Assembly: GCA_002269645.1 (NCBI GenBank) | Contig: NIVC01001187.1 | Location: 310,001 to 374,000 of the forward strand | Direction of reading: 5' to 3' | DNA: 64,000 nt | Source of the DNA: Macrostomum lignano | Lineage: Eukaryota | Part shown: piece by piece, positions 1 through 64,000 of the stretch | How the letters are laid out: each line of letters starts with the position of its first letter | Position numbering within the stretch: the first letter of the stretch is position 1 | Position numbers and translations under genes: made by a program | Notes under the pieces: generated by a model | Told to the model about the DNA's origin: nothing | Seen by the model: the letters and a program-made list of their open reading frames with translations, nothing else | Databases searched by the model: none

Positions 1-1760
1 AGGTCAATTAGCTCTGATTATAGTGGGTCAAGCTTTGATTATAGTAGGTCAATTAGCTCTGATTATAGTGGGTCAAGCTTTTATTATAGTCAAGCTGTAG
101 TCAAGCTGTGATTATAGTAGGTCAATTAGCTCTGATTATAGTGGGTCAAGCTTTGATTATAGTAGGTCAATTAGCTCTGATTATAGTGGGTCAAGCTTTG
201 ATTATAGTAGGTCAATTAGCTCCGATTATAGTGGGTCAAGCTTCTGATTATAGTGGGTCAAGCTGTGATTAAAGTGGGTCAATTAGCTCAGATTAAAGTA
301 GGTCAAGCTCTGATAATAGTGAGTCAAGCTCTGATTATAGTGGGTCAATCTCTGATTATAGTGGGTCAAGCTTTGATTATAGTGGGTCACGCTTTGATTA
401 TAGTGGGTCAATCTCTGATTATAGTGGGTCAAGTTCTGATTACAGTGGGTCAATCTCTGATTATAGTGGGTCAAGTTCTGATTACAGTGGGTCAATCTCT
501 TATTATAGTGGGTCAAGCTTTGATTATAATGGGTCACGTTTTGATTATAGTGGGTCAGTCTCTGATTATAGTGGGTCAAGCTTTGATTATAGTGGGTCAC
601 GCTTTGATTATAGTGGGTCACGCTTTGATTTTAGTGGGTCAAGCTGTGATTATAGTGGGTCAAGCTCCGATTATAGTGGGTCAATCTCTGATTATAGTGG
701 GTCAAGCTTTGATTATAGTGGGTCACGCTTTGATTATAGTAGGTCAAGCTTTGGTTATAGTAGGTCAAGCTTTGGTTATAGTGGGTCACGCTTTGATTAT
801 AGTGGGTCACGATTTGATTATAGTGGGTCAAACTGTGATTATAGTGGGTCAAGCTGTGATTATAGTGGGTCAAGCTGTGATTATAGTGGGTCAAGCTCTG
901 ATTATAGTGTGTCAAGCGCTTATTATAGTGGGTCAAGCTTTGATTATAGTGGGTCAAGTTTTTATTATAGTGGGTCACGCTTTGATTATAGTGGGTCACG
1001 ATTTGATTATAGTGGGTCAAACTGTGATTATAGTGGGTCAAGCTGTGATTATAGTGGGTCAAGCTGTGATTATAGTGGGTCAAGCTCTGATTATAGTGTG
1101 TCAAGCGCTTATTATAGTGGGTCAAGCTTTGATTATAGTGGGTCAAGTTTTTATTATAGTGGGTCACGCTTTGATTATAGTAGTTCAAGCTTTGATTATA
1201 GTGGGTCACGCTTTGATTATAGTGGGTCAAGCTGTGATTATTGTGGGTCAAGCTTTGATTATAGTGGGTCAATCTCTTATTATAGTGGGTCAAGCTTTGA
1301 TTATAATGGGTCACGTTTTGATTATAGTGGGTCAGTCTCTGATTATAGTGGGTCAAGCTTTGATTATAGTGGGTCACGCTTTGATTATAGTGGGTCACGC
1401 TTTGATTTTAGTGGGTCAAGCTGTGATTATAGTGGGTCAAGCTCCGATTATAGTGGTTCAAGTTCTGATATAGTGCGTCAAGCTCTGATTATGGTGGATC
1501 AAGATTCTGATTATAGTGGGTCAAGCTCTGATTATAGTGGGTCAAGCTGATTACAGCGGGTCAAGATCGAATAACAGTGGGTCAAGTCCTTATCTCAGTG
1601 GGTCAGGCTCTAATCACTGTGGGTCAAGCCCGAATAAGTGGGTCAGGTCCTTATCTCAGTAGGTCAAGTCCTTATCTCAGTGGGTCAAGATCGAATAACA
1701 GTGGGTCAAGTCCTTATCTCAGTGGGTCAGGCTCTAATCACAGGGGCTCAAGCTTAAGAA
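1..1760. repeat. 21-bp minisatellite array (unit GATTATAGTGGGTCAAGCTTT), with diverged units from about 1550 to 1760; lies in OPA1 intron 1
   Basis: More than 70 tandem 21-bp units; it runs off the window start. The ORFs at 253-1550 are translations of the repeat. Confidence 0.95.
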
Positions 1761-1802
1761 CTCAATAGATTATTTAAAAAACCAATTCATGAGCTCCCTA
1801 AC

Positions 1803-2221
1803 CGTCTCGGGAAGCTGAGCGAACCGACTAAGGCGTTGCAACGCGTGCGCCACCGCGTCGACGGACTCCTCAGCCGGCAGGAAGCCGCGCAGCCGGCCCA
1901 GATCCGGCATGCCGGCCTTGATCTCCTCGTATTTGTTCGCCGCCGCGATGCCCCGCTGGCGGTGCCGGCGGCCAACAGCCAGCGCAGCTTCAGCAGGCGG
2001 GCGGCGGTGCGGGCGGCCAGCCGCAGGGCGGAGGAGCCGGCCAGGCCGCGCTGTCCCGGCTGCCTTAGCACTGCCGGCTGCTTCGGCTGACACAGCGGCC
2101 GCCTGTTGCCATGGTGATGATGATGAAGAAGTCGGCATCTCGAAGATGCTGGAAGCGCGAGAGGCACAGTAGGCGAGTGCAGAAGCCAACGGCGAAGGAG
2201 ACGGCGAGCTGCCGGACTCAT
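1803..2221 (-). CDS. OPA1: First coding exon of OPA1-like mitochondrial dynamin GTPase (5' part only; one -1 frameshift at the C-run 1951-1954)
   Basis: Arg/Leu-rich presequence MSPAARRLLRRWLL, then AARTAARLLKLRWLLAAGTASG|GIAAANKYEEIKAGMPDL. This matches the OPA1 N-terminal motif [38 protein letters not shown] as I recall it. Adding one G joins the frames of ORFs 1787-2221 and 1770-2300. Donor GTTAGG at 1802. Confidence 0.8.
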
Positions 2222-2311
2222 GGCATTGGGATTTCAGGCAGGATGGGGAAGAGAAAATGCGCCACTGTCTCATCTGCCTGCTTATAAGTAGTGGAAGCAA
2301 AACGCTTTTCT

Positions 2312-3088
2312 GATCCCTAATGGGATTCCTATGGCATGGTTGCCACCTGTCACTACTAGATCCCCTAAAGGGATTCTAATGGCATGGTTGCCACCTGTCA
2401 CTACTAGATCCCCTAATGGGATCCTAATGGCATGGTTGCCACCTGTCACTACTAGATCCCCTAATGGGATTCTAACGGCATGGTTGCCACCTGTCACTAC
2501 TAGATCCCCTAATGGGATTCTAATGGCATGGTTGCCACCTGTCCCTATTCGATCCCCTAATGAGATTCTAATGTCATGGTTGCGACCTGTCCCTATTCGA
2601 TCCCCTAATGGGATTCTAATGGCATGGTTGCCACCTGTCACTATTAGATCCCCTAATGGGATCCTAATGACATGGTTGCCACCTGTCACTATTAGATCCC
2701 CTAATGTGATTCTAATGTCATGGTTGCGACCTGTCCCTATTCGATCCCCTAATGGGATTCTAATGGCATGGTTGCCACCTGTCACTATTAGATCCCCTAA
2801 TGGGATCCTAATGGCATGGTTGCCACATGTCACTATTCGATCCCCTAATGGGATCCTAATGGCATGGTTGCCACCTGTCACTATTCAATCCCCTAATAAG
2901 ACTCTAATGGCATGGTTGCCACCTGTCACTATTAGATCCCCTAATGGGATCCTAATGGCATGGTTGCCACATGTCACTATTCGATCCCCTAATGGGATCC
3001 TAATGGCATGGTTGCCACCTGTCACTATTAGATCCCCTAATGGAATCCTAATGACATGGTTGCCACCTGTCACTATTCGATCCCCTAA
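2312..3088 (+). repeat. 48-bp minisatellite array A (GATCCCCTAATGGGATCCTAATGGCATGGTTGCCACCTGTCACTATTA), about 16 copies
   Basis: Clear tandem units; the 16-aa periodicity in ORF 2331-3125 gives a 48-bp unit. Confidence 0.95.
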
Positions 3089-3529
3089 CAAAAAGATTAA
3101 AAAGACAATAAAATCATTCTTATAATGTGCTGTGAGCAATAAATATATGATAGATTGTATTTTCAAAACATGAGCACAGTGAAATCAAGCTAATTGGCAA
3201 AATTACACACAGGTGCAAGAATCAATAATGCGGGCATTAATATCGCTTTTGAATATCCGATAGTCTGGCAATTATCAGCGCAAATATGAATCATAATAGA
3301 AAGTTTTTAACTAAAAAATCGAAAAAATGACTCGTATAATGAAGTAAAAATGTTAAAACTACTTCTAAGTAGCATCGCAAGTATGCATGAAAACGTATGA
3401 AAGAATATAATGCACAAACCAAAAGCGCAGATTTATGATCCACAACAATGCCAGATATGCGCGCAAACAGATACTGATAGTGAAAAGCGAATACCTCAGA
3501 CAAGTATTCTGTATTCTAACCACCGAAGC

Positions 3530-3999
3530 ATCAGACTGAGTATCTCATTCAAAAGATACAGGTCTCATTAGAGTATTACAAAAAGGACACCAGTCTCACC
3601 AGAGTATCTCACCCAAAAGACACCAGTCTCCCCTGAGTATTTCACTTAGGAGACACCAGTCTCCCCTGAGTATTTCACTTAGGAGATGCCAGTTTCCCCA
3701 GAGTATCTTATCCAAGAAACACCTGGCTCATTCCAGTATCCCACATAATATACACCAGTCTCACCAGAGTATCTCACTTAAGACACCGGCATCACCAGAG
3801 TATCTCATTTAAGAGACACCAGTCTCCCCCTGAGTATCTCACCAAGAGACATCAGTCTCACCGGAGTATCTCACCCAGGAGACACCAGTCTCCCTCGAGT
3901 ATCTCACTACTCAAGAAATGCCAGTCTCACCAGAGTATCTCACCCAAGTGATGCCACCGAGTATCTCACTTAAGAGACACGAGTCTCACCAGAGTATCA
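3530..3999. repeat. Degenerate ~33-bp minisatellite (GACACCAGTCTCACCAGAGTATCTCACCCAAGA), about 13 copies
   Basis: Recurring GACACCAGTCTC and GAGTATCTCAC motifs at ~33-bp spacing. Confidence 0.85.
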
Positions 4000-4104
4000 A
4001 ATTAACAAAATAGCAATCTGCCCATTCATTGGCATTTTATGGGTGAAAAGACCATAAATTTTGAGTTCATCTATAAGAGCTGGGCAGGCGGTGTCATCGC
4101 GCAT

Positions 4105-5557
4105 TTAGCTGCTGCAGTCCTCGGCGGAGTCGGAAGGCCTGCTGAGCTGGCCAATGACCTCCCGCAGCATCTGGTTGCACAGGGCCGCATACGGGTTCAT
4201 CTCCACCAGCATCTGCTTGGCGAACGGCCCGCCCAGTCTAGCGGCGGCTTCGAAATCCTGCCTGGCCTCGTCGTCGCGACCTTCGGCCCGGTGGATCACG
4301 CCGCGCTGCGTCAGCGCCTGGCAGGCCACCCGGCCGGAGCCGCGCGACAGGCGCAGCGCAGATTCCAAGTCGTCCAGGGCGCCGCGCCGGTCGCCGCGCA
4401 GCTGCAGAGCCTGGGCGCGGTTGTTGTAGCAGGAGGCGCGGTGCGGCGTCAGCGACACGCAGCGGTTCAGAGAGTCCAGCCCGCCAGACAGGTCGCCACG
4501 CTCGATGGCGTGGATCGCCTCCACCTCCAGCTTCTGCGACGGATTTGAAAGTATTGGATGAACTCTTATAGCACTAGCGCTGACTGCTACTTCAAGTAGG
4601 CTGGTTGGAAAGTTGTGAAAAACTCGACTAGGTACTTTTTATGTGGGATCGAATAGGGACAGGTGGCAACCATGCCATTAGAATCACATTAGGGGATCGA
4701 ATAGGGACAGGTGGCAACCATGCCATTAGAATCACATTAGGGGATCGAATAGGGACAGGTGGCAACCATGCCATTAGAATCAAATTAAGAGGATCGAATA
4801 GGGACAGGTGGCAACCATGCCAGTAGAATTACATTAGGGGATCGAATAGGGACAAGTGGCAACCATGCCATTAGAATCACATTAGGGGATCGAATAGGGA
4901 CAGGTGGCAACCATGCCATTAGAATCACATTAGGGGATCGAATAGGGACAGGTGGCAACCATGCCATTAGAATCACATTAGGGGATCGAATAGGGACAGG
5001 TGGCAACCATGCTATTTTGAATCACAGGGTATCGAATAGAGACAGGTGGCAACCATGCCATTAGAATCACATTAGGGGATCGGATAGGGACAGGTGGCAA
5101 CCATGCCATTAGAATCACATTAGGGGATCGAATAGGGACAGGTGGCAACCATGCCATTAGAATCACATTAGGGGATCGAATAGGGACAGGTGGCAACCAT
5201 GCCATTAGAATCACATTAGGGGATCGGATAGGGACAGGTGGCAACCATGCCATTAGAATCACATTAGGGGATCGGATAGGGACAGGTGGCAACCATGCCA
5301 TTAGAATCACATTAGGGGATCGAATAGGGACAGGTGGCAACCATGCCATTAGAATCCCATTAGGGGATCGAATAGGGACAGGCGGCAACAATCACCTTAG
5401 ACTCGGAAAGCCGGTCCCGCTCCTCCTCTGTCATGTCCGCAATCTCCAGCTCCGTGTCCGAGAGGGGCTGCCCAGCCGCAGCCTCGGACTGCTCGTAGGG
5501 CATCTCGGGATTAAATATCCGGTTCAGCACCTGCTGGTCGCTGTTGCTTAGAGACAT
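4105..5557 (-). CDS. TTC36: Tetratricopeptide repeat protein 36; exons 5557-5396 and 4533-4105 (196 aa)
   Basis: Exon 1 contains DQQVLNRIFNPEMP (human DQAVLQAIFNPDTP). Exon 2 contains RASCYNNRAQA, GRDDEARQDFEAAARLG and NPYAALCNQML, diagnostic for TTC36. The GT-AG intron 5395-4534 is phase 0 and the frames join cleanly (SESK|KLEVEAI). Confidence 0.95.
4645..5388 (-). repeat. 48-bp minisatellite array B, reverse complement of array A, about 15 copies, filling the TTC36 intron
   Basis: Unit GATCGAATAGGGACAGGTGGCAACCATGCCATTAGAATCACATTAGGG is the reverse complement of the array A unit; both give the same MAWLPPV..RSPN peptide on opposite strands. Confidence 0.95.
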
Positions 5558-5617
5558 TTTTATGACTTCAGTGTTTCCAGCTGAAAAACAGAATGAGCAG
5601 TCGTTGACAGTAGCTCA

Positions 5618-6198
5618 AGCACTTGGCTACCTGAGCAGCAATTACTGAATTGAGCACTTGGCTACCTGAGCAGCAATGACTGAATTGAGCACTTGGCTAC
5701 CTGAGCAGCAATTACTGAATTGAGCACTTGGCTACCTGAGCAGCAATTACTGAATTGAGCAATTGGCTACCTGAGCAGCAATTACTGAATTGAGCACTTG
5801 GCTACCTGAGCAGCAATGACTGAATTGAGCACTTGGCTACCTGAGCAGCAATGACTGAATTGAGCACTTGGCTACCTGAGCAGCAATTACTGAATTGAGC
5901 AATTGGCTACCTGAGCAGCAATTACTGAATTGAGCACTTGGCTACCTGAGCAGCAATTACTGAATTGAGCACTTGGCTACCTGAGCAGCAATGACTGAAT
6001 TGAGCACTTGGCTACCTGAGCAGCAATTACTGAATTGAGCACTTGGCTACCTGAGCAGCAATGACTGAATTGAGCACTTGGCTACCTGAGCAGCAATTAC
6101 TGAATTGAGCACTTGGCTACCTGAGCAGCAATTACTGAATTGAGCACTTGGTTACCTGAGCAGCAATTACTGAATTGAGCACTTGGCTACCTGAGCAG
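5618..6198. repeat. 35-bp minisatellite (GAGCACTTGGCTACCTGAGCAGCAATTACTGAATT), about 16.5 near-identical copies, between NDUFAF8 and TTC36
   Basis: Highly homogeneous tandem units. Confidence 0.95.
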
Positions 6199-6361
6199 TT
6201 ACATTCACACCTGACAGATCCAGCACACAAGGAATAAAAAGACTATGAAATAATGAGAAAACAGCATTAAATAGCCTTTATGTCAACGTGTATTTACAGG
6301 CTACTGTTTTTCGTATAAAGAATATTTCGGTTTCAGATCGAAGCACTAAGGACTACTTGAA

Positions 6362-6592
6362 CTACTTTTTAGCCTTATCAGCCATGCAGCTCTTGAGCAG
6401 GGCGAACTCAGCTGAGCAGACGCCGGGCCGACCGCCGGCGGCCGACGCTGATTCCTCCTGGCGCTGCACAACGCAGGCGGCGTAGGCGCGGGCCTCCGGG
6501 GTGCAGCGCAACAGCGCGGCGGACATGGCGCGGAGACGGGCGCCAGCCGACTCAATGGAGGCTTTGGCTGACGCGGTGGAACTGCCCGGCGG
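6362..6592 (-). CDS. NDUFAF8: NDUFAF8-like (C17orf89) twin CX9C complex I assembly factor; start codon not encoded locally
   Basis: ARLRAMSAALLRCTPEARAYAACV...GVCSAEFALLKSCMADKAKK has two CX9C motifs and resembles human RLRAFPERLAACGAEAAAYGRCV...CAREFEALRSCFAAAAKK. The exon starts in frame after acceptor TTTCCAG at 6593. Confidence 0.85.
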   Translation of the reverse strand, partial: PPGSSTASAKASIESAGARLRAMSAALLRCTPEARAYAACVVQRQEESASAAGGRPGVCSAEFALLKSCMADKAKK

Positions 6593-7924
6593 CTGGAAAT
6601 GGCGATGCAGAACAGCTGTAAACCATACGGAAAATATCGAAAGGGCACTCCAGCTTGAGCACAAGAGCACGAATTTGAGGCCAGGTACGGGTGCCTATGG
6701 CAATAGTTTTCGAGCTGGTTTAAAATAACTTACACCACTTTATTCTATTTCAGTTTGTGTAATAAACCGTTTAAATCAACTATGTCTTAATAAAAGTTTG
6801 TAAAAAATTAAATTTGTCTGTCTGTGTCCTGGGCTTATCTCATACAGTGTTAGATATCTACATAATTTGTAGTGTTCAATCAAAGCTACATATATGGATA
6901 TGGGAAGTTACAGATACAGTGTGTTTTCAGCCAAAGATATGGTTACAGAAACTGATTTCCCGCATCTGAGTTCCCATATATTGAAATTTTATAATTGGCA
7001 TGGCAATAAACCTCAACATGGTGAAGACACTGGCAGTCTAGGATGAGGTGAGATCCCAATGAATATATGTCAAAGGCACATGCGTCTGCCATAGTCCTGG
7101 CTAGTTATGAAAAGTTATGCGAATATGGTAAAAATGTCTAAAATGACAATCAATTATATAGATATAAATTTTAAAGAAAGATAAACTGCGGTCAATAGGC
7201 AGTGGTAGCAGTGGCAGCAAGGCAACAGTGCACTTATGAAATACAACATGATATATGTCTTCAGCCTTCTTATTCTACAAAACATACAATCTGGAAAATG
7301 ACTACATATGGTAAGTAGGCTAAAAACTATAGTTGGTAAATTTAGTATTTAGTAAAACCTGCTAACTCTGCAAGCTGACCAGCTCACATGTGAATATGCA
7401 CAATCTGTTTCTCTCATGTGACTATTCATTTTTGTTTTAAGGGTTTGGTGCCAAATTTTGTACTTTTGAAAGTCAATTTTTGTGGTAAAAGACACACAGG
7501 CATGACACACTTTTAGGGCAAAATTCAAAATTTAATTTTTAGCTTGGTGCACTTTTAGGGCTAAGTTTTTGGAAAGTTCCCCCCTTGACAAATGGCTTAT
7601 TCCAGATAAGATAGACATATTTGGAAAATAGAAAAAAGTCAATATTTTTGCTTGCTATTGCCTTATCAGCCATTTTTTTGCCAAACGTTTTTATGTGTAA
7701 TATATACAATCTAAGAATAAATGAATGGTAAAATGTTGGATTAGTATGTTATCAATTGGCAAAAAGTCGTTTTTTTGTAAAAATTTGGACATTTTTCTAA
7801 GCAAAAGACATCATTAAGTCTATATACCTTTTAAAAACAAATAGAAAGTTGAAAGTTGAAACAAACTATAGATAAAATTATAGTACTTGCATCATCCGAT
7901 AAAAACATTAGTGACCATATAATT

Positions 7925-8190
7925 CATACATGCGCAACTGCTGGCCGACCTGGCCGATCTGGCCACCGTAAATTGTGGTGGACCAGGGGTAAGTTGCAAA
8001 AATGCCCAACCTAAAGAATACAGATGGAGTACTAATTAGATGACGAGGCATTTAGCCCTAAAAAGACAGTCATAGTTACTCCTGCCGTTTACCCAAAATT
8101 GCGTTAAGGTTTCTTTTACAGGTAAGTCGCATTTTTGGTCGAAAAGTAAGTCGCATGGCCAGTGTAAATCAGGCGGGTTGCGCATGTATG
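7925..8190. mobile_element. 266-bp hAT-type MITE of the same family as the 51502-57851 element
   Basis: Perfect 14-bp TIRs CATACATGCGCAAC / GTTGCGCATGTATG; perfect 8-bp TSD ATATAATT (7917-7924, 8191-8198); internal TAAGTCGCA motifs. Confidence 0.95.
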
Positions 8191-8954
8191 ATATAATTGA
8201 TTATATTTTTAATATATTGGTACCTTAAAGTTAGTGAACTGACAGAAAAAAAATGTTACAACTATAATGTTATGACCATAAGGCTGCCTTTTCTTTTGTA
8301 TCTTTGTTGCCTTTTGAGTTTATATATTCTAATAAAAGAGTATAATTTCTGAATATTTTTTAGTCAATTTTTAAAAAATGTATTACAAAATATCAAAAAT
8401 GAAAAATGTTATAAGACTTTTTACCTTTTAGTTTCTATATGTGAAAAATCCTATTGTTATGACCATAAGTGCTATTCAAGGTTTAATAGCATTTAATAGA
8501 TATTTATATAAAACTATATAAACATATTCTTGACATAATAATCTTTTATTTAAAATACTGGTTTAGTATATTCTATTACTAGATTTCATTTTATAAGTAA
8601 AAATAGCCTCTCATGTGTTATGACTATAATTATATGGAATGGCCCTAATGCAAGCACACGAAATTCAAGAACAGGGGCTAACTTTTTGCTGCGCACCTTC
8701 TCAAACAAGAATCAAGTTGCCAGCCCTCCAGACCATTGAGATATTCAACAATTCTGCTAGAAGGTCAGATTTTTCTTATAAGTGCTAGTATATTCAGTAT
8801 ATCCCTATGTGCCAATCAGCACTGCACCTCAGTTTAGCTTTGCCAAGCCTCCAAATTTCATCAGCATGTCAACCATGTGTCTACATTGGCTCTGACTTTG
8901 TTGGTCACTAGCCTTCACCTAGGTAGAGTTTCTAGACATTTAACAGGTGGGCAC

Positions 8955-9635
8955 CAGGTGACTATGGATATCCTATTGCAAATTTTTGTAGTTTTGCTGA
9001 TCAAGCCTCAACAGTGAGCAAACCTTAACTACTAGACATTTTTAGATAGACTCTCAAGTACTTGGTTGTCATCCTGATACCCAGGGGCGTAGCCAGGAAT
9101 GTTCTATGGGGCTGGGGGGGGGTATACCAAGGTGAATTTTCTACGGGGGGATACACCAAGGTAAAAGTGCTATGGCAATCACATGGTAGCATGTATAGCA
9201 ACAAAGGGCTACAAAAAAGTTTTGGTCAGCCTCTTCATGGAAGATACATCCCTCCTATCTTCCCCTTCCTATGCCCTTACTGATACCATTTGCATCTTCA
9301 ATAGATGACCCTAGCTGACTATGGACACTCTATTGTAAATTTTTCTAGTTTTGCTGATCAAGCCTCAATAGTGAGCAAACCTCAACTGCTATTGCTAGAC
9401 ATTCTTAGCTAGAATCTCAAGCACTTAGTTGTCATCCTGATACTATTAGCATCTTAATAGATAACACTAGCTAACTATAGACACCCTATTGCAAATTTCT
9501 CTAGTTTTTCCAATCAAGCCTCAATAATGGGCAAGCCTAAACTGCTGAAAATCCTTAGCTAGACTCACAAGTACCCAGTTGTCATCCTGACGCCATTGGC
9601 ATCTTTAACAGATGATACCAAGTGACTATAGATAC
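8955..9635. repeat. Three diverged tandem copies of a ~155-bp unit, interrupted by a MITE
   Basis: Recurring blocks GACTATGGA..CCTATTGCAAATTT..GATCAAGCCTCAA..TTGTCATCCTGA at about 8960, 9320 and 9475. Confidence 0.8.
9082..9279. mobile_element. Old 198-bp hAT-like MITE
   Basis: 8-bp TSD CTGATACC (9074-9081, 9280-9287); degenerate TIRs CAGGGGCGTAGC / CCTATGCCCTTA; it splits a unit of the 155-bp repeat. Confidence 0.65.
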
Positions 9636-10098
9636 CTAAATGAGCTCCATTGCTCCATTCTGGTGCAGCAAAAAAATTGTCATTTGTCATTAAAATTTGA
9701 AACCCCCATAATAGACATAGTAGTTCTACTTCTACTATTAATTCTATCAAATTATAGGGCCTATCTATATTAAGTAATTTAGTAAATTCAAAACTTAATA
9801 CATTAAAGTTATAGCAATTGCTATAGTTGTCAATTAAAAAAATCTGCTTAGAAAGTATATATTTATTTATTACTTAGTGTATACTTTCTGGCTCTAAAAT
9901 GAGACCTATAGACTATAGAACTTTTTGCCTAATTAAATACACCTTAGTAGACAAGTTGTTTAAAGATGAGCTACTAATAAAGAAGGTTAAGAAGCTTACA
10001 TCTGTCCCATACAAAACCATATAGACCCTCATACAATGAAAATACTCAAAAAGAAATTTTTCTTTTGACAAATTTGGTCAATAAAAATTACCATAAAT

Positions 10099-10398
10099 CC
10101 CTATTGCAGCCAAGGTCTGAACCGCGCCGGACGCCCCCCTTTCCTGCGCCAGACATCTACCCGTACCGCGCCAGGGCCAGTCCCCAGGATCAGTGATTTG
10201 GTTCAATTAGTCAGTCCTCCCCTCCCGCACCCCTCTCCCATGCCCCGCGCCACGCCGCCGCCACACGCCACGCCACCGCGCGCCGCCGCCACGCGCCGCG
10301 CCGCCGCTGCGCGCCGCGCCGCCGCCGCGCGCTGCGCCGCCGCCAGGCCAATCCGCGCCGGACGCCGTCCACGAAAATGGCCATTGGCTGCAATAGGG
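10099..10398. mobile_element. 300-bp GC-rich MITE, superfamily unresolved
   Basis: Perfect 15-bp TIRs CCCTATTGCAGCCAA / TTGGCTGCAATAGGG; perfect 8-bp TSD CCATAAAT (10091-10098, 10399-10406); CCGCGCCGGACGCC near both ends. Confidence 0.9.
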
Positions 10399-12900
10399 CC
10401 ATAAATAATGGAAATAATTATCTAACAAGCAAAATATTTTATAAATATTTCACTAGAGTGCATTTTCTATAACTAATAATATATACAATTATTCTTGACT
10501 GCAGTTGCGAATAATAGGATTGCCTCTCTCAGAGTCTCTTTTCAAATAAACGAAGCAAAAAATCACAAAAGTAGTATAGCCTACTTGCATTTTTTGTCTA
10601 CCAAAGCGCTTGATCGGCCATTCTGTCGATGTAACTAGACCTAGTAAGTGCTGTGCAGGCCCTATTGTGACCTTTTAGGGGCCTAATCTAATCTTAGGAA
10701 CACTACTGACTATTTTTGTTGTTTTGACATCGAGTTGTGACGTGACTTAATGCTTGGGGCTCTTTCTTATCTACCACTAGAAAAATGTTTGAAAACATGG
10801 TAAACCCATTATATATTGATATAATAGTTTGTAAGTATCGTGGCAGTCTTGGTGGTGACTGTCTAGGTATACTCAGAACCCCACCTTCAGATACTCATGT
10901 ATCATCCTAAGGCCGAATGCCGAGGCTCGCCGACGCCGTTGTTGACCGTTGTAGGTCCTCGTATCTTAGAAAGTTTCTTTTAAAAAATCAAGAATTCAGA
11001 TTTGTACCTGACATTATCACAAAAACAAATTTATAGACCAAAAAGGATAGCAAAAGTGGAGTAAACTTTCCATAAATATTTCAGCGCAAGCGCTATTTAA
11101 TATCAAAATGAATATAAATTATATTTACCATCGGGTGCAGAAGGTCAAGTAATCAGTTTAGCGGAGTTGATGGGTACAAAAGCTTGGCTCTTGTCAAACC
11201 GAGCTGAGAAGCCAAAACCTAGCAGAACCAAAGTATTGCCTTACTTACACAACCTCATTTTATATACACCAGAGGACATAGAGGGTAAATCAACGGTTTC
11301 TCTGCGATCTAAAAGTAAGTTTGACGCACAATAAATAATGCGATTTGAATTGTTTAACCTATATTTTTTGCTATTGAGGCGTAATTATGCAGCTTATTTT
11401 TGTACCAATTCCGTTCCCGGCTCTTCTATTTTGCATGCGAGATATTTGAATCTCGAATTGATACAATCAAGTGCTTTCTTTAGCAAAAAATTAAGTTTGT
11501 CGTCTTGATACATGTACACAAACATGTACACAAACTGTACACATACATGTACTATACCAACTCATATTATAGTCTGTTTAATAGTAGAACTACCAAGCCT
11601 TTTTTGGGGAAAAGTTTCGGGCTGCTGCAAAGTGGAACTTCGCTCTTCTACCGCATAAGTATATCCATTAGAAGTACTAAATATTTCTTGTACTTAAAGT
11701 TTGTCTTAGTTTTATTCCGCCAAGCCTTTTTGAAGCGCTTCTACCGCCCATGAATAACTGTAAATATGGCAGCCTTCGTTCTTTATACATGCGCACAAGA
11801 CACTGGGATTTCTACTCAGTTTCTACAAGCGTATCCAGTTTCCATCTACTTACCATCAACCATTCTATCCATCAACCCAGTTTCCCAGCTTCTTCTTTTC
11901 CAGAATCTGCTTATCCCGTTCAGTGCTATACAAAAAAGCGAATTTTTGCGGAATCCGTTTAGAAAACACAACTGTTTTGAGTGTTGCCGCTCTCCAGTGA
12001 ATAACTTTTTAAAGTTCTTCTCGAAACATTTGTGAGTGCACCTCGGGCGAAACGCATACCTACTTTATTTGGAATTTAGAAGTCTGTACGAGCGCGAATT
12101 GTGAATTCAGTGCTTAAGAACTTAAAATTTTCCATTTCGCCAATGCATTTTACCACAAAAAACAGACCTTGCGAGTGCAGCGTCTTTCTGCTTCAGCTCA
12201 TACATCTAGCTCCAATCACGGGCTGACACGAGGCACGGAAATTTCCGCTGTTAGAACTGGGTGGGGTGGGGCCGGGGGAACTTCAGCCTTCTTATCTACT
12301 GTTTGTTTATATCTTTCTCGCCAGCTTCGACTGTTCTTTAGACAAGTGGCGGAGAGCAGTGGTCTGATTTCTACAGCAATTGTCGCCACGGGCTGTATTT
12401 TGCATCTCGCAGAGACAAAAAGTGCTCTAGCTATTCAATTTTGAATATTCTGCACAGTAGCAGTAGCGCAATTTGGGTTGGGCAACTGCAAGTTCTCTTT
12501 TTTTACTGCATGCAGTAAAATGACACGATTGAGCTCTAAGTGCATATAAAGTGGCTTGGCTGCCTAGCTGTCAACATTTCAGTCTCTTTTGTAATTAATT
12601 ACTCTCCGATATCTGCTACAGTAGCAATTCGAGATGACAGAGAAATTTTAGTGCATAGAAGAGCAGTTTGTTTGTCTCCGGACCACAGAGCTAGCATTCT
12701 GTGGTCCAGACTGTCTTTTGAAACAGTTTCTGTAATATTACACGAATTAGTGCAGCTGTGCTTGTGTCTGTATCAAACTCAATTTTATTATGAAAAATTT
12801 ACATCAGTTTCAAAAACAACACCAATTAATCAAGCATTTTGTGAAGATACGCTATGTGAAGATATCATCCTGAATTTCGACCCCCAATGTGGCTTTCTGT

Positions 12901-13823
12901 CAGTGTTGGGCACTTCCGTTACCGAGTAACTTGCAAATGGTAACGCAAGTTACTTTTTCGTAAAGCGTTCCTTACGCAAGTTACTTTCCTATTTTGGTAA
13001 CGGAGTAACGGTAAGTTACTCAAATTTCAGAAGTCCGTTACAGTTACTTTGCAACAATCGCAATATTTAAATTTAAAACTGAAATGCTTAGCTATTACGC
13101 CGGTTGTCACATGTTTTTGCATTTTTCATTCCTAAATTCAAAATTAAGTGAATAGTATCATATACAGCACCATAGTATCATTAGTGAATAGTGAATAGTG
13201 AATAGTATCATTCCTAAATTCAAAATTAAGTGAATAGTATCATATGGTATTGCGCTTAATTAATGAAGAAATACTTGAAACATGTTTTACTTTGTTAATT
13301 TCGGTAAAATATTGTCGCCTTTCATTTTCGTTACTAAAAATTTTCAAGTTTGATTCAAACAAACAACCAAAGAAAGAAATTCATCTGTAGCCTCCACAAG
13401 TCCCTCCACTGGCACTGCAGTACACTAAACCATTTTATACAGTTCTATTTATTTTACTCTATTGAATTATTGATATTCGTTTATTTTATCATTTATAATT
13501 TTAATTATTGATTGCCATTGCCCATTGGTCCTTCTACTTGCCTCACATCGTGTCGCCAATTCCTGTCTCTGTCTGTTAATCGGTTAATCCCAATGCCCAA
13601 TGGCAAATTTCGGTAACAACAATGTGAAAAAATGTGCAATGTGAAAAAAAGCTGAAAATTTTTGTTAATAACATGGGTAACGGAAGTGAGTAACGGACAG
13701 TAACTTAAAAGTTACCAGATTTTTGTCTAAAGTTACTAGGCTAACGTAAGTTACCTTTTAAAAATTGGTAACTTAAGTTACAGTAACGCAAGTTACTTTT
13801 TTTGAGTAACTTGCCCAACACTG
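12901..13823. mobile_element. 923-bp non-autonomous hAT element
   Basis: 12-bp TIRs CAGTGTTGGGCA / TGCCCAACACTG; perfect 8-bp TSD CTTTCTGT (12893-12900, 13824-13831); clustered GTAAC/GTTAC subterminal motifs at both ends. Confidence 0.92.
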
Positions 13824-14324
13824 CTTTCTGTCACTTAAAATGACTAGTAATGCTTTTATTCAAACTAGCAAAGTATTTTTCCATTGCTACAATAAGGAAC
13901 GAGATTCCTTATTAATAATATCTGTTAAGTCCGTAAGATTTTAGCTCTTCTTGGAAATAGGAATACTTGAATTTCTCGATTTGATAATAATTTTCTTGGG
14001 GAAAAGTGGGGAAAAGTGACTATGGTTTGCAATCGAAAATATCATGAAAAGAACAAAACAACACAATTTTTTGGAAGGTCGCATTCTGGTTTTGAAAATT
14101 GCATGCTGAAATTGGACCCAGGATGCTATTTTGCATCCTTTCCCCAGCGAAAAAAACGCCTGACTTGCAGCCTTAGGCGTGTGAGACTAATTTATGAACG
14201 TTATGATACGCTGCACGTATCCATCCATTTCTTCGCTCTCTTCTTAAATAGCGACGCTAAATTTTAAAACTATAAAAATATTTCAGGGAATTGACGGAGC
14301 AGTACAGCAGCCACAGCACTCAGC

Positions 14325-17300
14325 ATGAGTGACTGTGGCCACCCACCATCTAACATACGCAAGCGCTGCGAATGTGGCAAAGTGGCCGACAGGCTTCGCT
14401 CAAACTTCTGCACTTTTTGCTCGAAAGAGGAAAAGCTAATCATCTATTGCATTGAATGCAGCGAGCCGCCAAAAAAATGTCGCCATCAGCCAGAAAGCTT
14501 TCGCCGAAAATGTAAAAGCTGTGAGGAGGACGAGATGCCATTGCGCGGCAAGTGTTGCACCGATTGTGGAACAAAGACACTCTTTGAAATATTCTGCGTC
14601 CTATGTCCAACTGACACGCCGCACGCAGGAAACCCTGAGGCAAGTGGACGAGTAAAAAAGATGTCGCACACAAGTGATTATGAAGAATGCTCTGTAGAAG
14701 AGCCGCCGAACACAGGTCATCGCGTTCAAGGACGTCCTGTAGAAGAGACGCCGAACACAGGTGATCGCGTTCAAGGACGTCTTGTAGAAGAGACACCGAA
14801 CACAGGTGATTTCGAGGAAGGACGTCCTGTAGAAGAGACGCCGAACACAGGTGATCGCGATCAACGATGTCCTGTAGAAGAGACGCCGAACACAGGTGAT
14901 CGCGTTCAAGGACGTCCTGTAGAAGAGACGCCGAACACAGGTGATCGCGTTCAAGGACGTCTTGTAGAAGAGACGCCGAACCCAGGTGATCGCGATCAAC
15001 GACGTCCTGTAGAAGAGACGCCGAACACAGGTGATTTCGAAGAAGGACGTACTGTAGAAGAGACGCCGAACACAGGTGATTTCGAGGAAGGACGTCCTGT
15101 AGAAGAGACGCCGAACACAGGTGATCGCGATGAAGGACGTCCTGTAGAAAAGACGCCGAACAGAGGTGATCGTGATCAACGACGTCATGTAGAAGAGACG
15201 CCGAACACAGGTGATCGTGATCAACGACGTCCTGTAGAAGAGACGCCGAACACAGGTGATCGCGTTCAAGGACGTCCTGTAGAAGAGACGCCGAACACAG
15301 GTGATCGCGATCAAGGACGTCCTGTAGAAGAGACACCGAGCACAGGTGATCGCGATCAAGGACGTCCTGTAGAAGAGACACCGAACACAGGTGATAGCGA
15401 TCAAGGACGTCCTGTAGAAGAGACACCGAACACAGGTGATAGCGATCAAGGACGTCCTGTAGAAGAGACGCCGAACACTGGTGATCGCGTTCAAAGACGT
15501 CTTGTAGAAGAGACACCGAACAAAGGTGATTGCGATCAACGACGTCCTATAGAAGAGACACCGAACACAGGTGATTTACTGGAAGGACGTCCTGTAGAAG
15601 AGACGCCGAACACAGGTGATCGCGTTCAAGGACGTCCTGTAGAAGAGACGCCGAACCCAGGTGATCGCGATGAAGGACGTCCTGTAGAAGAGACGCCGAA
15701 CACAGGTGATTTCGAGGAAGGACGTCCTGTAGAAGAGACGCCGAACACAGGTCATCGCGATCAACGACGTCCTGTAGAAGAGACGCCGAACACAGGTCAT
15801 CGCGTTCAAGGACATCCTGTAGAAGAGACGCCGAACACAGGTGATTTCGAGGAAGGACGTCCTGTAGAAGAGACGCCGAACACAGGTGATCGCGAGAAAG
15901 GATGTCCTGTAAGAGAGAGAGTGATTATAATAAAATTTAGGTGTGCCGTCCAAAATCGTCAAACAAAAGTTGGTTCTTCTGAAGATGAAACAAAATTATT
16001 CATTATGATTCACTTCAAAAAGTCAACGCCGACTTCTTTGACACAACAAATTGCTTCAATTGATGAGTCTTCGAGTTTTCGTCATCTGTGCTTCACAGCC
16101 TCTTTTCCAAAAGACACAAAAGAAGTGAGCTACTGTTACGAACTGGAAAAGCAAAGGAGTAGTTCAACACAAGTTGTAAAAGTAAATGTGCAGCCTGGAG
16201 AGGTGCAGCTTCAAATAGATGGCTTGATTTTCGCAACCGGAAGCCACAAAAAACAGCCTAATGCAGAAAAGGAAACGCGTAATCTCGCTTTCACAGAAAG
16301 CACCTTTCTTGAACTACGTGAACGAGCTGATCAAAAGATGCCAGTGGCACCTGTGCTGCTTGAAGTCTCAAGACTGCAAAATCAGCAAATGGTTCATATC
16401 ACTTCTGTTGGACTTAAGGTCTGTTTTTTCGAAACGAATTATTTGCTTTGCTACTTTCATGCACAAGAAGTAAAATATTTTCAGGTGATCGAAAAAATCC
16501 TCGAGAATCCAACGGATTTTGGATTCGCCGCCAGAGACGACAAGACCGCACCTCATTGGCACAACAATCTGCGGCTTATCAAACTTGCTGATCACTGCGG
16601 CGCCGTTCGAGCCTATTTGGCGGAGGCCCCTGCGAGTACTTCCAGCTTAGAAAAACTAATTTCTATGTCACTTCCGCCCACTTCGCTTGAAGAAATTCAA
16701 GCCTTACCAGACAATGAACTGTGAGTTACTGCTATGAGGTTATGAGATTTTTTTAGCATGTGGGATTTCAGTGTGAAACTATTTGCCTGTTAAGTTTTAG
16801 GAACGCAAAGTCAACTTAGGTTAGGTAAGAATATATTTGACCGCAGCAGTCGGCCGTTAGTCCGCGATAAAGGCATTCAGCTTTTTAGCAACTCGGCGTA
16901 AAGAATTGAAAGCCGTACTGTACTGTATTCGAGCTATGGAAATTAGCCATCGACCATGAATTATACTCATACGCTCGTATTTCATAAATTGTCAGCAACG
17001 CAACAGCTCGAATTATAAAGTCCGTTTTTGATAGATTATTATTACTTACGCCAAATTATTTACTGAGTTCTATTAAATTCTGTATTTAGTTAAGTTATTC
17101 AGAGGTAGACTTAGATTTCTGATGGTTCGGTGGAGAAAGGATATTAAATAACACAAAATTACACGGAGGAGTTGAGCAGCAAGGTACTCTGCAAAGTAGT
17201 AACTGGGAGTGCAACATTTAATACAAGCATATTTGATTGCACACTATTTTTCATTGTTGTCTTATTATCTTATCTTTGATCTTGTCTGGAAAAATGTGTG

Positions 17301-20300
17301 ACTAATTACACCGGCATCGCATTGCAGATCGGAAGTGTCAAAATCGGTGCAAAAAATCATGGATGAACTTCTTGACAAAAACATGCCAGACTTAGCGCTA
17401 CAACTGGTGCCTGCTTACCATCTAGTTGTACTCGCTGCCGATCCTAGAAGTAGACAGCATATTCTGAAAGACCAGAAATGGGACGAATCAAAACCGAACG
17501 CATGGTTTGGCTTGGCAAGCAAATTTCAGTACCATTCGCGAGGCTCGGGAAGTGAGAATTGGTCGAGGCTGAAGAAATTTCAAAATATAAGGTGGGGAAA
17601 ATATTTTTGCCTTTCTGTAGAAGATAAAATTTGCTTGATTTTTAAAAGACTACGGCTGGTGCTGGGGTGCGAGTATATACTGAATACTAAATACCGTAAC
17701 TTAATACGCTAGCATTTATGGGAAAAATCCAACCTTCTGGCAGAATTTTTGAATATCTCGACGGTGAAGAGGGCTGGGGACTTGATTCTTGTTTGAGAAG
17801 GTGCGCAACAAAAAGTTTAGCCCGTGTTCTTGAATTTAAAGAATTGAGTTCTTGAAAGTTTAGCCCGTTCCGGCGCAGCAAAAAATTATCAGTCGGGAAT
17901 CCCCCTTAGTAGTTCTACTGTTAATTGACACTAGACGTAGAACACCAACTGTAATTTTTAGCATCGACTTCAATGCACTGATGGAGCTGCTGAATAGATT
18001 TGGTTCAGTCGACTCGCTTCTGAACCGGTTTTGCGCGGGAGTTGTCAAACAGTCCAATTTAGAGGCCTTCCTTAATGCTCCAAACGTAACTCTGGACTCG
18101 AAGCTAGCTCTTTGCTTCCGAGTCTGCCAGGAAATGGGAAGCTCTGATGACGAACGCGTTCTAGGTATAATAGAGGTAAGAATTAAGTCTCCTGTACACA
18201 TCTTTCGCTTCGATCTAGGAGTCGCAGGTGAAGTGGATTGTACGCTCGTAAGCTTTTCATTAGGGTCGTGAATTTGAAATAAAGTAGAGCCAGATTAATG
18301 CAATCAATTTTTAAGATTTCCTTTTTTTGCAATTTTTTAAACCTTTTTATGAGGAGTTGAATTCTTACAATGCCAGGCACGCCCCTCTCAATTTTAGATG
18401 TTTCTTGATGAGTGTCAGGATGCCGCCTGCAGTGCATCAACAGCCACCTTAGAGGAGCTGCTTCTGATTTTCCCATCGCTAGTAAAACTCCTTTTGAGGA
18501 GTCACAAATCGATGGCGCCTTTACAATTGCAGAGTATGTGTTTCGCATCGCTCAATACTTACTTGCGATGCCTTTTGAAGCTGCGCTACTCCCAATCTAC
18601 TGGAGTCGAAGCCGGTTCTAAGGATGAAATTTCAAAGTTTGGAGACCTGCTCAACCAATTAATCAAGCACGAGGTTGACACTTTTAACCAGCAGTCGTCA
18701 ATAAGTGTTGAATATTCACATGAAATAATCAGCATGTTCCTGCAGGTGAGAAACGATGCACAAGATATAATTAATTTCATTCATTGCTAGTAAAATCTAT
18801 TTCTCTGACCATAGTTTCCTCGGTCATTACTACAATCCCCATGCTTGAATTTCAGCGCTTCGACAAGTTTATGGGACTTCTGAGCACAGCCGGATGTCTG
18901 ACCGAAGAACTGGTTGATCTGTGCAAGCAAAAGCTAAAATCCTTTATCAAAAAATTGCCAGTAGTGAGTGAGCTGCTTTGACTGATTAGTTTCCATATTC
19001 GTAAATTCGTAAATATATTCGTAAACTCATCCCACGTAGGTCTGTAATTGTTTGTGATGTTGCAATTAATGAGTTTAGTTGATTTTGCTGGCGATTAAAA
19101 TTGTGTTTGAGATTTTTTAAGTGAAATTCCATATACGATCTACGAGTACTTTAAAGTTAACTACGAGCTTATGATTAGGTACTTATACGTACTTATGATT
19201 AGGGACGGCTAATTTTAAACACTACTCTGTATAAAATTTAAAATAAGTTCAGTACAGTTTAAGCATTTGTAAAGGCTCAATTAATTGCGAATGGAAAAAG
19301 CTCAGGCTTCCACTTAGCCTGGTGGGCTATTATATATTGTGATCGATCGATATGCAATACGATGTACATGATGCTAGAAGGGCCAAAACTCAAGCCGATT
19401 GGCTGCAGAGGGGAGAAGAACTGAATGGGGTGGGGGTTGAAATATTGCAAGGGCCGAAGGGTTAAGTTGGCTGGCGGGAGAGAGAGTACATTGAACAGCG
19501 GGGCTGACAAGAGCGCACAGCGCACGGGACCGGCTCGCAGCGTTGAACTTTGATGGGTTTAAAATTCAATGCAAGATTTTTGCACCTCGAGCGCAAATAC
19601 CAGTTTTATACTATAGTAAGAGCTATAGTGTTTGCAGAGACACACCAATAGTTGCTCAACTGCTACCCATGAATTATGCGTTTCAGGAAGCAACGATGGA
19701 AATCTTTCAAAGCGAAGGAATCATGGCCTTGCTCAGCTCAAGAACGTCAGAAACAATTCTGGAAGTTGTGATTCAAAATTTGAAACAGAACACCAAATCA
19801 TACTTTTGGACTGCAGTGGTATGTGTCTCAGCGAAATGAACTGTGACCCCGCGAATGGGGAATTTTTTTTGTGTGCGAATTTGAATTTGCTCTATAAGCA
19901 TCTGCAACCCGCTAATAGCAAATCCTTCATCTGGTTCACGCGGCTTGCATAGCTAACGACCGCTGTCCACTTTGCAATCGTTTTTCGTGGAATTTTTTGT
20001 AATAAAGTCTTTGTACTTTCTTATGGCTCAATAGCTACGAGTGCAATACTTTCTGGGAGAGGCTGATTGATGAACTGGATAAATAAATTCTAAAACATCT
20101 TAATTGCAGGACGGATTCGGCAATTTGCTCGCTAGCCTTTTTGGGGCAAGCTCTGACTCCTCTTCCAGCCATATTTTTTCTGAACTATCAAGCCTGATCG
20201 AGGACACAGAAAAAGGTGATTGGAACAGGCCATGGGACATCAGCTTGCACACAGCCATGACTCTGGAGTGGCCTCTGGCTCAGCCATTGCTATGCTTTCT

Positions 20301-23300
20301 AGGTAAGCGGAAAACTTGATGAATGAAAATCTAGGCGCAGAATATTACGCATTTATGTGCATGAATGAGTATAATTATTGTCATAAATATGTAAACTGGC
20401 AACTCTTCTTTTATTAAATACGTAAATAAAATATTAAACAATTTGTCCCAACCAGACCCCAATGCGGCTATGGTACAACTTACTCTCAATGCACGAACAG
20501 CACTGGAGAAATGCAGACACGATACGGAAACGCTGCTTCGCGACTTGGAAACAGAACCTCTTTCCAAGACGGTCGGGGCTATTCAATACTTGGCCAGACA
20601 CAAGGCCAGCCTGAAAAAGGCAGCCAATGTATTGAGGCTCAGTAGCGACGTCGACAAACAGATTTTCGGTGCACAAGAATGGAAAGCAGCGTACGACAAT
20701 ACTGTCAAAAAGTTGAGGGAATTACATGCTCTGCTACAAAAGACGCTCTGCTCCAACATTGGTGAGTTTAATTCTTTTATTGATACGCTGGTATTAGAAC
20801 AAAAACGAGGCAGTGCATATAGGCTCAGTTTGCAGCACACATGTAGCATGTAGCACGTGTACCTGTGGCACCTTTATTTGCTCTCTCGATTCTTCACGAA
20901 TCCACAGAAAATCGCTCAGCTTTCAAATTATGCTCGCAAATTGAAAACAACTATCGAAACCAAAGATTGGGCTGGGTGCAGGTGGTAAAGGAACAAGGTT
21001 ATTATAGGCACCCGTGAATGGAAAGCTGAAGTTGAATTCACAGCAATTTATCGAACTTTTGTGAAAGTGAAGAGCATATGCTTAACTCAGAACCGCCCCA
21101 AGAACACCTTCGAAACAAAATAAGTTTTATTAGTTCAAAATAGCTAGCTAGTAAATTTACAAATTCAGAAACAGTTTCGCAACCAATGCTTACTATGCAT
21201 GCATTTGCCACCCATTGCAGTCGAAATTGAGGGTTTCCGAAAAAAACTTCTCGAAGTGGAAGTCCGAGAATGTAAAATTAAAGAACTCGTCGATACGGAA
21301 TTTTGTTTGAACCGACTGCATCTTGCGCGATTCCCAGAGCTGCAACCGTTTCTGAATCATTTGGAAACTGCAGTGCTGCCGAAAATACATCGAATCAACC
21401 AAAGCAGCACCTTTGAATCAATATTCGCAGAAGTGGCTGGGTGCAAATTCAGAAGTGGAGGCGAAATCAAGCTGCCAATATCCAAGCTCATCCCTTGCCT
21501 TTTAGAAGCGATCGATGAATGGGAGGCCAAAATTGAACGGCTAAAATCTGAAGAAGCTACGTGGGAGGCTGCACAGTTTCTCAAATCGCTTTTTGATCGT
21601 GAGGAAGAGCTGGTCAAGGAGCTCAGCTACCGTGCTACTGAGGGTGAGCCATGGGTCGAAAAGTTGGCAGAAAAGCTGAATCGAGCACAAAAGATTCTAA
21701 GGTTTTCAACTGCTGCTGCGGCTGTCCAGAAATCGATGGAGAAGCTAAAGATTCCCTGTAAAGATGACATTCTAGTGAGGGTTCAGAAAACGGCCAGTGG
21801 AATAGAATCAGAAGCTTTGGCAAAAGTCAATACTGATGACATTGATGAGTTTATTTTTCTAAAAGAGTTTGCCGAGTCACCAGTTTTTGAACAGTTAATG
21901 GCTGCAGTGTCTAGCAGTTCTGAACTGATTGAATGGCTGCCCCAAAACATTCAAAATGGTCCACAGCTGAAAACTTTCCAGGATCTAGCCATGATATATC
22001 TAGGAGACTCGGGCGACCTGGAGCAAAAGAAGATTGAGGTTTTGGTCCAAGTGGTAAACGACTTTCAAGAAATTATCTACGGAATTGAAACTTTAGTCTC
22101 AAATGAAGAAGGGAGAGTCACGGAATTCCTTGAACTTTGCCGACCTGTGATGGAAAGGCTGCAGAAAGAACCCAAGCGAATTGAAGATTTGACCAAGACG
22201 GCTAACCAGCTCAAGTGGATCAAAATAATCAAAGAGAATCAGGGCTCCGTAGAGAGGCCCACGCTGGAGAAAATCGAAGAGATCTTCAAAAGTGGCAGCT
22301 TTCAAATCGGCTGTTTAGTGGAAAACACGGATCACTTTCTGCTCACAACTACCAAGGAAAGCAAGGCTGATGACTCTCCCAAAACCCAAAGTAGGGCCGA
22401 GTTCACGCTTGCAGATGTCAAAGACTTACAGTCCAAGCTGATGCTCATTGCAGGCAGCGCTTACGAAAACAAGCTCTTGCTAGACAGCTTCGTGAAACTA
22501 ACGGAAGGAATTCTTCGATTGGTTGAGGTTTACAAAGACTTTCGTGCTCACTGCTGCTTGCTCTGCGAACAGATCGACATCGTAGTGGATTTAGGCAGTG
22601 CAAAAGCTGCTAAGGACCGCTCGACAGAAGCGGGAATAGAAAAAGTAAAAAAGGACCACAACATAAATATTGAGCTGCGATACTGCAAGCCCCACAAGTC
22701 GATCGGGTGTCATTACAGTGACATAAATGAGGGGCTCACACAACTGTCTAACGTATTTCATTCGTGCTTGGTAAAATGGAAGGAGGTAATTACTTCTTCT
22801 AGAACAAATCGTGACCTTCATGAAATTAATTTTTTTACGCTGAAACAATTGAAATTCTTGCAAAATGAACTGGCAAAATTTTTTACCTCTGCAGCACAGA
22901 GCCAAGTTGATGATCGAGTGCTCCACCTCCTGTCATACATATGTCCGGCGTGTACTCCGAAAGAAATTTGTAAAGCAGTTGATTTCGTGGTCATAAAAAA
23001 GGCTGGTGGGGATTCTGATGCGAATGAGGAAAATAGCGGGCATAAAGCAGCCGTCAGTTTATTGACAGATGAAGGATACAATGAGGAAGTTATCGACAAG
23101 ACGCTGAAAATCTTTTTAGAAACTTTACTGTCGAAGAAGATAATTGGTCCCAAAACCTTATTGAGCTTGCTGAAAAGGTTGAAAGGACATCCGTCGTGCA
23201 AGCCGAGGAGAGTTCAAGAAAGGACTGGAGTACAGCTGACCATGAACTTTCCGCTGCCGAAGTTGGCGGCCTTCCCGTTCATGAAGCCTTCGAAAAGTTG

Positions 23301-26300
23301 TGGGAGATTTACCAAAGAAGCATTGACAAGTCTCACAAGGATTTCCTCAGTTTCCACGATTTATCGATGGTGCTGAGACGCCTATCCGAAAATGAAAAAA
23401 GCCCAATTTCTAAGAGAAAACTAAAGCCTGAATTTCAAAAGCTTTTTTCATGTAGTGAGCCAATAACATTCGTAATTAACTACAAGGACCAACTGTTAGC
23501 AACATTGGATTTGTTCCGCTCAGCATACGATAGTCTTCCTCAGCTGGAGGAAGTTCTGGTGTGCTCTGACCAAACTACAGAAGAGGATGTGTCGGTGTTT
23601 ATGCACCGATCCGTGCTGGATCAGAACAGCCAGGCTCTGTATGTGATTATGGGGGCTGAGCAGCTATCCTATCAGAATTCTGTCTTCGCTGAGGATATTT
23701 TTAGCCGGCTGCTGGATCTGGTGGAAGGACGAACGAAAGCAAAGATTTTCGCATTGATGGCCGATGATCAACAGCGAAACTTTCCGTTCTGCAGCATCCT
23801 CGCTTCCTTCATTCAGGATTATCCAATAATTCCAAATGAGAAAGACATTCGCGATTGGACAGCTAAATTTCTAAGAGAACAGACACCTGAAGAAAGTAGT
23901 TTTGTCTGGGTGACATCATCCCACCAGGCTTCAGGAATGGGTAAATCATTGATGTGCTCGCAAATCGCTAAGAAGAGAGCACCTGATCAAGACCCAGCCA
24001 TCTTTAGTTGCAATGACACCCATCTGGATGCGGAAAAGCTGCATGAATTCCTTAGCAGCCCGCTGAACGGGGGCTCAGCCGTCTTTCACATCGACATCGC
24101 ACGAGAGGTTCAGACAGGTTTTGATGTGTGCATCACCCAGATTGCGATTCTGGGGGGAATTTCCAGCTCTGCTGGTTTTATCTGGCGACGTGGATTTAGC
24201 CAGCGTTTGCTTCTTCTTGAGCACTCTAAAAACCTCCACTTTAATACAGACTTCCGAGTGCTGAACTTTTTGCCATGTATTCAGTGCAGATCACCTTCCG
24301 AAATTCTCGAAGCCATCGCTGATGGTAAAAGTGACAATGCTTGGGAGCCGCTGTTGAAGGATGAGTTACTTACGTCGGATTCCATCCGAAAACCTGTTAA
24401 ATACTTACTTAATAAAAAGGATCGTCGAACGGTACAGCTCTCTGCCAAAGACGTTGTGAAGCTGCTTGTCGAAAATTGTGGGATCGAAAATCCATCCTGG
24501 CAGGAACTACAAGTTTTCAGCAGATTTTTTTGCCGACAAATTTCCGACATGGAGAAATCTCCGTATTGTTCAGAAATTGCTGGTTCCGAGATTCAGGGAT
24601 TCCAGGAATTTGTGTTGAAATTCATGCTTATAATGTCAAAGGACTTCGCTACACGCTCGCTTAGCATCTCCGATGAAAGTGGAGGAAGTCAGATATCAGA
24701 TGGAAAATTCACGGACAGTCCTGAAAAAGAAGACCTGCAAAATTTTCAATTGAGGCGCCGCTGGGAACAGAATTCTCACCCGTATCTACTTTTTAACGAA
24801 GATGGAGCGACGTTTACTTTTGTAGGATTCACTATAAATCCCGCCGGTGATCTGCTGGATCAGAAGCGCGCAGTCATTCAAAAAGGAATTATGTCTCAAC
24901 AGCTGTACAAGGGCCTGCATCGACAAGGGGTTCACCTGGATGAAGCCTTCGATAGCTTGCCTCGTGACGAGATGATAAATAAAATTCGAATGGTTTTTGG
25001 ATTTGACAATCGTGCTGCGTCAACCGATCCTGATCTTTCCTATGAGCTTACCACAGATAACGCAATGAAAATGCTAGCTATTTACATGCGTTTCAGATGC
25101 GAGATCCCAGTTGTTCTGATGGGAGAAACTGGCTGTGGCAAAACAAAGCTGGTCGAGTTTCTGTCCAAGCTCATGCTACCCGAAGGACACCCACCGCTGA
25201 GCAATATTAGAATTCTAAAGGTTCATGGAGGTGTTTCTGAAGCAGAAGTGGTAAGTACACTAAGGGAAGCTGAGAAACTCGCCGCTGAGAACTTTAGTAA
25301 ATCCAAAAGATCGCCTTACACCATTGTGTTTTTTGATGAGGTAAACACCACAAGTGCAGTTGGACTCATCAAGGAAGTCATGATAGACGGCCGAGCTCAT
25401 GGAAAGCCAATCGATTTTTCAAAAGGACTTCGTTGCGTAGCAGCCTGCAATCCTTACCGAAAGCATTCCGAGGAAACAATTAAGATCCTTGAGAACAGCG
25501 GTTTGGGCTACCGAGTTCGGAAGGAGCAAACAAGCGACAGATTTGGCACCGTGCCAATGCGGCACCTCGTTTATAGAGTCAAACCGCTTCCGTTGTCGTT
25601 TCTCCAAGTGCTGTGGGACTTTGGAAATCTCACCGACGAATCTGAAAGAAAGTATATTGACAGAATTATAGAGTCTCGGAAAACTGCATTCTCTGAACCA
25701 GCAGCTTCTGAAAAAGAGCTGAACATTCTTAAGAATGCTATAGCAGCGTCTCAACGGTTCATGCGAACTTCTTCCGACGAGGCAAAATTTGTTTCCCTCC
25801 GAGATGTGGAAAAGGCGATGAAAATGCTGGAATGGCTCTATCGGAGTGAAATAATTGACACCAACTCAAAAGAGTCCAAGAAATGCAACCTTACAAAATT
25901 CATTTCAGCGGCAGTGATTAGTCTGGCGGTCTGTTACTACAGCCGTCTACCCAAAAACAGACAGCATGAATACCTGAGATTATCAAGCAGGTTGCATGTA
26001 CCGATTCCGTGACAGAAGGAGACATCTCAGACTTTATTTCGGCCGTCCAAAGTAATTTGGTCAGTGATGTTCAACTACCAGAGTCCATCGCGATGAACGA
26101 GGCTCTTAGGGAAAACATTTTCACAATGGTGGTGTGCATATCACTGCGAATTCCTCTTTTCATTGTTGGAAAACCGGGAAGCTCAAAGTCGCTTGGCAAA
26201 GCCATCGTTAAAGAATTAATGCAGGGACAAAATTCGCAGGGCCAGCATTTTAAAAAGCTGCCGAATACACAAATGTTGTCTTTCCAATGCTCCCCGTGGT

Positions 26301-29300
26301 CAACATCTGAAGGCATTATTAGCACATTCACACAAGCTGCAAAGCTTCAAGTGGGCAGAGATGAGAATGATTTCGCTTCTGTTGTTGTACTCGACGAAAT
26401 TGGACTGGCTGAAGACAGCCAAAATATGCCACTCAAGGCTCTGCACTCTCTTTTAGAGGAGGGAGTGAGTTTGAGGCATCAAATGAATTCAGAAGTACAT
26501 GATCAGCAAGCAAATACTATGACAGGCCAGACACAATATGTCAGAGTTTCCTTTGTTGGTTTATCTAACTGGGCTCTGGACCCTGCAAAGATGAATCGTG
26601 GTCTTTACATCCTTCGAGGCGTGCCAGCACATGATGACCTCATAGAAACGGCAAAGGGAATCTGCAAGGACAAGAAGCAAAACATAGTCTCCTGCTTGGA
26701 TCTGATTACGAGATTTTACTTCAAAATATGCGATGAAACGTGCAAGCAAGTTGAGTTTTTTGGTCTTCGTGACTACTTTTGTCTAGTAAAGCACTTGGTT
26801 TTCAAGACGAAAGGCAAAAAAGTTAATAATAGAATAATTTTGGAGTGCCTTTTGAGAAATTTTAGCGGCTTTAAAGACTTAAACCCCACCACGCTGCTTG
26901 ATCGCAAACTAGAAAGCGTTGACTTAACGGAGCTACAAGGCTATTCGCCAATTCTTGACTCACTGAGGAAATCTGATGATGAACAGCGTTATCTATTATT
27001 TATTACGCAGAACATGTCAGGCTTCAAGGTTTTATTAAAACTGTTGGACAGCAAATGTCCGAAGTAGGCATTCTCTATGCCAGCAGCTTTCCAAAGGACC
27101 AGGAGTACTCCAAGATGTGTACAGACATTAACAAGATTAAGGTTAGCATGGAGCGGGAGGAACTCTAGTTCTTCTAAACATAGAAAATCTTTACGAGTCA
27201 CTATATGACGCGCTGAATCAGTACTACGAGTACTGCGGACAAGACAGGTTCGTTGACCTTGGCTTAGGAACTCATCGTCTCAAGTGCAAAGTGCACAAGG
27301 AGTTCCGGATTATCGTCATTGCGGATCAAAGCACCGTCGAAGAAAAGTTTCCCATTCCCCTGATCAACCGCTTGGAGAAGCACAAGTTGAGCACAGAGGC
27401 AATTTTGAATGATGAGAAACGATATACCATTAGGCAGATCCTAGAATGGGTAGAAAAAATGAAAGCGTCTGGCGAACAAGGTCTTCAAGATATCTTTGTT
27501 GGGTACCACTCTGATGTTGTCCCATCATTAGTTTTCGAGCTGGAGAAAGTTGAGAGTGCGAAGGAAATGTTGCTGTCTGTTGTGACAGTTGAAAGTTTAG
27601 TGCAACTAGACAGGACTGATCTTTCGAATGAAAAAGAAGAGTTGTTGCAGAATCATTGCAGAACAAAAGGATTGCTGAGCCTGAGAGCGTTCCTCACAAA
27701 CTTCGAGTTTAAAAACAAGAAACCACTTTTGCAAGTAACTACCTACGACAGGCTGATGTCAATCAAACAAGTGAAAGAATTTTCAAGAAACTTTCCAGAA
27801 AAACTCGGTTCTTTTGAACACTGCTATTTAAGCAAGTTTGAATCAGAAACACAGTTTTGTGAGCACCTACGTGTCTTCTTTAAGAATGATAAGCGATGCA
27901 CTTTGCTGCTCCAATGCGAGGGAGCAAGCTCTAACTATCAAAGCCTTATTTCATGCGTTAAGTACCTTATAGAGGAGAATATCAAGTCCGGAAAGCAAGG
28001 TGAATCCTTGCCTGATTGGAGAGTCATTCTGATTATCAAGCTGCTACGATCGCAAATGGTCCCATTCACCGGGCTGGAGGGTGGTCTCTGGAATTCAGTG
28101 CACATTGAGGAACTAGTATCCTCTAACAGAGTGAATATTCATCATCTTGATGGTCTGCCCATGTCTAAAGTCGTTTCGAAAAGTAGTGAAATCGAGGAAC
28201 CTGCATGCATGTCCGAAACGGGCATGTCAGAGAAGCCTGTGAATTTCGGACTCTTGCTTCGCAACTGCCAATATGCTGCGCTTAGCCGGCTTAAGGACCC
28301 AACAAGCAGCGATAAACGTCTTGGAAACAGGCTCCAGACACTCCAACAAGTGCTAAGTGGTAGGTGTATCTTCAAATTTTATTTCCGAATTCTTGAGGTT
28401 ATGGATTTAAACTTTCTCAGTTCAGGCCGAAGTCAAAAAGATTTCCTATAAAATATTTTAGAACCTAAGTTTCTGTCTAAAGCAAATGACGTCGTCAGTG
28501 AGTCCCTGCGGTGGAAGGAGGATTCGTGGCAAGCTACTTTTACGCCAAGCCAGTGGCTCAGTTTCGAGTCGGCAAAACTGATCAACGTGCGAAACGCAGG
28601 AAATCTGACGTGAGTATGACAATTTTTAATCTATCTAAACTTAGTTCGAATCTTAATTATCAATGCAAAAAACAATTACAGCGAGAGCGCCTGGAGAACC
28701 ATTAAACGAGAGGCTTCCCATGCTTTTGCCTGCTTTCTAGCCTTTACCGACAGGGATGGAAACTTGAAAAACTACTCTAATGAGCTAAAAGCTCTTTGGT
28801 TGGATTTGCTTGGTTGTGCGTTCTTTTGTGACATTGAATTCAAGAGGTCATGTGAAGATAAAATGAGAGCCCCTGTTGAAAGTGCCGAATTTGAAGTAAC
28901 AAGCTCAGCAGCAGACAATCACGACTTCGACAGCCAATTTCCTTTTTCATGGGCAGTTCTGGAGCGCATGAGACGCCTGATGGAGGTAGACCCGGATCGA
29001 CTGGTAGAACTTTTTGGGGAGTCCGATTTCGGAGAAATTTTAAAAAAGCATGACTTCGATGATGCTTTGCTACTTAAATATAGCCAAGACATGCTTAATA
29101 TGCTTTTACTAGAAACTGACAGCGAGTCGGTGACACAAGTGAGTCGAATCCTCGTACAAAGCCCTGACATTCAAAAGGATTCATTGCCTAATGCTCTGAG
29201 TAGCTGCCTTCTAGTGCTCCAAAGATTCAAGCAACAGGTACAGCTACTGCTGAAGTTGAAGAGCCAGATCAAGGATCTAACCCTAAATATTGCGGAAGTG

Positions 29301-32300
29301 CAGCGACTGGAAGACTTGCCGGATGTAAGTTTGCCTTGATGTCAATTTTTAAGAATTTCGACCTGTCTATTTTCTAATGTTTTATGAGCTGTACGGGAGA
29401 ACTGTGTGTTTCAATTATTCTACAATTTTAGGTTTTGTTCACCTCTTTTTACAAGCACTTTGAGAAAAACAAAACTCATCTCAACTCAGCTGAAAATCGA
29501 AAATTATGGCAAGCATGGGTTACAGACTCCGATGCGGTGATCTGCCGACTTCTGTTGAAAAACGGAAATGAAGAAATGCAACTTCAGTGGGACCGCATTC
29601 AGTGCGTCTTCATCTTTCTGACGGAAGTCGTGAATGCGTTCGATTCTGAAGCCCACATCGAAGAATCCGACATCAAGCCAATCCAGTTGTGGAATGTAAG
29701 CTTGGGCTTCAAATCAACTCTGATAAAGTAAGGCTTTTGAGAGCAATTCCTAACAAGTAAAAGAGCTGCCACTCAATTAATCGCAATTTCAGTCTCTCCA
29801 ACGAAAGTTAAAGGAGAACTTTCAAAGTCTGGAAGCAATTCGAATCATTGAAGAGTTTGTGGATAAGATGAACACATCGCTAACAGAAAAAATCTTAGGG
29901 TAAGAGCTTTCTTAGCTTAACTCTAACTGTTTGCGATACGCTGGTAGTAAATGTTCAACTGCTTAAAATTTCAGGAGCAAGGATTGCAGCAAGTGCAAAA
30001 AGCGTTCAGATTTCAAGTTAATATTGCCATGTGCTGATCGGTTGTGTGCTGAATGCGTAGCGGACTGCGAAGTTTCGGAAAACCATGCTGATAGCAGAAA
30101 ATGTCCGATCTGCAAGCAAGACTTCGATCCTAAGGCTGTGAGCGGTCCAAAGCAGCAGGTTCTTGTGGACTTCAAGGCTAGGTGCACTAGATTCATGATG
30201 CAAGTCGTGTCCAAGCTCTGCTTCCAAGCAGCTAAGCCCCCAACTGAGGATTTATGTCATCATTTAATTGGCTTCGTGACAAGAACCTCCAAACAAAATG
30301 CTGCTTTCGGGCTCTTCGGTGACGACCGCGACGATTCTCCGGTGTTCAGATCGTTCATCTTACAGAGGCTGCTTAAATTCCAGCCAAGCCAGGTCGAATC
30401 GCTGTTACAGCAACACGTTGATGCTGTCGCTAATTTCAGGGCAGATGCCAGGCATGATTTAGCTAAGATAATTGTGAACTGCATGGAAGACGCTCAGATT
30501 GTGCGAAGCGAAGCTGAAGCGATGAATGAAGAACAGCAACTGCATCACGCTGTGTCCTTGCTGCAGAGTCGACCCTACCAGAAAAGCTCCAGCTGTTGCA
30601 GATTCCACACCTACAAAACATCGCTTCACGTAGAGTGGCTTTACGCGTTCTGGCATTCGTATTTTCTCTTGGAAATCTCGGTGAAGAAACTGTTAATGCA
30701 CTGGCAAGAGCTCTGGAGCCGCATAAGTGGAGCCGAATTTACTTTTTGCGCTGCCTTTCCATGGAGGTTGGTGTCTCTGCTGCAATAGGCCTCATCTTTA
30801 GAAATACAGTGTTAAGACAACTCTGGAAGCAGAAATTGGAGGCATGGATGTAGTGCCCGTGCCTGACTTTCTACTCAGCCACTCTGAGGCGTACAAAGAC
30901 TCAAAAGAGTATGTTCTCTCAACATATACGATTCGAAACTCAGGTAATATAAAATTTATCAAAATGTTTTAAATAAAATATGACCTTTCAGCATAGTCGT
31001 ATCCTCAAATGAAAAGTTGATTAGGCGTCAAACATTGACCCCATATTGTAAATAATACTAAATGTACTTTAAGCGCACCCCACCTGCCGCACACGGCCAA
31101 AAAGAAAGGAGAACATCGGTTGCCAGTAGTCGATCCACTTCTGCCCACGTCTGCGCGTGCCAGCAAGAAGCAAGGTACTGAAGCGGCTCAGCACAATAAT
31201 AGGCTTCTAGGAATCTCGGGCCAGGCTCGCTGCATCGCTGACGTAGCTTCGTATATTAGACTTCAACATTAAAAGTCCAAATGCATGCACAATCTATGAG
31301 TGTAATGCTTGTTTTATCAAAAGGATTCTCGTGAAAAGCGCGCTGAGGATTTGGTTCATTACAAGTATTCTTGCTCTCGACACAGGGCAGTTGGACGTAA
31401 AACAATCGTTATTATGTATAGTGTGATTTCTATCCGGAAAGATTAATAGCTCGTAATAAGCGAGAATTGATCCAATTAAGCTTCTGCTAATTTCAGGACT
31501 CGGTGCTTCCTGACTCGAGCGGAACTATCTTGGTTCTAGCAGCACTGGCATCCACGTATAAACTACGACACATGACTGAAGAGAAACCACCGGAATTCGA
31601 AAACTGCATCGAAAGATTGAAGTCTGAATTGTCTGCTCCACAAAAGGTAACGAAAAATGAGAAAATTGTACAGTATATTGCTGGTATGATTAGCAACACA
31701 GTTAAACGTTTCATCAGTCTAAAATGATGCTTAACATATGTTCAAATGAGTTGAAATGGACGCTTTAATTTTCCTTTTGCTACTTAGCTACATGAGTGCA
31801 ACACGCTCTTTGGAAAAATCAAGTAGAAAATTTAGTAGGCAGCTGTATACACTAACAGATCCAGGGGGTCCAAATCATCAATATATTTCTTCAAATTCGT
31901 GATATTGCAAGTCCAGAAAGCTGTGCTCTGTTAATTTTTTTCATATTAACGCAAACTTAAGAATGCTGGCGGATCCAGGGGGGTCAAGGGGGTCGGCTGA
32001 CGGGATCAGAACCCCCCGGGAAAATCCTGGATCCACCATTGACTGTATAGTATCGCTGAAATCGTTAAAAATCGAATACTCTGCCTTTTAAGTGTTTTGA
32101 TATGGCATTAAATTATTTTCCTGCGTCAAAAGAGCAGCGTATTTATACTTGTATTGTGCTTAAGTAGCTAATTCAATCTGTAGGTACCAAGTTCTCTTTG
32201 GTACGCGTATAATAAAATATAGCAAGGGACAATCGAAAACCCCTTTGTTATAACAAAGGCTAGATGTATTGCAATACTTCAATGTAGTTCGCAGTGTTAA

Positions 32301-35239
32301 AACGCTCATTTTCCTAAAACTAGTTTTATAGCTATCAGAAGAATGTAAAATATTTAAACATTTGTTGTTGAATTTTAGAAACTGTACAACCAGTTGGCTT
32401 ACCTGACGCAATCGCCATTGCCGGACCACAATGCTGCTCTGCTGTGCATTCGCTTGGCCTATGTGTTACACGCCAATTCCGCAAATGAAAGCTCCGCCTT
32501 TCGAAAGTTTTTGAAGGACCTGAAGTCATTAGCCGACAACTCGTATCTTCCTGCGATGATGCACGATGAAATCTGGGAGCGGCTGTTAGAAATGATTAAC
32601 TGTCCAATTACAACGAAGGATAAAGAGGGTTTTCTTTGTGATGAAAACTTCAAGATGTACTGTGAGTAAACACCAAAGCTATAGTAGGTGATGTACGATA
32701 GGAACAAACTACCTTCGTTACCAAAAACAAATTGTCAAAGAGTATATTCTGCATCCTTCTCAGACCCAGATTATCTTGAGTGCCATCATTTTTAGTAAGT
32801 CGGATTCGTTTCTGTTGGCAAGCAGGTGAAGTGACGGTCCAAAAGCCCGCGTCTTGAAACTCACCCTAAAGCTTGGTGGGAATTATCATAATACCAGATG
32901 TAGCGAAATAGCTGCAACCCAAGTTTCTTACTTTCTTAATACCTGTTGTAGCTACATTTCATTCATTGTCACATCAGGTGCCAGAGTGGAAACGAATATC
33001 AAAAAGTTACTTAGGTTGCTTAGGTTAGGAGGAGGCAGTGGCGAAGATACGAGCTGGTCCTGGGCGCATGTTAGAGCCCTCTCAGGGCATGCAGGGTCGA
33101 GTAACTCAACTCCCCTCGTTTAACAACAGCAGCAACTAGCTGATGTGCTGACGAGCTACGAGATCACAAGTATTGCAAGAGCCATCCGTAATTTTCTTTC
33201 TAGGTTGCCCAAACGGCCATCCGTACGTCTTGGGAGAAGTAAGCAGCCAAAAAATATTTTAACGAACTAAGGCCGTTTATTTTATCCGTTTTTTTTATGC
33301 TAAAGTTGTCAAATTCAATCATTATTTTAATTTTCAGTGCACACAAGGATGGGTGAAGTACAAGTGTCACGAATGCGCTGCTGACATTGGGGGTCAGAAG
33401 CATAAAATAGCTGCAAACAACACCGAATACAAATGCAAGACAAAGATGGGCTTCTCCCCGCCATCTATGAAGGAAGGTCAGCAGCCTCTGCGCAAGCTCA
33501 CGCCAGCCAGTGCAGCTCTGATCCGGCTGCTGCAGCATCTGGCCATGTTGGTTTCTCCAGACTCCAGACGCAAACTCCAGACTCCAGACGCAAACTGCTA
33601 CTTGAGAGGGTTCGTCGACGACTTGAAATTGTTCAGCCAAGTAACCGGCAGAAGTGAGGAGGAGACATATCATATCCTCCACTTACTACTTAAGCAATTG
33701 GAGTCGGCCAAAAGCGAATCCGTTTCTTTTGATCTGAAAACTGACAAAAGCCGGAGAGAATTTGAGGACCAAATCGATAGGGAGTTGATACAGCCAATTA
33801 TGGGAAACCTCAGCGACCTTCTTCAGAAATCTAACAAAGAAATTGCGCAGCAAACATCGGAAATTTTGCAAATCATCCATGGTACTTCGAAAATGGAAGA
33901 AGAGGAGGAGGCTTCGCTCTGGAAATGTCACAGGCGGATAACCGTAAAGCACGCTGAGTATGCTTTCCAGGAACTAAGTACCGAACTCTCTGAACGATAC
34001 AGACTGACTGGAACGGTTATTAATTGGCTTCCTGTATTGCGTCACGTCGGATCCTTGCCTCGACTGATGAGACTGACAAAAGAATTGACGACATGTTACA
34101 ACTACAAAATTACCTCTAAAGACGCCAGCTCAAGGACTTTTCAAGAAGCCTGGCACGACCGTAGTGACGAGTGCAAGCTGCAGGATGTGTATGAATTTGG
34201 ACGAATTTGGGATGAACTCAAGCACCGACTGAAGCTGGCGCGGTTTGAAGACTTACCATATCCGGTTGTAAAGGGTGAAGTTTCCGCCTGTGACCTGCCA
34301 TTGGCAGCTCTGCTACCGCATTCGAGTGAATGGGGGCGTTGCATCGTGGCCCTAGTGCAGCTGCTTGTTGATGCTCAAAATGCGGTGATTGATGCCAGCG
34401 CTATCAAAACGGAGAAAATATCACTGGACGATATAGATCAGGCTGCTGTGATACCACGGGATCTAGAAGCGGGCCTCCTGCCGATACTACTGGCTAATAG
34501 TAGCTACTCGCTCAAAGATGCAGCCTGTGTTGAATATGATTTCAAGAGTCTCGAGTGCCAACTGGTGGACTTCTTGGCGCGCGGCCGTTGCCGAATAGCT
34601 CCTCTCTTATCACCAATCGTCTACAAGGATGAGGTACATCTGATGCAGCTCTTCAAGCGTCTGGAGCGAACTGTACCACAAAACTCAGCTCCGTCAAGCG
34701 TGCCACTGACTCAGGCGCTAAGCTCAAATCTGCCTCACGAGTTAAGAGACATCACTGAGCTCTTGGATGACTCGTTGCCTGCAGCCATGCGTTTCCTAAT
34801 CTCGCTGGCGCCGAAGGACACACAAGAGTTGCTGCATGCCTTCATGACTGAAAGGCTTGCAATGCCAGGTCTGCCCACACCACAGCTGCAGCGCAGCGTC
34901 ACATTAGCGGATACTAAGCTGCTCTGGATGTTCCTGGACCATCTGCGTTGCCGCTGTCTAATCCGAAGTGACTTGAACCCGTTTGAAGACTGTGGTGAAG
35001 TGATCGAGCTGCCAATGGAGTTGCCGAAAGAGCTGAAGAATCGGCGCTCAATTCTTATGGAGAAGCTGCATGCCTTCATCAGGCTGGAGCTGAGCAGTGG
35101 GCCAGCAATTTACGAGGGCATGGAGCTGCAGGAAGTGTGTGACATCTTTCCCGAGTACGATGAATTCAGCGCTTTCGACGGGAGCTTCTTGTGCGAGCAC
35201 GCGGTTGCTGTCTGGACCGCTCTCAATCGCATGGAGTGA
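14325..35239 (+). CDS. RNF213: RNF213 (mysterin)-like giant AAA+ ATPase / E3 ubiquitin ligase; multi-exon, with at least six apparent -1 frameshifts
   Basis: N-terminal Cys-rich ribbons and a possible CBM20-like segment (15910-16250). AAA core motifs: SGMGKS, YELTTDNAMKMLAI..PVVLMGETGCGKT, FFDEVNT, ACNPYR, LVYRVKPLP, FVSLRDV, IPLFIVGKPGSSKS, VVVLDEIGLAE, SNWALDPAKMNRG, FFGLRDY, SFPKDQEY, LYESLYDALNQYY, FPIPLINRLEKH. RING at 29985-30115; RZ finger CPNGHPYVLGE|CTQGWVKYKCHECAADIGGQKH (33204-33238 plus 33338 onward); stop at 35239. Not all internal exon boundaries were resolved. Confidence 0.93.
14693..15908 (+). repeat. Coding 45-bp tandem repeat, about 27 x 15 aa (VEETPNTGDRDQGRP), in exon 1 of the RNF213-like gene
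   Basis: No indels or stops across about 1.2 kb in the frame of ORF 14325-16724; flanked in frame by the Cys-rich N-terminus and the downstream globular domain. Confidence 0.9.
31850..32041. mobile_element. Degenerate hAT-like MITE in an RNF213-like intron
   Basis: Imperfect TIRs sharing GATCCAGG / CCTGGATC; near-TSD GCTGTATA / ACTGTATA (7 of 8 match). Confidence 0.5.
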
Positions 35240-35303
35240 TGCCGATTGTGCTTTGGTTTTTAGACTGACAAAACAGTTGATTCCCCGTTCCCCATATGAT
35301 TCC

Positions 35304-35395
35304 CTATACTCACTAGCTAGCTATACTCACTATACTTACTATACTCACTATACTTACTATACTCACTATACTTACTATACTCACTATACTCACTA
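35304..35395. repeat. 9-bp tandem repeat (CTATACTCA / CTATACTTA) in the RNF213-like 3' flank
   Basis: About 9-10 units visible directly. Confidence 0.85.
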
Positions 35396-37419
35396 ATGAG
35401 TGATGAGGCAAATCATGCTGAAATTAGTCGGAAAACTATTACTGAAAAATTCGAATGCAAGTAGATATGGCTAATACCTCGCGATCGTAAAGTAATTTGT
35501 TTTTTAAAACTGTCGGTCTGCTTTTTCTCGCACAGGCAAGTTTCGTATTGAAATTCAGAAGCACAAAACAAGCAAAGCAAGCCTCATTGCTATGATCAGT
35601 TATTTGGTGATGTGTTTGCATGGTCACAAATTGTAGTTTTACTGTTCCATACAATATTTAATCCCACTTAATAAATATCTTTCACTATTTATTAGCTAAC
35701 TATCAAAACAATAACCACCATTCTTATTCTGCTAGCAGCTAGCTAGCTAACTATATTTATACTTTGATCGGTCCCTTGTTGTATGTGTGATTGCATGTTC
35801 AAAATGGAAGTTACATTTTATTTACAATATTTAACCTCTACTTATCGTTTCAATCTATTTTTAATAACAGAAAAAATCAATCCAACGTTTTTATTCTTCT
35901 AGCAGCTTATAATTACTCTCACAATTACTGGTATTCATGTTTAAAAATTTTATGTTATATTTTGTGATTTCTCATTTCAGAAGCAAATTTTACTGTCATA
36001 AAAATATTTACCCAAAAATTTCTATTGTTTTATTCGATAAACTTTGAACGTGTTTATTCCGATTTTATATTTAAGATTTAATCAGCTATTTTTGTAGCGA
36101 ACAACTTGCTATTCTGAGACTGAGCTCGAAGATCACTAAAACTTCAGTTGCTAAATCATTGAAAAAATTCATTGTTTACAACACTGGCTAAAATATAAAC
36201 ATTGTTTAAAATTTAAAGCAAATTCAAATTTAAAATTGTTAGAATAAATTTAAAATTTAAAATAATGTTTAGTAACACAATAAATAGTAAAAATGGGTCC
36301 GCGTTTTATTTAAAACAAAAAGAAATTTCCACCAACTGTCCATTGATTCTCAAATGCACTTTCAGTAAAACAATTTTTTTCGAATTTGAACAGGACCGAA
36401 ACTGCCAAGTGTTTTAAGCAAAAAAGTTATTTAAATGTTACAGACTTCAATTATAATTATAATTGATGATATAGTTTTGTTCTATCAACTCGTTTATTCA
36501 GCCCTGCATCTTTTTGCAAATAACAGAAATACTGTAGTATCGCTAACAGATTGTTTTCGTAAAATGTATCCACACCACCGCACTATTGATTTTATGCAGC
36601 CACTTCCCTCAGTAGTATGTCACGATCTAAAACTACTCTTTATTTCGAAATAAAATCGCTTGTTTAAATAGCTTTTCTATTAGTTATTCATCAACTATCA
36701 ACTAGACGACTTGGGACCTTGTTAGCTATCGGTACGCTCGTAACAGATTTCTAACCGCTTGTAAAGTTCAAGTCAAGCTACACGTGAATCAACTTCTTGG
36801 CACAGTTACAGAGGGCGTGCGATGATAATTTATATCTCTTCTGAAGAGTTTGCCTTTAGAAAACTAGAAAATGAAAGGAGAGATCCAGAGAAAGAGAGAG
36901 GAATTGAGTCGTGTCTAAACCCACGAACTTCCACTTCCAGACCGAAGCCTCGGCACAAATAATGGCCCTAAGTACAACGAGGTGAGTCACCTTAACGAAG
37001 ATGCGTATGTTATTGGACAGTTGTCCAGTCTTGAAAAAAAGCTTCAGCAGTTCTCGGTCGGTAGTTCCTTCGATCGTTAGAAGTACTCTTAGGTTAAGTT
37101 AAGTAGCAGCTTTGAACGAATAGCAATCCGACCTCGATCGGGTTGATCGGTAGTAGTATCTTTTCCTCTTACTCGATTTTTACATTAGTACAAACACAAA
37201 TTTTGTTTAAATGAAGAAGGCGATTGAAGATATAATCGCTAGGTCTTTTGCATCCTCGGAGAGTATAGCTACATGTATTTAGACTTCTCATGAGTTGCCT
37301 TAAATAAGCGCCGGTCTCTCCTCGGAGACTATCAGTCTATTTCTAGACTTCTCCGCACTCGTTTGAGCCTGCTCCGAGTCGGAGATTTTTGGCTTGTATT
37401 TATACACAATTTATATCTA

Positions 37420-37700
37420 TAACAGGACCACAGCTCGTCAGTCAGCTGCGCGCTCGCACGGGGGTCGCTGAAATCGGCGGTTGCCATGGCCATCCTAACG
37501 TCGGCGGGAAGCTGCTGGCGAAACAGCATTGTAATACTTCGTAGGAAATCGGGCATAGGCATGCAGGTGCGCACACAGAAGCGTGAGTCATTTCCCCCAG
37601 ACACACATCCAAGCTGGCTGGTTGGGTGGAGTCACCTTACCAGCCAGGCGTGCTGGAGACTGCGTGCGAATGCCCGAAGCTCACGATCCCGGCTGTGCAC
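37420..37700 (-). pseudogene. Decayed fragment resembling Gypsy-type gag
   Basis: LFRQQLPADVRMAMATADFSDPRASAQLTDELW resembles the LFLEQLP.DVR..LA..DF.DP...A..AD.LW segment of Gypsy gag-like proteins; no pol or LTR pair recognised. Confidence 0.45.
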
Positions 37701-38013
37701 CGCCACACTCAATATAAAACGAAAAAGCGTGCATTAAATGCATAGTCTATGGTCGAGACTCAAGAATTGAATCGTTATTACAATACGACTCAATACTTTG
37801 TTTTTCTTACTTAAATGTCTATGGCACTCAAAACCAAGTATTGAATCCTTGATAGTCTAAATATACTAAATCTCTAATATTTGTTTGTATGCTTGAATGA
37901 ATTGATATCTAAATTCACAATTAGGCTTTTCATATTACCGATTCTAGAACCAGAATCGGTTCTGCATTTCTACGAATCCAAACAGTAAAACTATACTTCT
38001 TTCCCGGAGTATA

Positions 38014-39284
38014 CACTCAGCAACATTGAAAAGTTTCCACCCTCGCGCCAGCCATGTATATTTCGAGTTTCAAAACTGGTTTTTGTCGCCAGACTTGTGC
38101 CATAGACGATTGTTGATTTCGTCAACACGCACTTGGGCCATAGACAAAAACTTGGGTCATAGACGCCAGACAAGTCGAAGGAAACAGTCACATGAAGCAG
38201 ACAGCAGCAGCGTACAGGAGTCTAAAATCCACGTTCGCAATCAAACGCAAATGGCTCGCCAAACGACCGACCTGGAACGAGTGCGCGCCATTGGCATGCT
38301 GGACGCTGGATGTCCATCCGAGCTGTTGCTCGCCAAATTGGGCGGTCGCACACAGCAATCCGCAAACTGCAAATCATGTGCAGAGAAACGGGCAGCGTGG
38401 CGCACGCCACGCGCGGCCGGCGGCTCAATATGCGCAGTACAACTAGGAGGGCGGACCGGCGATTGCTGCGAATGGTGAAGGGAAGCCCCACATTGCCAGC
38501 CACCCTGCTACGGCTGATGTGGGCTGAAAGAAGCAGGCGAGGGAATATCCTGAGCGCCCAAACCATCCGACGACGATTGCGGGAGTCGGGGCTGCGATCC
38601 CGAAAGATGCACAAACGGCCACGCCTGACCCCAACCCATGTGGCCAGCCGGGAACAATGGGCAATGCAAAGGGTCCACTGGAGGCAGCAGCAGTGGCGGC
38701 GAGTGATTTTCACAGATAAGAGCCGCTTTCGATTGTTCCGTGCCGACGGCCGCATTCGCGTGTGGCGCCAGCCGCGCCAGGAGATGCTGCCGCAGCACGT
38801 GCAAAACTCTGAGAGCCAGTCAGCTTCTATTCACGTGTGGGCAGACATCACAATGCACGCGAAGACGGAGCTCGTGTTCCTGGATGCGACTGTGACTGCC
38901 GAGTCATACGCCAACCTTCTACAGACGCCCCTGCTGCCCTTCATTGATGCTTCATGTGGTGGCGTGGGGAACAGCGTCCTCCAAGACGACAACGCCCCAC
39001 CGCATCGCGCAGCCGCTGTGGCGCATCTGAAGGAGCTGCTGCACCTGCGAACCTTGCGCTGGCCGTCCCAATCACCGGACATGAATCCCATAGAGTACGT
39101 TTGGGATTACCTGAAGCGCTCGCTTCGGCGCGACAATCCGCCGCAAAACGTTGCCCAACTGCGCGAATCACTGTCTACTGCATGGCAACAACTACCGCAA
39201 GATTTTCTGCGACGCCTGGTTCTGGGAATGCCCCGAAGAGTGAGCGCTCTGCTGCACGCACGTGGCTGCTATACGCGTTACTGA
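38014..39284 (+). mobile_element. Tc1-like DD34E transposon; right TIR not found
   Basis: TA followed by a Tc1-style end CACTCAGCAACATTGAAAAGTTTCCACC at 38014, then the transposase ORF. Confidence 0.8.
38251..39284 (+). CDS. Tc1/mariner transposase (DD34E), one -1 frameshift near 38309
   Basis: MARQTTDLERVRAIGMLDAG|MSIRAVARQIGRS (HTH), SAQTIRRRL, WRRVIFTDKSRF, LQDDNAPPH and WPSQSPDMNPIE; 34 residues between the second D and E. Confidence 0.92.
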
Positions 39285-40232
39285 CCCTGTTCTGGGCAAG
39301 TTGTCACCCATGCTCGCGTACTTTGTTTCTTTGCTGTTCTTTTGTTTCGTTCGAATCCGGATTATATATTTGTTGCTCAAAATACAGTTGCTTCTTTAAC
39401 GGATTTCGAATAGATTTGCTGTTTGATTAAGAATGGGGTTTTATATAGACAAATTCTTTGTCCGTCTCCAATAGCATTTCCTTCTACTTTGGCTGTCTTT
39501 GCTTCGACATCATAAGCCAGCTATTCAACATTTTTTAAGTACGCGCCCCGTAGTATTGAAGGCATATCGCCAATTCCGTTAACAGTTTGTGACGGCGAGA
39601 AGTGCAGCTCACGGAACAATACATTGTGTCATCATTATTATTATGATGCATAATGATTCCTACATCAGTGGAGAACATACTCGAAGTGAATAAATTGATT
39701 TCATGTTACTAGCTACTAGAATACACATTTCACATATTTCACATACGAGAGTTAATATCGAGATATGCTCGAATGCCAAAAACAAGTACAAAGAATACTA
39801 AAGTACACGTGGATGTGATTTGATAAGTAATATAAAAAAGTAGCGACGTACGAGCTACTCAAAAGTACCATTTACAAAGATGGCGAAGTGCATTGTTACA
39901 AAATGGGTTCCAATAAGACAGATTACACTGCAAAGTTAGCTAATGCATTTAAAATTATGTTGATAAATTGAACCATATTGGATGTGGATAACTTGTTATT
40001 CTAAGTCAGAAAGAGACGCCTATTTTACATTTTTTACGAATAGTTGTGAACTGGATGCACACGAAGTCTAGGAATGATGATTTTTTTAAATATAGTAGTA
40101 GCAACCAAGGCTGGCTTAAGAACACAGGATCCTGGGTATTATACATGGAAGTGAATCACAAGTCAAGAGGATTAAACACTAGAGCAAATGCGCCCAGTGG
40201 ATTACATTATTTGATTAGGAAGCCTCGACTCC

Positions 40233-41738
40233 TTAAATCTGCGAAGACCTGTACCCACTGGCTTGCGCCTTTCTGACCTGGGAGACCGCTGGCTGCTGCT
40301 GCGGTAGCTGCCGCTGCTGCTGTTGATGCGGCCGGGACTGCGACTGCGTTTGGTGCTCGAACTCGCGATCTTCTCTGAGTGGCTGTCGCATCAACGAAAG
40401 CGGATCCCGCTCGTAGCCGGGCGGCGGCGACCTCTGCGGAGGCGGCGTCTCAATCGGCGGCTGCTGCCAGCTCGGCAAGTGTCGCGACTCCCCGTACGGG
40501 CGTCCCTGCCGAGCAGAGTCGTCAACGGTTGCCTTGGCCTGAAAATCCTGTCCGCTGGCCGATGCGGATATCTGCTTTCTGGTTGCGCCGCCAGAAAAGC
40601 CGGAATGATAGCTGCGCGAGGACTGCACACCGCCGACTGCGCCAGCCGGTGGAGCGTCCGAGAAGCCTGTGGAGAAATTTGCCGCTGCCGCCGAGGCAAA
40701 TCCAGCCCGCTTTGCTCGATCGATTCGCACAGGAGCCTCCTCGAACGGAGGACCGCTTGGAGGCGCGTGTTTAACGAAGCTCGCTGTTGTGGGGACATCC
40801 TGATGTGCCTGTACAGCTTGTTGACTGCGCCTTGGGTGGTCGTCTCGCTGTTGAACACCATATTGAGCAGAGGAAGCGTTTCTAGCCTGGTCTGTTGTTG
40901 GTCGGGGATCGAACTGTGCAGACGGTCCTCGTCTAACTTGATCGCCTGGCGGCGGCAAATTGTACTGGCCAGCGGGACCTTGACGCGTGCGATCAGCTGG
41001 TGGTTGAGCACCGTGCTGAGCATAGGGACTGAGTTTGTTGTTTAGCGGTGCCGGCTGCTGCGATGGAGCTCTACCTGTGGAGATGGTTGCTACTTGCGGC
41101 TGCGCTGGAGACCTTGCAGCTTCAGCCTCGTCACTCAGGAAACCGAGGTTGTAAAATGCGCCCTCTCGATGGGACGGCATGGGCTGAAGCCGCGACGAAG
41201 ACATCTGTGATGGTTGAGGCCGCTGCTCTTGAGGCACTCGTCGCTGTTGCTGTTGTACCGGGTCTCGCGAAGGAAGAGGCAGCACCGGTGGGCGCGGTCG
41301 ACTACCAAAAGCTGCAGCAGTTGCCGACTGCGAAGGGAGCTCCTGATACCGGCTAGATGGTTGAATGCCCAGCTGAGCGAATCGTTCGGCCTTGGCCGCG
41401 TCCAGGCCAGACTTCACCCGATAGAAATGAATGCCGAATACGATGAGCAGTGCTCCGCCGATTATAAGCAAGGCCACGCCGAGGTAAGTCACCGCCAGAA
41501 TCCCTGCCGGCTTCGTTGCTTGTGAGCCGCCGCTGGAGCCGACGGCGCTGCTGTCAGCGGAGACGCCGGCGAACACGAAGATGATGCCCACAGAAAGGCA
41601 GGTCAGGCTTGCACCGAATTCAATCCAGCAGACTCGAGTCTCTTTGACGCAAATTGGCTCGTGTGTTCGCTCCCGGGCCTCCTGCTGCTGCTGCTGCTGC
41701 TGCTGCAGTCTGGAGTGCATCCCGCGGGTGGGATTCAT
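40233..41738 (-). CDS. Uncharacterised two-transmembrane protein with N-terminal poly-Q and a long P/Q/S/R-rich tail (about 501 aa, single coding exon)
   Basis: 1.5-kb uninterrupted GC-rich ORF from the ATG at 41738, with hydrophobic helices FGASLTCLSVGIIFVFAGV and ILAVTYLGVALLIIGGALLIVFGIHFY; no family recognised. Confidence 0.7.
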   Translation of the reverse strand: MNPTRGMHSRLQQQQQQQQEARERTHEPICVKETRVCWIEFGASLTCLSVGIIFVFAGVSADSSAVGSSGGSQATKPAGILAVTYLGVALLIIGGALLIVFGIHFYRVKSGLDAAKAERFAQLGIQPSSRYQELPSQSATAAAFGSRPRPPVLPLPSRDPVQQQQRRVPQEQRPQPSQMSSSRLQPMPSHREGAFYNLGFLSDEAEAARSPAQPQVATISTGRAPSQQPAPLNNKLSPYAQHGAQPPADRTRQGPAGQYNLPPPGDQVRRGPSAQFDPRPTTDQARNASSAQYGVQQRDDHPRRSQQAVQAHQDVPTTASFVKHAPPSGPPFEEAPVRIDRAKRAGFASAAAANFSTGFSDAPPAGAVGGVQSSRSYHSGFSGGATRKQISASASGQDFQAKATVDDSARQGRPYGESRHLPSWQQPPIETPPPQRSPPPGYERDPLSLMRQPLREDREFEHQTQSQSRPHQQQQRQLPQQQPAVSQVRKAQASGYRSSQI

Positions 41739-43211
41739 GGGAAGAAGCTGCACTGCGGGAGCGAGTTTTAACGACTGTACAGTGGGGGACGTCGATGCAA
41801 AAAGCAAAAAGGATGACGGGGGTCGAGATTTTCTTCTCCACAGCGCACTGCTGGAATGCTGGGGATGGGTTGGGATCAGGGAGACTTTTGGAAGCTCGTC
41901 TACAAGCGTAATTCTCTTTCCTTTCTGGCTGGGGAGCTGCGAGTTGAGGAATCCGATAGGACGAAGAAGGTTGGGTAAGGAAAAGATGGGGGAGAGACGA
42001 TAAGGAGCAGTCAGTGCTGCGAGGTCTTGTCTCTCGGTACCTCTTCTGTCTGTTTTGTACGCAAGAGAAAGACCGCCTCACTTCTCTTCTGGTCTGGTCT
42101 GGCCTGGCAATATAGCGGTAGGGCTTGGGGCCGCTGTGCGGAGGGAGGGAATGGAGAAGTGAAGAAGGGTTAGCGACATTCAAGGCGAGCACTGCACTGG
42201 GGCGGGCGGGTGGGACAGAGCTGGGCGGCTACCCACCGTCACCCCAAACTTGCTCCCATGGGTGGAGGCTACTCTTTCCGTCTCATTATTGAGTCTCACG
42301 GCAATGTACGCTTGCCAACTCAACGTGTCTCCTTCTATACTATTGTACTCAGGCTTTTTACGAAGCTTAATTATTCTGACCGCGCTTCACCGCTCTTGAG
42401 AAAGTGGCCAGGTAGGGGCTGTCAAATGGTTGGTCACAACACGCTGCTTGCTCGGGTCAGAGTTTGCAGGTCTCAGCCAAAATTTATGGATCAGAGCGCT
42501 TTTAATTGAAGAAAATAGAGCTTGCTGCATGTTGTTGTGAAGGCTGCGCTACGAGTTACGAAGTGGGGTCAAGTATTTTTCCAAGGCTACGCTTAATTAT
42601 TTTTAGCTCTGGCTAAATGGCTAAAGTAAATAACTGGAGTAGTCGAACTGCGAATTCCGTGCACGGGTGCAGCTTAAAACTCATGCAGAATGTAATACCA
42701 GTAAAACCCACTCGCCTGTAAAGTGAGACATGATCTCGCTCTACGGCCGACAGGTAATTACCGATGGACTGAACTCTCCCGTTTGTGCGGGGTTACTACC
42801 AATATTGAAGCCTGATGCCCGTCAGTGTCAACACAGCACGCTCTGTTTGTTAAAATTCAAGATGCCGCAGAATGTCCCCGACTCCCCGATTACTGCTTCA
42901 ACCTGTTCCTGCTACGATGCAGGTGCAGCGCATCTCACCCCTGCCATCATGAAAACTGCGATCTTCTCTGCACAGCACTTCGACATCGCTGGACTCCAGT
43001 GCCAACCGACGCCCTCTCCTCTACCCCAAAGCCTGAGAGTTGGCTCGCAACGCGCAGTACTCGCTGATTGTCAATGAAGCTCTCAGGGACCTTCCTGATA
43101 CGAGTAGCCAAGTTATCGGACCTCATATGGACGTTCACGCCTCTTGAACGTCCTGCACAGCCCCGGAATGGCTTCTGCCCGATGTTACAAAGCTTTCACC
43201 ACCGCGTCCCT

Positions 43212-43212
<1 letters not shown>

Positions 43213-43265
<53 letters not shown>
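43213..43265. repeat. (CA)n microsatellite, about 26 units
   Basis: Visible directly. Confidence 0.98.
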
Positions 43266-43268
<3 letters not shown>

Positions 43269-43633
43269 CGTAAATCGATTCCGCTCTATCAATTTGAAAA
43301 TAATTTATTGAAAGTAGCTGACACTTTATTTTGATTTTTCTGTATAGTTTTCTGCTATGCTAGCGTAAAATATCAATAGGTATATTTATCCACGTATACT
43401 AAATCAGGATACGAAAAACAGAGACTAAAAACGGACACAAAAATGACTAAACTAACGACATAAATAATGAAATATTTAATAAAACGTCAGCCCATTCTAC
43501 TAAGTTACACAACTAATACTTAGCAAGGGTACTTGAAAGCACTGCGCGCGGCCTGCCGGCGGATAAAAACACAGCATCGCAAACTGAATTATTCGATAGC
43601 AAGCGGTAGGCAGCCATTAGCTTCCGCACAGGG

Positions 43634-46178
43634 CTAAGCTTCAGTGAGTTTCCGCATTCCGTCAATGTGCAGCATGGCCTCGCTGTAGCTCCTGGGCACC
43701 ACCTGCGGCGCATCGGGCACGCAGTCCTCGCCAGCCTGCGCGGCGGCCTCTGGCGCGAACACGAAATAGAAATCATTGGTGGTGGTCCGCAGCCCGCTGT
43801 CCGGCTGCAGCACCTCAGCGTGCACGCGGACGACGCAACGACGGCCGTGCGAGCAGGTGACTTGAGAGGACAGGAACAGCAGCGAGCCGAGCTCGACTGG
43901 AGCACGGAAGGACACGTCCTTGACCTCGAGCAGCACCGGCTGCCGGCGGCAGTGGGCGAACGCGCAGATCCAAGCCGTCTCCAGGGCTTTGCGCATCAGG
44001 AAGCCGCCGAACACCTTGCAGTAGACGTTCATCTGCTCCGGGTGGCACAGATGAGCAGTCTTCAGCATTGTGTCGCGCAGCCAGACGCTGCCGACTGGGA
44101 GACGTCGACGGCTGAAGGTGAACGACCTGATAAAGGTGAAAAGGAGAAGCTGTATAAAAACAAGTTGGCCGCCTAGAATTGACTCAGACGCAGATGAGTT
44201 GGGGCAGAGCAGCTGCTCACTTGGGATCGATGGTGTCAAGAAACATTCGATGAATTTTGGCGATCTCTTCGTTGCGCGGCACAACGCTGAGCACAGACTG
44301 CGATGCCTGCTGCAGCCTGTAGGCCTTGGCCCGCTCGCCTCGCTGGAAAATCTCCCGGTCTGCGGCCGACTCCAGCAGCAGGGGGTTCAGCTTGGCGGCT
44401 CTGCGGGGTACCAGTCATTCACCCTTATTCATGCGGTTCCATAAGCTTGTAAATAAGTACTTATCACCTCACGGCCTGGTTTAATGCAAAACACTTGTTC
44501 TGGTAACTGATACGGGAAGGAGATACTGTAACCAAGATGTACAATCAGCGAGATACGACAGCCACTGCAACATCGGAGTTGCAGCTTTTACGCTGAGCTG
44601 GGCTGACCTACAAACCCTAAGCTGGCCTACTACCCTGAGCTGGCATACTACCCTGAGCTGGCATACTACCCTGAGCTGGCATACTACCTGAGCTGGCCTC
44701 CTACCTGAGCTGGCATACTACCTGAGCTGGCGTACTACACTGAGCTGGCATACTACCCTGAGCTGGCATACTACCCTGAGCTGGCATACTACCCTGAGCT
44801 GGCATACTACCTGAGCTGGCCTCCTACCTGAGCTGGCATACTACCTGAGCTGGCGTACTACACTGAGCTGGCATACTACCCTGGTTGCACCAAGGAGAAC
44901 AAAAGCCAACCTGTTCTACAACGGATGTCGAGCCGCGTTCACGAAGGTGGCGTCAAGCACGGGCGTCCAGGCGACGCCAGCAGCCCCGTCCTCGCCAGCC
45001 TGCTGTTCAATCTTCATGGTCACCTCGATGGAGCTGCTGCCAACCCAGGAGACGAAGCCGCTCAGCCGGAGGTCCCGATTAGCCGGGATGATGGGCGTGT
45101 GGACGCCTAGGGGCGAGAATTTATAGCTAATTTTCAGGTCTAAACTGGACCAACTAACTACTGGGAGTAGTCTATGTATTATCTAGACTGATGCCAACAC
45201 AAGTGTTCCGACTTAGTCACTCATTTCTATACTTACTTGAGTGGTACAGTAAAAAAGAGCCTTTTAAAGCCAAAATGCATTGATATATTCGGCGATAGGG
45301 CACTGCAGTGTGACTGTAACACAAACACTTACACATAGATAAAGTCTTGCCAAAGATCTGTACAAGAACTGATTAGCTCAACTCACAGACGCCATCAACA
45401 AAGGCGGTCACTATGGTAACGGGTGCGCGCTCAGCCCAGTGCGGCTGCCAGGCGTGCCGGTAGCTGATGAGGACGCCTAGGATGTCCAGATCCTCAAGCA
45501 GGCGACCAATCCGGATGCCGTTGTGCGTGTTGACGTATTTGACAGACAAGCCGGCCTGGGTGCGCAGGCTCAGCAGGGCCTCCTGGTAGCTGGCAGACAT
45601 TGGTTTAGCCAGCGACTGGGAGCCCAGCTGCTGCTCCCTGGCCAGGGCTTCCGTGAGGGCCGCGCAGTCGCGCCTGATGAGCCGCCAAAGTTTGCGTCAC
45701 TTTATATAATCACTCTCGATTGATGCATTTCTAGCAGTGGCTCTCAAACTCAAAAAACAGGCATTAACTCACACTTCAAATGGAGTGCCCGATGAGCCAG
45801 CAATTGTCATCAGCTGCTCTCGAACTAAAAAACGAACAAATTCCAATGCAGTTCAAGTGAGGGGGGGGGCGTAGCCTAGTGTTTCAGCGCGGCGCTCTCA
45901 TGTGCCAGCGGCCCAGGCTCGATTCTGCTCATGCAATTATCACCCTTGATGGCCAACCCCCCCGGGCACAGTGAAGTGTGCATGCCTAACAAATAAAGTG
46001 AGCCAGAGTGCACACAAGCCATGCCGCTAACTAGAATGCAAGCGCACGTGAGGCCCAGTAACTTAATACCTTTGTTCAATGGTATGCATCTTTCCAATGA
46101 GCTGATGCTTGACAGTTGCCTACTCGCAACAAAAATGCTGCTTTTGCAAAGCAGGGAGGCAAAGGCATTCAAAGCCAT
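43634..46178 (-). CDS. ACOT9: Mitochondrial acyl-CoA thioesterase 9-like (double hotdog); exons approximately 46178-46070, 45699-45387, 45106-44911, 44395-44221, 44126-43634
   Basis: Presequence MALNAFASLLCKSS; motifs GIRIGRLLEDLDILGVLISYRH, PVTIVTAFVD, LRLSGFVSWVGSSSIEV, PVLDATFV, KLNPLLLES, CHPEQMNVYCKVFGGFLMRKALE, FRAPVELGSLLFLSSQV and VPRSYSEAMLHIDG match ACOT9. Has apparent frameshifts near 45699 and 44243 and a possible in-frame TAG at 44916. Confidence 0.92.
44615..44883. repeat. 17-18-bp minisatellite (CTGAGCTGGCATACTACC), about 15 copies, in ACOT9 intron 3
   Basis: Tandem units visible directly. Confidence 0.92.
45864..45930 (+). mobile_element. Possible tRNA-derived SINE head in ACOT9 intron 1
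   Basis: G-run start, A-box-like TAGCCTAGTG (45872), anticodon-like CTCAT and B-box-like GGCTCGATTC (45916); it does not fold as a complete tRNA and no tail or TSD was identified. Confidence 0.4.
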
Positions 46179-46749
46179 GCGATCAGCTGTTGCTGCTCTG
46201 GCTTCTTATTCTCTGAAAAGAGTTGAAATTATTATAAATTCTTATTGGCACCTAGTAACATTATTACTGCGGATACATGCCTAACCTAGTTGAGTATCTT
46301 TGACCAAGTGGCCTCTAGCTGCTATACTTGGCTAACTTAGTAAGTCTAATCTATTTAATGTCTACTGTCTAGCCTATAGCACCAAGATATTTTATAGCAC
46401 CTAGTATTGTATATCAAATATGTATGTCAAATTATAATAGCTATGCTATAACCAGAAGGCAACTTATAATAAACTTTTCAATCAATGATATCAGTTAAAA
46501 ACCCTATAAACAAGGCAAGATATTACAAATTATTATCTAGCCAAGGATAGCCATGGCTTTTTTTTCCTTAGCTCCCTAGTTATGCCATTTATAGACAAAA
46601 TGGCCATCAGCTAATAAAGTGGAGCCCAATTAACTCATGTACACAAATGATATGTCATTCTGCTTACAGTGACCCCAGGAAGCTAGATTTGGAAAGTGAC
46701 AAAAAATGGACTTAGGATGAGCCAGAAGTATGAGGAAATCAAATCTATA

Positions 46750-47353
46750 CTGTCCGTCAAAAGTTCTGGAACCCTTGCTACGATGTCTTCTAGCGGACAT
46801 AATTTCAGTCTATTTCAATTGTAACTTGATTCAAATGAAAGCTGCGGATCTCAGCTCCATGATGTGGTCAAGAAAAAGTTTATTCGAAGGAGTGCGTGTG
46901 AACAGGCCAGTGTTATGTACATAGAGGTTAGAGAAAAAAAGTGAGGAAAAGATAAACAAGCAATTGTTTTTTACTCTTTTTTACTCTCCCATGAAAGCTG
47001 ACTACACAAGAATTTATAAGAGCCTATTGATTTCAACACAAGTTTTGGCCATAGACTAATGTTAGCCAGGCTGAACACTGCGCGCAAACCGATTCCTTCC
47101 CATGTGTGTTTGCTCAATAGACTCAGCAACCATGGACAATTGCTTGTTTGTCTTTTCCTCACTTTTTTTCTCTAACCTTTATGTATATAACACTGGCCTG
47201 TTCACACGCGCTCCTTTGAATAAACTTTTTCTTGACCACGTCATGGAGCTGAGATCTACAGCTTTAATTTGAATCAAGTTACAATTGAAACGGACTGAAA
47301 TTATGTCTGCTAGAAGACATTGTAGCAAGGGTTCCGGAACTTTTGACGGACAG
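46750..47353. mobile_element. 604-bp Tc1/mariner-type foldback MITE with ~215-bp TIRs
   Basis: TA|CTGTCCGTCAAAAGTT ... AACTTTTGACGGACAG|TA; arms at about 46750-46967 and 47139-47353 are diverged reverse complements; TA TSD. Confidence 0.9.
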
Positions 47354-50300
47354 TATAACAAGTATAATGCATGAGGAAATATATAGATCAAATATCTTTC
47401 TAGAAAACTCTTTTACATTTTCTGCTGAATAGACCTAATCATTAATAGACATTATCACAATAGAAAACCTTTGCTACTTGGCTAGGTCAAGATCTTTGTA
47501 GAGGATCAAACAGATAAAGCTAGGCCTAATAGAAAAGCTGAATTTGGCTATTAATTCCTCAATTTTCATATAATAGCTCAATTCCACTGCTTTCTAAATA
47601 GGAGTGTCTCACTAAGCATTTGGTCTTCTCTAGGCTGAACTTTTGCTGGCCTTTGGTATCAAATCCCTTTTTTCTGTCAAATTAGGCAATAGATATCTTT
47701 TAGATAGTGGACTATCTAAGTAGGCTTTGGATAGGACCTCCTTGATTTTTTTATCCCATAACTAGCTTTGGCCATGTCATATATACATGCATCATTGGTC
47801 AGCACTATTTATAGCCACGCTAGAATATATATAAAAGGGGACCAAACATGAATAATTACTCGCAAATTGCACTAAAATGTATTAATGATTTTTATTGATT
47901 TTTATATTTTATACTCATAACATACTGCTTTTGCTATATAAAGTGGTAAAAAATCAAGCCAAAGTGGCTTATCAAAGTTGAGATATAAGGTCATTCATAT
48001 TTATTTTTGAATATTTCTCATATTTAAAACAAGTCCAAAAAATCATTTCATGATATCATTTGCTTAAAACTATAAAATCTATAGCTTATGGGCCTACCTA
48101 TAAAAAGATCATATATAGGGCCTATTAAATGAAATAATAATAAATAACTAATAACTTGCTAGGCCTATGCTAGCCTAGAATTTTTGTCATGGAAGATTTT
48201 TAAATATATCAATTTTTAGTCAAAACTAGGCCACATGATATAGCTAGGCCCCTGGTGTAATTTTAGCATTTGCACATATATGCTTTGAATTAATATCAAA
48301 TGGCATCTAAAACAAGATAGGGTAGGTACTAAGGTAGGCCTAGGCCTAATAGATATCTAAAAAGTCTAAATTAGGCCTATATAGTAAGCCTATGTATTAG
48401 GCCTCATGTCTGAAGTTATCTGGCTCTTTGAAGAGAAGTTGGGATCAAATTTTGCACCAGGTGTAGGTTAGGCCTAGGCGAATTTCTAAAATGCTGTTTT
48501 GATTCAAAAGCCTATAGGGTACTAGGCAAATGTTTGATTTAGTAACTATTCTTGAATTGAAAAAAATGAATAAAGCTAACTTATATTTTTTGCTTAAATT
48601 ACATTTGTTTGAATGCTTAGTTTTTAGAATTAGGCCTATAAAATGCAGTTAATGAGTTTATAAAAATATGTAATCGAAAAAATTACTATTTTTTTTAAAT
48701 AAATAAGTAAAATTTTCAAGCTGTCTATAAATTAGACCATCTTAGGCAAAAAATGGCAAAAACATTTTGTAATGAGATTTAGGCTAATAATAAAGGTATT
48801 GGATAGGTATAGTATTATTAATGGCTTCAGCTTACATTACATGGATGGTTCAATTTTTTTCGTGTGGCCACCACACTACAAAATTTAAATTTTTATGTAG
48901 TGGTGCATTTAAACTGCAAACATGATTAGTTTTGTCCAAATGGGTTAGCCACTTGTTACTTAGAACTAAATAAACAGTTAATTCGGAGAATATATATTTA
49001 ATACAATTCTTTGGATTTCTTGTTTGCCTTAGTTTAAATTTGAGTTTGCTGTACCAACTTAATAATAATCTATAGATATTTTTCTCGTACACCTGAAGGT
49101 GTTTTTTAAGATATCGCGTTTTTAAAGCTCGAACACTAACTCTTCCGTTATATTCGCATTGCAGGTCCAGGCAACAATCCATCCATCCCTTTTGAGTCCT
49201 TAACTAGCAGCAGGATAAATATAATTAACCTACCTAATGAAAAATTGCCATGGGCCTTGCCCTTGTCTGAAGCCTTTCTAGGCTTAGAATAGAACTGTCG
49301 CCATTTATTTGCTACTTTCTAACTATTGTCATTGACTAAAAGTGGCTGACCTAAAGTTAACTGACTAGATATCAATGTCAAATATTTAGGATTTTAGAAT
49401 TAGGGATTCTATGGTCTTCTACTATTTCAGCTTTTTAAAAAAATATTTAATGTTTCTCAAACAATCTAAGTAAGGAAGTGCTATGTCTATTCATTCCCCT
49501 ATTTGACAAATTTATGTTGCTTTTATTTCTCTTTTTTGACTTTTAGTAGATGAATAATGTTGGTTGTCTATCCAATGTTAATTGTCTAGTATTGGATGAA
49601 TGCTGTTTTTACTTGTGACTTGTATAGTATGAGATAAATAATATTTTTCTAGTTTTATTTATCTATTGTTATGAGCTTGTTTATAGGCAAAGTTGTTCAT
49701 ATTAGCATTTTGATAATACTTTACTTGATACTTTTAGAATAAATATCATATTTATTAATAATAAAATTAAATAACTTTCTTTTCTTTTTATATAGGTTCT
49801 TATTCTATAGCTCATTCTTTCTAGATTTTAATTTCTTCTTTATCTTTTTTTCTCATTGGTCCTAGTGCCATAGTGGGTTTCTCTATCAATTTGAAGTCTT
49901 CATTTTTCTCTTTACCTATTTCTTCTATATATATTTTTACTCTTTGTCTCCCTCTCAGAAATTTAGTAATTAGTATAGCATTTTATTGCTAGTTAGTAAC
50001 CATATAGTACAGTTTTATATTTATAATATTGTAATCTTGACTAAAACTTTATCTTGATAATTAAAGAAATATATAGTAGGTGGGCCTATTATATATGCAA
50101 TTATGATTATATTAGTTAAATAATGCATACTATTTAATACTATTTTTTCTTTACTTTTAAAACCAATTAATCAGTGGTAGCAGATTTAGGAAAGAAAAGA
50201 GACATACATAAGGCTTGCCCTTATTGAGTTGAAATTTTTACATTTTTATATTTAGATTCAATAAATAAAAAGGATATATTATTATATATAAACATATACT

Positions 50301-51716
50301 ATAGTAATAATACCTTACTTAGTATTTTGTGCCCTATTCAAAATTTTCTAAATTTGCACCTACAATCAATTGTATAGTCATAGGCCCTAATGTTAAGCTA
50401 TGTGCATATTTAAAGAGATAACAATAATTGAGACAGAGTGTATATATCTATATCTATAAAAATGCAAATATAAAACTATATCAAAATGCAGCAGATTAGG
50501 CCTATTAAGTAAAAAAATAAAGGAGTACTGGATAAATAATGATTTTATTTACCTATTAGTATTAAAAAATATAAGCAACAAATTTATGTGTATAATATTG
50601 GATAAATATTTACTGCTATCTAATAAAGCCTTCAATCTTTTTAATTTTTGTTTCAATATATTTTTTAGTTGACTAACATTAAATATAACATATAATATTT
50701 ATAGTTTTATTGAAACTCATTAGGCTGCTAAATTATTTTTTTCAAAGCAACAGTTTTTTTGTTTTAAAAGATAGAAAATATACATATGTAACTATTATTT
50801 TTGCCTAGGCTTAGGGTGTTAGGTCCATTAAAACTCAATTGATATTTAGAAATTTAGGGCATAAGTTAGAAAGTACAAGCCTAGTCTAAAGGGTAGGATA
50901 TAATTGACTTTAGGTATAATAAATATTATTATATTAAGGATTTAATAAATAATTGTTCTAGTGATAATATGCATTGTATAATATCTGGTCTTATGTATTA
51001 AGCTAGTATTGTTAGATATGGTAAATATATTCCTATAACAATATCTATATGTTTTGCATAAAACCTCTAGATAAACCTTCCCATAGCTATATATATAGCT
51101 CTAATATATAATACCAATCAATCTGGTTAGGTATATTGTAGAACCAATCAACCAAGTACCAGCATTTTAAGGGGTAGAAAGAATAAAAAATATCAACAAA
51201 TGAATGAAACAGACAAGAGAAAACTAGAAAAAAAGAAGAGTGGCTTATACAAGTCATTAAAAACCAACAAATCAAAAGTGAAAAGAGCATTAAATACTTG
51301 TTGTTAAAGCCAAAGAAAAAGGATTTAAATTGCATAGTATGCCAATATATTTTTATTTTGAAAAATTATAAGAAAGTTTACCTGCTTTTTAAAAATTTAA
51401 TAATAAAGTAGATTGCTAAAATATATAAACTTAAAGTGACTAAAGTTCCATATTTTATATAATTCCTATTTCACTTAAAGTACAAATAATTGATTGAGAT
51501 TCATACATGCGCAACAGTCGGCCGAGTCGGCCGATCCGGCCGACCGATTTGGCGGCCAACCAAGTAAGTCGCAAAATTGATTAACCGCCAAAAAAAACGA
51601 AAAAACAAAAGACGAAAAAGGGGAAAGGAAAAGGAAAAAACGAAAAAAAGGGAGCAAAGAGAAAGAGAAAAACACAAAAAGAGTTGTAAGTGCTGTAAGT
51701 TGCAGCACTGAAGACA

Positions 51717-52618
51717 AGGTAAGTCGCACCGAGGGCGAGCTAAGTCGCACCGAGGGCAAGCTAAGTCGCAGCAGGACCGAGCTAAGTCGCATCGAGGGCG
51801 AGCTAAGTCGCACCGAGGGCAAAATAAGTCGCACCGAGCGAGAGCTAAGTCGCACTAAGTCGCAGCAGGACCGAGCTAAGTCGCACCGAGGGCAAGCTAA
51901 GTCGCAGCAGGACCGAGCTAAGTCGCACCGAGGGCGAACTAAGTCGCACCGAGCGAGAGCTAAGTCGCACTAAGTCGCAGCAGGACCAAGCTAAGTCGCA
52001 CCGAGGGCGAGCTAAGTTGCAGCAGGACCGAGCTAAGTCGCACCGAGGGCGAACTAAGTCGCACCGAGCGAGAGCTAAGTCGCACTGAGGGCGAGCTATG
52101 TCGCAGCAGGACCGAGCTAAGTCGCACTAAGGGCGAGCTAAGTCGCACCGAGGGCAAAATAAGTCGCACCGAGCGAGAGCTAAGTCGCAGTAAGTCGCAG
52201 CAGGACCGAGCTAAGTCGCACCGAGGGCGAGCTAAGTCGCAGCAGGACCGAGCTAAGTCGCACCGAGGGCGAACTAAGTCGCACCGAGCGAGAGCTAAGT
52301 CGCACTAAGTCGCAGCAGGACCGAGCTAAGTCGCACCGAGGGCGAGCTAAGTCGCACCGAGCGAGAGCTAAGTCGCACCGAGGGCGAGCTAAGTCGCAGC
52401 AGGACCGAGCTAAGTCGCATCGAGGGCGAACTAAGTCGCACCGAGCGAGAGCTAAGTCGCACTAAGTTGCAGCAGGACCGAGCTAAGTCGCACCGAGGGC
52501 GAGCTAAGTCGCACCGAGCGAGAGCTAAGTCGCACTGAGGGCGAGCTAAGTCGCAGCAGGACCGAGTAAGTCGCAGCAGGGCCGAGGTAAGTCGCAGCAG
52601 GACTGAGTTAAGTCGCAG
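51717..52618. repeat. Subterminal array of about 45 TAAGTCGCA-cored units (mostly 21 bp) inside the hAT end
   Basis: Units GCTAAGTCGCACCGAGGGCGA / GCTAAGTCGCAGCAGGACCGA; the same core occurs singly near the other end and in the 7925 MITE. Confidence 0.95.
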
Positions 52619-52967
52619 AGCATCTTTAGGATTATTAGGATAGGATTAGTTTAGGATGAATTTAATGTATCACTTACTAGGGTGTAGGCTACGTGTGCAT
52701 TAACGCATCAATTTGAAAAATTAAGAATTACGAAGCCAGAAATGGCTAAGGAATAGAAATAGGGATAGAATAACTTATAAGCAGTAATTTTTCAGCCCTA
52801 TTACAATTGCAAATCATACTTTTAATAATATTTAATTAGCAAATTAAAACTGCAAGATTCTAACGGTCTTATATATGAACTTAGAAGAACTGTAGTCTTA
52901 ATGATTATGCATGTACCATTGTAATAATTGATTAAAATTGTAGCAGATTAAAACTGATAAAAAACTT

Positions 52968-55361
52968 TCAAAATAGTCCACTTAGCAAATCAGAATCAGA
53001 ATCTTTAATTTCCTCGTCTACGTTGGATTCTTTTTGCCGTTGACCTCCAGGAGCATCAGAACGCCAGTGTTTTTTCAGCCAATCATTGACATAAATATCC
53101 GGCTTAAATTTCATCAGCGGAGGCCCATTTATTCGAATCCGTAGTAGATGCTCCAATGTTTTTGGTGCCAAGCGTGTTCTCCTGTCATAGGCAATGTGCT
53201 TATAGATAGAAAACCCTCTTTCAGCCTCAGCTGATGATATTGGCAAAGTTAACACAACCATAATTAGATTCTTTATTCTGGGCAGCCATTCAACAGTTCT
53301 TGTCTCTAGAAAGTGATAGAAAGTGACTCCAAAATTTCACCGGACCTTTGCCTTTGTAGGCACAGAAGTCAACACTATGCGAAGTGATCAAACTTTTTAG
53401 GAGTAGACCGAACTGACCAGAGATTGTCCTTTCTGTAGCGCGTTCTGAAGCATCTGCATCTCTAGAGTCTGAATCAGAAAGATGGTCCTCTGTTTCAGAT
53501 TCAGAGCTGTCATCTTCCATTCCAAACCGTCTAGCAAGAGGTATGATTCTCGAACTGTATGTAAAGACAGTATGTAATGTTTCAGCATTAGGCAATAACA
53601 CTGGGTTGAGCACATTAAATATTGAGTAGTCATCCTCAGGAAAATAATTACGCAGCTGATCAATTATGCTATCAATGATTCGACTGCGAATCTCATCCAG
53701 TGCTGGATAAGCTCCCATGTCAACAACACTGCCACGTCCACTAGCATCAAATAATCTATTTCTTAGAGATCTGTCTGCAGCAGAACCTGGTTGCTTCAAC
53801 TCAAACCTCTCTGTTGGATCGCTGCTTCCAGGGCCGGAAGGACAAGCAAAGTTAGAATAAGATAGGTCTCTTGTGTGACATCCTGAATGGTATTCCAGCT
53901 GCGGATATCCATCTGCAGTTCCCAAAACTCGACGACACTTGCAGGAAGCCAAAAAGTCCACAATGCGAGGACCATTGTTCGTTTTTAAGGTTTCTAGTGA
54001 ATGGATAAGGTTAGTGTGGCGTTCTTGCAAGCCAATAAATGTACCCTTGGCTCTTTGAAACTGCAAGGACTCAAATTCCAGTAATTTTAGAATGTCCATG
54101 AGAAATAGATGTAATGAATAATACCGGACATTTTGCAATGTTTTCAATAATCCAGAGGCAGTTGCTTTACTTTCGTCATCAAAGCCTGAGGAAGGTGATT
54201 TGATATTTTCTAAATTTGTCAGAAGCAAGTAGTACGACTTTCGAATCACATCAAGAGCAGACACTTCCGATGCAACCCACCTGATGCGATATATTCTTTT
54301 TAATTCATAGAAAACCAAGTTGAGTGCTTCCGAAGTTTGTGCCAAAGATGCCTTACGTTTAACAGTGTGGCTCATATAAAATTTGTGTAGAGAATTTATA
54401 TTCTTATCGAGATGTTGCATAAATGGGAAGATTTCAAAGGCATGATAGATTGAAAGTTCTAACTTATGCGCTGCACAATGGTGCTGAAAAAATTGTTTGC
54501 TAGCCCAAGGCCTCAGTTGACTTATTAATCCCACTCGACTTCCTGTCATTACGGATGCACCATCAGTTGTCACCCCCATAGCCTTCGTTTGATTTCATCT
54601 TCTAGCTTGTCATCCGAAAATAAACGGATGAGAAGTTCATAAATGCTTCGTCCAGTCTCTACTTCAGTCAGACGTTTAAACCGATAAAAAACATCAAAGG
54701 TTGGCTGTTTTCAAGAACTCTGAAGTATATCATGACGTAGCTGTTTGAATGAATATCAGACGTTGTATCTAGTACAATAGAAATCGGAAGATTGTCAGCA
54801 CTTTTAATGTAATTCACAAATGTCCGATGCATTGTATTACTGATTGATTCCACCATTGCTGCGGCACTTTTGCGATGCTTATGATGGCTCCCCATATCCA
54901 ACCCATTTTTTACTTGTAAATCAATCATATTTGGATGAGCACTGAATGGAATATTAGATTTGACTTCGGCATAAACTGTTGTCAAAACTCGGGCTGTTAT
55001 TTCATCTCGTTTAGTTTTAGCTAGTCTAGCGGCCTCATTCATCTGTTTGAGTTGCTTTGCAAGAACTGAAGTATGTTTTTCCTTCATCCACTTTATGGCG
55101 TCACTGTAAAGTGTATTTGATGAATGTTCCTGTAGTTTTCTTCGTACGCTATCTTTTGCATGACCTTTGGGAATGTAGCCTTGTTCTGTTGCAAAAGTTA
55201 ACTTACGTTGGCTCTCTAGATTTGTCTCCTTTTTCTTATGTGCATTCAAAAATTTTCTGCAGATCCGACATTGTATTCCAGATCTTGATAGATCTTCGGT
55301 GTTTTGAACATATTGAAACCATGTCTTCATTTCTTGTGACACAAATTTTCTTGAAAATGAT
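52968..55361 (-). pseudogene. hAT transposase exon (ZNF862/C17orf113-like), three frameshifts (~54688, ~54580, ~53292)
   Basis: Zn-finger-like CRIC; first acidic motif SIVLDTTSD; TTDGASVMTG; CxxH motif HCAAHKLEL; IRWVAS; C-terminal dimerisation region LPISSAEAERGFS and RTRLAPKTLEHLLRIRINGP. Confidence 0.92.
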
Positions 55362-55492
55362 CTGCAATGGTCAAATTAGAGAATATTTTGGGATTTGGAC
55401 TATTTGTGAGTATCTAAAAGCAATATGCTAATAAGTGCAATACACAGTACACTATACATTAATTTACAGTTCGTCAGTTTCCATTTACTTAC

Positions 55493-57120
55493 TGTGACTG
55501 GTGCATCTCCAAAGAATGTAACCACTCCTCTCAAAAACCAGATGTATCCTCCCAGTCCTTTTTAGGGAAAACTTCAATATTTTCGCCCATCATAGAGGAA
55601 GACGAGGGCTTTGATGCTGAAGTGGCTAGACATGCGTCTGCAGATGTGCTTATGCATGGTATTTTTCTTTGCGATGGCCCTGCTTCTGCAGTATTTACTT
55701 GTACTATTTCAACATCACCTGAACCCCTTGAGTCGCTCGAATCTAAATCAACAATAGGACTTTGGCAAAGTGATCGTTTCGTTGATTGTCTTTGAATATT
55801 TACTTGCCTAATAATTTCCACTTGTAGTTTGCTTGTTTGCTGGTCATTCTCCAACAACTCTCTTCTTTCCTGTACATTTGCAGCAGAGCAAAAATTAGAA
55901 GTTTCTGCAGCAGCAGTTTGAACAGCATGATCTCGATTAGCTGCTATTTGCTCTGAAAATTCATAGGACCTGGCCAATTCACTACGGTGTGAGCTTTCAG
56001 AACATGGAGCTGGAGCAGGAGCTAGTCGCATTTCGATTCTTTCTGTTGCTGATGAAGCAGATGCTAATGCTGAGTCTGCCAATGTACCTGCTTCTCTTGA
56101 AGGTGTATTTATGATGGCTTCAATATTGTCCTCTAAAATCCAATGAGCACCTGAGCAGTCATTTTCTCTACCTGGAGTCAACTGTCCAAGTTTCCACCTT
56201 GTAAAAAGCAAAGGCTTTCGTAACTCACTGCCGGATTCAGGGCACCGGTTTATTGAATAGTCCTCATGACCAAGTTCATCCCATTCTCTTGCTGGCTTTA
56301 AGATGTAGTTGGGCTTGTCTCTTAGCCTACGATAAATGGACTCAAAAAATGTGCACCTGTTATTTTGCGTACTTCGTGCATAGATGATCATGTAATGCAC
56401 ATTGTTCCTAATAATTTCAGCTAATGAGTTATCAATGATAATTTTATCTTCATAAACAGGTCTTCTTTGTGTTGCATGCATTTTAGCTAGTCGCAGTTTT
56501 CCAATGCTACTGGCAGTTGTGGAACTTGAACTGTCCGTTTCTGATCTAGAAAAGTCTCGTTGATACAAGAGAATAATGGCCATAGCACTTTTACCATTCC
56601 CATTCTTTAATGCATTTGGTTCTGTTGGAATTGTCTTACTAGCAGACTTGAAAAAATCAATGATGGATGACTGCGATGATCCACTAGGAGCGGAACTTGG
56701 CAGCCCATGTCTAGTTTTTCCCTGATACCCAATAGATGTATCGGTAAAAAACATATCTGCTGCTTCCTGCTTCTCTTTTGATGCAATAACAAAGAAACTG
56801 CTGTCCGTTTTGAAGCCCGAGGACCGATAGAAGTCAGCAGAAAATGAAACCACAGGTCGTCTAAAATCGCCGCTATATTCTTGAACTCCAATCAGAAGAA
56901 AATCACGGAGTCTCACTGGCACTGATCCTAATAGCATTGCAGTTGTGGAACAAACTTTCTTCAGCTCAATGAACTCTGAAAATTCTTGAGATCCAATATT
57001 AGGCTCATCAGTATTTAACTCATTTATAACAATTGAGCACTCACTCTCAGCTAGAATACCATTGATAGCTAGGATGCCACTTAGAATCAGTAGGCAAAGA
57101 CAACTAAGGCTGTACATCAT
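55493..57120 (-). CDS. Signal peptide + lamin-tail-domain-like module + low-complexity linker; upstream exon of the transposon gene (TGA at 55531-55533)
   Basis: ATG at 57120 directly after acceptor TTTCACAG. Signal peptide MMYSLSCLCLLILSGILAINGILA. LTD-like motifs SIVINELNTD..EFIELK, NALKNG..AIILLY, DYSINRCP, TPGRENDC. A phase-2 GTAAGT donor at 55492 and TTGCAG acceptor at 55362 join it in frame to the transposase exon. Confidence 0.75.
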
Positions 57121-57564
57121 TCTGTGAAAGATTAAGTCGAGTATATGATTTTGGTGATAAAATAAAATTGATTTATGAGTATTACTATATAAATAAAACA
57201 TTTAAAAGCCCTTACCTTTACCAATTCATGTACAGAAAGTAAGTGTAAATACAACCAATTGCCTTGGTAGTTTAGTTATATGCTCGTATCAGATGCAGGC
57301 AGACAGCATAGGCTGCCAAGGTGCTATAAGTTAAGGTTAACTTTCACTATTTGGCTTTACAGACTGCTTTTATCGCTGCATGCATTGACTTAGCCTTAGC
57401 TTGTGCCATCATACTCATACAGCTATATATACATATGTATCTCTGCCACTCCCCACTTTTGCAACCTTACACTGTACAATCATGCCTAAAACACTCCGTG
57501 TCAAGTGTACTGTTCTAGTGCCACATGGGGTACAAATACGATTAGGAATGACAAGAGTCAAAAC

Positions 57565-57851
57565 CATACATGCACAATAGTTGGCCGATATGGACGACTG
57601 ATTTGGCGGCCAACCAAGGTAAGTTGCAAAAATGCCCACCCAAATAAATACCAAAGTAGTATTAAGTAGCTGACGAAGCATTTTGCCTTAATAAAGACAG
57701 TCATAGTTACTCCTGCCGTTTACCCAAAGTTGCGTTAATTTTGCTTTCAGGTTTTTTTCATGTAAGTCGCATTTTTGGCCGAAAACTACGTCGCATTTTT
57801 GTTAAAACTAAGTCGCACGGCCGACCAAATTTTGGAGGTTGCGCATGTATG
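57565..57851. mobile_element. Complete MITE-like module forming one end of the large hAT element
   Basis: Begins with a TIR copy CATACATGCACAA. Shares GGTAAGTTGCAAAAATGCCCA and AAAGACAGTCATAGTTACTCCTGCCGTTTACCCAAA with the 7925-8190 MITE. It has no TSD of its own. Confidence 0.85.
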
Positions 57852-58322
57852 TTGAGATTCTTGACATTTGAAGACTTCTGCAACTCATATGGGTCAGATA
57901 AGCTCAGCAATATTGTGGATAGAGTAGAGATGCTAATATATGATTTTGTAATTTTAACTGATCCCAGATGGCATCCTGACTTTAAACCCCATGAAAACCC
58001 AGTTTTAATAATTTTTGTTCAAAAATGAATTATGATTATTGACTAATACAAATCATACTTCAAAGCATTCCTTTTGCTAATTTAAAGAAAATTTGTACAT
58101 GCTGTTAATTTTATAGGCATATTTAGTGACCCATTTTAATGATTTTTTTTTAAGATTATTCACTGTCATTAAACTATTCTCACTAAATTCATGAGCTCTA
58201 ACTATAACTTAAATTTGAGTTTTTTGCTTAACTTTAAAAAATCAGAAGCACACAGATCCTGCGCAGGAATCCAGTGTGCACTTGTCTGCTAGCTTAATAA
58301 AGCAGTCAGACAGGCAAGACCA

Positions 58323-61300
58323 ATGAAGATAGATCGGAGCCGCCTTCCCGGACACTGCGGCTGCGAGGAGGCCGACTGCAAGGCCCTAGTGGACTGGCTT
58401 CGGACAGCGCCAGACGCCGACTTCCTGGCCCGCATCAAAGGCATCACGCACTGGGTCTGGGGCAAGTGCGAGCTGGGCCTGTGGGCCGACGTGCTGGACA
58501 GGTTCGATGCTTTCTTAGAAACCGCCTGCGAGCCGGCCTACAAGGACACCGGCGCCGCTGCGGCCACCGCGGCAGCAGCTTCACAGGCGGCCGCCTCGTC
58601 TGGTGCCAACGAGGCAGAAGGCGCCACCGCTGCTACAGCCAGCATGACCTGGACTCTGGCTGTTGATCTGCCCGAGAATGGGAAGCTGGCTTCCGCCGTG
58701 TGCTCCATCATGGATTTCACATCGCTGCTGGTTGAGCACGCTGTTTATCGATCGCTATATGGGTCTTTTGATCGGCTGCTCACTCTGTTCCAGGTGAGGT
58801 TGTGTGTTTGTATTCTGGCACTTTGTGGCGCCAACTGCTGATGGTCAGGCTGTTTGTGGCGCCAAGTGCTGATGGTCAGGCTGTTTGTGGCGCCAAGTGC
58901 TGATGGTCAGGCTGTTTGTGGCGCCAAGTGTTGATAGTTAGGTTGTTTGTGGCGCCAACTGCTGATGGTCAGGGGTGTTTGTGGCGCCAACTGCTGATGG
59001 TTAGGTTGTTTGTGGCGCCAACTGCTGATGGTCAGGCTGTTTGTGGCGCCAACTGCTGATGGTCAGGGGTGTTTGTGGCGCCAACTGCTGATGGTCAGGG
59101 GTGTTTGTGGCGCCAACTGCTGATGGTTAGGTTGTTTGTGGCGCCAACTGCTGATGGTCAGGCTGTTTGTGGCGCCAACTGCTGATGGTCAGGGGTGTTT
59201 GTGGCGCCAACTGCTGATGGTCAGGGGGTTTGTGGCGCCAACTGCTGATGGTCAGGCTGTTTGTGGCGCCAACTGCTGATGGTCAGGCTGTTTGTGGCGC
59301 CAACTGCTGATGGTCATTCTGTTTGTGGCGCCAACTGCTGATGGTTAGGTGTGTTTGTGGCGCCAACTGCTAATGGTCAGGGGGTTTGTGGCGCCAACTG
59401 CTGATGGTCAGGGGTGTTTGTGGCGCCAACTGCTGATGGTCAGGGGTGTTTGTGGCGCCAACTGATGATGGCCAGAGTGTTTGTGGCGCCAACTAAGAAT
59501 CGTCGAGATGTTTGAAACTGGAAATCCAATTGTGAGATCTGTGTATACAAAAGTTTTTTTGTAAATAAAATCTTATAAATCTCGATAACGATCCCCCTTT
59601 ATCGCGCAGTCCCGCCGGTACGACGTGACTCTCTCCGTTCTGGGCCTTCTGTTGTCATTCGCGAAGTCCTCCACCCAGCTGGAGCAGCTGGACCCAACGG
59701 TGCGCACCCAGCTCTACACCGTGCTGTACTCGCTGTCCCGCTCCTGGTGCGGCCCGGCCAGCCCCTGGCGCCTGGCCGACTGGGCCCAGGACGGCTTCTC
59801 GCATGCGCCGCCGCGCAGCCTGCTGGTGCCCTGCCGGACAGGCTCGGCCAGGGACGCCTTCGTCTGCGAGCTGCGCATGGAGCCTGGCGGGGCCACGCCT
59901 GGCGATCCGTGCGCTCACATGGAGCTGCTGCTGCGCAACGAGCCACGGCTTGCTGCCCCCGACCTCATGCAGGTGAGCAGTGGCTGTAAATTTCTGGTTT
60001 AAATTGTGGAAATTGCACAAATCTCTGTGTTCAAATGGTGGAAATTGCTCAAATCTCTGTGTTCAAATGGTGGAAATTGCTCAAATCTCTGTGTTCAAAT
60101 GGTGGAAATTGCTCAAATCTCTGTGTTCAAATGGTGGAAATTGCTCAAATCTCTGTGTTCAAATGGTGGAAATTGCTCAAATCTCTGTGTTCAAATGGTG
60201 GAAATTGCTCAAATCTCTGTGTTCAAATGGTGGAAATTGCTCAAATCTCTGTGTTCAAATGGGGGAACTGCTCAAATCTCTGTGTTCAAATGGGGGAACT
60301 GCTCAAATCTCTGTGTTCAAATGGTGGAAATTGCTCAAATCTCTGTGTTCAAATGGTGGAAATTGCTCAAATCTCTGTGTTCAAATGGGGGAACTGCTCA
60401 AATCTCTGTGTTCAAATGGGGGAACTGCTCAAATCTCTGTGTTCAAATGGTGGAAATTGCTCAAATCTCTGTGTTCAAATGGTGGAAATTGCTCAAATCT
60501 CTGTGTTCAAATGGTGGAAATTGCTCAAATCTCTGTGTTCAAATGGGGGAACTGCTCAAATCTCTGTGTTCAAATGGGGGAACTGCTCAAATCTCTGTGT
60601 TCAAATGGTGGAAATTGCTCAAATCTCTGTTTAAATGGGGGAATTGCTCAAATCTCTGTTTAAATGGGGGAATTGCTCAAATCTCTGTGTTCAAATGGGG
60701 GAATTGCTCAAATCTCTGTGTTCAAATGGGGGAATTGCTCAAATCTCTGTGTTCAAATGGGGGAACTGCTCAAATCTCTGTGTTCAAATGGGGGAATTGC
60801 TCAAATCTCTGTGTTCAAATGGGTGAATTGCTCAAATCTCTGTGTTCAAATGGGGGAATTGCTCAAATCTCTGTTCAAATGGAAGAATTGCTCAAATCTC
60901 TGTTTAAATGGGGGAATTGCTCAAATCTCTGTGTTCAAACGAGGGGAATTGCTCAAATCTCCCGTGTTCAAACGAGGGGAATTGCTCAAATCTCCCGTGT
61001 TCAAACGAGGGGAATTGCTCAAATCTCCGTGTTCAAACGAGGGGAATTGCTCAAATCTCCCGTGTTCAAACGAGGGGAATTGCTCAAATCTCCCGTGTTC
61101 AAACGAGGGGAATCGCTCAAATCTCCGTGTTCAAACGAGGGGAATTGCTCAAATCTCCGTGTTCAAACGAGGGGAATTGCTCAAATCTCCCGTGTTCAAA
61201 CGAGGGGAATTGCTCAAATCTCCCGTGTTCAAACGAGGGGAATTGCTCAAATCTCTGTGTTCAAATGGGGGAACTGCTCAAATCTCTGTGTTCAAATGGG

Positions 61301-63958
61301 GGAATTGCTCAAATCTCTGTGTTCAAATGGGGGAATTGCTCAAATCTCTGTTTAAATGGGGGAATTGCTCAAATCTCTGTTTAAATGGGGGAATTGCTCA
61401 AATCTCTGTTCAAATGGAAGAATTGCTCAAATCTCTGTTTAAATGGGGGAATTGCTCAAATCTCTGTGTTCAAACGAGGGGAATTGCTCAAATCTCCCGT
61501 GTTCAAACGAGGGGAATTGCTCAAATCTCCCGTGTTCAAACGAGGGGAATTGCTCAAATCTCCGTGTTCAAACGAGGGGAATTGCTCAAATCTCCCGTGT
61601 TCAAACGAGGGGAATTGCTCAAATCTCCCGTGTTCAAACGAGGGGAATTGCTCAAATCTCCCGTGTTCAAACGAGGGGAATTGCTCAAATCTCCGTGTTC
61701 AAACGAGGGGAATTGCTCAAATCTCCCGTGTTCAAACGAGGGGAATTGCTCAAATCTCCCGTGTTCAAACGAGGGGAATTGCTCAAATCTCCGTGTTCAA
61801 ACGAGGGGAATTGCTCAAATCTCCCGTGTTCAAACGAGGGGAATTGCTCAAATCTCCCGTGTTCAAACGAGGGGAATTGCTTAAATCTCCGTGTTCAAAC
61901 GAGGGGAATTGCTCAAATCTCCGTGTTCAAACGAGGGGAATTGCTCAAATCTCCCGTGTTCAAACGAGGGGAATTGCTCAAATCTCCCGTGTTCAAACGA
62001 GGGGAATTGCTCAAATCTCTGTGTTCAAATGGGGGAACTGCTCAAATCTCTGTGTTCAAATGGGGGAATTGCTCAAATCTCTGTGTTCAAATGGGGGAAT
62101 TGCTCAAATCTCTGTTTAAATGGGGGAATTGCTCAAATCTCTGTTTAAATGGGGGAATTGCTCAAATCTCTGTGTTCAAATGGGGGAATTGCTCAAATCT
62201 CTGTGTTCAAATGGGGGAATTGCTCAAATCTCTGTGTTCAAATGGGGGAACTGCTCAAATCTCTGTGTTCAAATGGGGGAATTGCTCAAATCTCTGTGTT
62301 CAAATGGGTGAATTGCTCAAATCTCTGTGTTCAAATGGGGGAATTGCTCAAATCTCTGTTCAAATGGAAGAATTGCTCAAATCTCTGTTTAAATGGGGGA
62401 ATTGCTCAAATCTCTGTGTTCAAACGAGGGGAATTGCTCAAATCTCCCGTGTTCAAACGAGGGGAATTGCTCAAATCTCCCGTGTTCAAACGAGGGGAAT
62501 TGCTCAAATCTCCGTGTTCAAACGAGGGGAATTGCTCAAATCTCCCGTGTTCAAACGAGGGGAATTGCTCAAATCTCCCGTGTTCAAACGAGGGGAATTG
62601 CTCAAATCTCCCGTGTTCAAACGAGGGGAATTGCTCAAATCTCCGTGTTCAAACGAGGGGAATTGCTCAAATCTCCCGTGTTCAAACGAGGGGAATTGCT
62701 CAAATCTCCCGTGTTCAAACGAGGGGAATTGCTCAAATCTCCGTGTTCAAACGAGGGGAATTGCTCAAATCTCCCGTGTTCAAACGAGGGGAATTGCTCA
62801 AATCTCCCGTGTTCAAACGAGGGGAATCGCTCATATCTCCGTGTTCAAACGAGGGGAATTGCTCAAATCTCCGTGTTCAAACGAGGGGAATTGCTCAAAT
62901 CTCCCGTGTTCAAACGAGGGGAATCGCTCAAATCTCCCGTGTTCAAACGAGGGGAATTGCTCAGATAGTCAAGTGAAGAACAGGTGAGAGAATCGCTGAG
63001 CTAACGAGCCGCTAACACATCCAACTTGCGCAAAGCAATCGTCGTCCCCCCCATCTCCCAGGACCGCTTCAACGTGTTCGCCCGGCTCCGCCTCGTCCAC
63101 GCCTACTCCAGCGGCCATTCGCGCCGTCAGCTGCTCCGCGTCCACCTGCTGGCCATTGCCGCCTTCGCCTACCTCAGCCTGGTGAAAACTCTGCCAGCCT
63201 GCGATGTGGAAGGCCTTCTAAGCCTGCCGGACACCTCGGACGATTACATGAACCTGCACGCGGCCGTGCTGAAGACCGTGACCTCGCTCATTCAGATTGG
63301 CCAGACTCAGCTGGTTGAGACCCTCGGCCTGCGCTACCATCACGGCCTGCTGCCCAGCCTGCTTCGCCGTGCCGTCAGCAGCATCGTTAGCAGCGGCGGC
63401 GCCGCCTCAGGCGAGTCACCGCTCACCCCGGCCAGGCTCAAGCAGGCCACCGCTATACTCAGCACGCTGTACCACATCACATCGTCTCATGATAGAATGT
63501 CGCCTTCGCCCAGCCTGCTGGATCCGCTACTGCAGCTGGTGCAGTGGCAGGCCGCTCCGGACAACTGGCTGGGCCTGTGCATCCGGTCTGTCCGGGTGCT
63601 GGACTGCCTGTGCAACTTGGCGGCCAGCCAGGCCCGCCTGCCCGGAGTCCTGTTCTCCGCCCTGCTCGGCCGGCTGCAGGCCGAACTGCAGCTGCAGCAG
63701 CAACAGCCGGCCAACTGCCTGCAGAAGCTGGGCCTATTGAAACGCCTGCTTCATCTGCTCAAACGGCTGGTTACTGAGCCGGACTTTGCCGATTCTGTTC
63801 GACGCACCGTGGACTCCGGACAGCTGCTCCGGCTGGTCCGCTGCCTGCTGGACTGCGCGCCAGCCCTGCGCTTTGCCGGCGCCGACCTGCTCGCCGCCTA
63901 CATTCAGCACGAGCCTTCGTCACTGTCCGCCATGCAGGAGAGCGGCATCACTGATCAG
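58323..63958 (+). CDS. HUWE1: HECT E3 ligase HUWE1, 5' part: exons 58323-58793, 59610-59972, 63062-63958; continues past the window
   Basis: MKIDRSRL..ADCKALVD..WVWGKCELGLWADVLDRFD matches human MKVDRTKL..ADCRALID..WNIGKCELYHWVDLLDRFD. Later exons have YHHGLLPSLLR and HEPSSLSAMQESGITD, matching the N-terminal armadillo-like region. All junctions are GT-AG, phase 0, with no frameshifts. Confidence 0.96.
58820..59493. repeat. 31-33-bp minisatellite (TGTTTGTGGCGCCAACTGCTGATGGTCAGGC), about 21 copies, in HUWE1 intron 1
   Basis: Tandem units visible directly. Confidence 0.95.
60003..62964. repeat. 29-32-bp minisatellite (GGAAATTGCTCAAATCTCTGTGTTCAAATGGT and variants), about 95 copies, in HUWE1 intron 2
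   Basis: Tandem units visible directly; the overlapping ORFs at 59980-62987 are repeat translations. Confidence 0.97.
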
Positions 63959-64000
63959 GTGAGAACTTCGGCAGATTTTGTTGGGTTGGAAATTTTCATA

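Follow-up and report, generated by a model that had tools for sequence, protein, structure and literature searches.

Why would a transposase begin with a secretion signal, which is unexpected in a nuclear DNA-cutting enzyme? The question is raised by an element on the minus strand at 51502-57851 of the window, a stretch of 64,000 nucleotides from Macrostomum lignano. A sequence-only reading had described it as a hAT transposon whose transposase starts with a signal peptide and a lamin tail domain (LTD)-like module, and had offered two explanations: a captured secreted cargo, or a chimeric transposase with unusual trafficking. That reading knew of no described hAT with this architecture, and we found no published description of a leader, an LTD module, and a hAT transposase in one protein either.

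The element is a defective copy of a young, recently active, multi-copy hAT DNA transposon family. It is 6.35 kb long, and its TIRs, CATACATGCGCAAC, match at 14/14 bp. The 14-bp TIRs and the 8-bp TSD on which the hAT assignment had been based are both confirmed (Table 1). About 17 other copies, 99.1-99.8% identical, end at the same TIR and have flanks that are all different, and perfect 8-bp TSDs surround three further elements (GCAACTAG, TTTCTGGA, and TAACATCC). Judged by eye rather than from position frequencies, neither the Buster pattern (nnnTAnnn) nor the Ac pattern (nTnnnnAn) is obvious in the TSDs of about 20 copies. With up to two mismatches allowed, the TIR pattern occurs five times in the window, compared with 0.52 expected. 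The motif TGCGACTTA occurs 48 times, compared with 0.47 expected, always within elements of this family and in a single orientation; these subterminal repeats are probably binding sites of the transposase. At least 40 near-identical genomic copies carry the N-terminal exon and the transposase exon on one contig in a constant arrangement. A first look at the genome gives 3163 candidate MITE derivatives, which probably number in the thousands.

Table 1 Features of the hAT element and its flanks, in the direction of transcription of the transposase gene
Feature	Position in the window	Strand	Basis or detail
TSD, 5' side	57852-57859	.	8 bp, AATCTCAA (TTGAGATT on + strand); read from sequence
5' TIR, 14 bp	57838-57851	-	Homology with about 17 other copies breaks exactly here
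5' end of element, itself a complete MITE-like unit	57565-57851	-	5' TIR and internal degenerate 3' TIR (57565-57578)
Putative 5'-UTR intron (GTAAGG...CACAG)	57122-57215	-	Ends 1 nt before ATG; inferred from sequence
Start codon and signal-peptide-like leader MMYSLSCLCLLILSGILAINGILA	57049-57120	-	Sequence reading; leader kept in relatives
LTD-type module, residues 28-336	56113-57039	-	Profile comparison, AlphaFold2 model, dN/dS
Ser/Ala/Glu-rich linker with basic NLS-like cluster and DWEDTS.F..W motif	55493-56112	-	ORF reading, relatives
Lesion: premature in-frame TGA	55531-55533	-	39 nt before splice donor; ends exon 1
Phase-2 GT..AG intron joining two coding exons	55362-55492	-	Inferred from sequence
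Coding exon 2, broken: zinc finger, hAT DDE core, dimerisation domain	52968-55361	-	ORFs in three frames; stop 52968-52970
BED-type CxxC...HxxxxxH zinc finger	55106-55270	-	Invariant C, C, H, H columns in full-length relatives
Lesion: last zinc-ligand His to Tyr	codon 55108-55106	-	H in 19 locus entries, Y in 12
Lesion: 1-nt deletion in T run, frameshift	54686-54691 (~54691)	-	Alignment to open copy
Lesion: 1-nt deletion in G run, frameshift	54573-54577 (~54577)	-	Alignment to open copy
Lesion: 10-nt insertion, frameshift	53317-53326	-	Alignment to open copy
hAT C-terminal dimerisation region	53133-53282	-	Pfam PF05699
3' subterminal array, 21-bp period, about 43 copies of TGCGACTTA	51720-52618	-	Repeat search
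3' TIR, 14 bp	51502-51515	-	100% complementary pair with 57838-57851
TSD, 3' side, TTGAGATT on + strand	51494-51501	.	Identical to 57852-57859

The minus-strand ORF that opens at the ATG at 57120 encodes, as had been reported, a hydrophobic leader followed by the quoted motifs; ESEC directly follows the leader. For the putative 5'-UTR intron, a comparable GT..AG pair is found in a sister subfamily. The predicted phase-2 intron between the coding exons has the GT..AG ends described earlier, and its phase and position are identical in the 68%-identical subfamily. The ORFs of P0001 and P0002 end just past the same point. In the second exon, the downstream ORFs match Dimer_Tnp_hAT (PF05699) with an E-value of 4.8e-8 (33.1 bits, compared with a cut-off of 21.4 bits). 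The same domain is found in an open sister copy, which matches Hermes weakly in phmmer. The D, D, C..H, and RW columns are invariant across 12 full-length relatives and the same motifs can be read in the window ORFs, in line with a predicted catalytic DDE core with CxxH and RW motifs. The Glu of AERGFS is present in the consensus of the 12 relatives, in a column that is not invariant. PF27073 and PF14291 (DUF4371) appear weakly and only in precomputed lists for relatives; hmmscan for the two gives no match at E <= 1, and none of the family copies identified here was retrieved when the genome was matched to PF14291 at E <= 1e-5.

The element thus shares with the hAT superfamily (Hermes, Ac, TcBuster, and Tip100) short TIRs, an 8-bp TSD, short subterminal repeats, a BED-type zinc finger, a DDE core with CxxH and RW, and a C-terminal dimerisation domain. 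It differs in that the leader, LTD module, and linker add about 540 residues at the N-terminus, the protein is about twice the usual size, and its sequons are purged.

The window copy itself is a non-autonomous pseudogene. Its second exon was aligned to C4213, an open copy of 799 codons, for mapping the lesions. The TGA, the two 1-nt deletions, the 10-nt insertion, and the His-to-Tyr substitution, all overlooked by the earlier reading, rule out a functional gene at this locus. The codon at the TGA position is a stop in 14 locus entries and Arg in 27. Therefore, the joined product of about 1340 aa proposed earlier is encoded by the family and not by the window copy. The codon count for an unbroken copy of the window subfamily is about 1337 aa. 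In the sister subfamily, at 68-75% identity, both exons are open around the same phase-2 intron and give 1306 aa; its open copy C3487 (L042 1636-7999) has the same TIRs and the TSD TAACATCC.

The N-terminal module resembles the repeats of extracellular LTD proteins. The portion aligned to them is 56554-57042. When 48 family members are compared with 24 LTD repeats by hhalign, the score is 98.4% (E 4.5e-15, 101 columns). The family profile matches proteins along 8 to 16 stretches each; P0042, one of these proteins, scores Pfam LTD at E 7.5e-95. The C-terminal part of the module carries the motifs YARS..NNRC, SINRC, and TPGRENDC, and its second half is colinear with the remainder of the LTD repeat unit. 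These comparisons support, at the profile level, homology of the module with the repeat unit, about 200 aa long, of animal cell-surface proteins. The LTD identity suggested earlier holds at this level and not as a Pfam assignment: PF00932 has no match at E <= 1 in the window protein or the sister copy, and matches 6 of the 48 relatives weakly (best E 0.008). An AlphaFold2 model of the module (pLDDT 84.3, pTM 0.86) contains beta strands and several helices. In Foldseek searches with this model, nothing is found in PDB or BFVD at E <= 0.001; in PDB, Ig V domains rank highest, with E-values of 0.04 or more, and LTD entries are absent, and the best BFVD match has an E-value of 0.009. In the transposase, the module may bind a ligand or DNA.

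Extracellular LTD-repeat membrane proteins, such as P0166 (Branchiostoma lanceolatum Hypp2610) and P0042, also have a signal peptide followed directly by an LTD unit. The motifs INE.N.D.P...EFIEL, FxxIG, NG..A.AL.Y, vD.vvY, S.xRC, and TPG.xNxC are colinear between the two groups over the whole unit. However, those proteins have at least eight tandem units and no transposase, and P0042 has a C-terminal transmembrane helix, whereas loops are longer and additional cysteines are conserved in the hAT module.

Across this hAT clade as a whole, selection has long maintained the module within the transposase. Every subfamily in the genome has it, including those with identity as low as 44-54%, and a family profile search recovers it from other assemblies, in hundreds of distant relatives. 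Distant relatives with 22-31% identity have a single continuous ORF of 1000-1250 aa comprising leader, domain, zinc finger, and hAT core, and Dimer_Tnp_hAT is found in four of the six that were scanned. Among single-domain matches that extend far enough, 45 of 47 contain the family zinc-finger region and 19 of 20 the hAT core. The single-copy module thus stands almost only in front of this transposase. With a dN/dS of 0.16-0.18, the module resembles the transposase exon (0.15), and values for the linker are higher, at 0.34-0.53. A single acquisition from the 5' end of an LTD-repeat gene probably gave rise to the module.

The leader is conserved as a feature and varies freely in sequence among representatives at 22-31% identity. 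By a heuristic criterion that 3.9% of control segments from the same proteins also meet, the leader (median length 28 aa) contains a hydrophobic core in 53 of 59 complete representatives, where the leader sits immediately before C-x-[VIL][VIL]INE[IL]N. A polar stretch with small residues comes after the hydrophobic part, in the window leader too.

The family is also depleted of N-x-S/T sequons. There are 110 observed and 485 expected from shuffled sequences (ratio 0.23, z -19.8, from counts that are non-independent as the members are akin), whereas the reverse motif S/T-x-N has a ratio of 1.05. Forward motifs are fewer than reverse motifs in 12 of 12 full-length members, and the open M. lignano copy has none, compared with 9.7 expected. 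The ratio is 0.17 in the LTD module, 0.32 in the linker and finger, and 0.22 in the transposase core. In the controls, it is 0.97 for extracellular LTD-repeat proteins, 0.92 for host ORFs of the window, and 0.83 for outgroup hATs lacking the module, a small set of 4 proteins and 2709 residues. Loss of sequons upon recruitment of a cytosolic protein to the ER, as in BiP compared with cytosolic Hsp70, has been described as among the sharpest signatures of secretory-pathway proteins (PMC5562741). BiP/Kar2, an ER protein of cytosolic ancestry, shows a near-total loss of N-x-S/T, and its non-ER relatives keep sequons (PMC5562741). A like contrast separates this clade from the outgroup hATs, but the likeness is an analogy of signature only. 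Because the purge spans the whole protein, transposase core included, it suggests that the whole transposase passes through the secretory pathway. Together with leader conservation, the purge supports the unusual trafficking proposed earlier, and does so more strongly than the earlier reading could.

We judge it fairly probable that the family has a single two-exon gene encoding a transposase of about 1300-1340 aa (signal peptide, LTD, linker, zinc finger, DDE core, and dimerisation domain) that is translocated into the ER, stays unglycosylated, and then acts in a nucleus. In this scheme, a signal peptide of the cleavable type would take the transposase into the ER, where clade-wide removal of sequons over the full length would keep it unglycosylated. 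The protein would then have to reach a nucleus, possibly helped by the basic cluster. There, the zinc finger would bind the TGCGACTTA repeats, and the DDE core would cut and paste elements at the 14-bp TIRs, generating 8-bp TSDs. The anatomy of the element, the fusion and its conservation, the profile-level LTD homology, the conserved leader, and the sequon purge are seen in the sequences themselves; ER entry and a route from the secretory pathway to chromatin are postulated. Against ER passage, no route is known by which a transposase could get from the ER lumen to chromatin. The need for reduced cysteines in both the zinc finger and the CxxH motif also counts against it.

Four other explanations of the N-terminus were weighed. 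Cytosolic synthesis could be followed by direct import of the protein into the nucleus, with the LTD binding DNA, chromatin, or protein and the leader being an inefficient or unused relic of capture. Lamin tail domains bind DNA and chromatin, all hAT transposases known to us work in the nucleus, a basic NLS-like cluster is kept in the linker, and the four invariant cysteines of the module (C28, C57, C293, and C322) could form a metal site rather than disulfides. However, an unused leader should decay, yet it is kept in the distant representatives, and a directional 4-5 fold purge with the reverse motif unchanged is left unexplained; we consider this nuclear accessory domain rather unlikely. 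Still less likely is that intron retention or an internal start gives two products: the leader, LTD, and linker would be secreted as a regulator or helper, and a nuclear transposase would be made separately from a Met of exon 2 (MKTWFQY). A precedent is the P-element repressor, which arises by intron retention. In both subfamilies, read-through of the GTAAG donor meets an immediate in-frame TAA and exon 2 has a Met 10 codons from its start, and GenBank models of M. lignano copies begin at or past this Met. But those models derive from copies with exon 1 deleted or broken, distant relatives with a continuous ORF have neither an intron there nor a conserved Met, and the purge in the core, as strong as in the LTD module, is unexpected if the core never enters the ER.

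If the transposase were anchored in a membrane, with its LTD facing the perinuclear lumen and its catalytic part reaching into the nucleoplasm, a signal peptide on a nuclear enzyme would make sense. Such anchoring is very improbable: no transmembrane segment follows the leader, no hydrophobic stretch lies between the LTD module and the transposase in 13 full-length members, and the purge includes the core. Hardly credible is that a host exon was captured just once, by transduplication, and rides along as a passenger with no role in the element. The module does resemble host-type extracellular LTD-repeat proteins, and the 5' end of the window subfamily is a composite with a MITE, indicating that ends are replaceable in the family. 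As in Pack-MULE-type capture, host-like coding sequence lies inside the TIRs. Here, however, the module is ancient and spread over all genome subfamilies and hundreds of distant relatives. Every subfamily, like the distant intronless relatives, has it in an in-frame fusion with the transposase, and purifying selection on it (dN/dS 0.16) equals that on the transposase. In addition, one query detected no LTD-repeat gene in the genome, which is weak evidence. In-frame fusion, equal selection, and co-occurrence with the zinc finger and core therefore leave the cargo explanation proposed earlier unsupported.

Within the favoured scheme of ER entry, a bolder and rather unlikely possibility is that the transposase is exported as a soluble unglycosylated protein and acts in the nucleus of another cell, for example after uptake by germ cells. 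The LTD module would then serve in surface binding or uptake and the basic cluster as an NLS. If so, the enzyme would be an intercellular transposase, and DNA transposons would have a counterpart to the soma-to-germline routes of some retroelements. BiP stays in the ER via HDEL; the C-termini of the hAT members examined have no retention signal and carry a motif resembling S-x-(L/I)-F. FGF3, PTHrP, and nucleus-targeted effectors of parasites combine a signal peptide and an NLS in one protein, and for FGF3 and PTHrP the secreted and nuclear fates are alternative. None of these is a transposase, but they share with the hAT protein an N-terminal secretion signal and a basic nuclear-targeting cluster. 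In the hAT family this linker cluster is QRKI in the window copy (about 55660-55671) and RKR or KKK in relatives.

The accepted view is that DNA transposases are synthesised in the cytosol and then imported into the nucleus. A large clade of hAT transposases, represented in the window by an element on the minus strand, appears to break this rule. The clade keeps a putative signal peptide and an extracellular-type lamin tail domain (LTD) module under purifying selection, and nearly all N-glycosylation sites have been removed along the entire enzyme.

The element is bounded by perfect 14-bp terminal inverted repeats (TIRs; CATACATGCGCAAC) and flanked by an 8-bp direct repeat, AATCTCAA (TTGAGATT on the plus strand). 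Allowing up to two mismatches, the TIR word would be expected 0.52 times in the window and is found five times, always within the element or within a MITE, a short TIR-bounded derivative, of the same family. In about 17 other genomic copies (99.1-99.8% identical) homology stops exactly at 57851 and the flanks all differ, indicating that the ends are genuine mobile-element ends, as the sequence-only reading had proposed from the TIRs and the target-site duplication (TSD). Perfect 8-bp duplications are also present in three further elements checkable at both ends. An internal TIR-like site is rejected as the real 5′ end, because the ~17 copies extend beyond it to the same terminus. For the motif TGCGACTTA, the window has 48 occurrences where 0.47 would be expected, all in a single orientation and only in family elements; the majority form an array with a 21-bp period, and two more lie in the 5′ subterminal region. 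Subterminal binding repeats are customary in hAT transposons, and this putative binding array shows the same anatomy.

Features of the element, its gene and a related MITE in the window
Feature	Position	Detail
hAT element	57851 to 51502	minus strand, 6350 bp
MITE of the same family	7925-8190	266 bp; perfect 14-bp TIRs, two TGCGACTTA motifs
5′ MITE unit	57565-57851	first 287 bp of the element
Inner degenerate 3′ TIR	57565-57578	CATACATGCACAAT on the plus strand
TGCGACTTA array	51720-52618	21-bp period
Coding exon 1, start	57120	ATG
Predicted intron	55492-55362	GT..AG, phase 2
Lesion, in-frame TGA	55533-55531	upstream of the splice donor
Lesions, 1-nt deletions	~54691 and ~54577	relative to an open copy
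Lesion, 10-nt insertion	53317-53326	relative to an open copy
Lesion, final zinc ligand		Tyr, not His

In this young subfamily, the first 287 bp of the element form a MITE unit that is complete in itself, including a degenerate inner TIR. The older sister subfamily (locus entry L042) lacks the unit structure and has only about the first 100 bp in common, which suggests that family ends are replaced via neighbouring or flanking MITEs. End replacement of like kind could once have drawn an upstream host exon inside the element. As a genome query, the 287-bp unit gives 3163 first-look candidates, just 40 of them scored.

The product of coding exon 1 comprises a hydrophobic leader (MMYSLSCLCLLILSGILAINGILA), a domain of ~310 aa carrying the motifs that had first been quoted as LTD-like, and a Ser/Ala/Glu-rich linker. 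The intron, predicted at the phase and position originally read, precedes the exon with the zinc-finger, DDE and dimerisation parts. The window copy is dead. Its TGA is common to a sub-lineage of copies at different loci; therefore, those copies were probably mobilised in trans. A naturally open copy of the sister subfamily, C3487 (L042 1636-7999), has the same TIRs as the window element, and its exons, both open, are 68% and 75% identical to the two exons of the window and are joined at the same codon by a phase-2 GT..AG intron, giving 1306 aa in total. Its true end is at 7999, with TSD TAACATCC; CATACATGTGCAGC at L042 6984-6997 is rejected as its 5′ TIR on account of mismatching flanks. GenBank M. 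lignano proteins are 99% and 73% identical to the transposase part of this copy.

At least 40 copies in the M. lignano genome have the N-terminal exon and the transposase exon on one contig in constant arrangement, with subfamilies at ~99%, 90%, 68%, 53% and 45% protein identity to window exon 1. Between subfamilies, the N-terminal domain has a dN/dS of 0.16-0.18 and the transposase exon one of 0.15; in the linker the value is 0.34-0.53. Therefore, the domain is as constrained as the enzyme. At E <= 1e-5 the genome contains 81 matches to PF14291 (DUF4371), many of them within open frames 500-1100 aa long. The LTD-hAT copies located by the genome search are not among these matches; therefore, M. 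lignano has several other hAT-like families.

Word-index searches are weak for this family (four matches with exon 1, two with the full-length profile), and its extent is revealed by an exhaustive HMMER search with the domain profile, which recovers 559 cluster representatives at E <= 0.001, of which 95 pass E <= 1e-30. The distant relatives come from SRA, ENA or JGI assemblies. The long matches (1000-1250 aa) are single uninterrupted ORFs with the order leader, domain, linker, W..F...W motif, CxxC..H..H finger and hAT core, and 4 of the 6 long relatives scanned match Dimer_Tnp_hAT. Among single-domain matches, the zinc-finger region of the family is found in 45 of the 47 that extend at least 170 aa further, and the hAT core in 19 of the 20 that extend at least 400 aa further. 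This in-frame fusion across distant relatives refutes one of the two explanations offered by the sequence-only reading, a captured secreted cargo that travels with the element. Around one distant relative without introns, located on an ENA contig of 74 kb, no convincing pair of TIRs is found.

Pfam finds no family at E <= 1 in window exon 1 or in the open sister copy. The domain profile also matches seven proteins, each of which aligns with it in 8 to 16 separate places. Among these is the cluster representative P0042, which contains about eight repeats of a ~200-aa unit, has a transmembrane helix at its end and matches Pfam LTD with E 7.5e-95; a named LTD-repeat example is Branchiostoma lanceolatum Hypp2610. 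Alignment of 48 family members with 24 LTD repeats in hhalign gives 98.4% probability (E 4.5e-15), and colinearity extends to the remainder of both the hAT domain and the repeat unit (vD.vvY, S.xRC, TPG.xNxC). Thus, the whole module probably corresponds to one extracellular LTD-repeat unit with its own signal peptide in front. The multi-stretch LTD proteins likewise begin with a signal peptide followed by an LTD unit, but have multiple units. An AlphaFold2 model has a pLDDT of 35 with 4 sequences; rerun with 48 sequences, it has a pLDDT of 84.3 and a pTM of 0.86, with beta strands and several helices. Foldseek of this model against PDB and BFVD returns nothing at E <= 0.001 and weak Ig-like matches only. 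The LTD assignment first proposed is therefore supported on profile evidence, while Pfam and fold comparison do not recover it. A match of the 4-sequence profile to R.HinP1I among PDB sequences (E 0.51) is attributed to chance. A genome search with one LTD-repeat protein as query finds no match, and Pfam LTD has three matches in the genome, all sub-threshold.

Signal peptides conserve character rather than sequence, and so does the leader of this family. Of 59 Met-started representatives with a leader of 15-60 aa (median 28 aa), 53 carry a hydrophobic core, defined by a Kyte-Doolittle mean >= 1.8 over 11 aa, immediately upstream of C-x-[VIL][VIL]INE[IL]N; of the 30-aa control segments taken from these proteins, 3.9% attain this threshold. 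No hydrophobic segment is found downstream of the leader, so a soluble protein of the secretory pathway is predicted. The same observation argues against a membrane-anchored transposase. A basic cluster in the linker (RKR or KKK), conserved among relatives, looks like a nuclear localisation signal. Several full-length members end in S-x-(L/I)-F (SGLF, STIF, SELF, SRLF), seen in the representatives P0028, P0059, P0067, P0089 and P0100, in L042 and in the window at 52971-52990; no KDEL-type signal is found at these C-termini.

Exposure to the ER should be visible in the sequons (N-x-S/T, x not P), which are strongly depleted in the family, with forward motifs fewer than reverse in 12 of 12 full-length members. 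The excess of D-x-S/T fits Asn-to-Asp replacement at former sequons. Sequon loss has been described for the recruitment of a cytosolic protein to the ER (BiP versus cytosolic Hsp70) and called among the sharpest signatures of secretory-pathway proteins (PMC5562741); the hAT family resembles BiP in its depletion. Our reading is that the glycosylation machinery encounters the protein over its full length, also in the core, and that glycans would harm its function.

Sequons and control motifs compared with composition-preserving shuffles; family sequences are related, hence not independent
Motif	Sequences	Observed	Expected	Ratio
N-x-S/T	family (145 representatives, 58,186 residues)	110	485 +/- 19	0.23 (z -19.8)
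S/T-x-N (reverse)	same family sequences	511	485	1.05
Q-x-S/T	family	276	268	1.03
D-x-S/T	family (145 representatives)	657	469	1.40 (z +10)
N-x-S/T	LTD module	44	255	0.17
N-x-S/T	linker plus zinc finger	36	113	0.32
N-x-S/T	transposase core	17	77	0.22
N-x-S/T	four outgroup hAT proteins without module (small set)	17	~20	0.83-0.86
N-x-S/T	extracellular LTD-repeat proteins	142	147	0.97
N-x-S/T	host ORFs in window	13	14	0.92
N-x-S/T	open M. lignano copy	0	9.7	0.00
N-x-S/T	window copy	1	9.9	0.10

The leader and the sequon depletion favour the other initial explanation, a chimeric transposase with unusual trafficking. A hAT transposase would long ago have acquired, from a cell-surface protein, the signal peptide together with the first LTD unit, and would now pass through the ER, staying unglycosylated. 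It must then reach chromatin, where it would act on TIR-bounded copies and MITEs, possibly by returning into the cell that made it or after uptake by a different one. Alternatively, the leader may be vestigial and the LTD nuclear, a reading to be set beside the NLS-like cluster on one side and the retained leader and purged sequons on the other, or intron retention may yield two products, for which the intron of the M. lignano copies is to be weighed against the single ORFs of the relatives and the depletion in the core. We favour the chimeric transposase routed through the ER.

The interest of this family stems from the implied trafficking, which suggests that the life cycle of a cut-and-paste transposon includes a step not recognised before. 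Full-text literature searches yield nothing relevant that links hAT or transposases to signal peptides or lamin tail domains in this sense. If the ER routing is true, the questions become how a lumenal or secreted enzyme would reach chromatin, whether the transposase could move between cells, from soma to germline, evading germline silencing, and which partner the LTD binds. Experiments are feasible: the genome offers a naturally open copy and thousands of candidate MITE substrates, and transgenesis is established in M. lignano (PMC5730564). More generally, the sequon-purge test could be used as a screen for enzymes of the nucleus or cytosol that have been drawn into the secretory pathway.

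Several other features lie in the window. A run of very long open exons at 21148-35239 (+) encodes a giant protein, presumably RNF213/mysterin-like, with a Pfam AAA ATPase match (E 5e-6) and a weak, sub-threshold match to a C3HC4 RING finger (E 7.5e-5, 22.9 bits versus a 27-bit cut-off). An open 352-aa ORF at 38226-39284 (+) is a Tc1/mariner-type transposase (Pfam DDE_3, E 5.7e-14; HTH_Tnp_Tc3_2, E 2.2e-12), and an ORF at 43634-44386 (-) matches the thioesterase superfamily (4HBT, E 8e-5). Long, coding-looking tandem arrays occupy 232-1550, 2282-3125, 14440-15600 and 59977-62987, including PVEETPNTGD repeats within an 809-aa ORF (14295-16724) and, at 60-63 kb, a minisatellite of 3 kb, in agreement with a genome reported to be rich in simple and tandem repeats. 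A GC-rich open frame adjoining the element at 58293-58841 (+) contains the stretch WVWGKCELGLWADVLDRFDAFLE, which we take to resemble the N-terminal end of E3 ligases of the HUWE1 type; the insertion may be situated immediately upstream of a host gene or within one of its introns.
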